DNA from: an uncultured Gammaproteobacteria bacterium
GTDB taxonomy: Bacteria; Pseudomonadota; Gammaproteobacteria; Steroidobacterales; Rariloculaceae
Assembly: GCA_963742115.1 (NCBI GenBank)
Contig: CAVUKQ010000004.1
Location: forward strand, 582,582 to 646,581
Reading direction: 5' to 3'
DNA: 64,000 nt
Position numbers and translations under genes: made by a program. The notes below the pieces were generated by a model. That model made no database searches and was not told the origin of the DNA. It worked only from the letters and a program-made list of their open reading frames with translations. This document shows positions 1 through 64,000 of the stretch, piece after piece (the first letter of the stretch is position 1; each line of letters opens with the position of its first letter).

Positions 1-687
1 TTCGCGCCCGCGCGCGTAGTGACTACGGATGCCATTGCGCCCGCTGCGCGAACGGCGTCCGCGGCGGCCGGCGGCAGCGGGTTCTACGGTAAGGTCTTCG
101 TGCCGGCGCGCCCGGGCCAGGCGCCCACGTGGGTCGCGAAGCCGCCGCTCACCGCGGCGGCGCGTGAGGGCCAAGCCAAGTACGACGAGGTGGTCGACGA
201 CCCCGTGCTCGGCTGCGTGTCGCCCGGGATGCCGCGCGTGATGCTGCGCAGCGGCCCATACGCCGTCCGCTTCGTCGAGCGCGGCGCGGACCTCGTGCTG
301 CAAAACGAATGGTTCGGGATCGACCGCACCATTCATATGGACGGCAAGGAGCCGCCCGCCGACGCACCGTACACACCTCTCGGCTATTCCGCCGGCCGAT
401 GGGCCGGGCAAGCGCTCGTGATCACGACGACGCACATCGATTGGCCGTACTTCGAGCTCTACGGCCTGGTCGGCGTGCCGCAGAGCCGCGCGATGCGGAT
501 CGTCGAACGCTTCACGCCGAGCGACGACGGCGCGGCGCTGCGCTATGACTTCTCGGCTACCGATCCCGCGGCCTTCACCGAGACCGTCTCGTACGAGAAC
601 TACGCGACGTTCCGTTGGCAGCCTTCGCTCGATTTCCTGCCGTACGACTGCATCGAGGAGGAGCGCAAAGCGCGCAGCGCTCGCTGA
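1..687 (+). CDS. Exported hypothetical protein of the family usually partnered with DUF6152; 5' end probably lies outside the window
   Basis: Motif string DPxxGCxxPGMPR...RTIHMDG...GYSAGRW...ERFT...DP...YDCxE; same pattern as 23783-24646. Confidence 0.7.
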   Translation, partial: FAPARVVTTDAIAPAARTASAAAGGSGFYGKVFVPARPGQAPTWVAKPPLTAAAREGQAKYDEVVDDPVLGCVSPGMPRVMLRSGPYAVRFVERGADLVLQNEWFGIDRTIHMDGKEPPADAPYTPLGYSAGRWAGQALVITTTHIDWPYFELYGLVGVPQSRAMRIVERFTPSDDGAALRYDFSATDPAAFTETVSYENYATFRWQPSLDFLPYDCIEEERKARSAR

Positions 688-716
688 GCTCGCGCTCGCC
701 CCGCCGGAGAACCCGC

Positions 717-1388
717 ATGAATCGCTCGTTGCTACACCGCGTCGCGATCGGGGCAGCTCTGCTCTTCGCCGTGGCTGCGCTCGCGCAGCGGCCGTCCCCG
801 CCCGACCTCGCGGCGCTCGGCCTCACCGGCGGCCGGTTCGCACCTCTCACCTGGGCGCAGTTGAATCCCGAGCAGCGCGCGCTCATCGAGAGCGTGCTCG
901 CGGGCCCGCGCGCCAACCTCGGCGGTCCCTTCAACGTGTTGCTGCGCAGCCCCGCGACGGGCGACAAGCTGCAGGATTTCGGCGCGTCGATGCGCTTCCT
1001 CGAATCGATGCCGGCAAAACTGCGCGAGCTCGCGATCATCGTCACGGCGCGCCACTGGAAGTCGGAATACGAGTGGCAGGTGCACGCCCGCGCGGCCGCG
1101 CAGACGGGGCTCGACGCGGCGGCAATCGCGGCAATTCGCGACGGGCGGCGACCCGAGAACCTCGGACGGGACGAGGCCGCCGTTTACGAGTTCAGCACCG
1201 AGCTGCTGCATACGCACGAGGTGAGCGACGCGACGTTCGCCGCGGCGCGCGACGTGCTCGGCGAGCGAGCGCTCGTCGACCTCATCGCGCTCATGGGGTA
1301 CTACCAGACGATCGCGATGATGCTGAACGTGGATCGGCACCCGTTGCCGGCGGGCGCCACGGCCGAGCTCGAGGCCGCGCGACACTAG
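717..1388 (+). CDS. Carboxymuconolactone decarboxylase/AhpD-like family protein with signal peptide
   Basis: GGAGA RBS then ATG at 717; GGPFNVLLRSP, RELAII..AR.W.SEYEW.VH, LVDLIALMGYY motifs. Confidence 0.8.
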   Translation: MNRSLLHRVAIGAALLFAVAALAQRPSPPDLAALGLTGGRFAPLTWAQLNPEQRALIESVLAGPRANLGGPFNVLLRSPATGDKLQDFGASMRFLESMPAKLRELAIIVTARHWKSEYEWQVHARAAAQTGLDAAAIAAIRDGRRPENLGRDEAAVYEFSTELLHTHEVSDATFAAARDVLGERALVDLIALMGYYQTIAMMLNVDRHPLPAGATAELEAARH

Positions 1389-1416
1389 AACCGCCGTGAA
1401 TCCACGTCAAACGTGA

Positions 1417-1545
1417 TCAGGACGTGTGTCGCGAAGAAATAGGCGAAGCCAAGCAGCACCGCCATTTGCCCGAGTAGCGCCATGTACATCTGGCGCGTGC
1501 CGCTGCTCGCCGTTGCGTTGATCTCGGCTCGAAGCTCCCGCGCCA
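1417..1545 (-). pseudogene. 3' remnant of a small coiled-coil + C-terminal TM protein (DUF1640/CCDC90-like), copy A
   Basis: Encodes ELRAEINA...TRQMYMALLGQMAVLLGFAYFFATHV; homologous to 17832-18010; no credible start. Confidence 0.55.
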
Positions 1546-1657
1546 ATCCCGCAAAGCACGCTGTCAATGGACGGTAGCGCGATCCACGGCGAACGATAAG
1601 CGCTGACGATTCGCCAGCGATGCTCGAAACCGATCGCAACGTCGATTTAGGCGGCTA

Positions 1658-3337
1658 CTAGGCCACTTCCCGCGCCTGCCCCTCGACGGCCCGCTGATAG
1701 GGCTTCGGATCCGGCGGCGTGAGCGGCGCGTTGATGAAGCGCTCGTTCACCGCGGTATCCACGCCCTCGAGATACAGGTCGCGCGCGATCGCAGTAACGA
1801 GCCGCGGGTGATCGACCATGCTCGGCACATCCCCCACCGGAATGCCGAAGCTCAACGCGGCGGCGAGATTGAAGCAGTGGATGTTGCGCAGGTACTCGGC
1901 GCCCGTTTGCGCGCGCGGCAGGAACTCGAAGCCCGCGCCGAGGTACGGGTGATAGCTCCCGGCCGTGCTCTCGTCGCCGGACGCGGGTTGGTAGCGGTCG
2001 CGCCAGAGCGCGACGTGCTCGTGGATCCGAGCGAGCTCGGGCTGGGAAGCGAGATCGATCCGATAGCCCGTGCCTGCGATCACGTGATCGAAGCGCAGCG
2101 TCTTGCGGCCGGCCTTCGCGGTCACTTTGCCGTTACCGGCCAGCTTCACGTCGGACAGCGACGTATTCAGATGGATGTGGAAGCCCTTGAACGCGACGGC
2201 TCGCTCGAGCGAATCGAGCGGCACGGACGCCACGCGGCGATCGCCGAGCAGGAAGTTTCGCCAGCGCACGACGTCGGGCAGGTTGTACGTGAGCTCGAGC
2301 ACGTTCGGATGCCCGCGGTCGGCCGGCGGAGGCGCCGCCACGGGCGGTGACTGCGCGGAGGCGGCCGGCGCGGCCGGTGCTTGATAGTCGATATACGAGC
2401 GGCGGCTGAACAGATGCACCTCGGCCGCGCCACCCTCGAGCGCGACGGCAGCCGCATCGAACGCCGACGAGCCCGCACCGATCACGCCGACGACCTTGCC
2501 CATCAGCGTCTCGACCGGAATGCGGCCCGTCGTATGCGTCCAAACGGCGGGCGGCAGCGCACGCACGAAGTCCGGCACGTTGGGGCCGCCGGCACCGGCG
2601 TAGCCGTTCGCGAGCACGAGCTTGCGCGTGGTCTCGACGCGCTGTGCGCCGTCACTTTCCAAATGCAGGCGCAGCACGTCGCCTTGCGGCTCGATCTCGA
2701 TGAGCCGCGTGCGGTAGCGCACCTTCGTATCCGTGGCCTGCTGGAACCAGGCCAAGTAGTCGGCCCACGCGAGACGCGGAATTCGGTCCAACGCGTCGAA
2801 CGCCTCGGGGCCGTTCAACGTCTCGTACCACGCGCGGAAGCTCAGCGCGACGTTCCCGGCCTCGGGGCCCGGCATCAGCGTCTTCGGTGTGCGCAGCTGA
2901 TGCATGCGCGCGATGCTGCGCCAGATGCCGGCCTGACCCGGATCGGCTTGATCGATGACGTCGACGCGGCCGACACCTTTGCGCCGCAGGCCATACGCGA
3001 TCGCGACGCCGCTCTGACCGCCGCCGACGACCACGACGTTGTGGTCGACGCCCGTGCGGGCCCGCACCCAATCCGCCGGATCGCGCCCGGCCCAACGCAG
3101 GGCGCGGCCCGTCTGCGCAGCGAGCGGCTCACCCGCGTCCGCACGTGCCGGGATGGCCGGCCCGCTCGGTGGAGCGGCGACTTGCGCAAGCGCGGCCGGG
3201 CCGCTCAAACCGCCGACGGCGAGCATCGCCGCCCCGCGGAAGAGAGTCCGCCGGTCGATTCGGGCGCGCACCTCGCTCTCGGGCGGGGTGGACGTTCCTG
3301 GGTCTGAGTGAGTTGTCGGCCGGCGTTCGTCGGTCAT
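1658..3337 (-). CDS. FAD/NAD(P)H-dependent flavoprotein monooxygenase, HpyO (urate hydroxylase)-like, with Tat-like N-terminus
   Basis: VVGGGQSG and VIGAGSSA dinucleotide motifs, GTGY, IPRLAWADYLAW, HPYLGxGFEF, IHCFN; DRRTLF + hydrophobic stretch + ALA. Confidence 0.75.
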   Translation of the reverse strand: MTDERRPTTHSDPGTSTPPESEVRARIDRRTLFRGAAMLAVGGLSGPAALAQVAAPPSGPAIPARADAGEPLAAQTGRALRWAGRDPADWVRARTGVDHNVVVVGGGQSGVAIAYGLRRKGVGRVDVIDQADPGQAGIWRSIARMHQLRTPKTLMPGPEAGNVALSFRAWYETLNGPEAFDALDRIPRLAWADYLAWFQQATDTKVRYRTRLIEIEPQGDVLRLHLESDGAQRVETTRKLVLANGYAGAGGPNVPDFVRALPPAVWTHTTGRIPVETLMGKVVGVIGAGSSAFDAAAVALEGGAAEVHLFSRRSYIDYQAPAAPAASAQSPPVAAPPPADRGHPNVLELTYNLPDVVRWRNFLLGDRRVASVPLDSLERAVAFKGFHIHLNTSLSDVKLAGNGKVTAKAGRKTLRFDHVIAGTGYRIDLASQPELARIHEHVALWRDRYQPASGDESTAGSYHPYLGAGFEFLPRAQTGAEYLRNIHCFNLAAALSFGIPVGDVPSMVDHPRLVTAIARDLYLEGVDTAVNERFINAPLTPPDPKPYQRAVEGQAREVA

Positions 3338-3546
3338 GTGGTGGTTCCCCTCGATCTCGTTTTTCTCACGCAGTTACGGGAGAGCTGGTCGGCGCACACT
3401 ACCGAATGCACGCGCGCATGAACAAGTATTTCGGTTCGGCTTGCGGCGCAGCGTCGCTCGCGAGCGCCGTGCTAGCTTCCGGGATCGGCGTGCGTCACGT
3501 TCGACACGGTCTTGAGCGCGAACGACGACGGCCTGGACGCCCGAAA

Positions 3547-4293
3547 TCACGGCGGGCGCATGCTGAAAACCACTCGTCCGCCCACCATCGTCAGCGTCGG
3601 CCGAATATGCTTGATGTCGGCGGCGGGCACGGTCATGTAGTCGCGGTCGAGCACGACGAGGTCCGCTTGCTTACCGACCTCGAGCGAGCCGAGCGCGCTC
3701 TCCTGAAAGAACAGATACGCGTTCGAGCGCGTATGCGCGATCAGCGCCTCCTCGCGTGTCAACGTCTCGTCGAGCACGCGGTTACCGCCGACGTCGAGAC
3801 CGCTGACGACCCAGCCGAGCGTCACGAACGGGCTGTAATGCGAGACGATCGTGGCATCCGTTCCGAGGCCGAACACGATGCCGCTGTCGGCGATTTTTCT
3901 GAGCGGCATGTGAGCGCCGGCCTGCATCGCGGCGCCGTGCACGCCGAGCGCCTCGTGCCACGTATCGACGCCGCGCGTGAAGTGGAAGTGGTTGTCGATG
4001 AGGCCTGGGACGACGGTGGCGCCCGCAACGTCGATGGTCTTCGTGTCGGCGCCCGCGTAGCGCATGACCTCCGCGCTAGTGCCGCGCGCGACGATACGAC
4101 CGTCGTCGACGGCCAGCGCTTCGACGACGCGGAAGTCCGCGTCGACGGTCAGGATCTTGCCGTGCGTGATGACGGTGTCGACGTTCCGCTGCGCGAGTGC
4201 CGCGGCGCTCGCGAGTGCGGCGAAGATGCCGACAGCGACGGCCAGGCTCTTGAGCCGCGCGCGCACGCGGAGCTCGTTATTCGCGACATTCAT
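3547..4293 (-). pseudogene. Amidohydrolase 3 (YtcJ-like) with large in-frame internal deletion
   Basis: Signal peptide, GKILTVD...GATVVPGLIDNHFH joined within about 25 residues to C-terminal GTD...GSLEVGKQADLVVLD...TMVGG; only 248 aa. Confidence 0.7.
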
Positions 4294-4341
4294 GTGACTC
4301 ACCCCCCGAGCGGTGAGTATAGGCAGTCGAACCGCTATTTC

Positions 4342-4387
4342 GCATGCTTGCAGCGTCTGCATGCAACGCCTATATTTCATGCATGCA
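4342..4387 (+). promoter_or_regulatory. Sigma70-type promoter of vapBC with three GCATGC palindromes (putative autoregulatory operator)
   Basis: TTGCAG 4348-4353, 17-nt spacer, TATATT 4371-4376; GCATGC at 4342, 4359, 4381. Confidence 0.6.
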
Positions 4388-4625
4388 GTACACCATACGC
4401 CGGATCCCGCGGGCCGTGGACAATGCGATTCGCGAGCGTGCCCGCGCCACAGGCAAAAGTCTCAATGAAGCGGTCGTGGACACGCTGGCTCAAGGCGCCG
4501 GTGTCCAGGGCGTCCCGCACAAGCGCCGCGACCTCGGCGACATCGCTGGCACCTGGAAAGCGGACAAGACCGTCGACGCCGCGCTGGCCGAGCAGGACCG
4601 TGTCGACGCAGACCTCTGGAAATGA
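4383..4625 (+). CDS. vapB: Antitoxin, ribbon-helix-helix/FitA-like
   Basis: 80 aa, MQYTIRRIP...IRERAR..GKSLNEAVV; ATGA overlap with PIN toxin. Confidence 0.75.
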   Translation: MQYTIRRIPRAVDNAIRERARATGKSLNEAVVDTLAQGAGVQGVPHKRRDLGDIAGTWKADKTVDAALAEQDRVDADLWK

Positions 4626-5005
4626 GAATTGCGATCGACACGAATCGGTACGTCGACCTCTGTAAAGGCGTCGCCGAAACGGTGGAGATCCTCGAGACGG
4701 CCACGGAGCTCGTCGTGCCGTTCGTCGTGCTCGGCGAGTTGCGGGCGGGGTTCCTGCTCGGCCGTCGGCAGGTCGAGAACGAGCGCTCCCTGAACCGGCT
4801 TCTGCTCAAGGATGGCGTGGAAGTGATCTACGCGGACGACCAGACGACGCACCACTACGCATCCGTGTTCCGCCAACTGCGCAAGCAGGGTACGCCGATT
4901 CCCACGAACGACATGTGGTTAGCGGCGCTCGTGTTGCAGCACAACCTCGCTTTGCACGCGCGGGACAAGCACTTCGACCATCTGCCCCAGCTCGTTCGCG
5001 TCTAG
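4622..5005 (+). CDS. vapC: PIN-domain toxin
   Basis: IDTN, VLGEL..G, PIPTNDMWLAA, RDKHF; 127 aa. Confidence 0.9.
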   Translation: MRIAIDTNRYVDLCKGVAETVEILETATELVVPFVVLGELRAGFLLGRRQVENERSLNRLLLKDGVEVIYADDQTTHHYASVFRQLRKQGTPIPTNDMWLAALVLQHNLALHARDKHFDHLPQLVRV

Positions 5006-5096
5006 TTGCCCCCGCGCAATCCGGCTATGCAGGCGCGCGAGCGGTTGCGCTGACGGTCGCATCTCGGGACGGCGCGGCGCCGAGCTCGCACAAAAG

Positions 5097-5948
5097 TCAG
5101 AGGTGCGCCGTCCGCGCCGCGATCTTCTTCAGCGCCTCGGCGAACAGCCACAGGAACACGAGCGGCAGGATGATCGCCTGCAGCGCGAAGATCACGATCA
5201 GGTCGACGAGGTGCCGGACGGCGCCCGAAACGCTCTCGCGCAGCGTCGCCATTCGCTCGCGCACGTCGAGCGCCTGTAAGGAGTCGTCGACGAGGTTCCC
5301 GAGGCGCTCGGTCAGCGATGGCGCGGCGGCGGGCGGCTCGGCGGGCTCCTCGGTCAGCTCCTCGATCTTGCGCCCCGTGGCCATCAGCGCGTCGTTTGCG
5401 GCCTGCTCCTGCGCGGCGAGGAACGTGTCGAACACGAGCGTCGAGCCGAGCACGAACACGGGCACGGCGAAGCGCACGAACACGAGGATCATGAGCAACC
5501 GAACGGCCGTGCGCGTGCCGATCCAACCAAACCAAGCCGGCTTCCAAACCACCACGAGCGCGAGACCGGCCGCGATCGCGAGCGCGAGGTTCGTCGCCCA
5601 CCACTCCGCCATCTCGAGCAGCACGCCTTGCAGCGCGAGCGAGCTCGTCGCGACGAGCATCGCGGCCGAAAAGCGCTCGACGAGATCGTTGATTGGATCG
5701 AGCGCCTGACCCAGAGCGAAGTTCACGCCGACGCCGCCGGGCTCGACGGCAACCTCGGTTCCTTGCGCGACGGAAATCGCGCCGTCGAGCGTGCGCGCGA
5801 TCGCGAACGTCACGAGCGACCGCGTGAGTGCGGCTTCGGCGTAGCGGCGGCTCGGCTCGTCGAGTAGCCCTCCGAGGGCCGCGAGCACCGGGATCACGGC
5901 GAAGATCGCGATTGCGATTCTCTGGCGGCGGCTCGGTGCTTCAATCAT
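5097..5948 (-). CDS. Hypothetical multi-pass membrane protein
   Basis: 283 aa with several hydrophobic helices; conserved-looking GQALDPINDLVERFS. Confidence 0.7.
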   Translation of the reverse strand: MIEAPSRRQRIAIAIFAVIPVLAALGGLLDEPSRRYAEAALTRSLVTFAIARTLDGAISVAQGTEVAVEPGGVGVNFALGQALDPINDLVERFSAAMLVATSSLALQGVLLEMAEWWATNLALAIAAGLALVVVWKPAWFGWIGTRTAVRLLMILVFVRFAVPVFVLGSTLVFDTFLAAQEQAANDALMATGRKIEELTEEPAEPPAAAPSLTERLGNLVDDSLQALDVRERMATLRESVSGAVRHLVDLIVIFALQAIILPLVFLWLFAEALKKIAARTAHL

Positions 5949-6048
5949 GTGTCATCGGCCGGTCGGAGATCTCCTCGAGGGGCCACCCGTGCGTCGCGAA
6001 CCGCGGCCGGCGAGCGTGACCCGCGCTGCTACGCCGGCGAGTCTGCGC

Positions 6049-7128
6049 TCACTTCTTCGCTTTCTTTTCGATCTCGGTCGCGAGGTCGATGAACACCTTC
6101 GCGTACTTCGCCGTGTCGAGCTGTGCCATCGCGAAGTGCCCGCCGCCTTTGAGCCCGCGATCGGGCAGGTAGACATAGCTCGCGTCGACGCCGGCCTGCT
6201 GCCATACGGAGGCCTGGCACTTGAGCGCGTCCTGGTTCGCGAGGCCCTTCTCCGAGCCGACGAGAATGATCGGGACGCGCGCGTAGTTCACGAGCTTGCT
6301 CGGGCTCGCACCCTGCATCGGGCAACCGCCGCGATCGACCGCCGCGAAGCCCTGCGGCAGCGCCGGCTCGGCCTTCCAGGTCGTGATCAGCGATGGCGAA
6401 TTGTTGAAGCCCGGCGCGACCGGATTGGCACCCGCAGCTTCGAACGCGACGATGCCGACCACGTTCTTCGCGTTCAGGTCCGGCACGCGGAACGTGCTGC
6501 CGCCGCCCGCCGAGTGCGCCAACAGCACGGCGGGGCCGATCTCGTCGAGCAGCGCCGAAATTTTCTGCGCCGCGAGCACGTCGCCGCAATAAGGCGCCGT
6601 GGTCGAGCTCGCGGTCCAGCCGATGACGGCTTTGTTGGTCGGCGTCGGCTCGCCGCCGGGCCAAACGGTCGGATCGGAGGTCGAGAGCCGCGAGATGATC
6701 GCGCTATTCGCGACGCCGACCTTGCCGTCGCGGCAGCTCGGGTTGCTTTGCGAGCGGCCGTGGCCAGGGCGGTCGACGACGTACACGTCCCAACCGTCCG
6801 CGACGAAATAGTCCGCCCAGCCGTCGCGCCCATCGGGCGTCTCGAGCCAGTCGGTGCCCTGCCCGCCGCCGCCGTGGATCATCACGAGCGGATACGCATG
6901 CTTGCGGTCCGCCGGCAGCATGTACTGGACGAACATCGGGTTGCTCACGTTGAGCGAGCCGTTGTCGCCGGGCTCGCTCGTGTAGCCGACGAACTTCGCA
7001 CCGACGTCGCGCAGCGCGAGGCGCCCAGCCTCGCCGCCGGCGAGAGCCGGCAGCGCGAAACCGACGGCCGCCGCGGCAGCCGTGCCCCAGAGCAAACGTG
7101 AAAGCCGCAAATGTGAAAGCTTGTTCAT
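6049..7128 (-). CDS. Exported alpha/beta hydrolase
   Basis: Signal peptide; IHGGG, TPDGRDGW, DRPGHGRS, AHSAGG nucleophile elbow, GGGH. Confidence 0.85.
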   Translation of the reverse strand: MNKLSHLRLSRLLWGTAAAAAVGFALPALAGGEAGRLALRDVGAKFVGYTSEPGDNGSLNVSNPMFVQYMLPADRKHAYPLVMIHGGGGQGTDWLETPDGRDGWADYFVADGWDVYVVDRPGHGRSQSNPSCRDGKVGVANSAIISRLSTSDPTVWPGGEPTPTNKAVIGWTASSTTAPYCGDVLAAQKISALLDEIGPAVLLAHSAGGGSTFRVPDLNAKNVVGIVAFEAAGANPVAPGFNNSPSLITTWKAEPALPQGFAAVDRGGCPMQGASPSKLVNYARVPIILVGSEKGLANQDALKCQASVWQQAGVDASYVYLPDRGLKGGGHFAMAQLDTAKYAKVFIDLATEIEKKAKK

Positions 7129-7206
7129 TGCCGAAATCCTCTTTCTTAGCCGTTGTTATTCGCTGACCGGCTGGCGCCCGGTCGATGCGCGGACCGCTCC
7201 GCAGCG

Positions 7207-8193
7207 TCACTGCGTGATGCTTTGGATCTCGTCCGGCGAAAACTTGCGGGTCAAGCGCGCGCCCATCTGGGACACGATACGAGCGGCGGCATGGGACGCG
7301 AGCTGCCCCGATTGCTTCCAGCTCATCCCGTGCGTGAGCCCGTAGAGGATGCCCGCGGCGTACATGTCGCCGGCGCCGGTCGTATCCACGGCCTTCACCT
7401 TGACGCCCTCGATCGGATACGCCTTGTCGCCGTGCATCAGCAGCGACCCGTCGGCGCCGAGCGTCAGCGCGACGTTGGTCGCATGCTTGTGGATCATCCG
7501 CGCCGCGGCGATCGGATCCTGCTCGCCCGTGAGCGCGCGGGCCTCTTCCAAGTTCGCGAACAGCAAATCGACCGGCCCCTCGATCAGCTTCCAGAACAGA
7601 TCGCGCTGCAGACCGATGACGAACGGATCGGAGATGGTGAGCGCCACCTTCACGCCATGCTCCTTCGCGATCTCGATCGCGCGCAATGCCGCGGCCCGCG
7701 TGGAATCGCCCGGGAACAGATAGCCTTCAACGTACAGGTACTTCGCCTTCTTGATCTCGGCCGCCGGAATGTCGCCGGCCGACAGCGTCGCGGAGATGCC
7801 GAGATGCGTGAGCATCGTGCGCTGCGCGTCCGGCGTAATCAGGATCACCGACGTTCCGGTCGCGGCATCCGTGCCGCCCGGCACGGGCACTGCGACGCCC
7901 ACTTTCTTGAGATCGCCGACGTAGAAGCGGCCAAGCTCGTCGTTGGCCGTCTTGCCGGCGTAGGCGGCCGTGCCGCCGAAGTCCGCGACACCGACCATCG
8001 TGTTGCACGCGGAGCCGCCGGAGCAGCGATTCGTGGCCTGGCCCGCGAGCGCTGCGAGCACTTTCGCCTGCTGCTCGGCCTCGACCAAGGTCATCATGCC
8101 CTTCGCCACGTCGATCTTGCGGAGAAACGCGTCGTCGATCTGTAATTGGATGTCGACAATCGCGTTGCCGACACCGAAGACGTCATAAGTCAT
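7207..8193 (-). CDS. PfkB-family carbohydrate/adenosine kinase
   Basis: [31 protein letters not shown]. Confidence 0.9.
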
Positions 8194-8260
8194 CGGATCA
8201 CTGTCCTTATCGTATGGATGATTGAGATGCGGGTTGTAGTGGAATGATCGTAGCCCAGGT

Positions 8261-9295
8261 TCATTTCGGTGCCGGCGGCGGCGCCTGAATCAGCACGAGG
8301 AACAGGTTGTCGGGGTCGCGCACGATTCCGACCTTGAGCGTGCCGGCGCCCGCCGGCAGATCGAGCGGCTTGCCGCCGGTCGAGACGAACGTGCCGCCGG
8401 CCTTGCCGAGCGCGGCAACGGCCGCGTCGATATCGGTGACCCGGAGCTGGATTCGCGTCGAGCCGGGATCCTCGATCCCCGCGCTGACCGTCTTGCGGTC
8501 GACGCCCTTGAAGTCGATCAGCGTGAACTGCAGGCCCGAAGTCGGCACGTCGAGCAAGCCGACGCGATACTCCCCGCCGCTCAAGCCGAGCACGTCGAGA
8601 ACCGCCGGGTCGCCGCTATACGCGCCGGCGCCGTTGCCGGCCGCATGGAACCCGAGCGCGTCGCGATACAGCCGCAAAGCTTTGTCCACGTCGTTCACGG
8701 TGAAGCGCACACGCACGCCGACCACGTTCGCGGTTGCGGCGGCTTGTGCGTCGGTGAGCTTCTCGGGCTGGACGATCTCGACGAAATGACCGGCCGGGTC
8801 CTGCACCACGATCATCCGGCCGACCGCGATCTTCACGGGTGCTCCGCTCCGAGTCACGATCGGGGCGCCAACCTGCTTCACGCGCGCGACCGTCGCATCG
8901 AGGTCGCGGACCGTCGCAACGAGCGTCACGGCGCCGGGATCCTGCACGCGGCGCGCGACGGGCTCGCCGTTCGCCTTCGAGACCTCGATGATCTCGACGC
9001 CGCCGGCAATGGGCGGCGCGCGGCCGATCTGATAGCGCAGACGCGCGTCGGGCAACCCGAACATCGCGCGCAGCTGTGGATTGGCATCGGCGTTCGCGGG
9101 GTCGCCTTGAAACTCGAACCCGACCGCGCGGTAAAACGCGATGGCTTTGTCGAGGTCCGCGACGATCGGGCTGAAGTAATTTCCCGAGCCCACGACGAGG
9201 CCCGTCGGCGCGGGGCCGGTGGGAACCGCCGCCGGCTGTGCATACGCGGCACCGGCCGCGACCAACAACCCGAGAGCGATCGCAATTCTTTTCAT
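8261..9295 (-). CDS. Exported two-domain VOC/glyoxalase-family protein
   Basis: Signal peptide MKRIAIALG...AYA; [30 protein letters not shown]. Confidence 0.8.
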
Positions 9296-9432
9296 TTGAG
9301 TCATCCCCCAGTTTTTCCTGCCGCCGGACGTATCGCGACGCCGGCCGACGCCAAGTAACGCTTTTGATCGTGCAGGCACGCTGCCGCCATTAGTCTGACA
9401 CGAACGCACTCCCGGACCGCCCGGACGCGGCC

Positions 9433-9970
9433 TCACGTCGCCCGCGCCGCGCGCGCGCCCGCGCGCCGCGGCAGCTGCCAATTCGGCCGCGGAAAGTGGC
9501 ACGTGTAGCCGCCGGGATAGCGCAGCAGGTAGTCCTGGTGCTCGGGCTCGGCTTCCCAGAAGGGGCCCGCCGGGCGCACTTCGGTGACGACGCGTCCGGG
9601 CCACAGCCCCGACGCGTCGACGTCGGCGATCGTGTCCTCCGCCACGCGGCGCTGCTCGTCGGAGAGGTAGTAGATGCCGGACCGGTACGACATGCCGCGG
9701 TCGTTACCTTGCGCGTTCTTCGTCGTCGGATCGTGGATCTGGAAGAAGAACTCGAGCAGCGCCCGATACGAGAGCTTGGCCGGATCGAATACCACCTCGA
9801 TCGCCTCCGCGTGCGTGCCGTGGTTGCGATACGTCGCGTGCGGCACGTCGCCGCCGCTGTAGCCCACGCGCGTGCGTCTTGATGCCCGGCAGCTTGCGGA
9901 TCAGGTCCTGCATGCCCCAGAAGCATCCGCCCGCGAGAATCGCCGTTTCCGCCGTTTCAGAGTTCGCCAT
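9433..9970 (-). CDS. msrA: Peptide methionine sulfoxide reductase A; one +1 frameshift near 9875
   Basis: GGCFWG in one frame; [33 protein letters not shown] in the next. Confidence 0.9.
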
Positions 9971-10026
9971 GAGTAGATCTCCGTAGCTCGAAGCCCGAGC
10001 GCCGCGTAGCGCGACAGTTTACCGCG

Positions 10027-11340
10027 TCAGCGTACCGTGGTCGTCGAAGACGGCGCGGGCGGCTCCGGCAACGGCTGCCAACCCAGCGCGGCCAACAGCA
10101 CGAAGAAGCCGACGACGTACGCAACGGTCACGTGCCAGCCTTGCGCGAGCCAGCGCCCCGCGGACCGCGCCTCGGGGTAGGCATTCGCGAGCGCCACTCC
10201 GGCCGAGGATCCGAACCAGAGCATCGAGCCGCCGTAGCCGACGGCGTACGCGACCACGCCCCAGTCGTAGCCGCCCTGCTTGAGCGCGAGCGCCGTGAGC
10301 GGGATGTTGTCGAACAAGGCCGACACGAACCCGAGCCCGAGCGTCGACTGCCACGAAGGCGGCGGCAGCGTCGCGACCGGCATCATCGACGCGCAGATCA
10401 CGAGCGACAACAGGAACGCGCTGCTCTTGAGCCCTTCGGGCAGCAGCTGCCAGTCGGGGCGGCGGATCGGCGCGCAGATCAAAAGCCCGGCCCACGCGGC
10501 GGCGCCAATCACCGGGAACCGGTCGAGCACGGCCGGAAACGCGAGGTTCGTGACGACGGTCGTGACGATGATGACGATCAAGATGAACGCGACGACGGCG
10601 ACTCGCGTCCAGTCGATCGCGATCGCAGCGAGATCGCTGCTGACCATCGGCGCGTACGCATGCTGCTGGCGGGCCGCGATCAGGCCGCTCACGACGAGCG
10701 CGACGCCTGCCGCGACGTACGCATGCAGCACCCCGAGCGGGCTCACGCCGTGGATCCACATCATGGTGGTCGTCGTGTCGCCGACGACACTGCCCGACCC
10801 GCCGCCGTTGGATGCGGCCACGATCGCCGCGAGGTAGCCGAGGTGCACTCTGCCGCCGAATACGGCACGCGCCATCGTGCCGCCGATCAGCGCGGCGGCG
10901 ATGTTGTCGAGGAACGACGACAACACGAATACGAGGACGAGCAGCAGAAACGCGCCGCGCCAGCCGGCGGGCAGTATCCGCGGCAGCTTCGCCGGGACGT
11001 TCGAGCGTTCGAAGTGCTTGGAGAGCAGCCCGAAGCCGAGCAGCAACCCGAGGAGGTTCGCGAGCGTGACCCATTCGTGACCGAGGTGCAGCGCGAGCCC
11101 CTGCAACCCGACGCCGGTGGTGAAGCCGCCGACGAGAACCTCGTACGCGGTGATCACCGCGAGGCCGGCGAGCGCCACCTGCAGCGTGTGATGGTGAAAC
11201 ACGGCGACGCCGGCGAGCATCAAGCCGAACAACGCGAAGTCGAGCGGCGCGCCCAATCCGACCGCGGCCGCGGCGAGCAGGAGCGCTCCCACGAACAGCG
11301 CGCGGTCCCGTGCGAGGAGCCGCAGGAGAACCGATTTCAC
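10027..11340 (-). CDS. Ion-transporter superfamily permease (NhaD/citrate transporter-like)
   Basis: Highly hydrophobic; SSFLDNIAA, GDTTTTMMW, SALFDNIPL, GGSMLWFGSSAGVA. Confidence 0.8.
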   Translation of the reverse strand: MKSVLLRLLARDRALFVGALLLAAAAVGLGAPLDFALFGLMLAGVAVFHHHTLQVALAGLAVITAYEVLVGGFTTGVGLQGLALHLGHEWVTLANLLGLLLGFGLLSKHFERSNVPAKLPRILPAGWRGAFLLLVLVFVLSSFLDNIAAALIGGTMARAVFGGRVHLGYLAAIVAASNGGGSGSVVGDTTTTMMWIHGVSPLGVLHAYVAAGVALVVSGLIAARQQHAYAPMVSSDLAAIAIDWTRVAVVAFILIVIIVTTVVTNLAFPAVLDRFPVIGAAAWAGLLICAPIRRPDWQLLPEGLKSSAFLLSLVICASMMPVATLPPPSWQSTLGLGFVSALFDNIPLTALALKQGGYDWGVVAYAVGYGGSMLWFGSSAGVALANAYPEARSAGRWLAQGWHVTVAYVVGFFVLLAALGWQPLPEPPAPSSTTTVR

Positions 11341-11435
11341 GCGCGTGCTCGCCGGGGCACGCCGCGCGCGGCGGCGGTCGAGGCCACTACGGCGCTCCGG
11401 TCAGGCGCACACCACTCATTGTCTCGAAGTGCTCG

Positions 11436-12299
11436 CTACTGCCGGCTGTTCTGGCCGCCGCCACCGCGAAACGCCGACTGCAGCAGATGCGTCAGCGTAT
11501 GCACGTAGCGCAGCTTGCCGTTCTCGACGCGGAACAGGTGGGTGTCCGGCGAACCGCTGCCGCCGTTTGGGCCGCCCGCGCCGAACGTGCAGTAGACGAC
11601 GACCGAGCCGATGACCTCATCCACGACGAACCGCCGGTTGACGATGTTCACCCCGCTCGGCACGCCGACCTCGCAGCTGTCGGCGGCGGAACCTTTGCCG
11701 GTATACGCGCCGCCTTCGACGCGGACACACGGGAAGCCCCAAGGCACGCGATCGATCTTGCCCTCGAGAAACGCGTCGAGGTACGCGTTGGCGGCGGCGA
11801 CCAGCGTGTCCCGAGAATCGCGCGCTTCAGGGGGAATCGGACCCCAGTTCTCCGCGGACGAATACTTGAGGTACGCGTCGGCGTTGAATAACCAATAACC
11901 CGTCGTGGTCCAGAGGATCTCGATCTCGACGATCTTGTCGTGGTTGACGCGCAGGCGCGTGCCGAGCACGTACGGTTTCGCGGTATCCGTCACGATCGAC
12001 TCGGTGAAGGTTTGACACGTGGACTCGTCGAGCAGGCTGCGGTGATGATCGATCTTGAGCGGCGTCTTGATCAGGCCCTCGTCGATGTCGACACGCGCCA
12101 TGTTCTCGACGTAGCCGAGGCCGGCCGCCAAGGGCAGCCCGGAAGTATCGCCTTTGGTTTGTGCTTCGACGTAGAGATCGACCGCGCGCTGCAGCCCTCC
12201 GCGCACGCACGAGATCTGCGCGAAAGCGACCGTGGGGGCGACCGCGGGGGCGAGCAGCGCACCCGCAACCGCGATCCCCGCGAAAGCGGAACGTTTCAC
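11436..12299 (-). CDS. Exported Cys-containing hypothetical protein
   Basis: Signal peptide ending AFA-Q; GTGA overlap with upstream hydrolase; CxRVEGG, PDTHLFRVENGKLRYVHT. Confidence 0.75.
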   Translation of the reverse strand: MKRSAFAGIAVAGALLAPAVAPTVAFAQISCVRGGLQRAVDLYVEAQTKGDTSGLPLAAGLGYVENMARVDIDEGLIKTPLKIDHHRSLLDESTCQTFTESIVTDTAKPYVLGTRLRVNHDKIVEIEILWTTTGYWLFNADAYLKYSSAENWGPIPPEARDSRDTLVAAANAYLDAFLEGKIDRVPWGFPCVRVEGGAYTGKGSAADSCEVGVPSGVNIVNRRFVVDEVIGSVVVYCTFGAGGPNGGSGSPDTHLFRVENGKLRYVHTLTHLLQSAFRGGGGQNSRQ

Positions 12300-13303
12300 C
12301 GAGCTGCTCCGCCGCCCGGTGGAGCACCCGCACCGCCGCCACCGGGTGGCGCGCCGCCGGGCCGGCCCCCGCCGGGCCGCCCGCCGCCCGGAGGGCCGAA
12401 CGCGGGATACGGCTTCGGGTTCACGAACAGCCGATCGAGGAACAAATCGATCGACTGCGCCATGACTTCGACGGCGTCGAGCGCCGCGTTGTCGAACGCG
12501 TGCGCGGCGCCTTGGATCGCCGTGAGCGCGGTCGGCACGCCGGCCGCGAGCAGCTTGTTGAAGAAATCCATGCTCGATGCGAGCGGCACCGTCGTGTCCG
12601 CCGTGCCGTGCACGAAGATCGTCGGCGCGAAGCTCGCGCTGATGTAGCTCGTCGGCGAAGCGGCCGCGATGTTCTCCGGCGTCGCCTGACCCTCCGGGAA
12701 AAGCCCCCTCGCCGTCTGCGCGCTCGCGAGCGGATAGACCCCGATGCAGGCGTCGACCTTCGAGCTCACGCCCGGCGTGCCGACCGCGCCCTCGAACTCG
12801 GGCTTGCCGTTCGTGCCCGCGGCCATGAGCGCGAGCATGCCGCCGGCCGAGTAGCCGGCGATCGCGATCTTGTCGGCGTCCACGCCGAGTCGACTGGCGT
12901 TCGCGCGCGTCCAGCGGATCGCAGCTTTGACGTCATGCAGCTGCGCGGGCCACGAGCCTTGGTTCTGCAGGCGATAGTTCGCAGAGACGCTCGTGTAGCC
13001 GCGGGCACCGAGCGCCTTGGCGTCGTTGATGATGTAGCCGGCGTTCTTGTTGCCGACGAAAAAACCGCCGCCGAATAGATGCACGATGGCCATGCGTTTC
13101 GGCGCGACTCCCTCGGGCGGATGATAGACGTCGAGCGTGAGATCGAGGTCGCCGCCCTTACCGAAGACGATGTCCTTCTCGGCTCTCAATTTGCCGATGT
13201 CCGGCGCGGGCCCCTGGGCTCGTGCCGTGACGGCCGTGAGCGCCGGCGCCGCGGCCAGCACGCCCGAAGCTTTGACGAAGAAACGTCTTGTGACCCGTGC
13301 CAT
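12296..13303 (-). CDS. Tat-exported alpha/beta hydrolase (HSL/acetyl esterase-like)
   Basis: TRRFFVK Tat motif; HLFGGGF, NYRL, GYSAGG, HGTAD, AHAF; Gly/Pro-rich tail. Confidence 0.85.
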   Translation of the reverse strand: MARVTRRFFVKASGVLAAAPALTAVTARAQGPAPDIGKLRAEKDIVFGKGGDLDLTLDVYHPPEGVAPKRMAIVHLFGGGFFVGNKNAGYIINDAKALGARGYTSVSANYRLQNQGSWPAQLHDVKAAIRWTRANASRLGVDADKIAIAGYSAGGMLALMAAGTNGKPEFEGAVGTPGVSSKVDACIGVYPLASAQTARGLFPEGQATPENIAAASPTSYISASFAPTIFVHGTADTTVPLASSMDFFNKLLAAGVPTALTAIQGAAHAFDNAALDAVEVMAQSIDLFLDRLFVNPKPYPAFGPPGGGRPGGGRPGGAPPGGGGAGAPPGGGAAR

Positions 13304-13493
13304 TTGGATTCCCCCCCGCGGTTTACGGCAACGCAGAATCATACTAGGTTCTGCGTTAGCGGCGCCGCTGCGGCCGGCCGGCGAGTGGGTCGCGCGGTGC
13401 GGCGCCGCGACGCCGCAAGCCTCTACCGATCGCGAATCTGCTAGCGTGGCCGCTCGGCCATCTTCGCCCCCGCTGGAGCACCAGGGCGTATTC

Positions 13494-14579
13494 ATGCAGC
13501 GCATCCGGATCACGCCGACGCCGTTCGTGCCGCGCTCGGGGCTAGTTCGCGCCGCCGCGCTCTGCGCGGTGCATTTGCTGCTGCCCTCGTTGGCGCTTGC
13601 CCCGGGTCTCGCGGCCGGGCAGACGAACGCGAACGCGCCGGCACCGGAGGAGTTCATCGTCACCGGGAGACAACCCGGTCCGCCGTTGTGGCGGGTCAAC
13701 TACGGCGACAACGTGCTGTGGATCTTCCCGCAGCTCGCGCCCGTGCCGAAGGACATGATCTGGGAACCGGGCAAGGCGGCCACGGTGATCGCGCAAGCAC
13801 AGGAGGTATTGGAGCTACCGAACGTGAGTGCCAACGCCTCGCCGGGCGTGTACTTGAACCCGGTCAACCTGTTCCGCGCCATGCGGCTCGCGAAACGGCT
13901 GAGCCGCGACGCCGAAGGGAGGCCGCTCGCGGAGACGCTGCCGCCGGAGCTCTACACGCGCTTCCTGGCTCTGCAGGCAAAGTATTTCCCGCGCGAGGCC
14001 GACGAGTTCGAAGAGCTCCGGCCGGCCGTCGCCGCCGCGCAGATGACCGGGATCGTCCAGACCAAAGAGGGATTGGGCGGCGATCACGCCATCATGAAGA
14101 CGATCCAGCAGCTGATCCGCCGCAACCGCGACATCAAACGCACCGCGATCGAAGTGAAGGTCGACGTCGAAGGCAACTTCGGCGACTTGGCGCAGCGCGC
14201 CGAAGACCTGACCGCCAGCCTCGATCCCAGCGTCGAGCTCGAATGCTTCGAGAGCCAGCTGCGGCGCATGGAGGAAGACGTCGACGAGATGCGCAGCAGG
14301 GCCAATTCGTGGGCACGCGGTTACATCGACGAGTTCCGCGGGGTTCCACTGCAGGGCGGTGACGAAGACTCCTGCCTCGCCCTGATCGTCCAGAGCTCCG
14401 AACGGGATGTGATCGTCGAGTCCTTTACGCAGTTGCAGAGCCTGTGGCTCGACAACGCCGAAAGGGTGCTGCACACCAACCGGACTACGTTCGCGATCTT
14501 ACCGATCACCGAGCTGCTGAAAGACGACGGAGCGATTGCGAAGCTGAAAGCCAAGGGCTACGACGTCAGGGAACCCTGA
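13494..14579 (+). CDS. TraB/GumN family protein
   Basis: Signal peptide; VTGRQPGPPLWRV, WARG.IDE, WLDNAE...N.TTFAILP, L.AKGY.V..P. Confidence 0.75.
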   Translation: MQRIRITPTPFVPRSGLVRAAALCAVHLLLPSLALAPGLAAGQTNANAPAPEEFIVTGRQPGPPLWRVNYGDNVLWIFPQLAPVPKDMIWEPGKAATVIAQAQEVLELPNVSANASPGVYLNPVNLFRAMRLAKRLSRDAEGRPLAETLPPELYTRFLALQAKYFPREADEFEELRPAVAAAQMTGIVQTKEGLGGDHAIMKTIQQLIRRNRDIKRTAIEVKVDVEGNFGDLAQRAEDLTASLDPSVELECFESQLRRMEEDVDEMRSRANSWARGYIDEFRGVPLQGGDEDSCLALIVQSSERDVIVESFTQLQSLWLDNAERVLHTNRTTFAILPITELLKDDGAIAKLKAKGYDVREP

Positions 14580-14663
14580 CACCGCTCGTCGCGCGATCGG
14601 AACGGTGTCCCGCCCTCGGGCCGGCGGTTCGCTCCCGCGTCGAGCCGGCCGCGGCGGACGCGG

Positions 14664-16733
14664 CTAAGCGTCCTTCTCCGCCACGGCATGCGTACCGGCG
14701 ATGAATCCCTGCACGGTGCCCTTCCCGAGGCCGTGCTTGTCGAAACCGCCGGCGGCCTCGCCGCCTGCAAAGAGCCCCGGGATGACGGCGCCCTGCATGT
14801 CGATGACCTGTTGGCGACCGTTGACGCGCAGGCCGCCGTACGAGTCGTGCCAGACGATCATGATCGACAACGCATAGAACGGCCCGGTTGCGATGCCGTG
14901 CATCGCCCCGTCCTTCTCGCGCTCGAACTCGGGGTCGGCGCCGGCCGCGACGTAGCCGTTCCAGGTGTCGACGGTCTTCCGTAGATGCGTGAGCGGCACG
15001 CGCTGAAACTCGTTGCCGGCTTCGATCTTGGCCGCGAGCTTCTCGATCGTGTCGGCTTTGAAAAAGTAGCCGTTGTCGGCGACATACGGGTAGCGGAGCT
15101 TCCAGCCGGTACGCTCGACGGTCGCCTGATCGAAGATGCCCCAGAGCGGACCCGAGTAGTAGTTCGGCGCCTTCGACCCCTCGTTGATCGCGAGCGCGGC
15201 CTCGATGCCGTGGTCGTAGTCGTACGTGGTCCTGAGCCACTCGTGGCTGCAATTGCGCCAGTCCGTCGGCTTGTGCTCGAGACCGTCGTGCGGAGTGATG
15301 CCGCCGCCCGGATAGCGGTTGCCGCCCGTCCGCGCGATCAGGCGCACTTCGTTGAAGAAGCGCTTGCCGACTTGATTGACCGCGATCAGCTCCTCGAAGC
15401 CCCCCGTGCCGACGCTGATGCCGCACGAGCCGCGGAAACCGAACGCCGGATGCCCCGGCATCATCGGGATGTACGCATCCCGCGTACCGAGACGCGTGGA
15501 GACGTGGTAGGTCAACGAAAGGATCAGGTTCTGCTGCATGCCGGCGAGATTCGCGCCGACCTTGAGCCCCGCCTTGAGCGCGCTCGCGTCTTGCACACGC
15601 GGGCCGAGCGTCGCAATCGCGCTCGTCGGGAACAAGGGCTCGCGCAGGCCCGGGTGGAACATGCTGCGCACCTCGGGGTTACCGGCGTGGCCGCCGCACG
15701 CGAGCACGACGCCGCGCCGTGCGCGGATACGCACGACGTCGCGCCGCTCGTCGACGTTGCCGTTCTGCCAGAAGCTCTGCATGAGCTCGCCCGTCTCGGG
15801 ATGCTTCCGCGGCGTGTAGCTCGCTTCGATGCCGACGATTCGGCCCGCCGACGGCTGTGCGCGGACGAGCTCGTCGAACGCGCGGTTCAGCATGAACTTC
15901 ACTCCCTTCTCGCGCGCCGAGAATTCGAGCGGCCGCGCGAGCGCGGCGCCGTTGCTGAACGCGCCGGGCCCGACGACGCGGCTCGCGTTGTCCATCTGCA
16001 CCGGAGCGAACGCGCTCGAGCGCTCGGGATCGGCCTGGCCCGCGTCCGCGGCCGTGACGGTGCCGGCCTTCATGTCCGTCTTGTCGCCGAGCGTGAGGAA
16101 GCAGACCGCGCCGCGCGCGCGCGACATGCCGCCGCCCGAGTGCGTGCCGTTGATGCGCGCGAACCGGACGTGGTTGTCCATGAGGAACTGCCGCGTGGCT
16201 CCGCAATTCTCGGCCCAGGCGCGGACGAGACCGCGTTCGTTATAGCGGTACGGGCTATAGCCGTGACGGTCGACGATCGACCAGTCCGTGAGGTCCTTGA
16301 ACAAGATCTCGACGCTGTCGTCGAGCTCCGCGGGGTCCTCGATCGGCCCGACCTGGATGCGCCCTTCGGCATCGCGCTCGCCGTGCATGTCGCGGCGCTG
16401 CACGGGGTCCCCGGCGCCGAGCGAGACGAACGAGCCGCTGTGCAGCATTCGGCCGCCGACGTCGAAGGCCGCCTCGATGACGAGCACAGTAGCGCCGAGA
16501 TCGCGCGCCCGGATCGCGGCCGTGAGCCCGGCGCAGCCTGCGCCGACTACGACGACGTCGTACTCGTGGTCCCAGCGGTCTCTCGCGCCGGCTTGAGCTT
16601 CGGCGCCCTGTGGACCGAGCAACGCAGCGGCACCGAGCCCGGTGGCCGCTGCCGTGATGACGTCTCGCCGCGTGATGCCGCCGTCGTTGGCGTCGCCGAG
16701 ATCGTTCGCGTCTTGGTCTGTTCGTCTCGTCAT
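14664..16733 (-). CDS. Tat-exported FAD-binding oxidoreductase (fumarate reductase flavoprotein/3-ketosteroid dehydrogenase-like)
   Basis: TRRDVI Tat motif; DVVVVGAGCAGL, AVNQVGKRFFNE, GPFYA, GGLRVN, PGLFAGGE. Confidence 0.85.
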   Translation of the reverse strand: MTRRTDQDANDLGDANDGGITRRDVITAAATGLGAAALLGPQGAEAQAGARDRWDHEYDVVVVGAGCAGLTAAIRARDLGATVLVIEAAFDVGGRMLHSGSFVSLGAGDPVQRRDMHGERDAEGRIQVGPIEDPAELDDSVEILFKDLTDWSIVDRHGYSPYRYNERGLVRAWAENCGATRQFLMDNHVRFARINGTHSGGGMSRARGAVCFLTLGDKTDMKAGTVTAADAGQADPERSSAFAPVQMDNASRVVGPGAFSNGAALARPLEFSAREKGVKFMLNRAFDELVRAQPSAGRIVGIEASYTPRKHPETGELMQSFWQNGNVDERRDVVRIRARRGVVLACGGHAGNPEVRSMFHPGLREPLFPTSAIATLGPRVQDASALKAGLKVGANLAGMQQNLILSLTYHVSTRLGTRDAYIPMMPGHPAFGFRGSCGISVGTGGFEELIAVNQVGKRFFNEVRLIARTGGNRYPGGGITPHDGLEHKPTDWRNCSHEWLRTTYDYDHGIEAALAINEGSKAPNYYSGPLWGIFDQATVERTGWKLRYPYVADNGYFFKADTIEKLAAKIEAGNEFQRVPLTHLRKTVDTWNGYVAAGADPEFEREKDGAMHGIATGPFYALSIMIVWHDSYGGLRVNGRQQVIDMQGAVIPGLFAGGEAAGGFDKHGLGKGTVQGFIAGTHAVAEKDA

Positions 16734-16852
16734 GTTCCCCCCGGATGACTGCACGAGTCTTTTGTTATTGGCCGGTCGTCGAGCCCGGCACGTACGCAAT
16801 ATGCATGCCGCGACCGTCGAACGCGCTCGTGCGGTTGCCCGCTTTGGCGATT

Positions 16853-17794
16853 CTAATCCGGCACGTAGGCGATCTGCATGCTGCGATAGGCGCCGTCGAG
16901 GAATGCGGACGCGTCACCGAGCTCGGGCTCGTACTTCTGAAGCGGGTTGCGCTCCACGACGTCTTCCGCGCCGAGCCCCATGTTCATGTAGCCGATCATC
17001 GTCTCGAACAGCTCGTCGTAGATGTCGCGCTGATGCATGACGTCGCGTCCGGTGATCAGCCGGCCCTCGGCGGGCACGACGCGGGTGTCGGCTTTGACCA
17101 AGCTCGCGAGCCGCTCGAGCGCGCGTACGCGGCCGCCGAACCAGGCGCCGTTGCGGTAGTCGAGCAGCGGCCACTGCTCGCCGGAAACGACGCCGCCCGC
17201 GGCGAGCACGTTGAGCTGCGGAAAGTGGACGAACAGATCGCCGTCCGTGTGCGCCGCAGGCAGATAACCGTACTCGATCCGCTTGCCGCCGAGCTCGAGC
17301 GTGCCTTCGCCGCGCGTGGTCTGGTTCGGTCGCGCGGCCTCGGGTAACGGTTGCTGGCGGCCCTCGAGCAGCGCGGAGTACATCGCGTGGCTCAGGTACA
17401 GCTGCGTCTTCTCGTGCGCGAGGATCACGCCGCCGGCTTTGCCGACGAGCTCGTTCGCGCCGGTCTGGTCGGGATGTCCGTGCGTGTTGATCAACGTGTG
17501 GATTCGGGTAGTGCGCGTCGCGGCATAGACCGCGCGGAGCAGCGCATCGGCGCTCGCTTTCGGTCCGCCGTCGACCAGCAGCGCGCCGTCGTCGCCGTGC
17601 AGCGCGAGCACGTTCACACCCGCGACTTGGAGCAGCGCGAGGCCGCCGAGATCCGTCGTGGCGATATCCGCGGATGCTGGCTGCGGACGGGCCGCGAGCA
17701 TCGGGAACAGGGCGCCGCCGAGCGACGCGACCCCTGCGCGGAGCAGGCGCCGCCGCAAGAGTCGCTGATCGTTGGAGCGTCTCGCCTTCCGCAT
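16853..17794 (-). CDS. Exported MBL-fold protein with variant metal motif
   Basis: RRRLL Tat-like motif; LLVDGG, NTHGHPDQTG (HxHxDQ), AHTDGD; TATAGT 8 nt upstream of ATG, no SD. Confidence 0.8.
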   Translation of the reverse strand: MRKARRSNDQRLLRRRLLRAGVASLGGALFPMLAARPQPASADIATTDLGGLALLQVAGVNVLALHGDDGALLVDGGPKASADALLRAVYAATRTTRIHTLINTHGHPDQTGANELVGKAGGVILAHEKTQLYLSHAMYSALLEGRQQPLPEAARPNQTTRGEGTLELGGKRIEYGYLPAAHTDGDLFVHFPQLNVLAAGGVVSGEQWPLLDYRNGAWFGGRVRALERLASLVKADTRVVPAEGRLITGRDVMHQRDIYDELFETMIGYMNMGLGAEDVVERNPLQKYEPELGDASAFLDGAYRSMQIAYVPD

Positions 17795-17831
17795 GGCGGG
17801 CGACTATAGCACCCCGGCCGTCTCGCAACGT

Positions 17832-18010
17832 TCAGCGAACATGGGTCGCGAAGAAGTACGAGAATCCGAGCAGCACAGGCATCTGCGCGAGCACGGCCAT
17901 GTACATCTGCCGCGTAATTCGGCTCGCGCTTCGTTCGAGCTGCTCGAGCAGCGAAGATCAGAGAACTCGGAACGCAGATTGGCGACGTCGGACTGGAGGT
18001 CGGAGTCAAC
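17832..18010 (-). pseudogene. 3' remnant of DUF1640/CCDC90-like gene, copy B
   Basis: DLQSDVANLRSEFSDLR...EARAE then, after a frameshift, TRQMYMAVLAQMPVLLGFSYFFATHVR-stop. Confidence 0.6.
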
Positions 18011-18081
18011 GCAGGAAACATCCTGGCCGCGCTCGTCTCGAGGAGCCACGACGGAAAGGCAGCGTATCGTCGAGTTGAGGG

Positions 18082-19614
18082 TTAACCGCCGCCCTTGTGC
18101 CGGTAGATCGGCTCGTGAGCGACCGGCTCGCCGAGCGGATAGATGTCGGGCCACATGCCCTGGGGCGGGCCGAGAACCGGCCACACGGGGTCCTTCGGCA
18201 TCATTACGTTCGCGCCGAGCTCGCGCAGCAGCGCCGCTTCCTCTTTGAACAGCGGCGTCTGGAGCGCCATGAACGGCATGAAGCCGCGCGACTGCGTGTA
18301 GTCGAGCGCCGTGAGGCCGTCCTGGTCCTTCAAGTTCATGTCGATGCCGAACGACGCGAGCTGCTTGATGACGTCTTTGTAGCGCTTGCGGACCGCGAAG
18401 TGCAGCGCGCTTCCGCCCCGCACTTCTTCGATGTGGTTCACGAGCGCGACGCTGTTCAAGTCCGTGCCCGCCTCGTGCAAGACCTTGATCAGCTCGAGCG
18501 CGTCCTTCTCGGACACGCGGCCCGCGAGCACCGCGTGAATCGGCGTTTGGCGGTCCGCCATGATGACCGTCGCGTCCGCGCCGTGCTCGAGCAGCAGCTT
18601 CACGACCGCGAGGTCGCCGCTGTTCGCCGCGCGGATCAGCGGGGTCGAGCCGCGGGTGTTCGTGGAGCCGCGCACGTTCGAGGGGCGGAAGAAGAGCTGC
18701 ATGTTCGGGTTCGCGCCGTGCTCGAGCAGCATGCGGACGATGTCGACGCCCTTGGTCTGGTTCAGCGGATCGATCGACGCGTGTCCGCCGTCCGCCTTGG
18801 ACTGAAGGCCCACGGCGGTAAACAGCGGCGCTTCGCCGTAGATGTCCCACTGATCGACGTCGGCGCCCGCGTCGATGAGCCGCTTCGCGAGATCCCAATT
18901 CGCGTTCATCACCGCGAGGTTGAGCGGTGAGACGCCGTCGGGATCGGGCAGATCGATGTCCGCACCGTTCTTCAGCAGCACGTCGACGCACGCGATGCAG
19001 TTCTCGCGCGCGGCGTAGAGCAGCGGCGTGAAGCCGCCGCTGTCGAGGCTCTTCGGCCGGCCCTCGGCCTGGATGTGACGTTGATAGTCGCGGACGGTCG
19101 AGCGCGCGTCGACGGCCGCGCCGTGCGCGGTCAGCAGATCGATCATCTCGGGATGCCGGCGCGCCGCGGCCCACATCAGCGCCGTCTGCCCGCCGAAACT
19201 CTCGCGTGCGTCGACCGTCGCGCCGTGCTCGAGCAATGCGCTCGCGGCGCCGACGTTCCCCGTGCGCGCGACGAGCATCAAGGCCGTCATGCCGTCCGCG
19301 TTCGGCGAGTCTGCGTCCGCGCCGGCCGCGAGCAGCAGCTCGATGACTTGGCTGTCCGCGACTTCGGCCGCGAGGCTCATCGGCGTGGCGCCGTACTTGT
19401 TCGCGAGCGACGCGTCGGCACCCGCTCCGATGAGCCGGCGAACCTCCGCGGCGTCGCCGTTGTACACCGCCCACTGGAGCGGCGTGCTGCCGTCGGCATT
19501 CTGGCGGTTCACGGCCTCGGCGTCCGTCTCGTTCGACACGCCGCTGCGCGCGCCGAAGATGAGCAGCGCGGACAACGCGATCACCGCGGCCAATCCAAGC
19601 GTTCTCGCGAGCAT
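18082..19614 (-). CDS. Exported ankyrin-repeat protein
   Basis: Signal peptide; repeated G.TPL..A....G....V..LL..GAD units. Confidence 0.9.
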   Translation of the reverse strand: MLARTLGLAAVIALSALLIFGARSGVSNETDAEAVNRQNADGSTPLQWAVYNGDAAEVRRLIGAGADASLANKYGATPMSLAAEVADSQVIELLLAAGADADSPNADGMTALMLVARTGNVGAASALLEHGATVDARESFGGQTALMWAAARRHPEMIDLLTAHGAAVDARSTVRDYQRHIQAEGRPKSLDSGGFTPLLYAARENCIACVDVLLKNGADIDLPDPDGVSPLNLAVMNANWDLAKRLIDAGADVDQWDIYGEAPLFTAVGLQSKADGGHASIDPLNQTKGVDIVRMLLEHGANPNMQLFFRPSNVRGSTNTRGSTPLIRAANSGDLAVVKLLLEHGADATVIMADRQTPIHAVLAGRVSEKDALELIKVLHEAGTDLNSVALVNHIEEVRGGSALHFAVRKRYKDVIKQLASFGIDMNLKDQDGLTALDYTQSRGFMPFMALQTPLFKEEAALLRELGANVMMPKDPVWPVLGPPQGMWPDIYPLGEPVAHEPIYRHKGGG

Positions 19615-19651
19615 GATCAAATCCTAGATGCGGTTCAGTCCGCCGACGTCA

Positions 19652-20936
19652 TCAGACTTCGGACAGCGGTCCCGTGCTGTCGCCGAACTTCTCGATCTCG
19701 TTCGCCGGCACGCCCGCGCGCTCGAGCATGGTCACGAGGATGTTCGCGTGCGGCGTGTCCTGCTTGTAGTGCAGATGCTGGTTGCCCTTGATGCCGCCGC
19801 CTCGGCCTATCAGAGCCTGCGGCAGCGGATCGTTGTTGTGCGCATCGCTGTTCGCCATGTTGCTGCCGAACAGGATGATCGAGCGGTCGAGCAGCGAGCC
19901 GTCGCCGTCCGGCGTATCGCTGAGGCGCTGCGCGAACTTCGCGAACACCTCCGTGTGCCAGTGCTGGATCTTTCGCAGGTTCGCGATGCGCTCCGGGAAC
20001 CCGCCCCAGTGCGACGTCGGATGGAACGCCTCATGGATGTCGAGGTGCGGATAGGTCCGCATGCTGGCTTCCTCGACCATCTTCATCGTGACCACGTTCG
20101 TGCGGTTCGTCTGCCAAGCGAGCGCGAACAGCTCGAACTGGACGCCGAGCAGCTCGCCGAAGTCGTCCGGCGCGCCGATCGGCGCATCGGGAAGATCGGT
20201 GAGCGATTGATCGCTCGCCTTGAGCTTCTGCACGCGTTGCTCGACCTCGCGGACCGAATCGAGATAGCTCGCGACCTTCGCGCGATCGCCCGCGTCGAGC
20301 TTGCGATTCAAGCTCGCGGTGGACTCGCGCACGTAGTCGAGCAGGCTCGTCGTCGTGCTCATGTTCGCCTGCCGCTCCTCGCGCGTTTGGCCCTGACCGA
20401 ACATCGAGACGAACACCTTGCGCGGATTGCCTTCCATCGGCAGCGGTTGATCCGGCGTGCGGAACGAGATCTTCCCGCCGGGTTCGCCGCAGATCTCCAT
20501 GGACGGCATCGTCACGTCGTTGGTGAGATAGCGCGCCGCGAGCTGATCGGCCGTGACGCCGACGCCCGTCTCCGCCTTCCGGTTGCGCGGATGCACGCCG
20601 TTCAGCCAGGTCTCCTCGACGTTGTTGTGCGGCACCCCACCCTCACCGGCCTTGTTGCGCAGGCCGCTCACCACGGTGACGTAGTCGCGCAGCGGCTCGA
20701 GCGGCTTGAAGGATGAACGGGAAATCGGGGTTGCGGCCGACGGTCTTCGGCTGCCACTCGTCCTGCAGCGCGCCGTGCGGGAAATAGATGAAGCCGAGCC
20801 GCGCGGCCGGCGCCGCGGCCGTCTGCGCGAGGGCCGTGCCGGCCGGGATCATCGCGTCGAGCAGCGGCAGCGCGATCGTCGCGCCGGCGCCCTTGAGCAC
20901 CGCGCGGCGGGACAGATGTTTGCGCGTCAAGAACAT
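19652..20936 (-). CDS. DUF1552 family Tat-exported protein; one +1 frameshift near 20709
   Basis: LSRRAVLKGAGATIALPLLDAM, FIYFPHG, YLDSVREVE, GSLLD.SIILFGSNM..SD.H. Confidence 0.85.
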
Positions 20937-21017
20937 GGCTATGAACCTCTAAATCCTTGCTCTAAGTCTGACTCTAGTGCTGGCCTTAGTTCTAGCGGCC
21001 CGCTCTCACCCTAAAGC

Positions 21018-23471
21018 TTACTTCAGGGACGCCTGCTTGAGGCCGGCGGGCGCCTGCGTCAAGCCGTCGTTCTGTAGCTCGCGCTTGCGGAACTGGTCGC
21101 TCGATACGATGCCGAGCACGAGCGACTCGAAGCGATAGTCGTCGTCCGCGGCCTCGCGCACGATCGCGCGGACCGTCGGCATGTCGCGATAGTCGAGGCT
21201 GCGGCCGAGCCCGAACGTCATCAAGTTCTCGGTCAGCGCCTCGACGAACTGCTCCGGGTGCTTCGCGATGGCGCGGCGCAGGTCGCCCGGCCCGTTGATC
21301 GACGTGCCGTCGGGCAGCACGCCGCTCGCGTCGATCGGCGTGAGCGTGTCCGGATCGGCCGTGCGGAATTGACCCACCGCGCTGAACGGCTCGAGCGCGA
21401 AGCCGAGCGGATCCATCACGCCGTGGCACATGAAGCAGGTCGGATTCTCGCGGTGCTTCTCGAGCCGCGCGCGCAGCGTCTTCGGCTCCTCGCCGCGCTT
21501 GTTCTCGGCGAGCGTCGGCACGAGCGGCGGCGGCGCCGGAGGCGGCGCGCCCAATAAATGCTCTAACACCCACGCGCCGCGCAGCACGGGCGACGTGCGG
21601 TTCGGGTACGCCGTGAGCATCTGGATCGCGCCTTTGCCGAGCAATCCGTAGCGCGAGTCGTCGGGCAGCGTGACCTTGCGGAAGCGCGCGCCCTTGACGG
21701 TCTCGATGCCGTAGTGCATCGCGAGGCGCTCGTTCAGGAACGTGTAGTCCGCGGTGAGCAGCGCCAGCACGCTTTGATCGCTGCGCAGCACGCTGTCGAT
21801 GAAGAGCCCGAGCTCCTCCTTCATCATGTCGCGCGGATCGAGCAAGCCGCTCGCCTGCGGGAACGCGCCGCGGTCCGGTACGATCGTGTCGAGCTTCGCG
21901 AGGCCGAGCCACTGAAACGCGAAATCGTCGACGAGCGCCTTCGCGCGGTCGTCCGCCAGCATCCGCTTCACTTGCGCGGCCAACACGCGCGGCTTGCTCA
22001 AGCGCTGCGCCTCCGCGAGCCGCAGCAGCTCGTCGTCCGGCACGCTGCCCCACAAGAAGAAGGAGAGGCGCGACGCGAGCTCGAGGTCGTTCAGCGTGAT
22101 CGCGCCCGCGCCTTCGCCGTTCTCCGCGCGGTAGATGAAGTGCGGGCTCGCGAGGACCGCCGACAGTGCATCGCGGACGCCGGTTTCGAAGCCGCCCTGC
22201 TGATAGCCCGCGTCGTAGAACGCCATCAGGCCCTCGAGGTCGGAGCCATCCACCGGTCGGCGGAACGCACGCTCCGCGAGGTTCGCGACGATCTGGGTCG
22301 CGCACGTTCGCTCGGGGGCTTCGCTCGGATGACAGATGAAAATCTTCTGCCGGCTCTTCGAGTCGCCGATGCCGGTGGCCTTCAACGGCCCGCGGATCTG
22401 CAGCGCGTGCGCCGCCTGGATACGCTCCTGGCCGCCCTCTAGCGCGATCGTGCGCGTGCGCTCGTCACTTTCCGCGAAGCTGCGGTGCACGAACGTGACG
22501 GCGAGCTGATGTTGACCGGCCGTCGCGTGGAACGGGATCTTGCGCAACCGCGCGTTGATCGCCTCGACGGCGGGATCGAGCGTTTGATCGATCGCCTTGT
22601 GGTCCTTCTCGCCGCCGATGCTCGTGCGATAGAACTCCTCGCCGTCGAGCAGCACGACGACCGTGTTCTCGAACTCCATTCGCGGTACTTCGCGCGCCAT
22701 CGCCATGTCGCCGATCGTGAGCTCGTACTCGCCGTCTGCCGGGAAATCGTGCACGGTGACGAAGCCGCCGCGCGTGCCGAACGGCAGGCCGGGCAGATGC
22801 TGTTGCTGCCGGCCCGTGCCGGGCGCACCGTCCGGCGGCAGCGAGATCACCATGTTCGCGGGATCACCGTAGGTGGTGGCGATCGGCGGCGCTTTGAGAT
22901 CACCGACCGCTTGCTGTGCGATCGCGCGCGCAGCGTCGATGTATTGGTTGACGAACGCGGGCGACACCTGGAGCGCGTCTGCGTTGTTGTCGAAGTGACC
23001 CGCGACGTTGTCCTGCGGCAGCCATTGGGCCGCGTCGACGTCGAGCGCGAGCAGATCGCGGATCGCGTGCGCGTATTCGCGGCGGTTCAAGCGGTGGAGC
23101 GACACGCGGCCGGGCGGGGGCGCGGAATCGGCCGCGGCCGTATCGATCTCGGTTTCGAGCCACGCGACGAGATTCGCGGCGGCTTGGGGCTCTGGGCGCG
23201 GGCCGCCGGCAGGCGGCATGAGACCGCTGCGCACCTTGCGGATCGCTTTCTCCCACACTTCGGCGTCGGCCGCGACGGTGTCGGGAGACATCTTGTCGAA
23301 CGCGCGGTCGCCGGCCATGTCGTCGCGGTTGTGGCAGTCGAAGCAGTACTTCTTCACGGTCGCCCACTGCTCCGCATTCGAGTAGTGCGGTTGCGGCCGC
23401 ACGAGCACGGCGACGCCGGCGGCGATTGCTACGCCGACCACGGCTACGGGTATGGCAAGCTTGAGCTTCAC
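21018..23471 (-). CDS. DUF1592-family (DUF1587/1595/1592/1588/1585) di-heme cytochrome c protein
   Basis: CFDCH and CFMCH; RLNRREY, LASRLSFFLW.S.PD, TSPVLRG, MDPLGFALE; GAAGGGGAG RBS before GTG at 23471. Confidence 0.9.
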   Translation of the reverse strand: MKLKLAIPVAVVGVAIAAGVAVLVRPQPHYSNAEQWATVKKYCFDCHNRDDMAGDRAFDKMSPDTVAADAEVWEKAIRKVRSGLMPPAGGPRPEPQAAANLVAWLETEIDTAAADSAPPPGRVSLHRLNRREYAHAIRDLLALDVDAAQWLPQDNVAGHFDNNADALQVSPAFVNQYIDAARAIAQQAVGDLKAPPIATTYGDPANMVISLPPDGAPGTGRQQQHLPGLPFGTRGGFVTVHDFPADGEYELTIGDMAMAREVPRMEFENTVVVLLDGEEFYRTSIGGEKDHKAIDQTLDPAVEAINARLRKIPFHATAGQHQLAVTFVHRSFAESDERTRTIALEGGQERIQAAHALQIRGPLKATGIGDSKSRQKIFICHPSEAPERTCATQIVANLAERAFRRPVDGSDLEGLMAFYDAGYQQGGFETGVRDALSAVLASPHFIYRAENGEGAGAITLNDLELASRLSFFLWGSVPDDELLRLAEAQRLSKPRVLAAQVKRMLADDRAKALVDDFAFQWLGLAKLDTIVPDRGAFPQASGLLDPRDMMKEELGLFIDSVLRSDQSVLALLTADYTFLNERLAMHYGIETVKGARFRKVTLPDDSRYGLLGKGAIQMLTAYPNRTSPVLRGAWVLEHLLGAPPPAPPPLVPTLAENKRGEEPKTLRARLEKHRENPTCFMCHGVMDPLGFALEPFSAVGQFRTADPDTLTPIDASGVLPDGTSINGPGDLRRAIAKHPEQFVEALTENLMTFGLGRSLDYRDMPTVRAIVREAADDDYRFESLVLGIVSSDQFRKRELQNDGLTQAPAGLKQASLK

Positions 23472-23782
23472 TGCGTGCGTTGCTCCCCTTCGAGGCACCG
23501 TCCCGGCCCGCTGGCAGGCGGGCGACCACTCCTTATATAGGAGTCCCGCCACCGGGCAAGGGCGGGACTTAAGATTTTCCGGTGGCGGAGCGGTCTTGTC
23601 GAGCGTTTGGCGCCCCCCACGTGGGCCGATCAGCCCCGAGCTTCGGACCCGATACCGGCGCGAGCCGCCCGCCGTAACGTTCTCAGGGATTCGTCCCCGG
23701 CCCCGCCCACCATAGGTTAAGTTTTATTGCGCGCGTGATCGTTGGACGTGAATTGACGGGAATCGGCAGGCGCGCGACGGCA

Positions 23783-24646
23783 TCACTCGAGCTTGTCGAT
23801 CACCTGGCCGCTCGGATCGAGGGTCAAGGTCCGCCCGTCGCTCGTGACGGGGTTGCGGTTGTTCTCGGCGCACGCGTAGTCGTACACCGTGCTGCCCGGC
23901 GGCAGCCGCGTGTAAGTGAACGCGACGGGCCAGGGTCGCGTCAGCGCCTCGGAGTCCACGAGCACGAGCGACACGAGCAATCGGTCGGGCGCGATCAAGC
24001 GGATCCGCGTGGTCGTCTCGAGCTTGTCGCTCATCACCAAACCGGTCCGCGCGAGAATCGTCGACCCGACGCCCTTGAGGCCGATCGAGTGAAAGACGAG
24101 CTCGTCTTTCTCCCAACGGCCTACGTTATTGCCGGTGTAGGTGGCCCACATGTCCTCCGTCGCCGGGTGCGCTCGGCCGTCGGTATACACGCGGACGAGA
24201 TTCGGCCCGTTTTCCGCCAGCAGCCAGGTCTGCTCCGGGCGGATCACGAACTCGTACGCGTCGGGCAGCGCGAGCATTCGCGGCCAACCGGCCGGCGTGC
24301 CGCACAACGAGATCGGATCCGGAAACCGATCCGCCGCAATGCGCGCGAGATTCTCGCGGTAGATCGCGTCGAACTTCGGCGTGTAGGGCGGTTTACGGCG
24401 CGGCGAGTCGGCCGCGGGCGGCGGCTCTAGGGCTTGCTCGGGCGTGGACTCGTAGAACGCGCCGGTCGAGCGAGCCCAGGCACCGCTCCAGTCCGGCAAG
24501 TCCGCCGCGCTCGGCAACGACTGCGCCGACGCGCCGAAGCCGCGGCCGAGGACGAAGGCGACGAGCGCGGCGACCGCGACCCGCTCCGTGACCGCGAAAC
24601 GGCTCGGCCGAGCGATCGCAGCCGCGCGCCCCGACATGCGGCTCAT
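23783..24646 (-). CDS. Exported hypothetical protein, partner of DUF6152
   Basis: ATGA overlap with DUF6152 gene; PDWSGAW, DPISLC..AGWPR, G..VGRWE.D.LV, YACAENNRN. Confidence 0.75.
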   Translation of the reverse strand: MSRMSGRAAAIARPSRFAVTERVAVAALVAFVLGRGFGASAQSLPSAADLPDWSGAWARSTGAFYESTPEQALEPPPAADSPRRKPPYTPKFDAIYRENLARIAADRFPDPISLCGTPAGWPRMLALPDAYEFVIRPEQTWLLAENGPNLVRVYTDGRAHPATEDMWATYTGNNVGRWEKDELVFHSIGLKGVGSTILARTGLVMSDKLETTTRIRLIAPDRLLVSLVLVDSEALTRPWPVAFTYTRLPPGSTVYDYACAENNRNPVTSDGRTLTLDPSGQVIDKLE

Positions 24647-25107
24647 CTCGGCGTCGGCGGCGCGGGCGGCGGCGTTGCCGGCGGCGCGGGCGGCGGGCTC
24701 GCGGCGCCGGGGCCGAGCACGCGTCCGTCCGCGAGCGTGACCGTGTACAGGAGGCCGGCGGGCGTACCGTCCTTCATCGGATTCGCGACGATCGTCACCG
24801 CGTCGCCGGCTTTGAGCATGGATGGCTTCCACCCTTGGCGAGACAGCGTGTTCGGGCTGCCGCACTCGAAGCTCCAGTCGGCCGGCTTGCCGTCCGCTCC
24901 GGACACGACCATCTGAATCCACGCGTGTGGATTCGTCCACTGGAAGTCCTTGATCGTGCCGTTCAACGTGACGCGCTTCTCGGGCTCGAACATCGCGGTC
25001 GAATGGTGGGCGCTTGCCGCGCGCGGCGCGGTAATGGCGGTGGCGATGTCGATCGCGATCGCAATGGCGATCAGTGGCCGAGTCGGGCCGACGCGGATTC
25101 GGTTCAT
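24643..25107 (-). CDS. DUF6152 family protein
   Basis: Signal peptide then AHHS.AMF, FQWTNPHAWI, W.FE.GSP..L.R.GW. Confidence 0.85.
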   Translation of the reverse strand: MNRIRVGPTRPLIAIAIAIDIATAITAPRAASAHHSTAMFEPEKRVTLNGTIKDFQWTNPHAWIQMVVSGADGKPADWSFECGSPNTLSRQGWKPSMLKAGDAVTIVANPMKDGTPAGLLYTVTLADGRVLGPGAASPPPAPPATPPPAPPTPR

Positions 25108-25457
25108 GGTGCCCCCGTCGTCGAGCGGTGGCGCCCGACGTGCTCTGATTGTTTCGTAAACGACGCGAGAGCGTCAACGTGGCTCGCGGACGTCCGCTGT
25201 TCCACTTCCAACTCGGCCGGATCTGGCGCAGGCCTTCAAACTGCGTCGACGACGCGGTGCGCTGAGTGCGAGGCGCCAACCTCCCTCGGCGCGCAGCGCG
25301 ACGAGAGGGTCCGGACACTCGCCGCCCGCGGCCGTCGGCGGCCGACCCCGTCTCGTTCACGGGAACGCGGCGTGTCAAATCGCGGGACGGCGGAAGGCGC
25401 CCGTTGCAGTGCCGCCGCGTTCGCAACACCATGCGCGCTCGATAACGCGAGCAGCGG

Positions 25458-26174
25458 ATGGGATCGGCGGTGAATCAGCGCGAACAGTTTCGGCTCGGCC
25501 TCAAGGAGATCATCGGACCCTCGCTCGGGATCTCCGCCTGGGCGCTCGTAACGGGCGTCGCGATGATCAAGACCGGCATGTCCGTGCCGCTCGCGATGCT
25601 CATGAGCATCGTCGTCTACGCGGGTAGCGCGCAGCTCGCCGCGTTGCCGCTGATCGCCGCGGGCGCGCCGCTCTGGGTGCTCTGGGCGACGGCATTCTGC
25701 ATGAACCTGCGCTTCGTCATCTTCAGCGCTCAATGGCGCAAGTACTTCGGCCACCTGCCGCGCGCGCAGCGGCTCGCGCTCGGCTACCTCGCGACCGATC
25801 TCAACTACGTCTTGTTCCTGCGCCGCTTCCCGAACCTCAAGCCCGCGCCGGGGCAGATACCGTACTTCCTCGGCAGCGCCTCTTGGAGCTGGTTCTGCTG
25901 GCAGGTGCCCGCGTGGATCGGCATCGCGCTCGCCGACCGCATCCCGACCGACTGGGGGCTCGGGTTCGCGGGCGTGCTCGCGCTGCTCGGCCTCGCTTAC
26001 TCGACGCTGTCGGGGCGCAACAGCTGGATCGCGGCGGGTGTCGCCGCCGCGGCGGCCGTCGCGGCGTTTCATTTGCCGCTGCGGCTCAACATCGTCGTCG
26101 CGATCGCCGCAGGCGTCGCGATCGGCATGCTGCTCGACCGCACCTGGCCCGACACGGCGGAGGCTCGACGTTGA
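25458..26174 (+). CDS. azlC: AzlC family branched-chain amino acid exporter subunit
   Basis: VYAGSAQLAA, MNLRF, GLGFAG; start could be GTG at 25470. Confidence 0.85.
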   Translation: MGSAVNQREQFRLGLKEIIGPSLGISAWALVTGVAMIKTGMSVPLAMLMSIVVYAGSAQLAALPLIAAGAPLWVLWATAFCMNLRFVIFSAQWRKYFGHLPRAQRLALGYLATDLNYVLFLRRFPNLKPAPGQIPYFLGSASWSWFCWQVPAWIGIALADRIPTDWGLGFAGVLALLGLAYSTLSGRNSWIAAGVAAAAAVAAFHLPLRLNIVVAIAAGVAIGMLLDRTWPDTAEARR

Positions 26175-26503
26175 TGTCCCCGACACAAGTGCTCGTCGGG
26201 ATCCTCGGCATGGGCGTGATAACGGTCGTCACGCGCGGCTTCTTCCTGCTGTCGGAGCGCGAGTGGCCGCTGCCGGCGTGGCTCGGGCGCGGCTTGCGCT
26301 ACGCGCCGCTCGCGGCGCTCGCCGCGATCATCGCACCCGAAGTGCTGCTCTCGGACGGCTCGCTCGTGGCCAGTTGGCGGGACCCGGAGCTGCTCGCCGT
26401 CGCTGCCGGCACGGCCTATTTTTTTTGGCAGCGCGGCATCTTCGGCACGATCGTCGCCGGGACGGCCATGATGCTCGCGGCGAAGCTTGGGCTCGGGTGG
26501 TAG
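26174..26503 (+). CDS. azlD: AzlD family subunit
   Basis: TGATG overlap with azlC; LRYAPLAALAAIIAP; 109 aa hydrophobic. Confidence 0.85.
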   Translation: MSPTQVLVGILGMGVITVVTRGFFLLSEREWPLPAWLGRGLRYAPLAALAAIIAPEVLLSDGSLVASWRDPELLAVAAGTAYFFWQRGIFGTIVAGTAMMLAAKLGLGW

Positions 26504-26512
26504 CGCGTCGAG

Positions 26513-29107
26513 TTAGGGCGGCAACGCGAACACGTACAGCGCATGCCCGCGATTCGGCGGCTGGATCTCCGGCGTGATGATCGACGGCACGCCGCGCGGG
26601 CTGCCGCCGCCCAATCCCGTGCCGACCGCGACGTACTGGCGCCCGTCCACCTCGAACGAGATCGGGAAGCCCTGCACGGACGTCGCGAGCGACGTCTGCC
26701 ACAACACCTTGCCGTCGCGCACGTCGACGGCCTTGAAGCTGCGGTCGAGATCACCCGCGAACGCCACGCCGCCGCCCGTCGACAGCACGCCCGTCAGGAA
26801 CGACGCGCGCTGCTGCAACGACCAGGTCTCTTCCATCGTGTCCACGTTGAACGCGCCGAGCTTGCCGACGTTGCCGTTCGTGCCCGGCATCGTGTAGTAG
26901 CGGCGGTCCGCGCCGCCGCCGCTGCCGCCGCCCGGCTTCTGCTCGATCGGCTGCGCGCGCAGCGACATGCAGCTCTGCGACAGCGGAATGATCACTTGGC
27001 GCGACGGGCGGTGATAGCTCATCGGGTGCCAGTTCTTGCCGCCCGCCGTGCTCGGGCACGCGTCCACCCACTCGCCGACCTTCGCGTCGAGAATGTCGGG
27101 GCGATAGCGCGGCGTGCCGGTCTCGCGATCGAAGCTCGCCCACACGTTCTGGAACACCGTCTCGACGTGATCGAGGTACGCGCCGCTCTTGCGGTCGTGC
27201 TTCCAGAGCACGCCGTCCTTGCCGACCGAGAGCACCCACTTGTCGCGGCCCGGGCCGTCGATCAGCACGCGCTCGAACACCACGTCGAGATCGAATGCTT
27301 CGCCCGGCGCGTGCGAGTAGTACCACGCGAGCTTGCCCGTGCCCGCGTCGAGCGCGAGCGTGGAGCTCGAGTAGAGCGCGACGTCCGTGCCCTTCATGCC
27401 GCGGCTCGCGGGCATCCACGGCTTCGACTGCGTCGTGCCCCAGTACGTGAGGTTCAGGTCGGGATCGTAGCTGCCGGTGATCCAGCTCTCCGCCCCCGCG
27501 CGATAGAGGTCCGGCAGGTCGCCCCAGCTATCGCCGCCCGGTTCGCCCGAGAGCGCCACCGTGCGGAAGCGCCACTTCTGCGCGCCCGTCTCGGGGTCGT
27601 ACGCGCTGATGAAGCACTTGTTGTTCTCGTAGACGGTGCACGTGCCCATGCCCTGGATCAGCAGTCCGTTCGCGACGAGCGGGCCGCTGTTGGTGGCGTA
27701 GACGTCCGGCATCTTCACGTTCCAGATCGTCTCGCCCGTCGCCGCGTCGAGCGCGATCAAGCGCGCTTCCTGCGGGCGCACGGCCCACTCCTCGGCGCTT
27801 TGGAAGATCAGCTTGTTGCCGTACAGCGCCATGCCGCGCGGCGCGATGTCCGCGCCCACGTGATGCTCCCAGATCAGCCGGCCCGTGCGCGCGTCGAGCG
27901 CTTGCAGCACGCCGCCCGTGTTCGCGAGGAACATCGTGCCGTTGTAGACGATCGGCGCCGGTTGATTCGTGCCGCCGTCGCGCATCGGCCAGGTCCACGC
28001 GAGCTGCAAGCGGCTCACGTTGCCCGAGGTGATTTGCGTGAGCGGACTGAAGCTCGTGGCGCTGTAGTCGTGGCGCAGCATGAGCCAGTCTTGCGGTGCG
28101 GGATTGCGCAGCGTCGCGTCCGTGACCGGCACGAAGTTCTTCACAGTGCCGTGCACGATCACGCCGGTGGGCTCGGCGGGCTTCGCCGCGGCGCCGCTTC
28201 CAGACGGCCCCGACGCGGCGGCCGCCGCGAGCGCGAACTGCGGATCGAGGCCCGTACCGATCCGCGCGGCCGTCGCGACGGCGAGCGGTTGTGCGTTCGG
28301 CGCGCCGCCGTTCGACTGCAGCACGTACGCGACGATGCCGAGGTACGCGTCCAAGCCGAGCGCGCCGGGACGATCGGGCGGCATCGTGGCGCTCGCCTGC
28401 GCGAGCAGGTCGCTCGTGTTGCGCTCGCCCCATTTCGCGATGAATTCCGGGCCGGCGAGGACCGCGCCCGGGAGCTGGCGCAGCGTGACGCCGTGGCACG
28501 CGGCGCAGCTCTGCTCGAACGCGGCGCGGCCGGCAATGGCCTGCTCTTGTGTGAACGCGAACGCGGGCCGCGTAACGCCGCCACCTGCGAGCACGGCCGC
28601 TGCGGCTGCGGCCTTATATAAGGAGCGCGCTGTTGCGTTCATCGGCGGGAACCTTCGGTGCGTGAGCCAGCCCCACAAGGTGCTGTGATCCGGCAGCACG
28701 CCCTTCTCGGAGTAGATCTGTAGATAAAGCAGCCCGGCCTTGAGCGCGTCGACTTGCTCGGCGCTGAGCTGCACGTTGCCCGAGACGGTGCCGCGCGTGT
28801 CGCCCGCGACACTGAGCTCGGCGATCGCGGGCGCGGGCGTGTTGCCTCGCGCGCCCTTCGCGATTCCCTGGAGCAGCTTCGCGGCGGTGGCTTTCGCGGG
28901 CAGGCCTTCGAACGAGCCCGTGATCGAAAGACGCGAGCCCGAGAGCGTGGCCGTGGCCGAGCCTTCGCCTGCAACGTCGTTGCGCTCGGCGCCGCCGATC
29001 GGGACCCAGCCCAACGGCGCCGTGAAAGTGTTCTGCGCCGCAGCGGGCGCGATCGCGGCGGCGGCCAGCAAAGCGAACGCCAACGCGACGAGCTCAGTTC
29101 TGCGCAT
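26513..29107 (-). CDS. CHRD-like domain fused in frame to cytochrome c + PQQ-dependent dehydrogenase (second signal peptide from ATG 28642)
   Basis: CHRD-like ITGSFEGL...L.AG..Y.QI.SE; CAACH; propeller motifs [29 protein letters not shown]. Confidence 0.85.
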
Positions 29108-29175
29108 GCTTCGACGCCTCTCCTCTCGTTATGATTCTTCTGACCCGGTCGTAGGCGGCGCGGGGAGTATAGGCG

Positions 29176-29961
29176 CTACTCCGGCTTGCGGAAACGGAAC
29201 GTGATGCGGTCCGTCTGGTTCGCGACCTCGGGGTTGCCGACCTCGAGCGCGAGCGCATCGGCCGGGCTGTAGTGGATCGTCGAGTAATCCTCGAACACGA
29301 AGCCGGCGGCTTGGATCTCTTTGATCATCTGCACCGGATCGACGCGCCGGCCGTTCTCGCGGCTGTTCGGCTCCATGTGGCGACGCGAATGGTCGAGCAC
29401 GCCGTAAACGCCGCCGGGCTTCAACGCGTCGAACACGGCCTTGTTCAGCAGCGCGCGCATCTCGGGCCGGTAGTTGTGCAGGTTGCGGAACGTCACGACG
29501 AGATCGGCGCCCGTCACGCCGAGCGACGTGTCGCGGACGGCGGCGCCATCGCGCGCCGGCCCGAACGTGAGATCGCGCCCGGACTCGCTGATCTCGATCG
29601 CGCCGAGCTCCGCGTGCTCGCGTTTGAGCGCGCGCACGTCGTCGAGCGGCCCGAGCGCGACGTAGAGCTTGCCGCGATCTTTCACCACGGGCGCGATGAT
29701 CTTCGTGAACCATCCGCCGGCCGGCACGAGCTCGATCACCGTGAGGTCCTCGCGCAGCCCGAAGAACGACAGCGTCTCGAGCGGCTTGCGATTGGCGTCG
29801 CGCGCGGTGTCGGCGTCGGTGCGGATATCGCTCGCGATGGCGGCGCGGATGCGGCGCGAGGTTTCGGAGTCGGAGCCGCTGCTACTTTGGGCGGGCGTTT
29901 CCGGAGCGAAGAGCCACAACAACGAGCCGAGGATGCCGAGCTGGACGGAACGCGCGTGCAT
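29176..29961 (-). CDS. Predicted exported class I SAM-dependent methyltransferase
   Basis: RD..RKP.ETL.FFG, ELVPAGGWFT, TFRNLH, LKPGG.YGV.DH. Confidence 0.8.
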   Translation of the reverse strand: MHARSVQLGILGSLLWLFAPETPAQSSSGSDSETSRRIRAAIASDIRTDADTARDANRKPLETLSFFGLREDLTVIELVPAGGWFTKIIAPVVKDRGKLYVALGPLDDVRALKREHAELGAIEISESGRDLTFGPARDGAAVRDTSLGVTGADLVVTFRNLHNYRPEMRALLNKAVFDALKPGGVYGVLDHSRRHMEPNSRENGRRVDPVQMIKEIQAAGFVFEDYSTIHYSPADALALEVGNPEVANQTDRITFRFRKPE

Positions 29962-30239
29962 GAAAGGACCCCCCACGTTTTCGAGTAGCAACTTTAGACG
30001 GGCGGCTCGGCGCCGGTGTCTGAAGAATTGTATTCGTCGCCCCCCATCGCCTTCGCGCCGCGTCGCAACCGACACGACTTAATCTCGGGCACTAAGTGTT
30101 GGATCGCGCCGACATCTGCTGCCGCCCGCGCGGCGCGTGAGCCTGTCGCCATTCGCCGACGTTGCGAGACGGGCACAGTTGCGCGCCCCGGTCCAGAGCT
30201 TAAATTGCTGCGATACCTAATTCGGGAGGCAGCGGAAAT

Positions 30240-30791
30240 ATGGAACGCTTTCGATCGAGCAAGGACTCCAGCGCGAGGCGCGTGACGGAACCCGGAGCGG
30301 ATCAGTCGTACGCGCCGGGACCGCAAGATCGGTTCGGGCCCGAACCTGCGCACGCCAATGACGCCGCGGCCGCGTGGTCGGTGCTCGGCAAGACACTCGT
30401 ATTCAAGGGCGAGCTCACGGCCAACGAGGATCTCCTGATCCAGGGGCGCGTCGAAGGGTCGATCACTCAGACCGCCAGTCAACTCGCGATCGGCGCGCAC
30501 GGCGACGTGAAGGGCGACATCACGGGGCAGCGGGTGATCATCCAGGGCACGCTCGAAGGCGACGTTCACGCGGTGGAGTCGATCGCCATCGAGGCTTCAG
30601 CGAACGTGCGCGGCAATCTCTACGCCCCACACGTCACGCTGAAGGACGGCGCGAAATTCCGCGGCAGCATCGACATGGAAACCGGCAACGACGGCTCGGG
30701 CGACACGCAGCGCCTGCCGCGGCCGACGTCGAAGGGCTCGAAATCGAAAGACGATCTGAGCGCGGACAGCGTCGACGACATCCTCGGCTAG
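30240..30791 (+). CDS. Bactofilin (polymer-forming cytoskeletal protein)
   Basis: GGAGG RBS; SVLGKTL.FKGEL...EDL.I.G.VEG, G.V.G.I, GAKFRGSIDM. Confidence 0.9.
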   Translation: MERFRSSKDSSARRVTEPGADQSYAPGPQDRFGPEPAHANDAAAAWSVLGKTLVFKGELTANEDLLIQGRVEGSITQTASQLAIGAHGDVKGDITGQRVIIQGTLEGDVHAVESIAIEASANVRGNLYAPHVTLKDGAKFRGSIDMETGNDGSGDTQRLPRPTSKGSKSKDDLSADSVDDILG

Positions 30792-30833
30792 TACCGCGAC
30801 CGCCTTTCGGCCGCACCACGAGGCACCGATCGT

Positions 30834-30907
30834 CTCGTTCGGATGTTTCCGCGGAAGCGTGAACGATCTCGGTGCAAAGTCCCTCCGCGGAGGGATTTCA
30901 CGCCGCC
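30834..30907. repeat. 74-bp double-palindrome element, copy 1
   Basis: 67/74 identical to 45027-45100 by manual alignment; TTCCGCGGAA and TCCCTCCGCGGAGGGA palindromes. Confidence 0.9.
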
Positions 30908-30990
30908 CGCCGCGTCGTCATCGCGCGGTGCGGTCGGCGATTTCCATGCCCGGAGTCTAACCTTCGGCGCTTTCACCGAGTCAACACCGA
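30834..30990 (-). mobile_element. Putative non-autonomous (gene-deleted) Uma2 cassette
   Basis: TTGACT-19-TAGACT-6-ATG, leader MEIADRTAR-stop overlapping ATGACGACG, fused to the 74-bp element; 5' part homologous to 35711-35800. Confidence 0.6.
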
Positions 30991-31067
30991 AACCCACGGA
31001 ACCACGGCAATTCGGCGCCACTGCCCCGCGGACGGCGCCGCGCCGCGGCCAAAGCTGCGAACGGCTT

Positions 31068-32153
31068 CTAGTCCGTGGCCGGCTCGACGAATTCCACGAG
31101 GACGCCGTCCGCATCGATCGCGAACACGAACCGGCCGAACGGCCGTTGGATCGGTCTCGCGTCAACGCTCAAGAAGCGATACCCGGCGCTCTTGGTTCGA
31201 TCGAGCAACGCGTCGAGCCCCGTGACTTGAAGTTGGAATTGCGGCGCGCCGACGTCTTGGATCTTCCAATGAAACGGGTTCGCGGGCTGAGCGGCCCCAG
31301 CGGGCAGGTCGAATTCGGCGATCTCCACGACGACGCGGGTGCCGGGAATCACGGCCGGCGTCAGAGTGAGCCCGCCTTCGGCGAGGCCGTGCACGCGCAA
31401 CTCGGCCGCCGGCGCGCGGCGCGTAGCGCCGGTCTCGAAGCCGAGGAGACCGCGGTAGAACGCGAGCGCCGTGGAAGTATCCGCCACCGTAATTCCGATC
31501 GCGGTGCCGATCACTTCACCCGGCGACTCCGCAGCCGCAATCTGCGCGGGCGTTGCCTGGAACACTTGGACGAGATAGCCGTCCGTGTCGCGAACGAGAA
31601 CGGTGCGCCCGATCGGCGTATCGAGCGGCGCCCCGCCGAGCGTGACGACGGGCGCTCCCGCGGCCGTCAAGCGAGCTAAGACGCCCGCCAAATCGCGAAC
31701 CGCGAAGATCAGCGTCGAGGCGCCCGGGTCCCATGGATTCGCGCGCCGCTCGCTGCGCGGGATATCGAAGAACTCCGAGAGCTCCAGGCCGAACGGAGTG
31801 TTGGCCGCGCGCATGAACACGGTGCGGGCGCGCGAGCCCTTGGTGTCCGTCAGGTCCCAGATCAGCGAATCCGAACGGGCCTCCGCTGCCGGGCGAATCG
31901 CTTCGGGCGCAGCACCTTGCGGCGCGGGCCCTGCGAACGGCGACCGCGCCAGCTCGATCCCAAAGATGTCCCGATAGAACGCGAAGCTGCGCTCCGCGTC
32001 GCCGGTCGTGTGTACCCAGTGGTAGATGCCGCGGACCACGGCCGGCGATGGTGCGGCTTGCGTCGTGCGCGGCGGCTGCGCCCATGCGTGCGGCGAGAGT
32101 GGCACGACTGCCAAGGCCGCGCACAGGAGCCCAAGCTTGCACCGGCGAGTCAT
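31068..32153 (-). CDS. Exported two-domain VOC/glyoxalase-family protein
   Basis: Signal peptide; D.ERSFAFYRD.FG, RDTDGYLVQV, DADGVLVEFVE; ATGA overlap with sirtuin stop. Confidence 0.8.
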   Translation of the reverse strand: MTRRCKLGLLCAALAVVPLSPHAWAQPPRTTQAAPSPAVVRGIYHWVHTTGDAERSFAFYRDIFGIELARSPFAGPAPQGAAPEAIRPAAEARSDSLIWDLTDTKGSRARTVFMRAANTPFGLELSEFFDIPRSERRANPWDPGASTLIFAVRDLAGVLARLTAAGAPVVTLGGAPLDTPIGRTVLVRDTDGYLVQVFQATPAQIAAAESPGEVIGTAIGITVADTSTALAFYRGLLGFETGATRRAPAAELRVHGLAEGGLTLTPAVIPGTRVVVEIAEFDLPAGAAQPANPFHWKIQDVGAPQFQLQVTGLDALLDRTKSAGYRFLSVDARPIQRPFGRFVFAIDADGVLVEFVEPATD

Positions 32154-33088
32154 CGACGAATCCGATCGGACCGCGTGAATTCGCGTCCGATTGCGGCTGA
32201 TGCGCTTTCCGCTGTTAGAAACGCGAGCGCGTCCGCGCAAGGTTCCGCGACCTTCAGCGAGAGCAGGTGGTCGGCACGAGTCGTACCCAAGTTCACGGCA
32301 GCGATCGGCTTGCCGAGCTCCGCCATCGCTTTCGCGAAGCGATAGCCCGAGTACACCATCAGCGACGAGCCGACCACCAACATCGCGTCCGCGCGTTCGA
32401 CGGCGGCCATTGCGCGGCTCACGCGATCCTTCGGCACGCTCTCGCCGAAGAACACCACGTCGGGCTTCAGCAGGCCGCCGCATGCGTCGCAGCCCGGCAC
32501 GTCGAAGGACGCGAAGTCCGCATCGTCGAGATCGGCGTCGCCGTCGGGCGCTTCGGCTGCGACGAGATCCACGAAAGTTGGGTTGCGCTTCGTGAGCTCC
32601 GCTTGCAGGTGCGCGCGCGGCAGGCGGCTCGCGCACGTCATGCAGCGCACGACGTCGACGCGGCCGTGCAGATCGATCACGTTCCTGCTGCCGGCCGCTT
32701 GGTGCAGCCCGTCGACGTTTTGGGTGACGAGCTGCTCGATGCAGCCCGCGTTCTCGAGCGCGGCCAGCGAGCGATGCGCGTCGTTCGGCGTCGCGCCGCT
32801 CATGCGGCGCCAGCCTACTAGGCTTCGGGCCCAATAGCGTTTGCGCGTGTGCTCGCTCGCGAGGAAGGATTGCAGCATCACGGGGCGGGCGCGGCGCTTC
32901 CATTCGCCGTTGCCGTCGCGGTAGTCCGGGATTCCCGACGCCGTGCTGCAGCCCGCGCCGGTGAGCACGAACAGGCGGCGGTGGGCGGCGAGAAACGCTT
33001 GCAGGGTGTGCGGCATTCGCGGCGCGGTGCTCAGTCGCCGCTCAGCAGCACCTTGGACGGGGACGTGCTTGATTGAAACCGTGGGCAT
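32150..33088 (-). CDS. cobB: NAD-dependent protein deacylase, class II (SIRT4-like) sirtuin
   Basis: GAGCSTASGIPDYR, YWARS, TQNVDGLH, DLHG, CxxC...CxxC, KPDVVFFGE, GSSL. Confidence 0.9.
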   Translation of the reverse strand: MPTVSIKHVPVQGAAERRLSTAPRMPHTLQAFLAAHRRLFVLTGAGCSTASGIPDYRDGNGEWKRRARPVMLQSFLASEHTRKRYWARSLVGWRRMSGATPNDAHRSLAALENAGCIEQLVTQNVDGLHQAAGSRNVIDLHGRVDVVRCMTCASRLPRAHLQAELTKRNPTFVDLVAAEAPDGDADLDDADFASFDVPGCDACGGLLKPDVVFFGESVPKDRVSRAMAAVERADAMLVVGSSLMVYSGYRFAKAMAELGKPIAAVNLGTTRADHLLSLKVAEPCADALAFLTAESASAAIGREFTRSDRIRR

Positions 33089-33147
33089 CGCGGTTGGCTC
33101 CGTTTATGAAACCATAATGGAGCCAACCTGCGCCCAATTTCAAACGC

Positions 33148-33498
33148 TCATTGTTTGGCCGGCATCTCGAACAGCTGATAGATCTCGCAAGTCCCCTGGC
33201 CTGCGACGCCGAGAAACCGCCGCGTGTGCTCCACGATTTCCTCTTTGGAGCTCGCCTTGAGCAAGGCGTAGCCGCCGATCACTTCCTTGGCTTCGGTGAA
33301 CGGGCCGTCGGTGACTGTCACCTTGCCGCCGGCGCTCTTGTGCACGCGGACGCCGGTCTGGCCGAAGCTCACGCCCTCGGTCGCGAGGAGCCAGCCCTCT
33401 TTCATTGCGTCTTGGACGAGTTTGCCCATGTTGGCCATCTCGGCCTGCGTGGGCTGACGATTCGTGGGCTCGTGCGTGAAGATACTGATGAAGCGCAT
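33148..33498 (-). CDS. YciI/DGPF family protein
   Basis: GAGGAGG RBS; VTDGPFTEAKEVIGGY. Confidence 0.9.
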   Translation of the reverse strand: MRFISIFTHEPTNRQPTQAEMANMGKLVQDAMKEGWLLATEGVSFGQTGVRVHKSAGGKVTVTDGPFTEAKEVIGGYALLKASSKEEIVEHTRRFLGVAGQGTCEIYQLFEMPAKQ

Positions 33499-33540
33499 GA
33501 TTACCCTCCTCTGGGTAGTTTTATTTGTGTACACCACTAC

Positions 33541-33574
33541 GTCGATCGACCGAGCACGGAATCGACACGTCCGG
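33541..33574 (-). promoter_or_regulatory. ECF42-type promoter (TGTCGA...CGAC)
   Basis: TGTCGA at 33567-33562, CGAC at 33544-33541, upstream of the DGPF gene; 20-mer shared with 41286-41305. Confidence 0.6.
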
Positions 33575-33674
33575 CGAAATCTTTTTTGGGCAGCCCGCGG
33601 CCGTTGGCCGCGCTGCTGACGCATGAGAATCGCGCGGCGCGCCGCCTGACCCGCGACGGCGAGCCGGGCGCGGG

Positions 33675-35333
33675 TCAGGCCGCGCCGAGGCCCGCGTCGA
33701 CGATGAGCTTCGCCTCGCGCTGCACGCGGCGCAGGTGCTCTGCGCCGAGGAACGACTCCGCGTAGATCTTGTACACGTCCTCGGTGCCGCTCGGCCGCGC
33801 CGCGAACCACGCGTTCGCGGTGGCGACCTTCACGCCCCCGATCGCGGCGTCGTTGCCGGGCGCGCGCGACAGCTTCGCCGTAATTGTTTCTCCCGCGAGC
33901 TCGGTGGCCGTGACCGCGGCGCCGTCGAGCTTACCGAGCGCGGCCTTCTGCGCGGGCGTGGCCGCGGCGTCGACGCGCTCGTAGGCCGGGCTCCCGTGCT
34001 CGACGGTGAGGTCGGTATAGAGCTGCGACGGCGTCTTGCCCGTCACCGCGAGGATCTCGGCGGCCAAAAGACACAGCAGGATGCCGTCCTTGTCCGTCGT
34101 CCACACCGTGCCGTCGCGACGCAGGAACGAGGCGCCGGCGCTCTCCTCGCCGCCGAACGCGACCGAGCCGTCGACGAGGCCCGGCACGAACCATTTGAAT
34201 CCAACCGGCACTTCCCACACGCGGCGGCCGAGCGACGCGCCGACGCGATCGATCATCGAGCTCGACACGAGCGTCTTGCCGATCGCCGCGCTCGCGGGCC
34301 ATTGCGGGCGGTTCGTATAGAGATAACGAATCGCGACCGCGAGGTAGTGGTTCGGGTTCATGAGGCCCGCATCGGGCGTGACGATACCGTGCCGATCCGC
34401 GTCCGCGTCGTTGCCCGTGAGCAGGTCGAAGTCGTGGCGGCGCGCGAGCACGCTCGCCATCGCGGACGGGCTCGACGGATCCATCCGGATTTTGCCGTCC
34501 CAATCGAGCGTCATGAACGCCCATTTCGGATCGACGTTCGGATTCACGACGGTGATGTCGAGCTCGTAACGATCGCGGATCGCGGCCCAGTAGTTCACGG
34601 ACGCGCCGCCGAGCGGGTCCGCGCCGAGCCGCACACCGGCCTTTCTGATCGCCGCGACGTCGATGATGTTCTCGAGCTCCGCGACGTAGCGGCCGCGGAA
34701 GTCGTAGGTCTCTGCGTTGGCCTTGGCGTCTTTCGGCGCCGCCGCGCGGCGCACGTCGCGCAAACCGCCCGCGATCAGCTCGTTCGCGCGCTTCGCGATC
34801 CAGCTCGTCGCGGCGGAATCCGCGGGACCGCCGTGCGGCGGGTTGTACTTGAAGCCGCCGTCGCTCGGCGGGTTGTGGCTCGGCGTGATGACGATGCCGT
34901 CCGCCACGTCGCCGCGCGGCCACGCGATCCCGTTCAGCTTGCCGCGGTTGTACGTGAGGATCGCGAGCGACAACGCGGGCGTCGGCACGAAATCGTCGTG
35001 CGAGTCCACGAGGGCGCGAACATGGTTCGCCGCGAGCACCTCGAGCGCCGTTTGCAGCGCGGGCGCGCTCAACGCGTGCGTGTCGGCGCCCAAGAACAAT
35101 GGGCCCGCGATGCCTTGCTCCGCGCGGTACTCGACGATCGCTTGAGTGATCGCGGCGATGTGATCGTCGTTGAACGACGTGGCGAGGCTCGAGCCGCGGT
35201 GCCCCGAAGTGCCGAACGCCACGCGCTGCTCCGGGATCGAGACGTCGGGCTTGCGGCGTCGGTACGCCTCGAGCAGCGCGTCGACGTCGATGAGGTCGGA
35301 GGGCTTTGCGGGGGTGCCTGCGCGTGTGTTCAT
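33675..35333 (-). CDS. pgm: Phosphoglucomutase, alpha-D-glucose-phosphate-specific
   Basis: FGTSGHRG, TPSHNP, DADADRHG, GEESAG, RPSGTE. Confidence 0.95.
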   Translation of the reverse strand: MNTRAGTPAKPSDLIDVDALLEAYRRRKPDVSIPEQRVAFGTSGHRGSSLATSFNDDHIAAITQAIVEYRAEQGIAGPLFLGADTHALSAPALQTALEVLAANHVRALVDSHDDFVPTPALSLAILTYNRGKLNGIAWPRGDVADGIVITPSHNPPSDGGFKYNPPHGGPADSAATSWIAKRANELIAGGLRDVRRAAAPKDAKANAETYDFRGRYVAELENIIDVAAIRKAGVRLGADPLGGASVNYWAAIRDRYELDITVVNPNVDPKWAFMTLDWDGKIRMDPSSPSAMASVLARRHDFDLLTGNDADADRHGIVTPDAGLMNPNHYLAVAIRYLYTNRPQWPASAAIGKTLVSSSMIDRVGASLGRRVWEVPVGFKWFVPGLVDGSVAFGGEESAGASFLRRDGTVWTTDKDGILLCLLAAEILAVTGKTPSQLYTDLTVEHGSPAYERVDAAATPAQKAALGKLDGAAVTATELAGETITAKLSRAPGNDAAIGGVKVATANAWFAARPSGTEDVYKIYAESFLGAEHLRRVQREAKLIVDAGLGAA

Positions 35334-35366
35334 TCGCGGATTATCGCCCAGACTTTGGCACGAAGC

Positions 35367-35720
35367 TCAATCGTGCCGCAGCGGGAGACCAACGGATTCG
35401 GCTAACGCGAGCGTCATGAAGGCGTCCGCCGGCAACCGCGGCACGCGTTCGCGACGCCAACCGGCGAGATCCGGAACGAGCACGTCATTGCCGAAATGCA
35501 GCTCCGGCTCGTAGTAGATTACCCACCCGCCCGGACCATTGCGCCCGTGGTCAAATCGAACCCCGAGCGCGCCACCGAGCACGGAAGCGGCGCGAGCGTG
35601 CGGCATCGCCGGTCGCGGGGTCGCATAGAGCTCGCCGTCGAACATCTCGGCCACGAAGTGGTCGGGAACGTCGCGCAGGTCGTCGTATGTCGCGCCCTTC
35701 TTCAACGGCTTCGTGGTCAT
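35367..35720 (-). pseudogene. Uma2-family (PD-(D/E)xK) endonuclease, 3'-truncated near 35405
   Basis: ATYDDL..VP...VAE..DGEL...PRP..PH, GPGGW....EPELH, VPDLAGWRRER; ends before the expected PDW.CEVLSP segment. Confidence 0.8.
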
Positions 35721-35795
35721 CGCGCGAACTTGAGCGAGCCGGTGCGGTGCGCTGGCATGGGACGAGTCTAACGCCCGCCGCTTTCAGCGAGTCAA
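35717..35795 (-). promoter_or_regulatory. Uma2 promoter and 13-aa leader ORF coupled to the Uma2 start
   Basis: TTGACT 35795-35790, 19 nt, TAGACT 35770-35765, ATG 35758, MPAHRTGSLKFAR, TGA overlapping Uma2 ATG. Confidence 0.55.
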
Positions 35796-35920
35796 TACCG
35801 TGAATCTGGCGCAAAGCGCCAGGAAATTTCGGCTGGCACACCCGCGCGCGAGCACTGACGGCCCGTTGCGATCTGCAGTAATCTTCGTGCGCGGAGAACA
35901 AGAACACCCGGGGGTATCCA

Positions 35921-37425
35921 ATGAAGCCAACGAATCTATTCGCGAGTCTCGCGCTCATCGCGCTCGCATGCGCGCCGGCGCACGCCCAAGAACCGCCGCA
36001 AGCGCGTGCGCTGCTCGACGCGGCCGCGGCCGCGATGGGCGGCCGCGAGCGGATCGAGCAGCTCGCGAACCTCGTGATGACCGGGTTCGGCCAACGCTAC
36101 AATTTCAACGGCAACACGAGCGCCGATCCGAATTCGCCGCCGAAGTGGCAAGCCGTCGCGACCAGCGAGCGCTACTTCGATCTCGCGAGCCAGCGCGCGC
36201 TGATTCGCGAGCGCGCGAGCAACATGTTTCCGTTCGCCGCGCCGTTCGGCATGTCTTGGGACCCGCGTGACAGGCTCCAGACCGGTGTCACGCTGCTCGA
36301 TCATCCGCTGCCGGCGCTGCGCGCGGCGCTCAAGTCCGCGCAGCTCGGCCCCGTCGAGATCGAGGACGGCATGGCCGTCGTCTCGTTCAAGCTCGCGGAC
36401 GGCGCTAACGCGTGGATCGCACTCGACCCGCGCACTCATCTGCCCTATTGGACGCGCTGGATCAGCGCGAGCGGCACGCTCGGCGACCTGACGAACACCG
36501 CGTACTTCACGGGCTACTTGCCGTTCGACGGCCTGTCGCTGCCTACCGGGATCATGGCGCGGATCGACTGGCGCAACCAAGTCACGCAGATGTTCCAGGT
36601 CGATTCCTACCGGCTAAACGTGTCGGCCTTGCCGACGTTCCCGGCCGCCAACGGCTTGGCGACTCGGGAAGCTGCAGGGCCGCCCGAGGTTCGCACGACC
36701 AAGCTCGCCGACGGCGTCTGGGACGTGCGCATCGCGAACGGCAGCGGCGGCGCCGTGATCGAGTTCGCCGACCATCTCGTGATGTTCGAGCCGTACGGGA
36801 ACGAGGCCGAGACTCTCGCGCGGATCGACGCGGCGAACCGCCTCGTGCGCGGCAAGCAGGTCACCGCCACCGTCGTGAGCCATCACCACGACGATCACGC
36901 GGGCGGCTTGCGGGCGGCCGTCGCACGCGGCCTCACGATCATCGCGCAGAGCAGGACGCAAGCGCTGTTCGAGGAATGGGTGGCGCGGCCCGCGGTGCTA
37001 TTCCCCGACGCGCTCGCGCGCAATCCGCGCCCGCTCGACTTCACGCCCGTGGACGAGAAGCTCGTCTTGGAGGACGCGAAGCACCGCCTCGAGGTCTACC
37101 ATGCCGTCGGCGACTTCCACATGTCGGACGCGCTGATCGCGTATCTCCCGAAAGAGAAGATCATCATGGAAGGCGACTTCACGGACGAAGGCTGGACCTT
37201 CAACTGGTGGGCCGGGGCGATGCAGGCGAACATCGCGCTCTACGGTCTCGACCCCAAGCTCGACGTCCCGGTGCACGGCACGCCGCAATCGCTCGACGAG
37301 AAGCTCGCGGGCGCGCAGAAGCAGGTGGAGACCGCGCAGCGCTTCTGCGCGGAAGCGAGGCGCGCGGGAGTTATCCGTTCGGCTGCCCGGTGCGGTATTC
37401 GACGACCGGGGCGGTCGCGCAGTAA
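35921..37425 (+). CDS. Exported MBL-fold hydrolase; probable 1-base deletion near 37371 (ORF track ends at 37489)
   Basis: Signal peptide; SHHHDDHAGG, HM, GD, PVHG; alternative frame gives YPFGCPVRY...stop at 37425 and avoids overlap with the next gene. Confidence 0.8.
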
Positions 37426-37481
37426 CCGGCAAACCGAGGCTTGGGTTCGACCAACGCCGAACGTTGGGGGAAACATCGCGA

Positions 37482-39410
37482 ATGTTTAACGGGGAACCCA
37501 CGGCGCGCACGTTCTGGTGCGCTGCCGCGATCGGTCTCGCGTGCCAGGCCACCGCCGTGGTCGCTGCGCCGCCGGCCGCCGACTGGCCGATGTACAGCCG
37601 GGACTACGCGGGCACGCGCTTCTCTCCGCTGACCGAGATCACCCCGAAAAACGTCGGCCGCCTCGCACAAGCGTGGTCGGCGCCGGTCGCGCGAGCCCCG
37701 GACGACAAGAGCGACGCGCCGGGCGACAGCGGTAATCCACAGGCGACGCCGATCGTCGTCGACGGCGTGATGTATCTGCCGGCACGCGGCAACGAGGTTC
37801 TCGCGCTCGACGCGGCCACGGGCGAGACGCGTTGGCGCACCGTGCTGCCGGCGCCGCTCGCGACCACCGCGCGCGGAGTGGCGTACTGGCCCGGAGACCA
37901 GGCCGCACCGCCGCGCATTTTGCTCACCGCCGGGCCGACGCTCGTGGCGCTCGACGCGCGCTCCGGCGCACCGGTGGACGGCTTCGGCCGCGCCGGCGTC
38001 GTCCAAATCGCCGTGCCGTGGAACGGCGTGCCGCTGATCTACAAAGACATCGCGATCCTCGGCGCGACCAATGGCGAGGTTCAGCTCGCCGAGCCCGGCG
38101 ACAGCCGCGCGTTCGACGTGCGCACGGGCACGCACCTCTGGGACTTTCACACCGTGCCGCTGCCCGGCGAGCGCGGCCACGAAACCTGGCTCGATAACGG
38201 TTGGCGGAACCGCTCCGGCGTGAACGTCTGGGCGTGGTACATGACGCTCGACGAGGACCGCGGGATTCTCTACATGCCGGTCGCGGGACCGGCCGCGAAC
38301 TATTGGGGCGGCGACCGCCCCGGCAACAATCTCTTCGGCAACTCGATCGTCGCCGTCGACGCGACGACGGGCCAATACCGCTGGCACTTTCAAACCGTGC
38401 ATCACGACCTGTGGGACTCGGATTCGCCGAATCCGCCCGTGCTCGTCGACATCGAGCAGCGCGGCAAACGCGTTCCTGCGCTCGCGTCGGTCGGCAAGAC
38501 CGGCTGGATGTTCATCTTGAATCGCGAGACGGGCGAGCCCGTGTTCGGAGTGGAAGAGCGACCCGTGCCGCGGGGCAACGTTCCGGGCGAATGGTACGCG
38601 CCGACGCAACCGTTCCCGGTGAAGCCGCCGCCGCTCGCGCGCGTGGACTTCGACAAGGCGCGCGACATGGTGCGGGCCGAAGACACCTCCGCGCAGCACG
38701 CGGCCGCGTGCGCGGCACTCTGGGAACGCAGCGGCGGCTTCTACAACGCGGGGCCGTTCACGCCTTTCGGGCTGCATCGCGACGGCGACGCCCCGCAGAG
38801 CACGATCCAGTATCCGGGGGGCACGGGCGGCGTGAACTGGGGTGGCGCGGCGGCGGATCCCACCACCGGCTTCGTGTTCGTCAACACGCACGACACGTCG
38901 CTCGTCGGTTGGCTCGAGCTCAAGAAACCTGGCAAGAACTACGGACGCGGCACGCAGGGCGCGACGACGCCGTACGATCGCGCGAGCGTCGACGGCGCCG
39001 GTCCGTACTTCTCCTTCAGTGCGCCGCTCCAAGACGACAGCGGCAAGACGCTCGCGACGCTGCCGTGCAGCCGGCCGCCGTGGTCGCGGCTCGTCGCCGT
39101 GAACGCCAACACAGGCGAGATCGCATGGCAGAGCACACTCGGGTTGACGGAGGCGCTGCCGGAAGACCGGCAGCTCACGGGCGGCAGCGGGAGCGCAGGT
39201 CCCACGGCCACCGCAGGCGGGCTCGTGTTCGTCGGCGCGACGAACGACCGGCGGTTCCGCGCATTCGACGCGAAGAGCGGCCGAGAGCTCTGGGCCGTCA
39301 AGCTCGACGAACAAGTGAACGCGAACCCGATGACGTACCGAGGCGGGGACGGCAAGCAGTACGTCGCCGTCGTGGCCGGAGGCACGCTCGTGGCGTTCGC
39401 GTTACGCTGA
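37482..39410 (+). CDS. Periplasmic PQQ-dependent dehydrogenase (glucose/quinate dehydrogenase-like, no TM anchor)
   Basis: DWPMY, QATP, RGVAYW, FQTVHHDLWD.D, GG.NWGG, GKQYVAV. Confidence 0.9.
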   Translation: MFNGEPTARTFWCAAAIGLACQATAVVAAPPAADWPMYSRDYAGTRFSPLTEITPKNVGRLAQAWSAPVARAPDDKSDAPGDSGNPQATPIVVDGVMYLPARGNEVLALDAATGETRWRTVLPAPLATTARGVAYWPGDQAAPPRILLTAGPTLVALDARSGAPVDGFGRAGVVQIAVPWNGVPLIYKDIAILGATNGEVQLAEPGDSRAFDVRTGTHLWDFHTVPLPGERGHETWLDNGWRNRSGVNVWAWYMTLDEDRGILYMPVAGPAANYWGGDRPGNNLFGNSIVAVDATTGQYRWHFQTVHHDLWDSDSPNPPVLVDIEQRGKRVPALASVGKTGWMFILNRETGEPVFGVEERPVPRGNVPGEWYAPTQPFPVKPPPLARVDFDKARDMVRAEDTSAQHAAACAALWERSGGFYNAGPFTPFGLHRDGDAPQSTIQYPGGTGGVNWGGAAADPTTGFVFVNTHDTSLVGWLELKKPGKNYGRGTQGATTPYDRASVDGAGPYFSFSAPLQDDSGKTLATLPCSRPPWSRLVAVNANTGEIAWQSTLGLTEALPEDRQLTGGSGSAGPTATAGGLVFVGATNDRRFRAFDAKSGRELWAVKLDEQVNANPMTYRGGDGKQYVAVVAGGTLVAFALR

Positions 39411-39445
39411 GCACGCCCGCTCTGCACGACCGGAAGGAGAGCCAC

Positions 39446-40192
39446 ATGAGCCCCACACGCTGGATTCGATCGACTCCGCGACACGCGGCCCAGACGGACC
39501 TCGACCGGCGGCGCGCGCTCGCGAGCCTTTCGGCCTGTGCCGCGACGCTCGCGTTGCCGAACGCGTTCGCGCACGCCGCGACCTGTGTCGTGACGGCGGA
39601 CTCCGGCGAAGGACCGTTCTACTTCGATCCGAAGCTCGTACGATCCGACGTCACTAGCGGGCGAAGCGGCGCACCGCTCGACATCGCGATTCAGATCACG
39701 CGCGCACGCGATTGCGCGCCGCTGGCCGGCGCGCGCCTCGATCTGTGGCAAGCCGATGGCGTCGGCCTCTACTCGGGCTATCGCGACCAGCCCGCCGTCG
39801 GCGGCATTCCGACCGAGCCCACCGTGGGCGCCACGTTCTTGCGCGGCACGCAGCTCGCCGACGCGGACGGCTGGGTGCGTTTCAAGACGATCTACCCGAG
39901 CTGGTACGGCGGGCGCACTCCGCACGTCCACTTCAAGGTGCTGCTCGACGCACGCGAACGCATCGCGAGCCAGATCTTCTTCGATGACGAGATCAACGCC
40001 GAAGTGTTCAAGAGCTGGGATCCGTACCGCGAGCACGTCGCGAAGCGCACCGTGTTCAACGACAGCGATCGGTTTCTCGACTTGAACAAAGACGGAAAGA
40101 TCGACGGCGTGTTTTGCGACGTCGAGCGCTACGACAGCAGCGGCGTGGCGGCGAAGGTCGTGGTGACGGTGGAGAACACGGAGCGCGCGTGA
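39446..40192 (+). CDS. Tat-exported intradiol ring-cleavage dioxygenase-like protein
   Basis: DRRRAL; EGPFY, WQAD..G.YS, LRG.Q, YPSWYGGRTPHVH. Confidence 0.85.
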   Translation: MSPTRWIRSTPRHAAQTDLDRRRALASLSACAATLALPNAFAHAATCVVTADSGEGPFYFDPKLVRSDVTSGRSGAPLDIAIQITRARDCAPLAGARLDLWQADGVGLYSGYRDQPAVGGIPTEPTVGATFLRGTQLADADGWVRFKTIYPSWYGGRTPHVHFKVLLDARERIASQIFFDDEINAEVFKSWDPYREHVAKRTVFNDSDRFLDLNKDGKIDGVFCDVERYDSSGVAAKVVVTVENTERA

Positions 40193-40528
40193 AAACGAGG
40201 ACGCTCATTCTCGGCGCCGGATTCGGCGGGCTCGAGCTCTCGACACAGCTATCGGAAGCGTTGGGCGAGTCGGCCGACGTCACGCTGATCGACAAGAACG
40301 ACAGCTTCATGTTCGGCTTCTCGAAGCTCGACGTGCTGTTCGGCCATGCGGACGCGAAATCCGTGCGCATGCCCTACGAGAAGTTCGTGAAGCCCGGCGT
40401 CCGTTTTCGGCGCGAGACGATCACCGCCATCGACCCGGCGGCGCGGCGCGTGACGACCGACAAGGGCACGTACGAGGCGGACCATCTCGTCGTGGCGCTC
40501 GGCGCCGAGTACGACTTCGCGGCGACAT
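40189..40528 (+). pseudogene. FAD-dependent oxidoreductase (SQR/FccB-like), only the N-terminal part (about 113 aa)
   Basis: LILGAGFGG, VTLIDK, D.LVVALGA, then runs into an antisense VOC fragment. Confidence 0.75.
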
Positions 40529-40529
40529 C

Positions 40530-40770
40530 GGTCCACGTGTGCCCGAACGGATCCTGCAACGTGCCGGATCGATCGCCGTAGAACTGATCCTTGACCGGAC
40601 GCACTTCCTTCGCTCCGGCCGTGATCGCTCGCTTGTAGACCTCGTCGACGCGGTCGACATACACCATGAGCCCGACGCCCGCGCCGCCCAACGATTGCGG
40701 GCTGCGGTGCCCCATGTCCGGAGCCTCGTCGGCCAACATGACCGCAGAATCGCCGATCTTGATTTCTGCG
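40530..40770 (-). pseudogene. PhnB-like VOC protein, internal fragment
   Basis: AEIKIGDSAVMLADE...DQFYGDRSG.L.DPFGH.W; both termini missing. Confidence 0.75.
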
Positions 40771-40779
40771 TACAGGCGC

Positions 40780-41196
40780 CTATCGCGGTTTGTCCACGAA
40801 TTTTCCGGGCGCCGCCTCGTGCGGCAGCGACCAGCCGAAGTACACCTCGACGTCGACGATCTCGTGTCCGCGGGTCGTCACGATCTCCGTGTTGCGGAAC
40901 GAGTGACCCGAACGCGTGCGTCCTTCGTACGTGACGAACACGCGATCGCGAGCCGCCACGAGATTCACGAATGTAAAGCTCTCGATGTTCTCGCTGTTCG
41001 GCCAGCACCGTGCGAAATAGCTCGAGCGATCGATGCGGTTGTCGAGCGGGCTCGTGAAATGAAAATCCGCGGCGAGCAAGCGCTCCATCCACTCGCGGCT
41101 CTTCGTGACATACGCGTCGTACGATGCCCGCACGAGCGCGACGGTCTCTTCGGGCGACGGCTCCGTCGCGGACGCCAGACCTTGCTGCGTTGCCAT
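40780..41196 (-). CDS. NTF2/SnoaL-like protein
   Basis: GGAGG RBS; DFHFTSP.D, RCWP, FRNTE, VEVYFGW. Confidence 0.85.
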   Translation of the reverse strand: MATQQGLASATEPSPEETVALVRASYDAYVTKSREWMERLLAADFHFTSPLDNRIDRSSYFARCWPNSENIESFTFVNLVAARDRVFVTYEGRTRSGHSFRNTEIVTTRGHEIVDVEVYFGWSLPHEAAPGKFVDKPR

Positions 41197-41285
41197 TGTT
41201 AACCTCCTTGGCATCAGTCTTGCCGATGGCTTCTAAGATCGAATGCCCCCACTGAGAACGAGTGCGACAAGTGATGAAAGTTCCC

Positions 41286-41316
41286 CGCGGAATCGACATG
41301 TCCGGTCAAATTTGAC
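41286..41316. promoter_or_regulatory. Second TGTCGA-type promoter (minus strand) abutting perfect palindrome GTCAAATTTGAC
   Basis: CCGGACATGTCGATTCCGCG on minus at 41305-41286; palindrome 41305-41316 between divergent genes. Confidence 0.5.
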
Positions 41317-41360
41317 ACCCTCCTCGTATGCACGCTCACGCGATGCATAAGGAGACGACC

Positions 41361-41810
41361 ATGTCGGAGCACCACGCGAGAATCGAGTGGCAGCGCAGTA
41401 GCCCTGATTTCACGTACATGACGTACAACCGCGCGCACGAATGGCAGTTCAAAGCGGCGAAAATTGCTGCTTCGGCGACGAAGGAATACCGCGGCGACGA
41501 GAGCAGAGTGAATCCCGAGGAGGCGCTCGTCGCGGCCCTGTCGTCGTGTCACATGCTGGTGTTTCTCGCCGTCGCCGCGAAGCGCAAGCTCGCGCTCGAC
41601 ACCTACTCCGACGATGCCGTCGGGGTCCTCGAGAAGAACGCCGACGGCAAGCTCGCGATCACGCGCGTGACATTACGGCCGCGAATCCTTTGGTCGGCCG
41701 GGGTCACCGTCTCGGCCGAGGACCTTGCGAAGATGCACCACGATGCTCACGAGGGCTGCTTCATTGCGAGCTCGGTCAAGACCGAGGTCAGCGTCGAGCC
41801 GCAACGCTGA
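41361..41810 (+). CDS. OsmC-family protein
   Basis: AAGGAG RBS; NPEE..VAALSSCHML, AH..CFIA.SV. Confidence 0.9.
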   Translation: MSEHHARIEWQRSSPDFTYMTYNRAHEWQFKAAKIAASATKEYRGDESRVNPEEALVAALSSCHMLVFLAVAAKRKLALDTYSDDAVGVLEKNADGKLAITRVTLRPRILWSAGVTVSAEDLAKMHHDAHEGCFIASSVKTEVSVEPQR

Positions 41811-41867
41811 TCGCGAGGAGCCCGCGACGGCGCTTCAGCGCCGCGCCGCGGGACGAGGGGAAACGCC

Positions 41868-41972
41868 GTGAGCCCCGAGGAACGTAGGCACGCGTGGATC
41901 CTCATCTTGATCGCGCTCGCCGGGCTCGTTTGGCTTGCCGTCGCTGCGTGGCTCGGATTCAGTACGGCCTGA
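41868..41972 (+). CDS. Putative 34-aa single-TM small protein
   Basis: GAGGGG RBS 7 nt before GTG; MSPEERRHAWILILIALAGLVWLAVAAWLGFSTA. Confidence 0.5.
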   Translation: MSPEERRHAWILILIALAGLVWLAVAAWLGFSTA

Positions 41973-42065
41973 GGCAGTCGCGGGCCGCACAGCGTCTCCC
42001 GCGCCCCGGACGGCGACCAGATACGATCGGCCCTAGATTTAGCGTCGTCACCTGGCATAGTCCTA

Positions 42066-44087
42066 ATGATGCGCACGCGTGAGCTACTTTCGTTGCTCGC
42101 TGCATGCGCCACCGTCGGCGCATGCGACACCCGCGTGAATGTGGACGCGGCCGCGAACGCGAGTGCGCAATTCTCGAGCGTGCTCGTCACCGTGGACGAG
42201 GTGTGGCTCAACGAGAACGCCACGGCGGCACCCGAGGACGGGGACTGGCTCAAATTCCCGCTCGCACAACCCCGTACGCTCGAGCTCGTGGAGGTCGACG
42301 ACGACGCGGTGACCGAGCTTGCGAGCGAGCTCAAGGTCGAGCCCGGAACCTATCACCAGATTCGTCTGTTGCTCGTCGACCGCGGCGAACCGCTGACTGA
42401 ATCGGCGCGAATGGCGGGCGCGACGTTCAACGATCAAGTGACCTACTTCGACGCGAACCGCGTCAAAACCACGGTGCCGCTCGAGGTCGCGGACGCCGCG
42501 CGCGGAATCGGGATCGAAACGGAGCTCGTCGTGCAGATACCGACGGATACCGTGATCGCCGCGCTCGCGGCCGCTTCCGCACCGTCGAATACGCGCTCGA
42601 GCTTGACCGGTGTGACGCCGACCCAGACGACGATCTCGGGAACGACGCTGCAGCGCACGACGGTCACGAATCCGTTCGCACCGGCTACGCCCTCGACGGG
42701 CACCGCAGCACCGATCGCCGCGCCGACCGTCGGCCAGCCGACCGTGCCGAGCGTCGACGTGCCCATGACGCCCGGCGAGTTGCTCGGCAACTCGCCGCCG
42801 GGCTCGTCGACGACGAATCCCGCGTTGACCGGTGGCACACCCGTCGTGACGCCCGCACCCCTCACGCCGATCGCTCCAATCACTCCGATCACACCGACTA
42901 CGCCGACGCCGACCCCTACGCCCCCCGGGAGCGGCGGCATCGACCGAACGGTGACGGTCACCTCGAGCGTCTTCTTCGACGCAGCCCGCGATCTCGTCGC
43001 GTTCCGCTTCAGCGATCGGCCGGGGTTCGTGCTGAACCCGCGCCTCGTTGCGTTCGATCTCGACAAAGTTGGCAGCATTCAGGCGCAGCTCGACGTCTCG
43101 TCGGTCGCGCCGAACCCCGACACGGGCCGCCCCGACGTCGAAGTGACGGCAGAGCGGCTCGATGAGGAGCTCGGCCGGCGCGTCGAGGTCGCGAGCGCGC
43201 CGGTGCGCGCCGACGGCGGTTTCACGCTGTATCCACTTCCGGTCGATAAGCAGGCGGACGACCCTACAACCTACGACCTCGTGATCCACGGTCCGGCCGT
43301 GACCACAGTGATCATTCGCGGCGTGCCCGCGACGGAAGGCGCACCGGACTCGAGCGCGGACGTCGCGTTCGACACCATCACGTTGCTCGCGTCGGAGACC
43401 TATCGCGTCAATCTCGAAGCGGGCGGCGCGGTCGCGCCGCGCGGAGCGCGCGTGCGGTTCTACCAGACGCTCAAGGACGACGCCGCGCCGTTCCTGATCG
43501 ACGAGCTACCCGTCGACCCGCTGACCGGCCGGTTCGCGACGGACGAGCCGTTGTCCGCGGCGCAGGTGGTGATGTACGGCACGTTCGACACTTCGTTCGC
43601 CGTAGTCGCCGCGGCGCCGACGGAGGGCGCAGCGCGCTACTCCGTCGCAGCGTTCGCGCCGCTCTACGGCAACGGCGACTTCGCGAGCACGCCGATTGCG
43701 CCGCCCGCGGCGCTGGCGAACACGGTTGCGTTCAACGTCCCTGAGGTTCCGATTCCTTCGGGCGCGACCGCGGGCACCATCGCGGCGAACGTCAACGCCA
43801 CAACCCCGGGCAAGTACGACAGCGGTGCGTTGCTCGTGACTCACGACGGCACCATCGTCACAGCGGCTCCGCTCGCCGCGGCGCTCGGAGGCGCACAGCC
43901 CTCGACCGTGAACGTCGCGAACGTGCCCGCGAGCGCGTCGTCGGAATTCGAGCGCGGCCTCTACTATCTCGAAGCGTGGGCGTGGAACTCCGCGGACCCG
44001 GAAGGGTCGTTCACACGGCAGCCCGTGACCGGCGCCGTGGACCTGCGCGCGACGTCGACGGCGAGCGCTGAAGTTACGGTGAACTGA
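42066..44087 (+). CDS. DUF4382-like lipoprotein with long Pro/Thr-rich insertion
   Basis: Lipobox VGAC; V.V.EVW, G.Y.QIRL.L; P/T-rich segment at about 42580-42930. Confidence 0.65.
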   Translation: MMRTRELLSLLAACATVGACDTRVNVDAAANASAQFSSVLVTVDEVWLNENATAAPEDGDWLKFPLAQPRTLELVEVDDDAVTELASELKVEPGTYHQIRLLLVDRGEPLTESARMAGATFNDQVTYFDANRVKTTVPLEVADAARGIGIETELVVQIPTDTVIAALAAASAPSNTRSSLTGVTPTQTTISGTTLQRTTVTNPFAPATPSTGTAAPIAAPTVGQPTVPSVDVPMTPGELLGNSPPGSSTTNPALTGGTPVVTPAPLTPIAPITPITPTTPTPTPTPPGSGGIDRTVTVTSSVFFDAARDLVAFRFSDRPGFVLNPRLVAFDLDKVGSIQAQLDVSSVAPNPDTGRPDVEVTAERLDEELGRRVEVASAPVRADGGFTLYPLPVDKQADDPTTYDLVIHGPAVTTVIIRGVPATEGAPDSSADVAFDTITLLASETYRVNLEAGGAVAPRGARVRFYQTLKDDAAPFLIDELPVDPLTGRFATDEPLSAAQVVMYGTFDTSFAVVAAAPTEGAARYSVAAFAPLYGNGDFASTPIAPPAALANTVAFNVPEVPIPSGATAGTIAANVNATTPGKYDSGALLVTHDGTIVTAAPLAAALGGAQPSTVNVANVPASASSEFERGLYYLEAWAWNSADPEGSFTRQPVTGAVDLRATSTASAEVTVN

Positions 44088-44095
44088 CACCGCCG

Positions 44096-44992
44096 ATGGC
44101 TACGGAACATTGGCCCGCACTGCCCTACGACGCGTGGAAAGACACCTACGCGACGCTGCACATGTGGGCACAGATCGTCGGCAAAGTAGCGCTCGCGCAG
44201 GCGCCGCCGCTGAACCACTCGTGGGCCTCCGCGCTGCAGGTCTCGGCCCGCGGGCTTCGTACCAACCTGCTGCCCCATGGCAACCGATCGTTCACGGTGG
44301 AGCTCGACTTCGTCGCTCACGAGCTCGTGATCGAGACGACCGACGGAGCGCGCCGGACGTTGCCGCTCGCGCCGCGCTCAGTAGCCGATTTCTACGCCGA
44401 CGTGATGACGACGCTCAAAGCTATGGGCCTGCCGGTCCGGATCTGGTCGACGCCGGTCGAGATTCCTTCGCCGATTCCGTTCGAGCAGGACAAGCTGCAT
44501 CACTCCTACGATCCCGAGCTCGCGAATCGCTTCTGGCGGATCGTCGTCGACGTGCAGCGTGTGTTCGCGGCGTGTCGCTGCGCGTTCATCGGCAAGTGCA
44601 GCCCCGTCCACTTCTTCTGGGGAAGCTTCGACCTCGCCGTCACTCGATTTTCCGGCAAGCCCGCGCCCGCACGAGAAGGGCCGCAATTCATGCGCGAGGC
44701 CTATTCGCACGAAGTGGTGAGCCACGGCTTCTGGCCCGGAAGCGGGCTGGCGCTTTACCCCGCGTTCTACGCGTATGCCGTGCCCGAGCCCAACGGCTTC
44801 AAAACGGCACGCGCCGAACCCGCCGAGGCTTTCTATCACGGCGAGATGGGCGAATTCCTGCTGCCCTACGAAGCGGTGCGCTCCGCGCCTTCACCCGAGG
44901 CGGCCATCAGCGCGTTCGTGGACAGCACGTACGCTGCGGCGGCAACGCTCGCCGGCTGGGATCGCGTGGCACTCGAGAGGCGGAAAGACTGA
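44096..44992 (+). CDS. DUF5996 family protein
   Basis: W.DT..TLH.W.QIVGK, F.GK.SPVHFFWGSFDLAVTRFSG, GFWPG, FYAYA.PEP. Confidence 0.85.
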   Translation: MATEHWPALPYDAWKDTYATLHMWAQIVGKVALAQAPPLNHSWASALQVSARGLRTNLLPHGNRSFTVELDFVAHELVIETTDGARRTLPLAPRSVADFYADVMTTLKAMGLPVRIWSTPVEIPSPIPFEQDKLHHSYDPELANRFWRIVVDVQRVFAACRCAFIGKCSPVHFFWGSFDLAVTRFSGKPAPAREGPQFMREAYSHEVVSHGFWPGSGLALYPAFYAYAVPEPNGFKTARAEPAEAFYHGEMGEFLLPYEAVRSAPSPEAAISAFVDSTYAAAATLAGWDRVALERRKD

Positions 44993-45026
44993 CGGCGCTG
45001 TCACCCGCCTCCGCGACTGACTCTCG

Positions 45027-45100
45027 CTCGTTCCGATGTTCCCGCGGAAGCGTGCACGACATCGGTGCGAAATCCCTCCGCGGAGGGATTTCACGCCGCC
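45027..45100. repeat. 74-bp double-palindrome element, copy 2
   Basis: Perfect 24-bp palindrome GAAATCCCTCCGCGGAGGGATTTC; CCGATGT...ACATCGG stem. Confidence 0.9.
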
Positions 45101-45101
45101 T

Positions 45102-45152
45102 TCAAATCCACAGCGCGCCGAGCTCGAGCAACGCGTCGAACGGCGGCTCGAG
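45102..45152 (-). pseudogene. Probable C-terminal remnant of a Uma2-family gene
   Basis: LEPPFDALLELGALWI-stop resembles the Uma2 ending (PFDA.EL.L.ALW); stop lies 1 nt from the 74-bp element. Confidence 0.5.
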
Positions 45153-45260
45153 CGGCCGGGCACATTCTCCGGATTCGCATCGGGTCGCGGCTCGCGGCGT
45201 GCGGCCGACGCGTGTGCGCCGAGACGCGGCGCCGGCGCGCCGAGCGGCGACCGCGTAGGC

Positions 45261-46670
45261 TCAAGGTTTCGCGCGCGCCGCGCGCCGAGCCGCGTTGCTG
45301 TCCGGAGTCACCCACTCCACGTCTTCCGCCGGCAACACACGCTGCTGGTAGACGAACAGCTCCGTCACGGCTTCGGAGGCAAACTCCAGCAGCGTCACCT
45401 GCAGTGGACGGTTTTCCTTTCGTGCTCGCTCGATCGCAGCATAGAGCGCCTCGAGCGACCCGACGGGTTGATGATCGACGCTCACGAGCAAATCGAATTG
45501 CTGAATCGCGGCGGCCTCCGCGTCGGAGCCAGGCTCGATGTGATGCACCATGAGCGCGTACTCCTGCGCGAGGTGGCCACGGGTCATCGGTTCCGCGTCG
45601 GCGAAGAGCGCGCCGGCGACCATCAGCCCGCGCCGCTCGAGAATCCGCGCGGCAGGCGGCCAGCTGCCGGTGACCTTCACGATGGCGTCGCCACGCCGCA
45701 CGAATAGAGCCACGTCGCCGAGCTTCCCGCGCAGCGCGTCGGCCAGATCCGTTTCGTTTGCCACTGTTTGCTCGGGACGTCCGACCGCGATGACTTGATC
45801 GCCGACGCGCAACGCGAGCGAGCCCGCGGCCAAGCGAGAGCGGGCCACTATGAGCGTTTGATCGCCGTACTCATCCACCGCGAAGTCGACGAGCCGATCC
45901 GGCGGCGACGGGTCTTGATCGTTCTCGAGCAGATGGAGGATCGTGCACGCGTAAGGCATCGGCACGGCGAACGACAGGCCTTCGACTTCCTCCTCGGAGA
46001 CCTTGGCGGCGTTGACTCCGACCACCTTGCCCGTCTCGAGGCTGATCAACGGACCGCCGGAGTTGCCCTCGTTGATGGGCGCGTCCGTTTGCAACATGGT
46101 GGGCCCTAGCCGCGACGTCACCGCCGAAGTGATGCCGCGCGTCCCAGTGAATCGGAATCCCCAGGGATGCCCGAACGCTCCAACCGGATGGCCCACCGGC
46201 GGCACGGCCTCGCAGTCCAGCTCAGGCACCGCCGGTTGAGTCGCGAGCGCCTTCGGGTCATAGGCCACAACGGCGAGGTCCAAGTGAGGATCCACGTAGA
46301 CACGCTCGGCGCGAATCGGTTTGAGGTCTGCAAACGCAACGCCCAAAGTGGCGTACGAATGACTGGCCACATGCGCATTGGTCAGGATCCAGCCGCGCTT
46401 CGCATCCACCACGAGCCCGGCGCCATAGTACGAGCCGATCTGGTCCTCGATGAACGGTCGACTGACCGAGCCGCGGATCTGGACCGTCCATTTCCGCGCT
46501 CCCGCAAAGGCCTGCTCTCCGGGGCTCTGCGCGAGCGCGAAATGCGCAACCGCGCAGCCTACGAGGAGAGTGCCGTAGCGCGTCGTGCGACCGGCTGCGT
46601 GCGCGCCTCGTGCCGTGAGTCGTTGACGAAGTCGTATTGGCACTAACGAAGCAATCCTGTTTGCGGCCAT
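45261..46670 (-). CDS. Trypsin-like serine protease with PDZ domains (HtrA/Nma111-like)
   Basis: ILTNAHV, DPHLDLAV, QTDAPINEGNSGGPL; two PDZ-like segments. Confidence 0.85.
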   Translation of the reverse strand: MAANRIASLVPIRLRQRLTARGAHAAGRTTRYGTLLVGCAVAHFALAQSPGEQAFAGARKWTVQIRGSVSRPFIEDQIGSYYGAGLVVDAKRGWILTNAHVASHSYATLGVAFADLKPIRAERVYVDPHLDLAVVAYDPKALATQPAVPELDCEAVPPVGHPVGAFGHPWGFRFTGTRGITSAVTSRLGPTMLQTDAPINEGNSGGPLISLETGKVVGVNAAKVSEEEVEGLSFAVPMPYACTILHLLENDQDPSPPDRLVDFAVDEYGDQTLIVARSRLAAGSLALRVGDQVIAVGRPEQTVANETDLADALRGKLGDVALFVRRGDAIVKVTGSWPPAARILERRGLMVAGALFADAEPMTRGHLAQEYALMVHHIEPGSDAEAAAIQQFDLLVSVDHQPVGSLEALYAAIERARKENRPLQVTLLEFASEAVTELFVYQQRVLPAEDVEWVTPDSNAARRAARAKP

Positions 46671-47116
46671 GGCGATCTCAACGCAATGTGAAGGCCGCCA
46701 CTATCGATCAAAGCGCGCGCACAATCACGCGCAACCGCGCGGGTCGGGCAGCGGACGCTCGCGTGCACTCGTCCCTCCCGAGATCGTTAGGTTACTTGTC
46801 GTTCTACCGCGACTTGTCAATCGGCTTTACGAATGCCGCCGGACCTGAGCGCGCGTGCCGCACAGCGAGGCGAGTGTCGCGCGCTTCGCGCAGGCGTCCA
46901 ACACCCTAAGCTCAGCCGTCGTCGCGCCGAGCGAACGAAGGACCGTCGAACGAAGCGCATCGCGAGAGCGTAGCGCGAACGTGATGCCAAACCCCGGCAC
47001 GCGACAAAGCCACTGGCTATAGCGATACCGCGGTGCTATTCCCTTGAGTGTTGCTTAGTCAAACAACGTCACGCATAGCGGCGCGGTCCCAACGGCCCGT
47101 CGAAGGAGAGAACCTC

Positions 47117-47569
47117 ATGAGCCTGTTCGGCAATATCCTCGAAAAGCTCGGTGTCGGCGGCGGGGCAGCTACGGGCCATCCGCCGCCCACGTCGACCGCG
47201 CCGCCCCCGACCACCGGCAAGATCGAGAGCGCAACACTCAGCGCGGGTCCCCCGCCGGGCGCGCCGACGCCCACGCCGACACCGACGCCGAGCTCGACGA
47301 CTCAGACGCCGGTCGATATTTCCGCTCTGCTCGAGCAGCGCGCCGCCGCGAGCTCACAGAAGCTCAACTGGCGCACGTCGATCGTCGATCTGCTCAAGCT
47401 GCTCGATATCGATAGCAGCATCGACACGCGCAAGCAGCTCGCGACGGAGCTCGGCTGCCCGCCGGAGTTCATGAGTGACTCAGCAAAGATGAACACCTGG
47501 TTGCACAAGGCCGTGCTCGCACGCGTCGCCGCCAACGGCGGCATCGTGCCGAAGGAGCTTCTGCATTGA
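47117..47569 (+). CDS. DUF3597 family protein
   Basis: AAGGAG RBS; Pro/Thr linker; LNWRTSIVDLLKLLD.DSS...RK.LA.ELG, DSA.MN.WLHK. Confidence 0.9.
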   Translation: MSLFGNILEKLGVGGGAATGHPPPTSTAPPPTTGKIESATLSAGPPPGAPTPTPTPTPSSTTQTPVDISALLEQRAAASSQKLNWRTSIVDLLKLLDIDSSIDTRKQLATELGCPPEFMSDSAKMNTWLHKAVLARVAANGGIVPKELLH

Positions 47570-47605
47570 TGAAGCGAGCTCGACACCACACGCGGGAGTA
47601 GACAG

Positions 47606-48217
47606 ATGAATATCACGGACCTCCTCGCCCGAACGGGCGGCCTCGGTTCGATCGCGCGCGAGCTCGGCATGAGCGAGACGCAGGCGTCGAACGGCGCCGC
47701 AGCGCTGCTGCCGGCGATCCTCGGCGGATTCAAGAAGCGGGCGCAATCCCAGCCCGGCGGTATCGAAGGGCTCGGTGACTCGCTCGGGCGGCTCGGCGGC
47801 GGCGGCTTGCTCGACGACGTGCTTGCACCCCAGCCCACTGACGTGAGCCGCGGCAACGAAGTGCTCGGCGAGATCTTCGGGTCGAAGGACGTGAGCCGCA
47901 CGGTGGCTCAGAACGCGGCATCGCAGTCCGGGCTCGACACGAACGCGCTGAAGAAGATGCTGCCGATGCTCGCGATGGTCGTCGCCGGCTACATGGCGAA
48001 GCACCGAGCCGGCGCGGCAGGGTCGTCCGCCGGCGGCGGCCTCGGCGGTCTCGTCGGGGGGCTCATTGGTGGCGGCGGTCGAACCGGCGCCAACCGAGCC
48101 GCAACTCCGGGCGTCGCGGGCGCGGCGTCGGGTGGAATCGGCTCGATGCTCGACCTGAACGGCGACGGCAACGCGCTCGACGACATCATGCGAATGGCCG
48201 GTAAGGCGTTTCGCTAG
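47606..48217 (+). CDS. DUF937 family protein
   Basis: GNEVLG.IFGSKDVSR.VA..A...SG, KKMLP.LA, LD..GDGN.LDDI. Confidence 0.85.
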   Translation: MNITDLLARTGGLGSIARELGMSETQASNGAAALLPAILGGFKKRAQSQPGGIEGLGDSLGRLGGGGLLDDVLAPQPTDVSRGNEVLGEIFGSKDVSRTVAQNAASQSGLDTNALKKMLPMLAMVVAGYMAKHRAGAAGSSAGGGLGGLVGGLIGGGGRTGANRAATPGVAGAASGGIGSMLDLNGDGNALDDIMRMAGKAFR

Positions 48218-48280
48218 CGCCGCTTTCGCGAGAGCTCGCGCGCACGCGAGCGACCCGCGTTCGCTAGCGGCGCTGCGCAA

Positions 48281-48320
48281 GGCTCGCGGCGCGGCGAGCC
48301 TAGCGTCGCTCTGCGACGCT
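48281..48320. terminator. GC-rich hairpin pair between convergent genes
   Basis: GGCTCGC...GCGAGCC and AGCGTCGC-TCT-GCGACGCT; no U-tract. Confidence 0.3.
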
Positions 48321-48393
48321 CGCCGCGCGCGCTGCGACGCTCTCGCGGCGCGCGCGAACCGCGACAGCGCGCGGGTCCGCGGCTGTCTTACTA

Positions 48394-48840
48394 CTAGTGC
48401 CTTCGCCCGGGACGGTTCTGTTCCACGCTCGTAAGGACGCGGCTCAACGCAAACCCGACGGCCACACCGCCGGCGATGAACAGCGCCGGATTGCGCTGCA
48501 CGAGGCCGCGCGCGTCGTTGATCACCTCGTCGAGCCCACGGTTCTCGAAATAGGACGAGAGTTTGCGAATCTGCTCCGATAGCCCGGCCGCGGCCTGACT
48601 GAGCTTTTCATGACCCGAGTCCGCGAGCGCGCTCGCGGCGCTGTCCACGGCGCCGGAGGTCTCGCTCGCGGCCGCGGCGGCGGCGCTCGACGCGTCGCGA
48701 TAGAGCATTTCCGCTGGCTGCTCCTCGCCGCTCGCCGCAGCGTGATCGACGCTCGCGACGCTCGCGAGGTGTTCAGCCGCGCTGGAGGTGGTCGAATCGG
48801 TGTTTGGAAAAACGGGATTTTCGGTCTCGGCTGAATTCAT
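48394..48840 (-). CDS. Small tail-anchored protein (ElaB/DUF883-like)
   Basis: Ala/Ser-rich helical body then RNPALFIAGGVAVGFALSRVL and a basic tail. Confidence 0.7.
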   Translation of the reverse strand: MNSAETENPVFPNTDSTTSSAAEHLASVASVDHAAASGEEQPAEMLYRDASSAAAAAASETSGAVDSAASALADSGHEKLSQAAAGLSEQIRKLSSYFENRGLDEVINDARGLVQRNPALFIAGGVAVGFALSRVLTSVEQNRPGRRH

Positions 48841-48936
48841 AGGGGTTCTCTCGGTTAGTGCGTTCAGGGATGTTCGGCCTCGCATCGCGAAGCGCTGCAC
48901 TTGCAGTGCGTCGTAGGCCCGCGATTGCTCGAGTGG

Positions 48937-48952
48937 TGCAGCTTCCGTGCCA
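48937..48952 (-). promoter_or_regulatory. Sigma54 -24/-12 promoter
   Basis: TGGCACGGAAGCTGCA vs consensus TGGCACGnnnnTTGCW. Confidence 0.55.
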
Positions 48953-49012
48953 CTGACGCAAGCAGCAAGGCACGTCGGCCGCGCTGGCCGAACGTGCCTC
49001 CCTGGACCTCGC

Positions 49013-49402
49013 CTAGTCCCTGGGCTTCAGCAACTCCGCTTTCGCCTTGTTGACGTCGTGAACCGCCTCGGCTTGGTCCTTGCAACTGGCCTGGCTGCTG
49101 CCGTCCAACGCGTTGCATTTTTCCGTGGCAACTTTGTAATCGCCGTCCGCTTTCGCGATCGCGACTTCATAGTTCCTTTGTGACGCCGCCTCGTTCACAT
49201 CGCGGCGTTCCGCCGTGACGTCCTTCTCTTGGCGTTGAATCGCCTGCGCGCCTTCTTGACGGGCGTCGGCGACCTTCTCGTTGCGATCCGCTTGCGCCTT
49301 CGAGACTTCGCGGTTCACCTGGGCGGGTGACTCCGCCTGGTTACATCCCGCAACTGCGGCGCCGAAAATCAGCATCGATCCTATCGTGATGAGTCTATTC
49401 AT
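49013..49402 (-). CDS. Small helical lipoprotein with a Cys pair
   Basis: GGAGGA RBS; lipobox VAGC; EKCNAL.G..Q..CKD.A. Confidence 0.8.
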   Translation of the reverse strand: MNRLITIGSMLIFGAAVAGCNQAESPAQVNREVSKAQADRNEKVADARQEGAQAIQRQEKDVTAERRDVNEAASQRNYEVAIAKADGDYKVATEKCNALDGSSQASCKDQAEAVHDVNKAKAELLKPRD

Positions 49403-49461
49403 GTTCTTCCTCCATGTGTGTCAATCGCTGCGTTGCGAAGCAACCAGCAGTGTGTCTGTGC

Positions 49462-49477
49462 TGCAAGATTGATGCCG
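49462..49477 (-). promoter_or_regulatory. Sigma54 -24/-12 promoter
   Basis: CGGCATCAATCTTGCA (GG-N10-GC). Confidence 0.55.
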
Positions 49478-49533
49478 CCCGGGCGCCGGTCCGTATGCCG
49501 GCGCGCCAAGTTGACGCGCGCACGAGACGAGCT

Positions 49534-49940
49534 TCAGCTCGCCGTCACTGCCCTCCACACCCGCTCCGACTCCGCATCCGCCGGAAAGAATGTCTCGACC
49601 CGCAGCTCCTGCAGCGTCACGTCGCGCGGTGTGCCGAGCGTCATGTACGTGCAGAAGAGCCGCATCTCGAAGTCGGCGGTGCGCACGTGGATCGGCAGCA
49701 GCAGCGCGGCCGCGTCGACGGCGACGGCGACGGCACCGGCGCCTTGCGCGAAGCTCGCGTGCCCGCGTAGCCCCGCAGCTCCGTGAGCAACGCCGCAGCC
49801 GCGTCGTCGCCGGTCGCGTGCTCGAGCTCGCGCTCCGTTCGCGCCAGCAAGTTGCGAGCGCAACCTGCTCCTGAACGTCGACGATGCAAGCGGCGCGCGC
49901 CGAGTCGCGACTGCAACGTGATTCAAGAGACGTTCATCGA
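49534..49940 (-). pseudogene. MmyB-like (XRE regulator) ligand-binding domain remnant
   Basis: LF.T..TLGTP.DVTLQELRVE.FFPAD; upstream part frameshifted, with a stop; HTH absent. Confidence 0.7.
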
Positions 49941-49984
49941 GCCGCGCCGAGCAGCGACGAATCGCACGATCGCGGCGATCAGCT

Positions 49985-50200
49985 GCTCGAACGTCGCGTG
50001 GCGCCGCGCGACTACACAGCAGCGCTCACGCGCGGCGGCGTGCCGGCCGACTTCGCGCGTCTCATCACGTATCTCTTCACCGAGCTCGTCGACGGCCGCA
50101 ACGCCGCGGTGGGCGACGGCGTCGAGCGCGCGCTCGGGCGCCGGCCGGCCGATTTTCGCGACTACGCGCGCGGGTGCGCCGCTCGCGGCGTGTGGCCGCC
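49985..50200 (+). pseudogene. NmrA/SDR-like protein, C-terminal remnant
   Basis: YLFTELVDGRNA.V.DGV.RALGR.P.DF.DYAR..AA.GVW; Rossmann N-terminus absent. Confidence 0.7.
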
Positions 50201-50213
50201 GCGCGTGCGCCGG

Positions 50214-53200
50214 TTACATCGCGCCGGTGAGGCTCAAGAACGTACCGTGATGATCGAAGCTTAGGTCGGTGAGGTCGTCCGAGAAGTCGGTGAAGTTGTA
50301 GCCGACACCGATCTTGAAGTGCGGGTTCAAGTAGCGCGATACGACGACGAGCGCGCCGCTGCGCTTGTCGGAAAGGTCCGGCATTTCGAGCACGCGCCCC
50401 TCGACGAGCCCTTCCCAGTTCTTCATGAAGCGGAAGTCGGTGCGAACGACGAAGAGGTCGGCCGTGTTGTCGAAGAACTCCGGGTTGTCGCGGCTCAAGC
50501 TCAGCTCGCCGCGGCGGTGCGCGTACTTGCCGCCGATCGACCAAGCCGGCGTGAGGTCGTAAGTCAGGTCGACCGCGCCGACGTGGCTCTTCTGGACGAA
50601 CTCGGCGGCCATGCTCCGCTGCGTGAGCTGATCCGTCGTCGGCACGTTGTAGAAGTACGTGTACTTGACCAGCGTGTTCAACCGGTCGTGGCGCACGGGC
50701 CGGAATGCGTAGCCGAGCACGGCCTCGGTGTAGCCGCCGTCGTAGAACATGCCGAGCGAGCTCACGCTCTCGGCGTGATTGAGCTTGCCGAGCAGGCGCG
50801 CCGCGTCGGAAAGCTGCCACTTGAAGTTGTTCCGCAGGAGCCACGTCTCGCGCGTGTTGAACGTGAGATCGGGCTGCTCGGTCTCGTCGGTGCGATACTC
50901 CACGCCGCTCGAGAGCTGCAGCGCGGTGAACCCGTAGCCGACGCGGAAGCCGGCGGCTTGGCGCTCGCGTCTCCGCTCCCGTCACCGCGTTGCGCAGCGT
51001 GCCGATGTCGGTGCTCGCACCGAGATTGAGCCGCTCCGTGGGCGCCAAGCTGATACCCGTCGAGTGCGTGAGACCCGACGAGAAGGCGGCGCTGCTCTGA
51101 TAGCGCTCCTCGAGATACACGCTGGTGCTGTCCGACAGACGCGTCTTGACGCCGGCGACGGTGTTGCCTTCGCTGCCGCGCGTGCCGAGCAAGCCGTTGT
51201 CGGTGCGCTCGTTCTCGAGCGCGTAGTTCAAGTACAACGTCGTACGATCGTTGTGCAGGTAGTTCGTGCGGACCTTGCCGCCGGCGCCCAAGTCGCCGTT
51301 CGACACCTCGGCGTCGATCTTCACGCGCTCCGCGATTCGGTACGAGCCGCCCGTGCCGACGCGACCGTTCTCCTCGCGATCGCCGTCGATCGACACCGTG
51401 TCTTGCACGAAGCCGTAGGTGCTCCAGCGGCGCTTGGAATCGTAGCCGACCTGAACGACGGCGTCGGTGCGCTCGCCCTGCTCTTGCGTCAGCGGCACGA
51501 TCGCTGAGTCGTCGCGGCGCTCGTCCATGCGCACGCCCGTGGCCACGCCCCAGTGATCGCTGAGCTCGTAGGCGACGTTGAGCTCCGTGCGCGCTGGCCG
51601 TGAGCCCGAGGTCCGCGCCGCGGTGGTCCGATTTTGCGCGCAACGAAAGGCGCTCGGTCATGGGCATCTGGAACGTGCCGCCGTAGTTCTCGGTGTCCGT
51701 CAGCGTCTGGAGGCCCGGCGCGGCGTAGCCGCCGTCCAAGCTCTGGGTATAGAGCGTGACCCGGCCGCGCGAGCGGTCGAAGAGGTCGCCGAGCCCGAGG
51801 CTCACGTCGGCGCGATAGCCGCCCGCCTCGGCGCTGGCGAACGACGCATCGTCGTACCCCGCGAAACCGAAGCCGCCGTCGTCGGAGTGCACGACGTTGC
51901 CGATGAGCCCTTCGGTCTGTGCGCCCTGCAACTTGAACCACGAATCGGAGCTGATGCGCACCGTCACGTCCTCGGCCTCGAGGCCGCTATCGACGTCACC
52001 CTCGTCGTTCGAGTTCGCCGTGAGGCCGACCTTCACGCGCTCGCCGAACCAGTAGTGGCCTTGCGCGCCGGTCGACAACGCGTCGATCTCGTCGAAGCCC
52101 GGCGTGTACTCGTAGCGCACGACGAGGTACGCCTCGTCGCCTTGCACGGCCCCGTCGCGCACGAGCAGGTCGTCCTCACGCGTCGCGTTGAGCGGCTCGG
52201 TGAGCAGCAGGCGGCCCTGCAGGTAATCGACGTCGTAGTCGATACCCGGCGTCAGACTGAGCGCGGCCGTGACGAGCCCGGACGCGCGATCGCGGTACTC
52301 GATGCGCACACGCTCGGAGCCGGCCAGGAGGTCCTGACGCTGCAAGAAGTACAGCGAGCCGCCCGTGCCGCGAAACTCCTCGCGGCTCGCGATCGTGCCC
52401 GGCTCGGCCGTGAAGCCGTCGAGCGCGAAGCGCCGCTCGCCGAAGCTCGTCGCGCGTTGCGACTCGTAATGCAGCTTCGCGCCGTAGAGCCCGCGGTCGA
52501 CTTGCGCGAGCTCGTTGTTCATGTAGTCGACCTGGAAGTTGCCCCACTCGCCGTAGCTTTCGTCGCGCCCGACCTTCGCGTAGAACTTGCCGAGCGTCGG
52601 CGCCATCTCCTCGACCGTGCCGTCGTCGCCGAACGTCGGGAAGTGGTAATCGGGATCGATGCGGCGAAACAGCGAGTCCGGCGATTTATCGAGGAAGTTG
52701 CTGAACAGATCCTCCAGCGGCCCGTCGCGCGTGTCGGCGCTCGCGGTCAGTCGCCAGTGCTCGTTGAACTTGCCGTTCACGAAGAACGCGAGCTGCGCGT
52801 CGGCCGAGGAGTCGAAGTCGTTGGGGCTGTTCTCGCCTTGCAGCAGCTCGATCGGACCGTTCGAGTCATTGCTCGTCAGGGTCAGATCGGCCATGCCGAC
52901 GTAGAACCAGTCCTTGCCCTCGAGCTCGATGTCGCGCAGGTACAGCTCGCCGTTGCCTTCCTCGTCGAGCACGGCCACTTCGACGGTGTGCACGCCCGAC
53001 GGCAGGATCTCCTGCGCGACGAAGCTGCCGTCGTCGGCGACGGGCACCGCGCGGCCTGCCACGTAGACGGTGTGACCCACCGGGATCGCGTTGCCGCGCA
53101 CGGTCACGGAGCCGCTCGCGAGCGGAATGTTGCGCAGTCCGAGCTCGTTCTCGCCGTACGCGACGCGCAGCGCACGATCCTGCGTCGCGGGCTCGACGAG

Positions 53201-55566
53201 CGCCGCATCCGCACCCGCGGCCGCATCCGCGCCACAGCCGCAGCCGCATCAGCCCCCGCGCGCATCCGCTCCGCATCCGCAGCGCCAGGCTCGGGCAGCT
53301 CCGCGTACGGCGCGCCGGCCGTCGTGAGCTCCGTCAGCAAGAACGCGTCGCCCTGGTCACCCGGTGGCTGGTCGGCGGACGGCGCGTCGGCGGGCGCCTG
53401 CTCGCGGATTCGGCGGCGGCTGCTCGGCGCGTGATTGCTCGGCCAGGGCACCGATCTCGCGATAGGCGATCCACAGCGGCCGGGGCACCGTCTCGTCGAA
53501 CGTGCCGCCGCTGCCGTACGCGCGCAGCACGTACTTGAGCTCGCGCGCCGGCGTCGCCAACGTATCGGGCTCCGGCAGCCACTCGCCGGAGCCGTCGGGA
53601 CCGAACACGACGACCGCGAGCGGCTCGGCCTCGAGCGACTGCTCGGGCGCGAAGATCCGCACCTCGGCGCGCTCGATGAAGTGCGAGTAGTTCGCGTACA
53701 TCGTGAAACGCACGGCTTCCGCATCCCAGCCGTCGTCGCCGCGGTAGAACGCGACCGTCGGCGGGTCGGCCGCGACCGCGAGCCGCCGATCGGCCTCGAG
53801 GCTGTCGAAGCCGAACTGGATGTCGGCCTGCTGCAGTGCGACGTCGGTGCAGCGCTGAATGTCCGCCGAGCTTCGGCCCGGATCGTCGAGCGGCTTGCCG
53901 TCGACGGTGATGCGCATCAGGTTCAGGCCGAACGCGTTCTTGGGCGTGAGCTCGCGCTTCAGCGGCGTGATCTCGACGCCGTCGTAGTCGTCGAGCTCGG
54001 CGATCTCGTCGTAGACGATTTGCACGACGACGTGCGACGTCTCACCTTGGATGAAGCCCGCGTTGACGACGTCGTCGGACTGCACGTAGCCGCGGCCCTC
54101 GAACTCGACTTGCTGCGGCGCGAGCTGCATCTCGGCCGCAATCGCTTCCATCGCGCGCCGCGCACGCGCGGCCGAGAGGCCGATATCGTCGCCGTAGACG
54201 AGCGTCGTGCGCCGCTCGAGGCGCTCGTTGCGCGTATAGCCGACGAAGCGCAAGCGCGCGTTCGTCTTGTCGGCGACCTCGGCGAGCCCGCGGCGCAGCT
54301 GCTCCGTGAGTCCGGCCGGCACGCTCGGCGCGCCGTTCGCGATCGCGATCTCCGGCAGCGCGCCCGACGGCGGATCGTAGACGCGCGTGACGAGCTCGTT
54401 GCCCGGCGCCGGGCAGAGCTGCGGCTCGTCGGGCAGATCCTGCAGCGGGTCGTCGTACCAGAACTCGACCTCCACGCGCCGATTGAGCGCGCGACCCTGC
54501 GCCGTCGCGTTCGAGCCGAGCGGCCGCGCCGTGCCGCGGCCGTCGCTCTCGACGGCCGACGTCGCGAGGCCCAACTCTTCCTGCACGGCCAGCGCGACGC
54601 GGCGCGCCTGCGCGCGCGAGAGGCCCACGTGATCGCCGTAGATGCGCTCGTTGCGTTCCGCCAGCGGCGCGTCGTCCGTGTAGCCGACGAACTTCACGAG
54701 CACGTTGTGCCGGTCGCTCAAGTTGGCGACCGCTTCGCGGATCTGCTCGACGTAGGCCGGAGCGACCTCCACGGCCTCGGCGCCGAAGCGCAGCGGTGCG
54801 ACGACGTTCTGCACGCGCGTGCGCCGCTCGTTGCCGTCGACGTAGCGCAGCCGGCAGACCTCTTCGATCCTGCAGACCTTGACGCGGCGGAACTCCTCCT
54901 CGACGAGCACCTCGTCGAGCGCCGTGCCTTGCTTGACCTCGTCGTACCAGACCTCGACCTCGACGCGCCGGTTCTGCGCGCGGCCGGCTTCGGTCTCGTT
55001 CGACGCGACGGGTTGCTGATCGCCGGCCCATTCATACGAGATGGCCTCGGCCGGCAGCGCTAGAGTCCCCTTCAAGAGCTCGGCGACCTCGCCGGCGCGC
55101 TCGCGCGACAAGCCTTCGTTGTCGCCGAACACCGCCGCCAGCGCCGGCGACAGCGGCTGCGTATCGGCATGGCCCACGAGGTGCAGCCGCACGTTGCGCC
55201 GGTCGCGCATCTTGTCGAGGATGCGGCGCAGCTCGAGCACCGTCGCGTCCGGGACCTCGGCGACGCCGACTTCGAAGCGGATCGGCGGCACGAGGCCCGT
55301 GAGCTTGACCGTCTCGAGCTTCTCCGCCGCGACCTCTTGCGCACTCGGAACCGATCGCCGGCTTGCGTGTTGACGACGGTCGGGTCGTGCACCCACTGCG
55401 AGGGTTTGATCTCGCCGGGCAGTTGGCGCTCCACGGCCTCGCCGCGCGCGGGCTCGCGAAACAATTGCGCCTCGGCGGCGCAGGCTCCGCTGAGCGCGAG
55501 CGCGAGCAGCGCGCGCGCCAGTCGTCGCTGTAGCGGCGTCAACGGTTTCGGCGTCAACGATTTCAT
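50214..55566 (-). CDS. Giant outer-membrane protein (about 1780 aa): tandem OmpA-like domains + C-terminal beta-barrel; at least 5 frameshifts
   Basis: Signal peptide at 55566 (ATGA overlap); GHAD..LS.ERA..NRRVEV, GYTD..LSR.QA..NRRVEV, third degenerate copy; alternating strands ending GYNFTDFSDDLT...FLSLTGAM. Confidence 0.75.
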
Positions 55567-58500
55567 TGGCGATCCCCCTTGCGCCGCTCGCGCGCATCGG
55601 TCGGCTCGCCGCGGCGCCAGAACACTTCGGGCTCGATCGCAAGCTCGTAGCTCGGATCGCCGTCCGTGGCTTGCCACGCCTCTTCGATCTGCCGGCGCAG
55701 CGCCTTCACGCGCGCATCGACGAGCTGCGGATCCTCGAGATCGGCGAGATACGAGAGGCGCAGCACGGCCGGAGAGGCGCGCAGCTCCGTCAAGAGCAGG
55801 TCGAGACGCGGCCGCCAGATCGGGCGAATCTCCGTGCTGCCGGGCTCGAACACGGCGTCCGCGAGATCGAGGCCGATGACGCGGTGGATCGAGGCGCCGA
55901 AGTTGAACTCGAGCGCCTTACCGCGCGTCGCGCGCTGCACTTGCAGGTTCTGCGTCGACGCCCGGTAACCGCTCGGCAGCGTGCGATCGTCGAGCTTCAG
56001 CACGAAGTTGCTGCCGCGGTCTTCGCGCGGCGTGATCGCGCACGTGATGTGGAAGCGGCCGAATTGGTCCGTCGTCGCGAGCAACCCGCGCGCCGTCGCG
56101 ACCCGGACTTGGGGAATGCCGCGCTCGCCTTCGTCCTGGAGGCCGTTGCGGTTCGCGTCGTCGAAGACCTTGCCGATGACGTCCGTGCAGTCGAGGGCCG
56201 GGTCCGGAACGATGCGCACGGTCGCGGACGCTTCGCCCGACAACGCGCGGCCGGTGAGCGCGCTCATCGCCTGCGCGCGGTTGACGAACTCGCCTTCGCT
56301 GACGCCGGAGCCGACGGCGAGCAGCAGCATCAGCGTGTGGCGCCGGTCGGGCGTCACGTCGAGACCCGTCCACGCGAGCTCGCGGCCCGCGACGACGGGC
56401 TCGCGCGGCTCGCCGTCGAGGCGCGCCGAGCCTTCGACGTAGCGGAAGCCCGCCGGGAAGCGATCGACGACGGTGACGTCGGTGAGGTTCACGGCGACGC
56501 CGTTCGCGACCGTGATCACGTACGGCACGAGCTGACCGCGCGCGACGTTCACCATCGGCGTCGTCTTCGTGATGATGACGGACTCGTCGAGGTCGAGATC
56601 GAGCGGAATGTGGTTGTTGAAGATCTGGCTCGAGCCCGGCACGAGGCTCGAGTCGAACGTCAGGTGCAGGTAGTAGCTCGTGCCGCTCGTGCGCGGCGCG
56701 ACGGACGCCGGCGGCTGGATCTCCGAGGGCGCCGCCTCGCAGTGCTGCGCCGTCGCCGGCACGGCGTCGTCGATCGACGCCGGGCACGACGGCACGACGA
56801 ACGCGGCCGTTCCCGCGGCCGACTGCGGCGGAATGATGTCGGACACGCCCGGCAAGTACGCCGCGGACGGCGGAGTCGCCTGCAGCAGATAGCTCCCGCC
56901 GCTCGGGCACGCTGGGTCGGCGAAGCTCAGATCGAACTTGTAGTAGCCGTCCGCGAGCGTGACCTGGCCCTGCTGGTTCTCGTCGTAGAAGCAGGCCGAC
57001 GGCAGCGCCGCGCCGCTCTCGGCGGCGAGCGTCACGGTGGCCCCCGCGATCGGCGCTCGCGACAGCGCGTCGTAGACGATGCCGTTCGGGTCGATCGGCA
57101 GATTCAAGTTCTGCAGATTGCTGCCCGACAGCACGACGATGTCCGTGATCCGTTGCAGATCGTTCGTGAAATCGGAATGCGCGCGGCCGAGCATCGCCGT
57201 CGTCGCGGTGGCGCCGGGTCGACGGAACTTGCAGCTCGTAGACATCGGTCGTCGCATAGTTCGGCTCGACGCCGCTCATGCGGTAGACGCCTTCGCGCGA
57301 CGTGCGCGCGGTGTAGGCGAGCGAGTCGTTGAGATACAGCTCGACCGTCCAGCCCTCGAGCGCGATCTCGTTCGCGTCGAACACGCGATCGAAGTCCGCG
57401 TCGTGCCAGACGCGCCCGTTGACGAACCCGGTGCCCGGGATGCCGCCGACGTCGATCGAGACGCTCGCGCTCGCTTGTCTGGGCGGGGTCGTTCCAGTAG
57501 ACGGTGCCGGTGTTCGTCACGCGCGTGCCGATCGGCCAAGTTCGCGTCCAGCACGGCGCGGAAGCGCAGTAGGATCGTGCGGCCCGGCTGCAGGGCGCCA
57601 TAGGTCGTCGAGTAGTCGGCGGTCAGCAGCGAGCCCGCGACCGTGATCCCGGTCGTCGCGCCGTTCAGCGACCACGACTGATCCACGAACGTGAGATACC
57701 CGGGCATCGGCACCGCGATGTCGTCGCGGATCACGACGGCGTACGCCGGCAGGGTGCCGATGTTCGTCGCTTGCACGACGTACTCGAGCGTCGCGCCCGC
57801 GAGCGCGGGCCCGCCGCCGACGACCGACGACGTTCTTCGTGATCTTGCAGCGTCTGCAAGTTGCCGACGACGACGACGGTCGGCTCGGGCCCGGTCGCGG
57901 GGTTGCCGTCGCCGTCGGTGAGTAGATTCGGCAGCTCGGCCGTGTCGACGAGCGGCCTGGTTCGCGATCACCGTGCCGGGCGGCACGCCGTCGTTGACGC
58001 GCAGATCGAACTGCACGATGGCCGTCTGGCCCGGCGACAGCGTGCCTGCGCCGGCGCCAGGGAGCGGCGGCGTCAGGTTCGACGAGCTCACGTCGACGCC
58101 CGCGACGAGCGGCGACACGCCGCCGTCGGGCCGGCCCACGGGCTGGCCGTTCAGCGTCATCGAGTCGGCGACGTAGGTCGTGTTCGCGGGCACCGACGTC
58201 GCGCAGCACGGCTTGCGTGATCGGCAGCAGCGCCGTTGTTGTAGATCCTGATCGTGTAGCGCAGCACGTCGCCCGCATCGACGATGCCGGGCGACGATCG
58301 AATCGACTTGCAGCGCCGCCGCCTTCTCGGCGTAGAGGCGCGGCACGACGGTGACGGTGTGCGCGTCCTCGTGGTCGACGGTGCCGACGGTGCCGTTGGT
58401 CAGCGTGCGCGTGTACGCGAGGCGCATCGGGTTCGAGCTCGGGCCGTTGTACCACTGCGTCGCGCCGGCCACGTTCGTCAGCGCGCCGCCGTACTGAAAC

Positions 58501-59571
58501 GGCGAGTCGAGCTGCGTGCGATACGTGACGATCAGGCGTTGGCCGCCCACGCCGATCACCGAGGCCGCGCTCAACGTCGTGAACGTGAGCTCGCACGCCG
58601 TGCCGTTGTAGGCGAGCGTGTAGTCGGTCCCTTGGACCAGAGGTCCCTTGCCCGTGATCGGCGTCACGCCGTCCGCCGCGAACACGCGCGCGCTCAGGAT
58701 TTGCGGCGTGGCGTCGCACATGCCGCCCGTCGGGCGGTTGGGCAGCCGATCGAGCAACGTGACGTTGAACGCGTCGGCGACGCCGAGGTTTTGCACGCTC
58801 AGCGCGAAGTCGCCGGGCTCGGCCGGATTCATCGTCGCCGGACCCGATTTGTCCATCGTGAGCACCGGCGTGCCGGGCGGCAGATTCGGCAACGTGAATT
58901 GCCCCACGAGGCCCGAGCTGTTGATCGTGCCGCCTTCGCGCGTGATGAACTCGGACACCGGATTGCCGTTGTTGAGGAAGCTCATCGACAACGTGTAATC
59001 GACGCCGCCGACGTTGAACGTCGTGGGCGTGGGCGATGCGGCGATCGTCACGCGGTCCGTGCACCCCTCTCCGGGCGGTGTCGGATAGGGACAGGGCATC
59101 TGGTTGTTCGGCGTTTCCACGTGGTTGAACGTGAAGGTGAAGGTCAACGGAGGGCGTGGGACGCCATCGACACTGATCACGAGCACGACGTCGAGCTGAA
59201 CCGAGGTCAACGATGGATCGTCGACCTCGAAATTCCGATGCGTGAATGTCCCGAGCGAGAAGAAAGGGATGGGCCCGGGCAACGTGAAAGGCGGCGGGGC
59301 CGTCGCGGTGAAGTCGTAGCCGCTCTGCGGCGTGCCCATCGTGTCGCCCCACCTGATGATCGAGGTCGGGTTGCCGTTCGTGATGACGGGATCGCCCGGC
59401 TGGCTTCCGGGGAGGTTGTCCGACCGGATCGCGCCAGCCTCCGGTAACGGATGAGTAAGTGATGTCGGCCGCCGACGCGCTCCGTGGCATGGCACAAACG
59501 GCAGCGAGCAGCGCGATGGCGAGCCATCCGCTGCTGCGTGAATCACTGCCGATCGTCCGGCCGAAAGACAT
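55563..59571 (-). CDS. Giant DUF11-repeat adhesin-like protein (about 1330 aa) with N-terminal choice-of-anchor-K-like domain and SdrD-B-like domains; about 10 frameshifts
   Basis: GAGGG RBS, signal peptide; IRWG..QSGY, FTHRNF, HVETPN..C; four K...Y.I...N...D.(L/V/F)P...N units; GRVWHDAD.D and GKVFDDANRNGLQD. Confidence 0.75.
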
Positions 59572-59643
59572 TCGCGTTTCCCTCTAAGTCCACCCATGTG
59601 CGATCGAAGTCACGGAAGGACCGAGGGACGCCCGCGAGGGGCT

Positions 59644-59752
59644 GTTCCGGCGGTCCCGCTGTCGTGGAGCGCGCTTCGTAGTCGAAGAAGGCGCTCGGTA
59701 GACCGGTGACTTTGCGTCGCCACCTTTCGGTGGTTTTGCCTTTGTCAGAATC
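59644..59752 (-). ncRNA. c-di-GMP-I (GEMM) riboswitch
   Basis: UUCUG-ACAAAG-GCAAAA-CCACC-GAAA-GGUGG-CGACGCAAAG-UCACCGGUCUAC...ACGACAGCGGGACCGC-CGGAA; P1, GAAA-capped P2 and P3 all pair; about 70 nt upstream of the DUF11 ATG. Confidence 0.9.
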
Positions 59753-59802
59753 GTTACGAAGCTTGTTCTAGATGCTCGTGCGGCACTCCGTTGCGCGTGT
59801 GC

Positions 59803-61238
59803 TCACGCGGCTGGCAGAAAGTCGATCGGATACACGATCGTGATCGCCGCGACATCCTTGGCGCCGAAGTCGAACGTGCGCACGCGCTCGAGCACCTGCG
59901 TGGCGAGAGCGGGCGCGTCCATGTCGCTCGACACGAGCTCGAGGAACGACACCGCGCCGCTCGGCTCGATCGTCAGGCGCAGCACCATCTGGCCGCGCAG
60001 CGTCGGAACGTTGCGCAGCTCGCGGTTGTAGAGCCGATAGAGCGACGCCTTGTAGCGGTCGAACACGATCTGAATCTCTTCGTCGGTGCGGCCCGCCGCC
60101 CCGCCGGCCCACGTGCGATCGCCCGTTCCCGCAGCGCCGCCCGGGCCCGTCCCGCCGCCGATCGTGTTTTGCACGCGACCTGCTTCGACGCCCGCGAGGC
60201 TGCCTCCGCCGCCGCCGTCGCCGCCGACTTGGCGGCTCAGCGACGCGAGATTGATGCCGCCGCTCGATCCGGGCGCGAGCGAGGTGACCATCGACCGCGA
60301 CGGCAGCCGGCTGTCTCCGGCACCGGCGTTGCTGACGCGGGCTGCCGAGCCGATCTGCGCGGCGGGTCTGCGCTCGGCGATCGTCGCCAAGCTTTCGCGG
60401 AACGCGAGAATGCCGGCCGCTTCCGCGCGCTGCCGCGGCGCCGGCTCGGGCGCCGGCGCGGGCGCGTCGACGGGCGGCGCCTCGGGCTTCGGCTCGTTCG
60501 CGAGCACGGGCTCGGGCGTCGGCTTCGGCTGTTCCGGCTTGATTTCCTCGACGGCCGGCGGAGGCGGCAAGGGCCGGCGGGGGCCGAGCTCGATGAATCG
60601 CACGACGCGCTCGGGCAGCTCGAGCGCCTCTTCGGGCGCGAGCCTGTGGAAGCGGGATCAGCGGCGTCACCACGCCGGCGACGAGCGCGATCAGCAGCGC
60701 CGTCGACAACGCCCGGCGGAAGCGCGAATCGTCCTCGCCGACGCGCGACCACGGCATGCGCTGCGGGCGGTTCTCGACCGGGCCGACCTCGCGCTCGACG
60801 ATCCATTCGCGGCGCCGCTCCTCTTCTTCCTCTTGAATCTCGAACAGGTCGCCCTCGAGCAGATGGAGGACCTCGTACCCCTGCTTGATGTCGTCGAGCA
60901 GCGCCTGACGCTTTTCTTCGATGACTTCGACTTGCTCCGTGAACGCACCGAGCCGTTGGCGAACTTCGCCGAGATGCCGGTCGGCCTCGCGCTCGTCCGC
61001 GCGCTCGCCCCAGAACATGCTCGAGACGCCGAGCGCGCGCAGCCGCTCGAGCGAATCGCAGACGTTCTGCACGAGCTCGTGCTGCTCGCGCTTCGGACGC
61101 AGCTCCGAGAGCTCCCCATCCACCACGCGCAGATGGTTCGTGAGACCGCCGAGCTTGGACTCGACGCGGTCGATCTGCTCGCGCAGCGGTTGCTCTGCGT
61201 CTGTGATGGGCTCTGTTGATAGCGATAGCGGTGTTCAC
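59803..61238 (-). CDS. AgmX/PglI (GltG-like) TonB-type energy transducer; +1 frameshifts near 61213 and 60644
   Basis: Coiled-coil N-terminus, single TM, PERVVR, Pro-rich linker, RTDEEIQ.VFD..K..LY.LY.R.LR..P.L.G...L.LTI.PSG.V...YP..F. Confidence 0.8.
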
Positions 61239-61268
61239 GTGTTCACCGTGTCGGTCTTGTCGACGCGC

Positions 61269-61811
61269 TCAGTCGTTGCTCGCGACGCTTTCCAACGCGA
61301 GGTCGGACGCCTTCTGCAGGACCGCGAGCGAAAGCTGCCCGTAGCCGGCCGCCGTCGACGTGGCCATGACCTTGCGCAGCAGCAAGAACGGCAACTCCTT
61401 GTCCGCCATGATCGTGACCTTGCGAGCCGCGATCCGCTCTTCCTCGGGGAGCGCCGCGAGCCGCACCATGTCGGTCGCGTCCGCTTCGAGCTCCGCCTGC
61501 AACGTCGGGATGACGGCGTCCTCGGCCGCTAGGATCTCGTCGATTCGCGCGATCGGTTTGCCGTGCACGATGACGTCCCGCTCGCCGACGATGACGACCA
61601 CGGTGTTCGTGAGGTCGGTCTCGGCGATCGACTCCGGCAGCTGCACGTCCTTGCTGTCCGGCACTACCGCGACTTGCTCCGTCGAGTAGACCAGCAGGAA
61701 GAACACGAGCACCGTCAGCATGTCGATCATCGCCACGAGGTTGATGACGACGGCCTTCGCCTTGCCCTTGTGATGGCGCACGATTCTCGAAGCGCGACCC
61801 ATGTAAATCAT
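61269..61811 (-). CDS. ExbD/TolR family (AglS-like)
   Basis: INLVAMIDMLTVLVFFLL with conserved Asp; VQLPES; IMADK.LPF.LL.KVM.T. Confidence 0.9.
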   Translation of the reverse strand: MIYMGRASRIVRHHKGKAKAVVINLVAMIDMLTVLVFFLLVYSTEQVAVVPDSKDVQLPESIAETDLTNTVVVIVGERDVIVHGKPIARIDEILAAEDAVIPTLQAELEADATDMVRLAALPEEERIAARKVTIMADKELPFLLLRKVMATSTAAGYGQLSLAVLQKASDLALESVASND

Positions 61812-61839
61812 CGATGTGCCCCTCGACCTCTAGTCAGAC

Positions 61840-62352
61840 TCAGAGCGGCGCGTCGCCGACCGATACTTGCGGAAACAGCTCGACGCGGTTCACGCGATTC
61901 AATGTCGCGTCCCGCTCTTCGGCGACACGCACCCGGTCCATGACCGCGACGACGACGTCGTACGAGACATAGGGCTCGACGAGGAGGGTCGCCTCCTCTT
62001 TCGAGGGGAACTGCTCCTTGATGCGCCGCAGATGCTCCGTGAGCTGCGCGTAGTCGTAGCCGCTGTCGGTCTTCTCGATGCGATTCAAGAGCCCCGTCGA
62101 GCGATCGCCGATCTCGATACCGGATTCGCGCACCGTGATCTCGAGCTCGAACGCCGGCGGCTCGGGGAGCGCCGTGGACTGCGCGGAAGGCAGGTTCAGC
62201 TGCAGGACGGCGAGCCTGATGAAGCCGCCGTGGACCAGCAGGAAGAACACGAGGATCGTCATCATGTCGATCATCGACACGAGGTTGATCTCGGTGTGCT
62301 CCTGCTTGTGCAGGTGCCGCGCGAGCCGCGAGCGTCGTACCGTGAGCTCCAT
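61840..62352 (-). CDS. ExbD/TolR family (AglQ-like)
   Basis: INLVSMIDMMTILVFFLL; IK..FP, V.YD.VV.VMD, LFP.VS.G. Confidence 0.9.
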   Translation of the reverse strand: MELTVRRSRLARHLHKQEHTEINLVSMIDMMTILVFFLLVHGGFIRLAVLQLNLPSAQSTALPEPPAFELEITVRESGIEIGDRSTGLLNRIEKTDSGYDYAQLTEHLRRIKEQFPSKEEATLLVEPYVSYDVVVAVMDRVRVAEERDATLNRVNRVELFPQVSVGDAPL

Positions 62353-62433
62353 CGGATGGTTCCTCGCTACGTCGAAGCGCCGTCGTAGTTGGCCGTGTTG
62401 TCGGCCGTCGTTGCTATGGACGCCGAAGCGAGC

Positions 62434-63144
62434 TCACGCCGGCTGCGGCACGGCCGGCTGGCGCGACACGAATTCCTCGGCCGCACCGGTGCCGAGAGCC
62501 ACCTTCGCGTGCACCGCGCGATCCGTGAGCGCGTTCAAGAACTTCACGGACGCCATTTCGATGCCCGAGACGATCTTCGCGGTCTTCGACTGCAGCACCT
62601 GGTGCACCAGCACCAGCGGGATCGCGACCATGAGGCCGAACGCCGTGCAGTTCATGCCGATCGAGATGCTCGCGGACAGGAGCTCCGCCTTGTCGGCGAG
62701 ATCGGCGTTCGACACCGCGGTGAACGCCTCGATGAGTCCGATGATCGTGCCGAGCAAGCCCGCGAGAGTCGCCATGTTGGAGAACGTCGCGAGATAGGCC
62801 GTGCGCTTCTCGAGCTCCGGCATGATCTCGATCAAGCTCTGCTCCATCGCGAGCTCGATGTCGTCGCGGCGCCGCACGGCTCCCTGGCGCGCCAACCCCA
62901 TGCTCAGGATCTGCGCAATCGTGGAGCTGTCCTTGCTCGCGACTTCCCGCGCGGCTTGAAAGTCACCGCTCCCGATCAACGGCTCGAGCTTCCGCCAGCT
63001 CTCCCTGTTCTTGTTGATCACGAGCGTCAGCGTGACGTAGCGCTCGATGGAGATCGCGACTCCGATCGCTAGGATCGCGAGGATCGGATACATGAAGAAC
63101 CCGCCGTCCCCGAAGAACTTCACGACTGTATAGATGACGTCCAT
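62434..63144 (-). CDS. MotA/TolQ/ExbB proton channel (AglR-like)
   Basis: GGFFMYPI, ATLAGLLGTIIGLI.AF, ISIGMNCTAFGL.VAIP. Confidence 0.92.
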   Translation of the reverse strand: MDVIYTVVKFFGDGGFFMYPILAILAIGVAISIERYVTLTLVINKNRESWRKLEPLIGSGDFQAAREVASKDSSTIAQILSMGLARQGAVRRRDDIELAMEQSLIEIMPELEKRTAYLATFSNMATLAGLLGTIIGLIEAFTAVSNADLADKAELLSASISIGMNCTAFGLMVAIPLVLVHQVLQSKTAKIVSGIEMASVKFLNALTDRAVHAKVALGTGAAEEFVSRQPAVPQPA

Positions 63145-63340
63145 GTCCGAGATCCTCCCTGAAAAAATCTGTGTTGCGACGTCGCGTCACGCCCCTTGGC
63201 GTGGCCGCGTCCCCATCGTCGCGTCGAGCAGCCTATTCCTCGAAACTCGACGAAGGTGTGACGGACTCGACGTTGCGCTACATCAAATCGTCGGCTCCAG
63301 CGACGACGTGCTTCACATAAGCGAAAACGTCCGTCGAGAC

Positions 63341-63760
63341 CTATTTCACTTTTCCGGAACGAATGCCGTAGTACTTGAGCTCGCGCATGAACACGTCCTT
63401 GTCGACGGCGCGAATCCTCGTATCGAGCGCCCGCGACACGCCGATGCCGTTGCCGATCTCCGAGCTCTTCCACGGCACGATGACGAGCGACTTCGGCGTT
63501 TCCTGGTTACCGAGAATCGACATACCGGACATCGACTTCGGGTCCGCCGGCGTAGCGCCGGCCTCATGCGCAGCAGAAGCCTCGCGCGCAGCGACAGCCT
63601 CACGCGGAGCAGCGGCCTCACGCGGAGCGGCAGGCTCCCGCGCAGCGGCGGCTGCACGCGCCGCACCAGCCTCACGCGCCGCAGCGGGCGTTTCCTGCGC
63701 CATCGCCCCGCCAGCGAAGCCAGCGAGCAGCATTGCAACGAACACGAGTTTCTTCGGCAT
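63341..63760 (-). CDS. Small exported GltF-like protein with Ala-rich repeats
   Basis: Signal peptide; SILGNQETPKSLVIVPWK...VDKDVF.RE; sits between TPR and ExbB genes. Confidence 0.65.
   Translation of the reverse strand: MPKKLVFVAMLLAGFAGGAMAQETPAAAREAGAARAAAAAREPAAPREAAAPREAVAAREASAAHEAGATPADPKSMSGMSILGNQETPKSLVIVPWKSSEIGNGIGVSRALDTRIRAVDKDVFMRELKYYGIRSGKVK
63559..63684 (-). repeat. Seven imperfect 18-nt in-frame repeats
   Basis: AAREAG AARAAA AAREPA APREAA APREAV AAREAS AAHEAG. Confidence 0.7.
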
Positions 63761-63770
63761 GTCGTGCTCC

Positions 63771-64000
63771 TTACGGGCTCGAGCGGCCCTTGATGTCGGC
63801 GATCCAGATGGCGACTTGCTGGTCGTCGGGCACGAGCGCCTGGTACGCCTCGTAGTGCCGTACGGCGCAGGCGTAGTCGCGCTGATACAAGTCGCAAAGG
63901 ATCGCGAGGTTTCGGTTCGCGAGATGGAAATCGGGATAGAGCGCGAGCGCCCGCTCGTACTGCGTGCGCGCCTCGGCGAAGCGCCCTTGCTTGCGGTAGA
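63771..64000 (-). CDS. TPR protein (GltE/AglT-like), 3' end only; not in the ORF track
   Basis: [35 protein letters not shown]...A..HYEAY...WIAD...stop at 63771. Confidence 0.8.

Follow-up and report, generated by a model that had tools for sequence, protein, structure and literature searches.

The gammaproteobacterial Agl-Glt core complex has been described as a set of GltC/D/E/G and AglRQS homologues with one extra gene (Luciano et al. 2011, PMC3169522), and the accessible part of that account gives its function as unknown. The locus studied here raises the question of what such a proton-driven machine might work on, and whether its neighbours, genes for a giant adhesin and an OmpA-barrel protein, are its partners. 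In what follows, the window is the whole 64,000-nucleotide stretch of DNA that was analysed.

Operon layout and reading frames

The genes belong to a single envelope operon of nine in an uncultured gammaproteobacterium from soil; seven of them and part of an eighth lie inside the window. All operon genes named in the initial annotation are present on the minus strand, as judged from the window's ORFs and profile matches:

63771..64000, minus strand: C-terminal end, with stop, of a TPR lipoprotein (translation and tblastn)
63341..63760, minus strand: small secreted protein, 139 aa (ORF and translation)
62434..63144, minus strand: ExbB/TolQ/AglR-type proton-channel subunit, 236 aa (PF01618, 84.2 bits)
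61840..62352, minus strand: ExbD/TolR-type subunit 1, 170 aa (PF02472, 61.0 bits)
61269..61811, minus strand: ExbD/TolR-type subunit 2, 180 aa (PF02472, 44.9 bits)
about 59803..61250, minus strand: GltG-like TonB-like protein, 'long' form (tblastn pieces in frames -1 and -2)
55563..59571, minus strand: fibrillar adhesin (DUF11 and SdrD_B matches in 55563-59597)
50214..55566, minus strand: OmpA-barrel protein (two OmpA stretches in 53357-55642)

The first part of the operon, comprising two TPR proteins, the small secreted protein, ExbB, two ExbD proteins and the GltG-like TonB-like protein, is a specialised paralogue of the gammaproteobacterial Agl-Glt core complex. The second part, downstream of the motor, is a two-gene cassette of a DUF11/CLIPPER fibrillar adhesin and an OmpA-barrel protein, coupled by an ATGA overlap at 55566-55563. 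Among named relatives, carriers of the operon belong mostly to the Woeseiaceae and Steroidobacteraceae; cultured carriers include Povalibacter uvarum DSM 26723 (L067) and Lentisalinibacter orientalis YNA5901 (L075).

The initial annotation gave the cassette genes as single frames of about 1330 and about 1780 residues. The DUF11 and SdrD_B matches of the former stand, as do the ATGA coupling and two OmpA stretches of the latter, but neither open frame exists in the window, where no ORF exceeds 781 aa (the longest minus-strand ORFs in the gene region are 781, 773, 761 and 564 aa). The intact orthologues, likewise ATGA-coupled, are 1330 aa for the adhesin and 1739 aa for the OmpA-barrel protein. 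Measured against them, the adhesin gene falls into at least four frame segments, that is at least three frame errors, which give rise to an in-frame TGA at 57276-57278. The OmpA-barrel gene falls into at least five segments with at least five errors, and the orthologous frames of five relatives run open for 1728-1940 aa; the TonB-like gene has at least two segments and at least two errors, at about 60600 and near its start. The same breakage is seen in rpoB, whose open frame in the source genome is 922 aa against 1365-1372 in four relatives, and in dnaE (614 aa against 1035-1254 in relatives). Contigs from four independent soil runs differ from the window by 1-base indels at the sites of frame change, at 50966 and 53230-53402 in the barrel gene and at 57232, 57479 and 59420 in the adhesin gene. 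Because rpoB and dnaE are also broken, the frames of relatives are open and independent contigs show indels at these sites, we reject a pseudogene reading and attribute the breaks to assembly errors; 1-base indel errors affect this assembly genome-wide.

A distinct motor and its linkage to the cassette

The inner-membrane proton channel consists of one ExbB/TolQ-like and two ExbD/TolR-like proteins, and both of the latter carry the transmembrane Asp, as had been proposed from the sequence. In ExbD subunit 2 this residue (AMIDML) is kept in 75 of 76 long-type and 20 of 20 short-type loci, and in subunit 1 the Asp (SMIDMM) is the minority state at its position. The long form of the GltG-like protein comprises a cytoplasmic coiled coil of about 150 aa, a TM helix, Pro-rich and Gly-rich linkers and a C-terminal domain of AgmX/PglI type; the protein is bitopic, and this TonB-like domain extends into the periplasm. 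The AgmX/PglI assignment made initially agrees with the intact 478-aa orthologue, which scores 54.5 bits against NF033768 (cut-off 40) and falls below the cut-offs of the GltG equivalog (19.2, cut-off 650) and tonB_Cterm (20.3, cut-off 27.1). None of the genome's 83 PF00593 matches lies in the window, in keeping with the earlier statement that it holds no TonB-dependent receptor, and no TolB was seen.

The TPR gene noted at the edge of the window, where only its C-terminal end is present, runs on to about contig C4:649955 and encodes a lipoprotein of about 1200 aa, about GltD in size and with a GltE-like tail, that is 78-86% identical to its orthologue in genome G014 (tblastn). The orthologue has a lipobox (LVAVGC) and matches TPR families, tol_pal_ybgF at 115.6 bits (cut-off 90.1) and GltE at 21.6 bits. 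A search further upstream for GltC/GltD-like TPR genes, as the initial annotation had suggested, finds a second TPR gene at C4:650069-652013, of a 681-aa type about the size of GltC. The 139-aa protein has a signal peptide, a low-complexity linker and a conserved C-terminal part of about 65 aa (..SILGN.E.PKSLVIVPWK..VDK.VF.REL.YY.. in an alignment of 51 orthologues), and its gene is found in 58 of 58 long-type and 20 of 20 short-type clusters examined. It was initially called GltF-like, a label that gains no homology support: searches of Pfam, NCBIfam and the ESM Atlas match the protein to no family, and GltF is restricted in the literature to Myxococcales and Bdellovibrionales.

How closely this motor keeps company with the cassette was assessed in the best 80 of 561 related loci, a sample ranked by similarity to the query and therefore biased. 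Within it, the adhesin follows on the same strand in 61 of the 62 loci with at least 1.5 kb downstream, all six upstream genes are present in 58 of the 58 with at least 8 kb upstream, and the barrel gene is reached in 44. Gene order is identical in four genomes of other families (G027, G055, G360 and G323), with GC contents of 40-67%. The linkage that the initial annotation drew between motor and adhesin thus recurs in other genomes, and the long-type motor is shown to be strictly linked to the adhesin-barrel cassette. The short-type (canonical) clusters keep the seven core genes in 20 of 20 cases and adjoin an adhesin or barrel gene in none, and one such cluster, again with neither gene, lies on contig C8 of the same genome. 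In the ExbB tree a single branch (SH-aLRT 99) parts 74 long-type from 21 short-type sequences, and the window's ExbB groups with the former. The claim that this is the Agl-Glt core therefore holds for the gene set, which matches the gammaproteobacterial core complex, but the cluster is a distinct paralogue and not the canonical core itself.

The adhesin-barrel pair

The adhesin is a Sec-exported protein whose 1330-aa orthologue has a signal peptide, a choice-of-anchor-K/THxN N-domain and a stalk of DUF11 domains, DUF11 being the CLIPPER stalk domain of fibrillar adhesins (10.1101/2025.04.25.650565). It also has CarboxypepD_reg and SdrD_B-like domains, and its C-terminal alpha/beta domain is conserved. 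The stalk is variable; the C-terminal 600 or so residues are conserved, the last 200 or so most of all. A model of the C-terminal 615 aa (pLDDT 84.9) has pilins, SdrD and the CLIPPER domain as structural neighbours (Z 13-13.8).

The 1739-aa barrel orthologue begins with a signal peptide and a conserved N-terminal motif, followed by two OmpA-like peptidoglycan-binding domains (67.4 bits in two stretches). About 370 aa that match no family and an Ig-like sandwich lead up to a giant beta-barrel at the C-terminus. The protein's last residue is Phe, and the family consensus ends in GKF. The C-terminal barrel proposed initially is borne out by the orthologue's structure model, which is confident (pLDDT 85, pTM 0.80) and leaves out residues 371-740; read from the secondary-structure string of this predicted model, the barrel has roughly 35-44 strands, varying with the length cut. 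Among structural matches, SprA, the T9SS translocon, overlaps the model most (654 residues at Z 14.2, rmsd 12.5). Porins score much as SprA does (Z about 14) and Foldseek gives TM-scores of 0.15-0.22, so the resemblance is to big barrels in general; autotransporter barrels reach only Z about 9-10. The barrel protein has no Plug or TonB_dep_Rec match, and no POTRA by sequence, a candidate region for one lying outside the structure model. The motif at the mature N-terminus was considered as a motor-specific docking site and ruled out, because motor-free homologues share it. Motor-linked barrel proteins are 300-500 aa longer than motor-free ones.

The pair is an independent, self-contained cassette, and some genomes that lack the motor have it as well, alone or fused. 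At 10 further loci the two genes are adjacent in nine and fused in one; in the fusion at L018 the barrel protein has no second signal peptide, and P0132 holds DUF11, two OmpA domains and the barrel module within one protein. In a sample of 25 genomes with a strong barrel match, 11 lack any TonB-like match, so such cassettes can do their basic work without the motor. Where adhesin and barrel are fused, the periplasmic OmpA domains sit between stalk and barrel, and for surface display the chain would have to pass back through the barrel.

Possible roles of the motor and comparison with known systems

We favour, with not quite even confidence, a reading in which the adhesin is exported or handled through the barrel at the expense of the proton motive force. 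The barrel would be inserted by BAM and tethered to the wall, and the conserved C-terminal end of the adhesin would be kept with the barrel protein on the periplasmic side while the stalk passes outward via the wide barrel. The work for this passage would come from the proton-driven motor, via the GltG-like protein and the TPR scaffold, and might amount to export, extension or re-setting of an adhesin of 1300 to over 5000 residues. The logic would be that of the type IX system, where a PMF motor and a 36-strand SprA barrel serve a giant adhesin. If so, the adhesin is a candidate cargo for a long-mysterious motor family.

Other roles can be imagined for the same parts. A primitive focal-adhesion or gliding device, in which force from the Agl-like motor drags or cycles the barrel-adhesin complex along the envelope via the TPR scaffold, has models in Myxococcus Agl-Glt with CglB and Flavobacterium GldLM with SprB. 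The Myxococcus machine is thought, in the accessible part of that account, to derive from such a motor set (PMC3169522), its coupling element is a surface adhesin (PMC9946355), and the extra cytoplasmic domain of the long GltG-like form recalls those of GltG and GltJ, which connect to cytoplasmic partners (PMC11761067). We nevertheless consider surface motility unlikely, as two peptidoglycan-binding OmpA domains should fix the barrel protein in place and the Myxococcus-specific parts were not found (GltG 19, GltJ 16 and CglB 11.5 bits). It is similarly improbable that the motor and TolA-like protein act as in Tol-Pal, binding and releasing the OmpA-barrel from peptidoglycan ('mobilise and capture') with the adhesin as an incidental load. 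The parts list fits such tethering (TolQ/TolR-like motor, TolA/TonB-like protein, YbgF/CpoB-like TPR, Pal-like OmpA domain), but the equivalogs fall far under cut-off (TolQ 53 against 221, TolR 25.5 against 127, Pal 26.5 against 125), TolB is not seen, and pairing is as strict with the adhesin as with the barrel. Moreover, the short-type clusters share the TPR proteins and an OmpA protein adjoins in 0 of 20, so the TPR-motor unit does not need an OmpA partner.

That the cassette is widespread without the motor, and that no motor-specific cassette feature was identified, would suit mere neighbours, with a type-V-like self-exporting cassette and at most common regulation. This seems to us quite improbable given an order and orientation held in 61 of 62 loci and across genomes of 40-67% GC, linked motors that form their own branch with their own GltG-like form, the lack of the cassette at all 20 canonical clusters, and the greater length of motor-linked barrel proteins. 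Least of all do we expect uptake, with the giant barrel as an energised import channel analogous to a TonB-dependent transporter and the fibre catching polymers or particles for intake. Import is usually energised by a TonB-like protein with ExbBD, TonB-dependent receptors are among the barrel's structural matches, and the genome is rich in them (83 matches); against this, those structural matches reach only TM 0.15-0.17, the barrel protein lacks a Plug or TonB_dep_Rec match, and the adhesin-barrel fusions of some genomes are more in line with anchoring or export than with import.

As far as the accessible description goes, the operon resembles the gammaproteobacterial core complex in its clustered TolQ-like, two TolR-like, GltG-like, TPR and extra small genes, and differs in being a separate paralogue by the ExbB tree, in the cytoplasmic coiled coil added to its GltG-like protein, and in having two TPR genes where the core complex has three, the GltE-like part being fused to a GltD-sized protein. 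It also differs from canonical clusters in continuing into the giant adhesin (61 of 62 loci) and OmpA-barrel genes, which all 20 of those lack. With M. xanthus Agl-Glt it shares a Tol/Exb-class PMF motor, an AgmX/PglI TonB-like transducer, TPR scaffolds and, counting CglB, an outer-membrane barrel platform that presents an adhesin. Here, however, the barrel is one giant OmpA-tethered protein rather than small porin-like barrels, the adhesin is a DUF11 fibre rather than the VWA lipoprotein CglB, a profile search detects none of GltA/B/H/K, GltI, GltJ and CglB, and the FHA domain is absent. Tol-Pal offers a TolQR-like motor, a TolA-like protein, a YbgF-like TPR and an OmpA/Pal-like domain on an outer-membrane protein; in our operon the OmpA domains belong to a 1739-aa barrel protein that is paired with an adhesin, and TolB is missing.

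The type IX system (GldLM/PorLM, SprA and SprB-type adhesins; PMC8986121, in the part available) likewise joins a PMF motor to a very large single-chain barrel and giant repetitive adhesins. We find no sequence relationship to it; phylum and motor family are different, the T9SS C-terminal sorting domain is lacking, and the likeness is at the big-barrel level only. Type V secretion shares a passenger and a C-terminal or partner barrel with terminal Phe, in fused or adjacent genes, but its barrels have 12-16 strands against the roughly 35-44 predicted here, and our fused forms place periplasmic OmpA domains between passenger and barrel. The adhesin itself recalls B9T28_05395 of Acinetobacter silvestris, which, in the available part of its description, has a signal peptide, an N-terminal non-repeat domain, a DUF11/CLIPPER stalk and an association with an OmpA-like anchor (10.1101/2025.04.25.650565). 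Compared with such Gram-negative DUF11 adhesins, as there described, the anchor here is a separate, ATGA-coupled 1739-aa giant-barrel protein that is encoded in the operon of a motor.

The operon and its interrupted genes

The window covers C4:582582-646581 of the source assembly, G000. Every gene of the operon lies on the minus strand, with the order read from position 64000 downwards. It ends in a cassette of two giant genes, one for an adhesin and one for an OmpA-domain protein with a predicted C-terminal barrel:

63771-64000, minus strand: TPR protein, last 76 codons
63341-63760, minus strand: small secreted protein, 139 aa
62434-63144, minus strand: ExbB (PF01618, 84.2 bits)
61840-62352, minus strand: ExbD1 (PF02472, 61.0 bits)
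61269-61811, minus strand: ExbD2 (PF02472, 44.9 bits)
about 59803-61250, minus strand: TonB-like gene
55563-59571, minus strand: DUF11 protein (adhesin)
50214-55566, minus strand: OmpA-domain protein, in ATGA overlap with the DUF11 gene at 55566-55563

The genes for ExbB and the two ExbD proteins are adjacent, co-oriented and clustered with glt-like genes. The initial annotation had claimed a transmembrane Asp for both ExbD proteins and the absence of a TonB-dependent receptor from the window, and both claims stand: the Asp is present in ExbD1 and ExbD2, and 0 of the genome's 83 PF00593 matches are located in the window. Beside the end of the operon (42066-48217), the genes for a DUF4382 protein, DUF5996, a DegP-like trypsin/PDZ protease (45261-46670, minus strand), DUF3597 and DUF937 have no evident link to it.

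The lengths initially given for the two giant genes fit the intact, ATGA-coupled genes of G008, a 99% complete genome of the same genus (adhesin 1330 aa, OmpA protein 1739 aa), but they are not open frames in the window, where the longest ORF of the operon region is 781 aa. By third-position GC, the coding frame jumps within both large genes and the TonB-like gene, and tblastn aligns each product to its intact orthologue in pieces, the adhesin in frames -2, -3, -2, -3, the OmpA protein in frames -2, -1, -1, -2, -3 and the TonB-like protein in frames -1, -2. The upstream TPR genes outside the window are likewise fragmented. Elsewhere in the source assembly (G000), the rpoB open frame is 922 aa (C15:175643-177319) against 1365-1372 aa in four relatives, and that of dnaE is 614 aa (C14:585543-586328) against 1035-1254 aa in four relatives. 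Five relatives keep the orthologous OmpA gene open over 1728-1940 aa. Four independent soil-metagenome runs yielded contigs that are 92-99% identical to the window, mostly 95-99%, and that differ from it by single-base indels at 50966, 53230-53268, 53402, 57232, 57479, 57829 and 59420, and by 10 further indels; the listed positions coincide with sites of frame change. Because essential genes are also broken, orthologues are intact and independent contigs carry one-base indels at the breaks, these comparisons between assemblies show that the frame breaks in the window are indel errors of assembly and not gene decay, and the same three observations rule out a pseudogene reading of the giant genes. 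Programmed readthrough or frameshifting at the in-frame TGA at 57276 is ruled out by the indels at 57232 and 57479, seen in two to three runs.

Single-base indels that break essential genes are frequent across G000 (5.6 Mb, 67% GC), and such errors probably account for its being rated 76% complete despite just 15 contigs; ORF-based readings of this assembly call for care. Between the OmpA part and the remainder of the barrel protein, the window holds a low-complexity Ala/Arg/Asp-rich stretch (53188-53456) to which nothing corresponds in residues 700-751 of the orthologue from G008. Five indel differences from other runs are concentrated there, and the stretch may represent a linker that varies or just sequence that assembles poorly. 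DNA with up to 44% of the 31-mers sampled from 50214-60200 turns up in soil, rhizosphere, bog and freshwater-sediment metagenome runs from 16 studies, and the organism or its close kin seems to be common in soils.

A fibrillar adhesin and a predicted giant barrel

For family searches we used the intact orthologues of G008 and of G014, a further genome of the same genus. The adhesin has the features of a fibrillar adhesin with a DUF11/CLIPPER stalk: a signal peptide, tandem DUF11 domains and an Ig-like stalk fold. Its orthologue carries, after the signal peptide, a choice-of-anchor-K/THxN N-domain, three DUF11 repeats, and CarboxypepD_reg and SdrD_B-like domains, and DUF11 is recognized by both TIGR01451 (97.2 bits, cut-off 24) and PF01345 (80.2 bits, three stretches). 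In a model of the last 615 residues (pLDDT 84.9), four beta-sandwich domains precede a terminal alpha/beta domain. The sandwiches, which the structural matches cover, resemble Gram-positive pilins, SdrD and CLIPPER 9ifr (Z 13.1-13.8); according to 10.1101/2025.04.25.650565, CLIPPER is DUF11, a recently solved domain that belongs to a Gram-negative fibrillar adhesin. Most invariant columns of the adhesin fall in its last ~200 residues.

After its signal peptide, the OmpA protein has a pair of OmpA-like domains (residues 94-196 and 261-368), which PF00691 detects in two stretches each on the window piece (75.2 bits) and on the orthologue (67.4 bits), and which match TssL, OprF, Rv0899 and MotB in PDB sequence searches. 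These are followed by ~370 residues without a family, where Pfam gives only sub-threshold coiled-coil noise (residues 371-740), and then by a conserved module of ~980 residues. Searched against 1.84 billion proteins, the last 1199 residues find 3102 cluster representatives at E <= 0.001, with the module C-terminal both in proteins of 1100-1450 aa and in giants of up to 6889 aa. None of the module proteins looked up bears a meaningful name, and the ESM Atlas returns unnamed clusters only. Within the family, motor-linked barrel proteins are 1709-1760 aa long and motor-free examples 1209-1450 aa. A conserved motif just after the signal peptide, considered as a motor-specific docking site, is ruled out in that role by its presence in motor-free homologues.

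The C-terminal barrel proposed from the window's sequence is backed by a confident AlphaFold2 model of the orthologue (residues 741-1739, 83 aligned sequences; pLDDT 85, pTM 0.80). The model is all-beta: after a small sandwich come long strands, 35-44 of them according to the length cut applied, and the secondary-structure string, together with alignments spanning model residues ~100-999, suggests that about 40 strands form one barrel. The last residues of the family consensus are ...GKF, and outer-membrane barrels usually finish in a terminal Phe. Foldseek hits are confined to large barrels of a generic kind (TM 0.15-0.22), and an exhaustive structural aligner gives Z ~14 for ordinary porins and SprA alike, SprA (6h3i_A; Z 14.2, rmsd 12.5, 654 residues) having by far the longest overlap. 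Pfam detects neither a Plug or receptor family nor an autotransporter or POTRA match in the barrel protein; the AIDA-I, EstA and BrkA barrels match the model at Z 8.9-9.9.

Judged by its distribution among genomes, the cassette occurs independently of the motor. Of 400 genomes sampled from the class, 43 carry the barrel module, and among the 25 that hold it at E <= 1e-100, a TonB-like match of some kind accompanies it in 14 and is missing from 11; where a short-type TonB-like gene (see below) is present in such genomes, it lies on another contig or far off. At 10 further loci a giant gene precedes the barrel gene in nine and is fused to it in one (L112, 2253 aa), and the C-terminal ~600 residues of the giant gene product are homologous to the window's adhesin, with a weaker match at L113. 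Fusion occurs on both sides: adhesin and barrel share one open frame in the motor-free context of L112 (6520-13281), and at the motor-linked L018 (~11700-21344) they are in frame with no second signal peptide. Single proteins likewise combine DUF7507, DUF11, two OmpA domains and the module (P0132), or four DUF11 domains, SdrD_B and the module (P0017). An open frame of 11777 aa surrounds a barrel-module match at G185:C2:461089-463986 and would encode a fused adhesin-barrel protein of exceptional size.

Linkage of the cassette to one type of motor cluster

The TonB-like protein has ~150 cytoplasmic residues, a TM helix, a Pro-rich stretch, a Gly-rich stretch and a C-domain, the last recognized in the 478-aa G008 orthologue by the AgmX/PglI C-terminal-domain model NF033768 (54.5 bits, cut-off 40); the window copy is 69-74% identical to this orthologue over the C-terminal part. 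The cytoplasmic residues look like a coiled coil, though Pfam returns only sub-threshold coiled-coil noise for them, and no FHA domain was found. A PDB sequence search with the protein gives a best E of 0.033. Upstream are two TPR genes, one for a 1209-aa lipoprotein (lipobox LVAVGC) with YbgF-type repeats (115.6 bits, cut-off 90.1) and one for a 681-aa protein. The tail of the former matches GltE weakly (21.6 bits, cut-off 225) and has as its counterpart a separate 220-aa gene in G027, a sampled genome of the class; a weak PorW/SprE match (48.3 bits, cut-off 250) also falls on a TPR protein of this set.

For the small secreted protein, the initial label of GltF-like finds no homology support: Pfam, NCBIfam and the ESM Atlas give it no family, and the candidate GltF models NF033759 and NF033757 proved to be TraA and CglB models. 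It has only gene position and size in common with GltF, its place being what we take to be the gltF position in the Myxococcus gene order. PMC3169522 assigns GltF to a group confined to Myxococcales and Bdellovibrionales. A GltF-like role is nonetheless possible, because in an AlphaFold-based model of the Myxococcus machine GltF bridges GltC and the GltG C-domain via a strand and a C-terminal helix (PMC11761067).

In PMC3169522, the Agl-Glt core comprises gltC, D, E and G with aglR, Q and S, clustered in one region in Gammaproteobacteria and of unknown function, and the window's first seven genes fit that description, with the small gene as an "additional gene". A TonB-like match is present in 73 of 401 sampled genomes of the class, most covering only residues ~150-477 in proteins of ~310-350 aa, without the extra coiled coil (short type). 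Full-length, long-type matches occur among these 401 only in G027, G055, G360, G323, G150 and the window's genome, where the match is split in two pieces; G333 is ambiguous. The two types differ in what lies downstream. Short-type loci from other families have the seven genes in the same order in 20 of 20 cases, with no adhesin or barrel homologue within ~8 kb downstream in any of the 20, and no conserved downstream partner emerged, the largest family being common to three of them. G000 itself has such a canonical seven-gene core cluster (contig C8, 91826-100624), with a 327-aa short TonB-like protein and no adhesin or barrel; the genes that come after it are for an MFS transporter and an inositol monophosphatase.

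In long-type clusters, the linkage of motor, adhesin and barrel gene, which the initial annotation had offered as its test, holds. The adhesin and OmpA-barrel genes lie directly downstream in G027, G055, G360 and G323, four genomes of 40-67% GC; in G150 the cluster is 2.6 kb from a contig start, with an adhesin-barrel pair close to where another contig ends. Scanning a single genome for each GTDB species turned up 561 relatives of the TonB-like protein, and we examined the best 80, a set biased to close relatives. Most are MAGs labelled Gammaproteobacteria, Woeseiaceae, Steroidobacteraceae or Pseudomonadales, with a few other labels, and the cultured strains among these 80 are Povalibacter uvarum DSM 26723 and Lentisalinibacter orientalis YNA5901. 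Among the best 80 of 561, six upstream genes are present in all 58 loci with at least 8 kb upstream, and an adhesin homologue follows on the same strand in 61 of the 62 with at least 1.5 kb downstream, the miss having 1570 bp. The OmpA-barrel gene is reached in 44 of these 80 loci, where the adhesin space is 1412-2783 codons, and is not reached in six with at least 9 kb downstream, where a greater adhesin length presumably accounts for this; the adhesin of G027 is 3427 aa and that of G360 spans ~15 kb. In a quick maximum-likelihood tree of ExbB, limited to gammaproteobacterial-type clusters and with groups defined by the feature under study, one branch (SH-aLRT 99) splits 74 long-type from 21 short-type sequences, and the window and C8 copies of the same genome fall on opposite sides.

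The window's ExbB, ExbD1 and ExbD2 (61269-63144) are only 63, 39 and 37% identical to those of G008 (L012:14531-16236). The products of the flanking genes are closer: the small protein, adhesin and barrel protein share 75-84% identity with their G008 counterparts, and the TPR proteins 77-94% with those of G014. The ExbB tree places the window with L032 and L055 and away from G008, and it looks as if the motor genes were replaced inside the operon. At the aligned TM position of ExbD1, where the window has Asp, Asn is found in 66 of 73 long-type and 17 of 20 short-type loci (L016-L095 and L114-L133), and the TM Asp of ExbD2 is kept in 75 of 76 long-type and all 20 short-type loci; most such motors would therefore have one protonatable ExbD species, with the window in the minority.

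What the motor may do for the fibre

In the mechanism we propose, Sec would export both cassette proteins and BAM would insert the barrel, with the OmpA domains tethering it to peptidoglycan. The conserved C-terminal end of the adhesin would be held with the barrel protein on the periplasmic side while the stalk passes outward through a wide lumen, and the ExbB-ExbD motor, acting via the GltG-like protein and a TPR scaffold, would do work on the adhesin-barrel complex. The leading reading, to which we give a little less than an even chance, is that this work is PMF-powered export, extension or re-setting of the fibre. We rank it first because motor-linked adhesins are very large, because a role in transport has been proposed for the core complex, and because the type IX pairing of a PMF motor with such a barrel secretes giant adhesins. 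Type IX is, to our knowledge, the one other system that joins a PMF motor to a barrel this large. More tentatively, and with a real prospect of being wrong, we suggest that the long-type cluster is an unrecognised outer-membrane protein-handling machine of Gammaproteobacteria, in which the ancestral Agl-Glt core motor draws on PMF and threads, extends or retracts adhesins of 1300 to more than 5000 residues through a single-chain barrel of ~40 strands. If so, the barrel is at least as large as the largest known, the Agl-Glt core complex gains its first cargo, the combination of motor, giant barrel and giant adhesin arose twice, here and in type IX, and the ~980-residue module defines a new class of proteins that translocate and anchor adhesins.

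Fibrillar adhesins with DUF11, OmpA anchors and the core complex are each known already. PMC3169522, PMC3858216 and 10.1101/2020.07.22.216333 describe the core complex as widespread in Gammaproteobacteria (known since 2011), its function stated to be unknown, and as the presumed ancestor of the Myxococcus gliding and spore-coat machines. Among CC-licensed PMC and bioRxiv texts, we find in print neither a distinct paralogous core-complex clade with a long GltG-like protein, nor that clade's strict pairing with an adhesin and giant-barrel cassette, nor any other link of the core complex to such genes, nor the barrel module as a large unnamed family, although the supplementary gene maps of PMC3169522 may already show these neighbours. 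A paralogue always wired to one adhesin-barrel cassette offers a concrete, testable cargo in cultured, harmless bacteria, so that the role of the core complex outside myxobacteria becomes directly testable, and a large unnamed barrel family whose predicted fold is without a close solved relative would bear on how Gram-negative bacteria display very large fibres.

The alternatives to fibre export or extension can be weighed against the systems that the operon recalls. That motor and cassette are mere neighbours would sit with the motor-free cassettes, and is set against the recurrence of the pair among the closest relatives; we regard it as quite improbable. The window is like the Agl-Glt core, as described in PMC3169522, in its TolQ/ExbB-like gene, its two TolR/ExbD-like genes and its GltG-like protein with a proline-rich linker and AgmX/PglI C-domain, and a motor of this kind could instead drive movement of the adhesin. 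We consider this unlikely; the full Myxococcus gliding machine differs, with the TonB-like protein below the GltG (19.2 bits, cut-off 650) and GltJ (15.7 bits, cut-off 450) equivalogs and CglB at best 11.5 bits (cut-off 200) across the whole 76% complete genome. Management of the wall tether in the manner of Tol-Pal would draw on the OmpA domains and the YbgF-type TPR repeats, the only Tol-Pal feature to pass its threshold; TolQ (53.1 bits, cut-off 221), TolR (25.5, cut-off 127.3) and Pal (26.5, cut-off 125.35) all fall below, a TolB-like gene is absent from the operon, and we consider this account just as unlikely as movement of the adhesin. Energised uptake, for which the ExbB-ExbD pair would be the natural motor, is very improbable: relative to TonB-ExbBD systems, the operon has neither a TonB C-terminal domain above threshold (tonB_Cterm 20.3 bits, cut-off 27.1) nor a receptor partner. 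For PMF-powered handling of the fibre, a comparison is type IX, whose SprA matches the orthologue's predicted barrel only at the level of fold, in a tie with ordinary porins.
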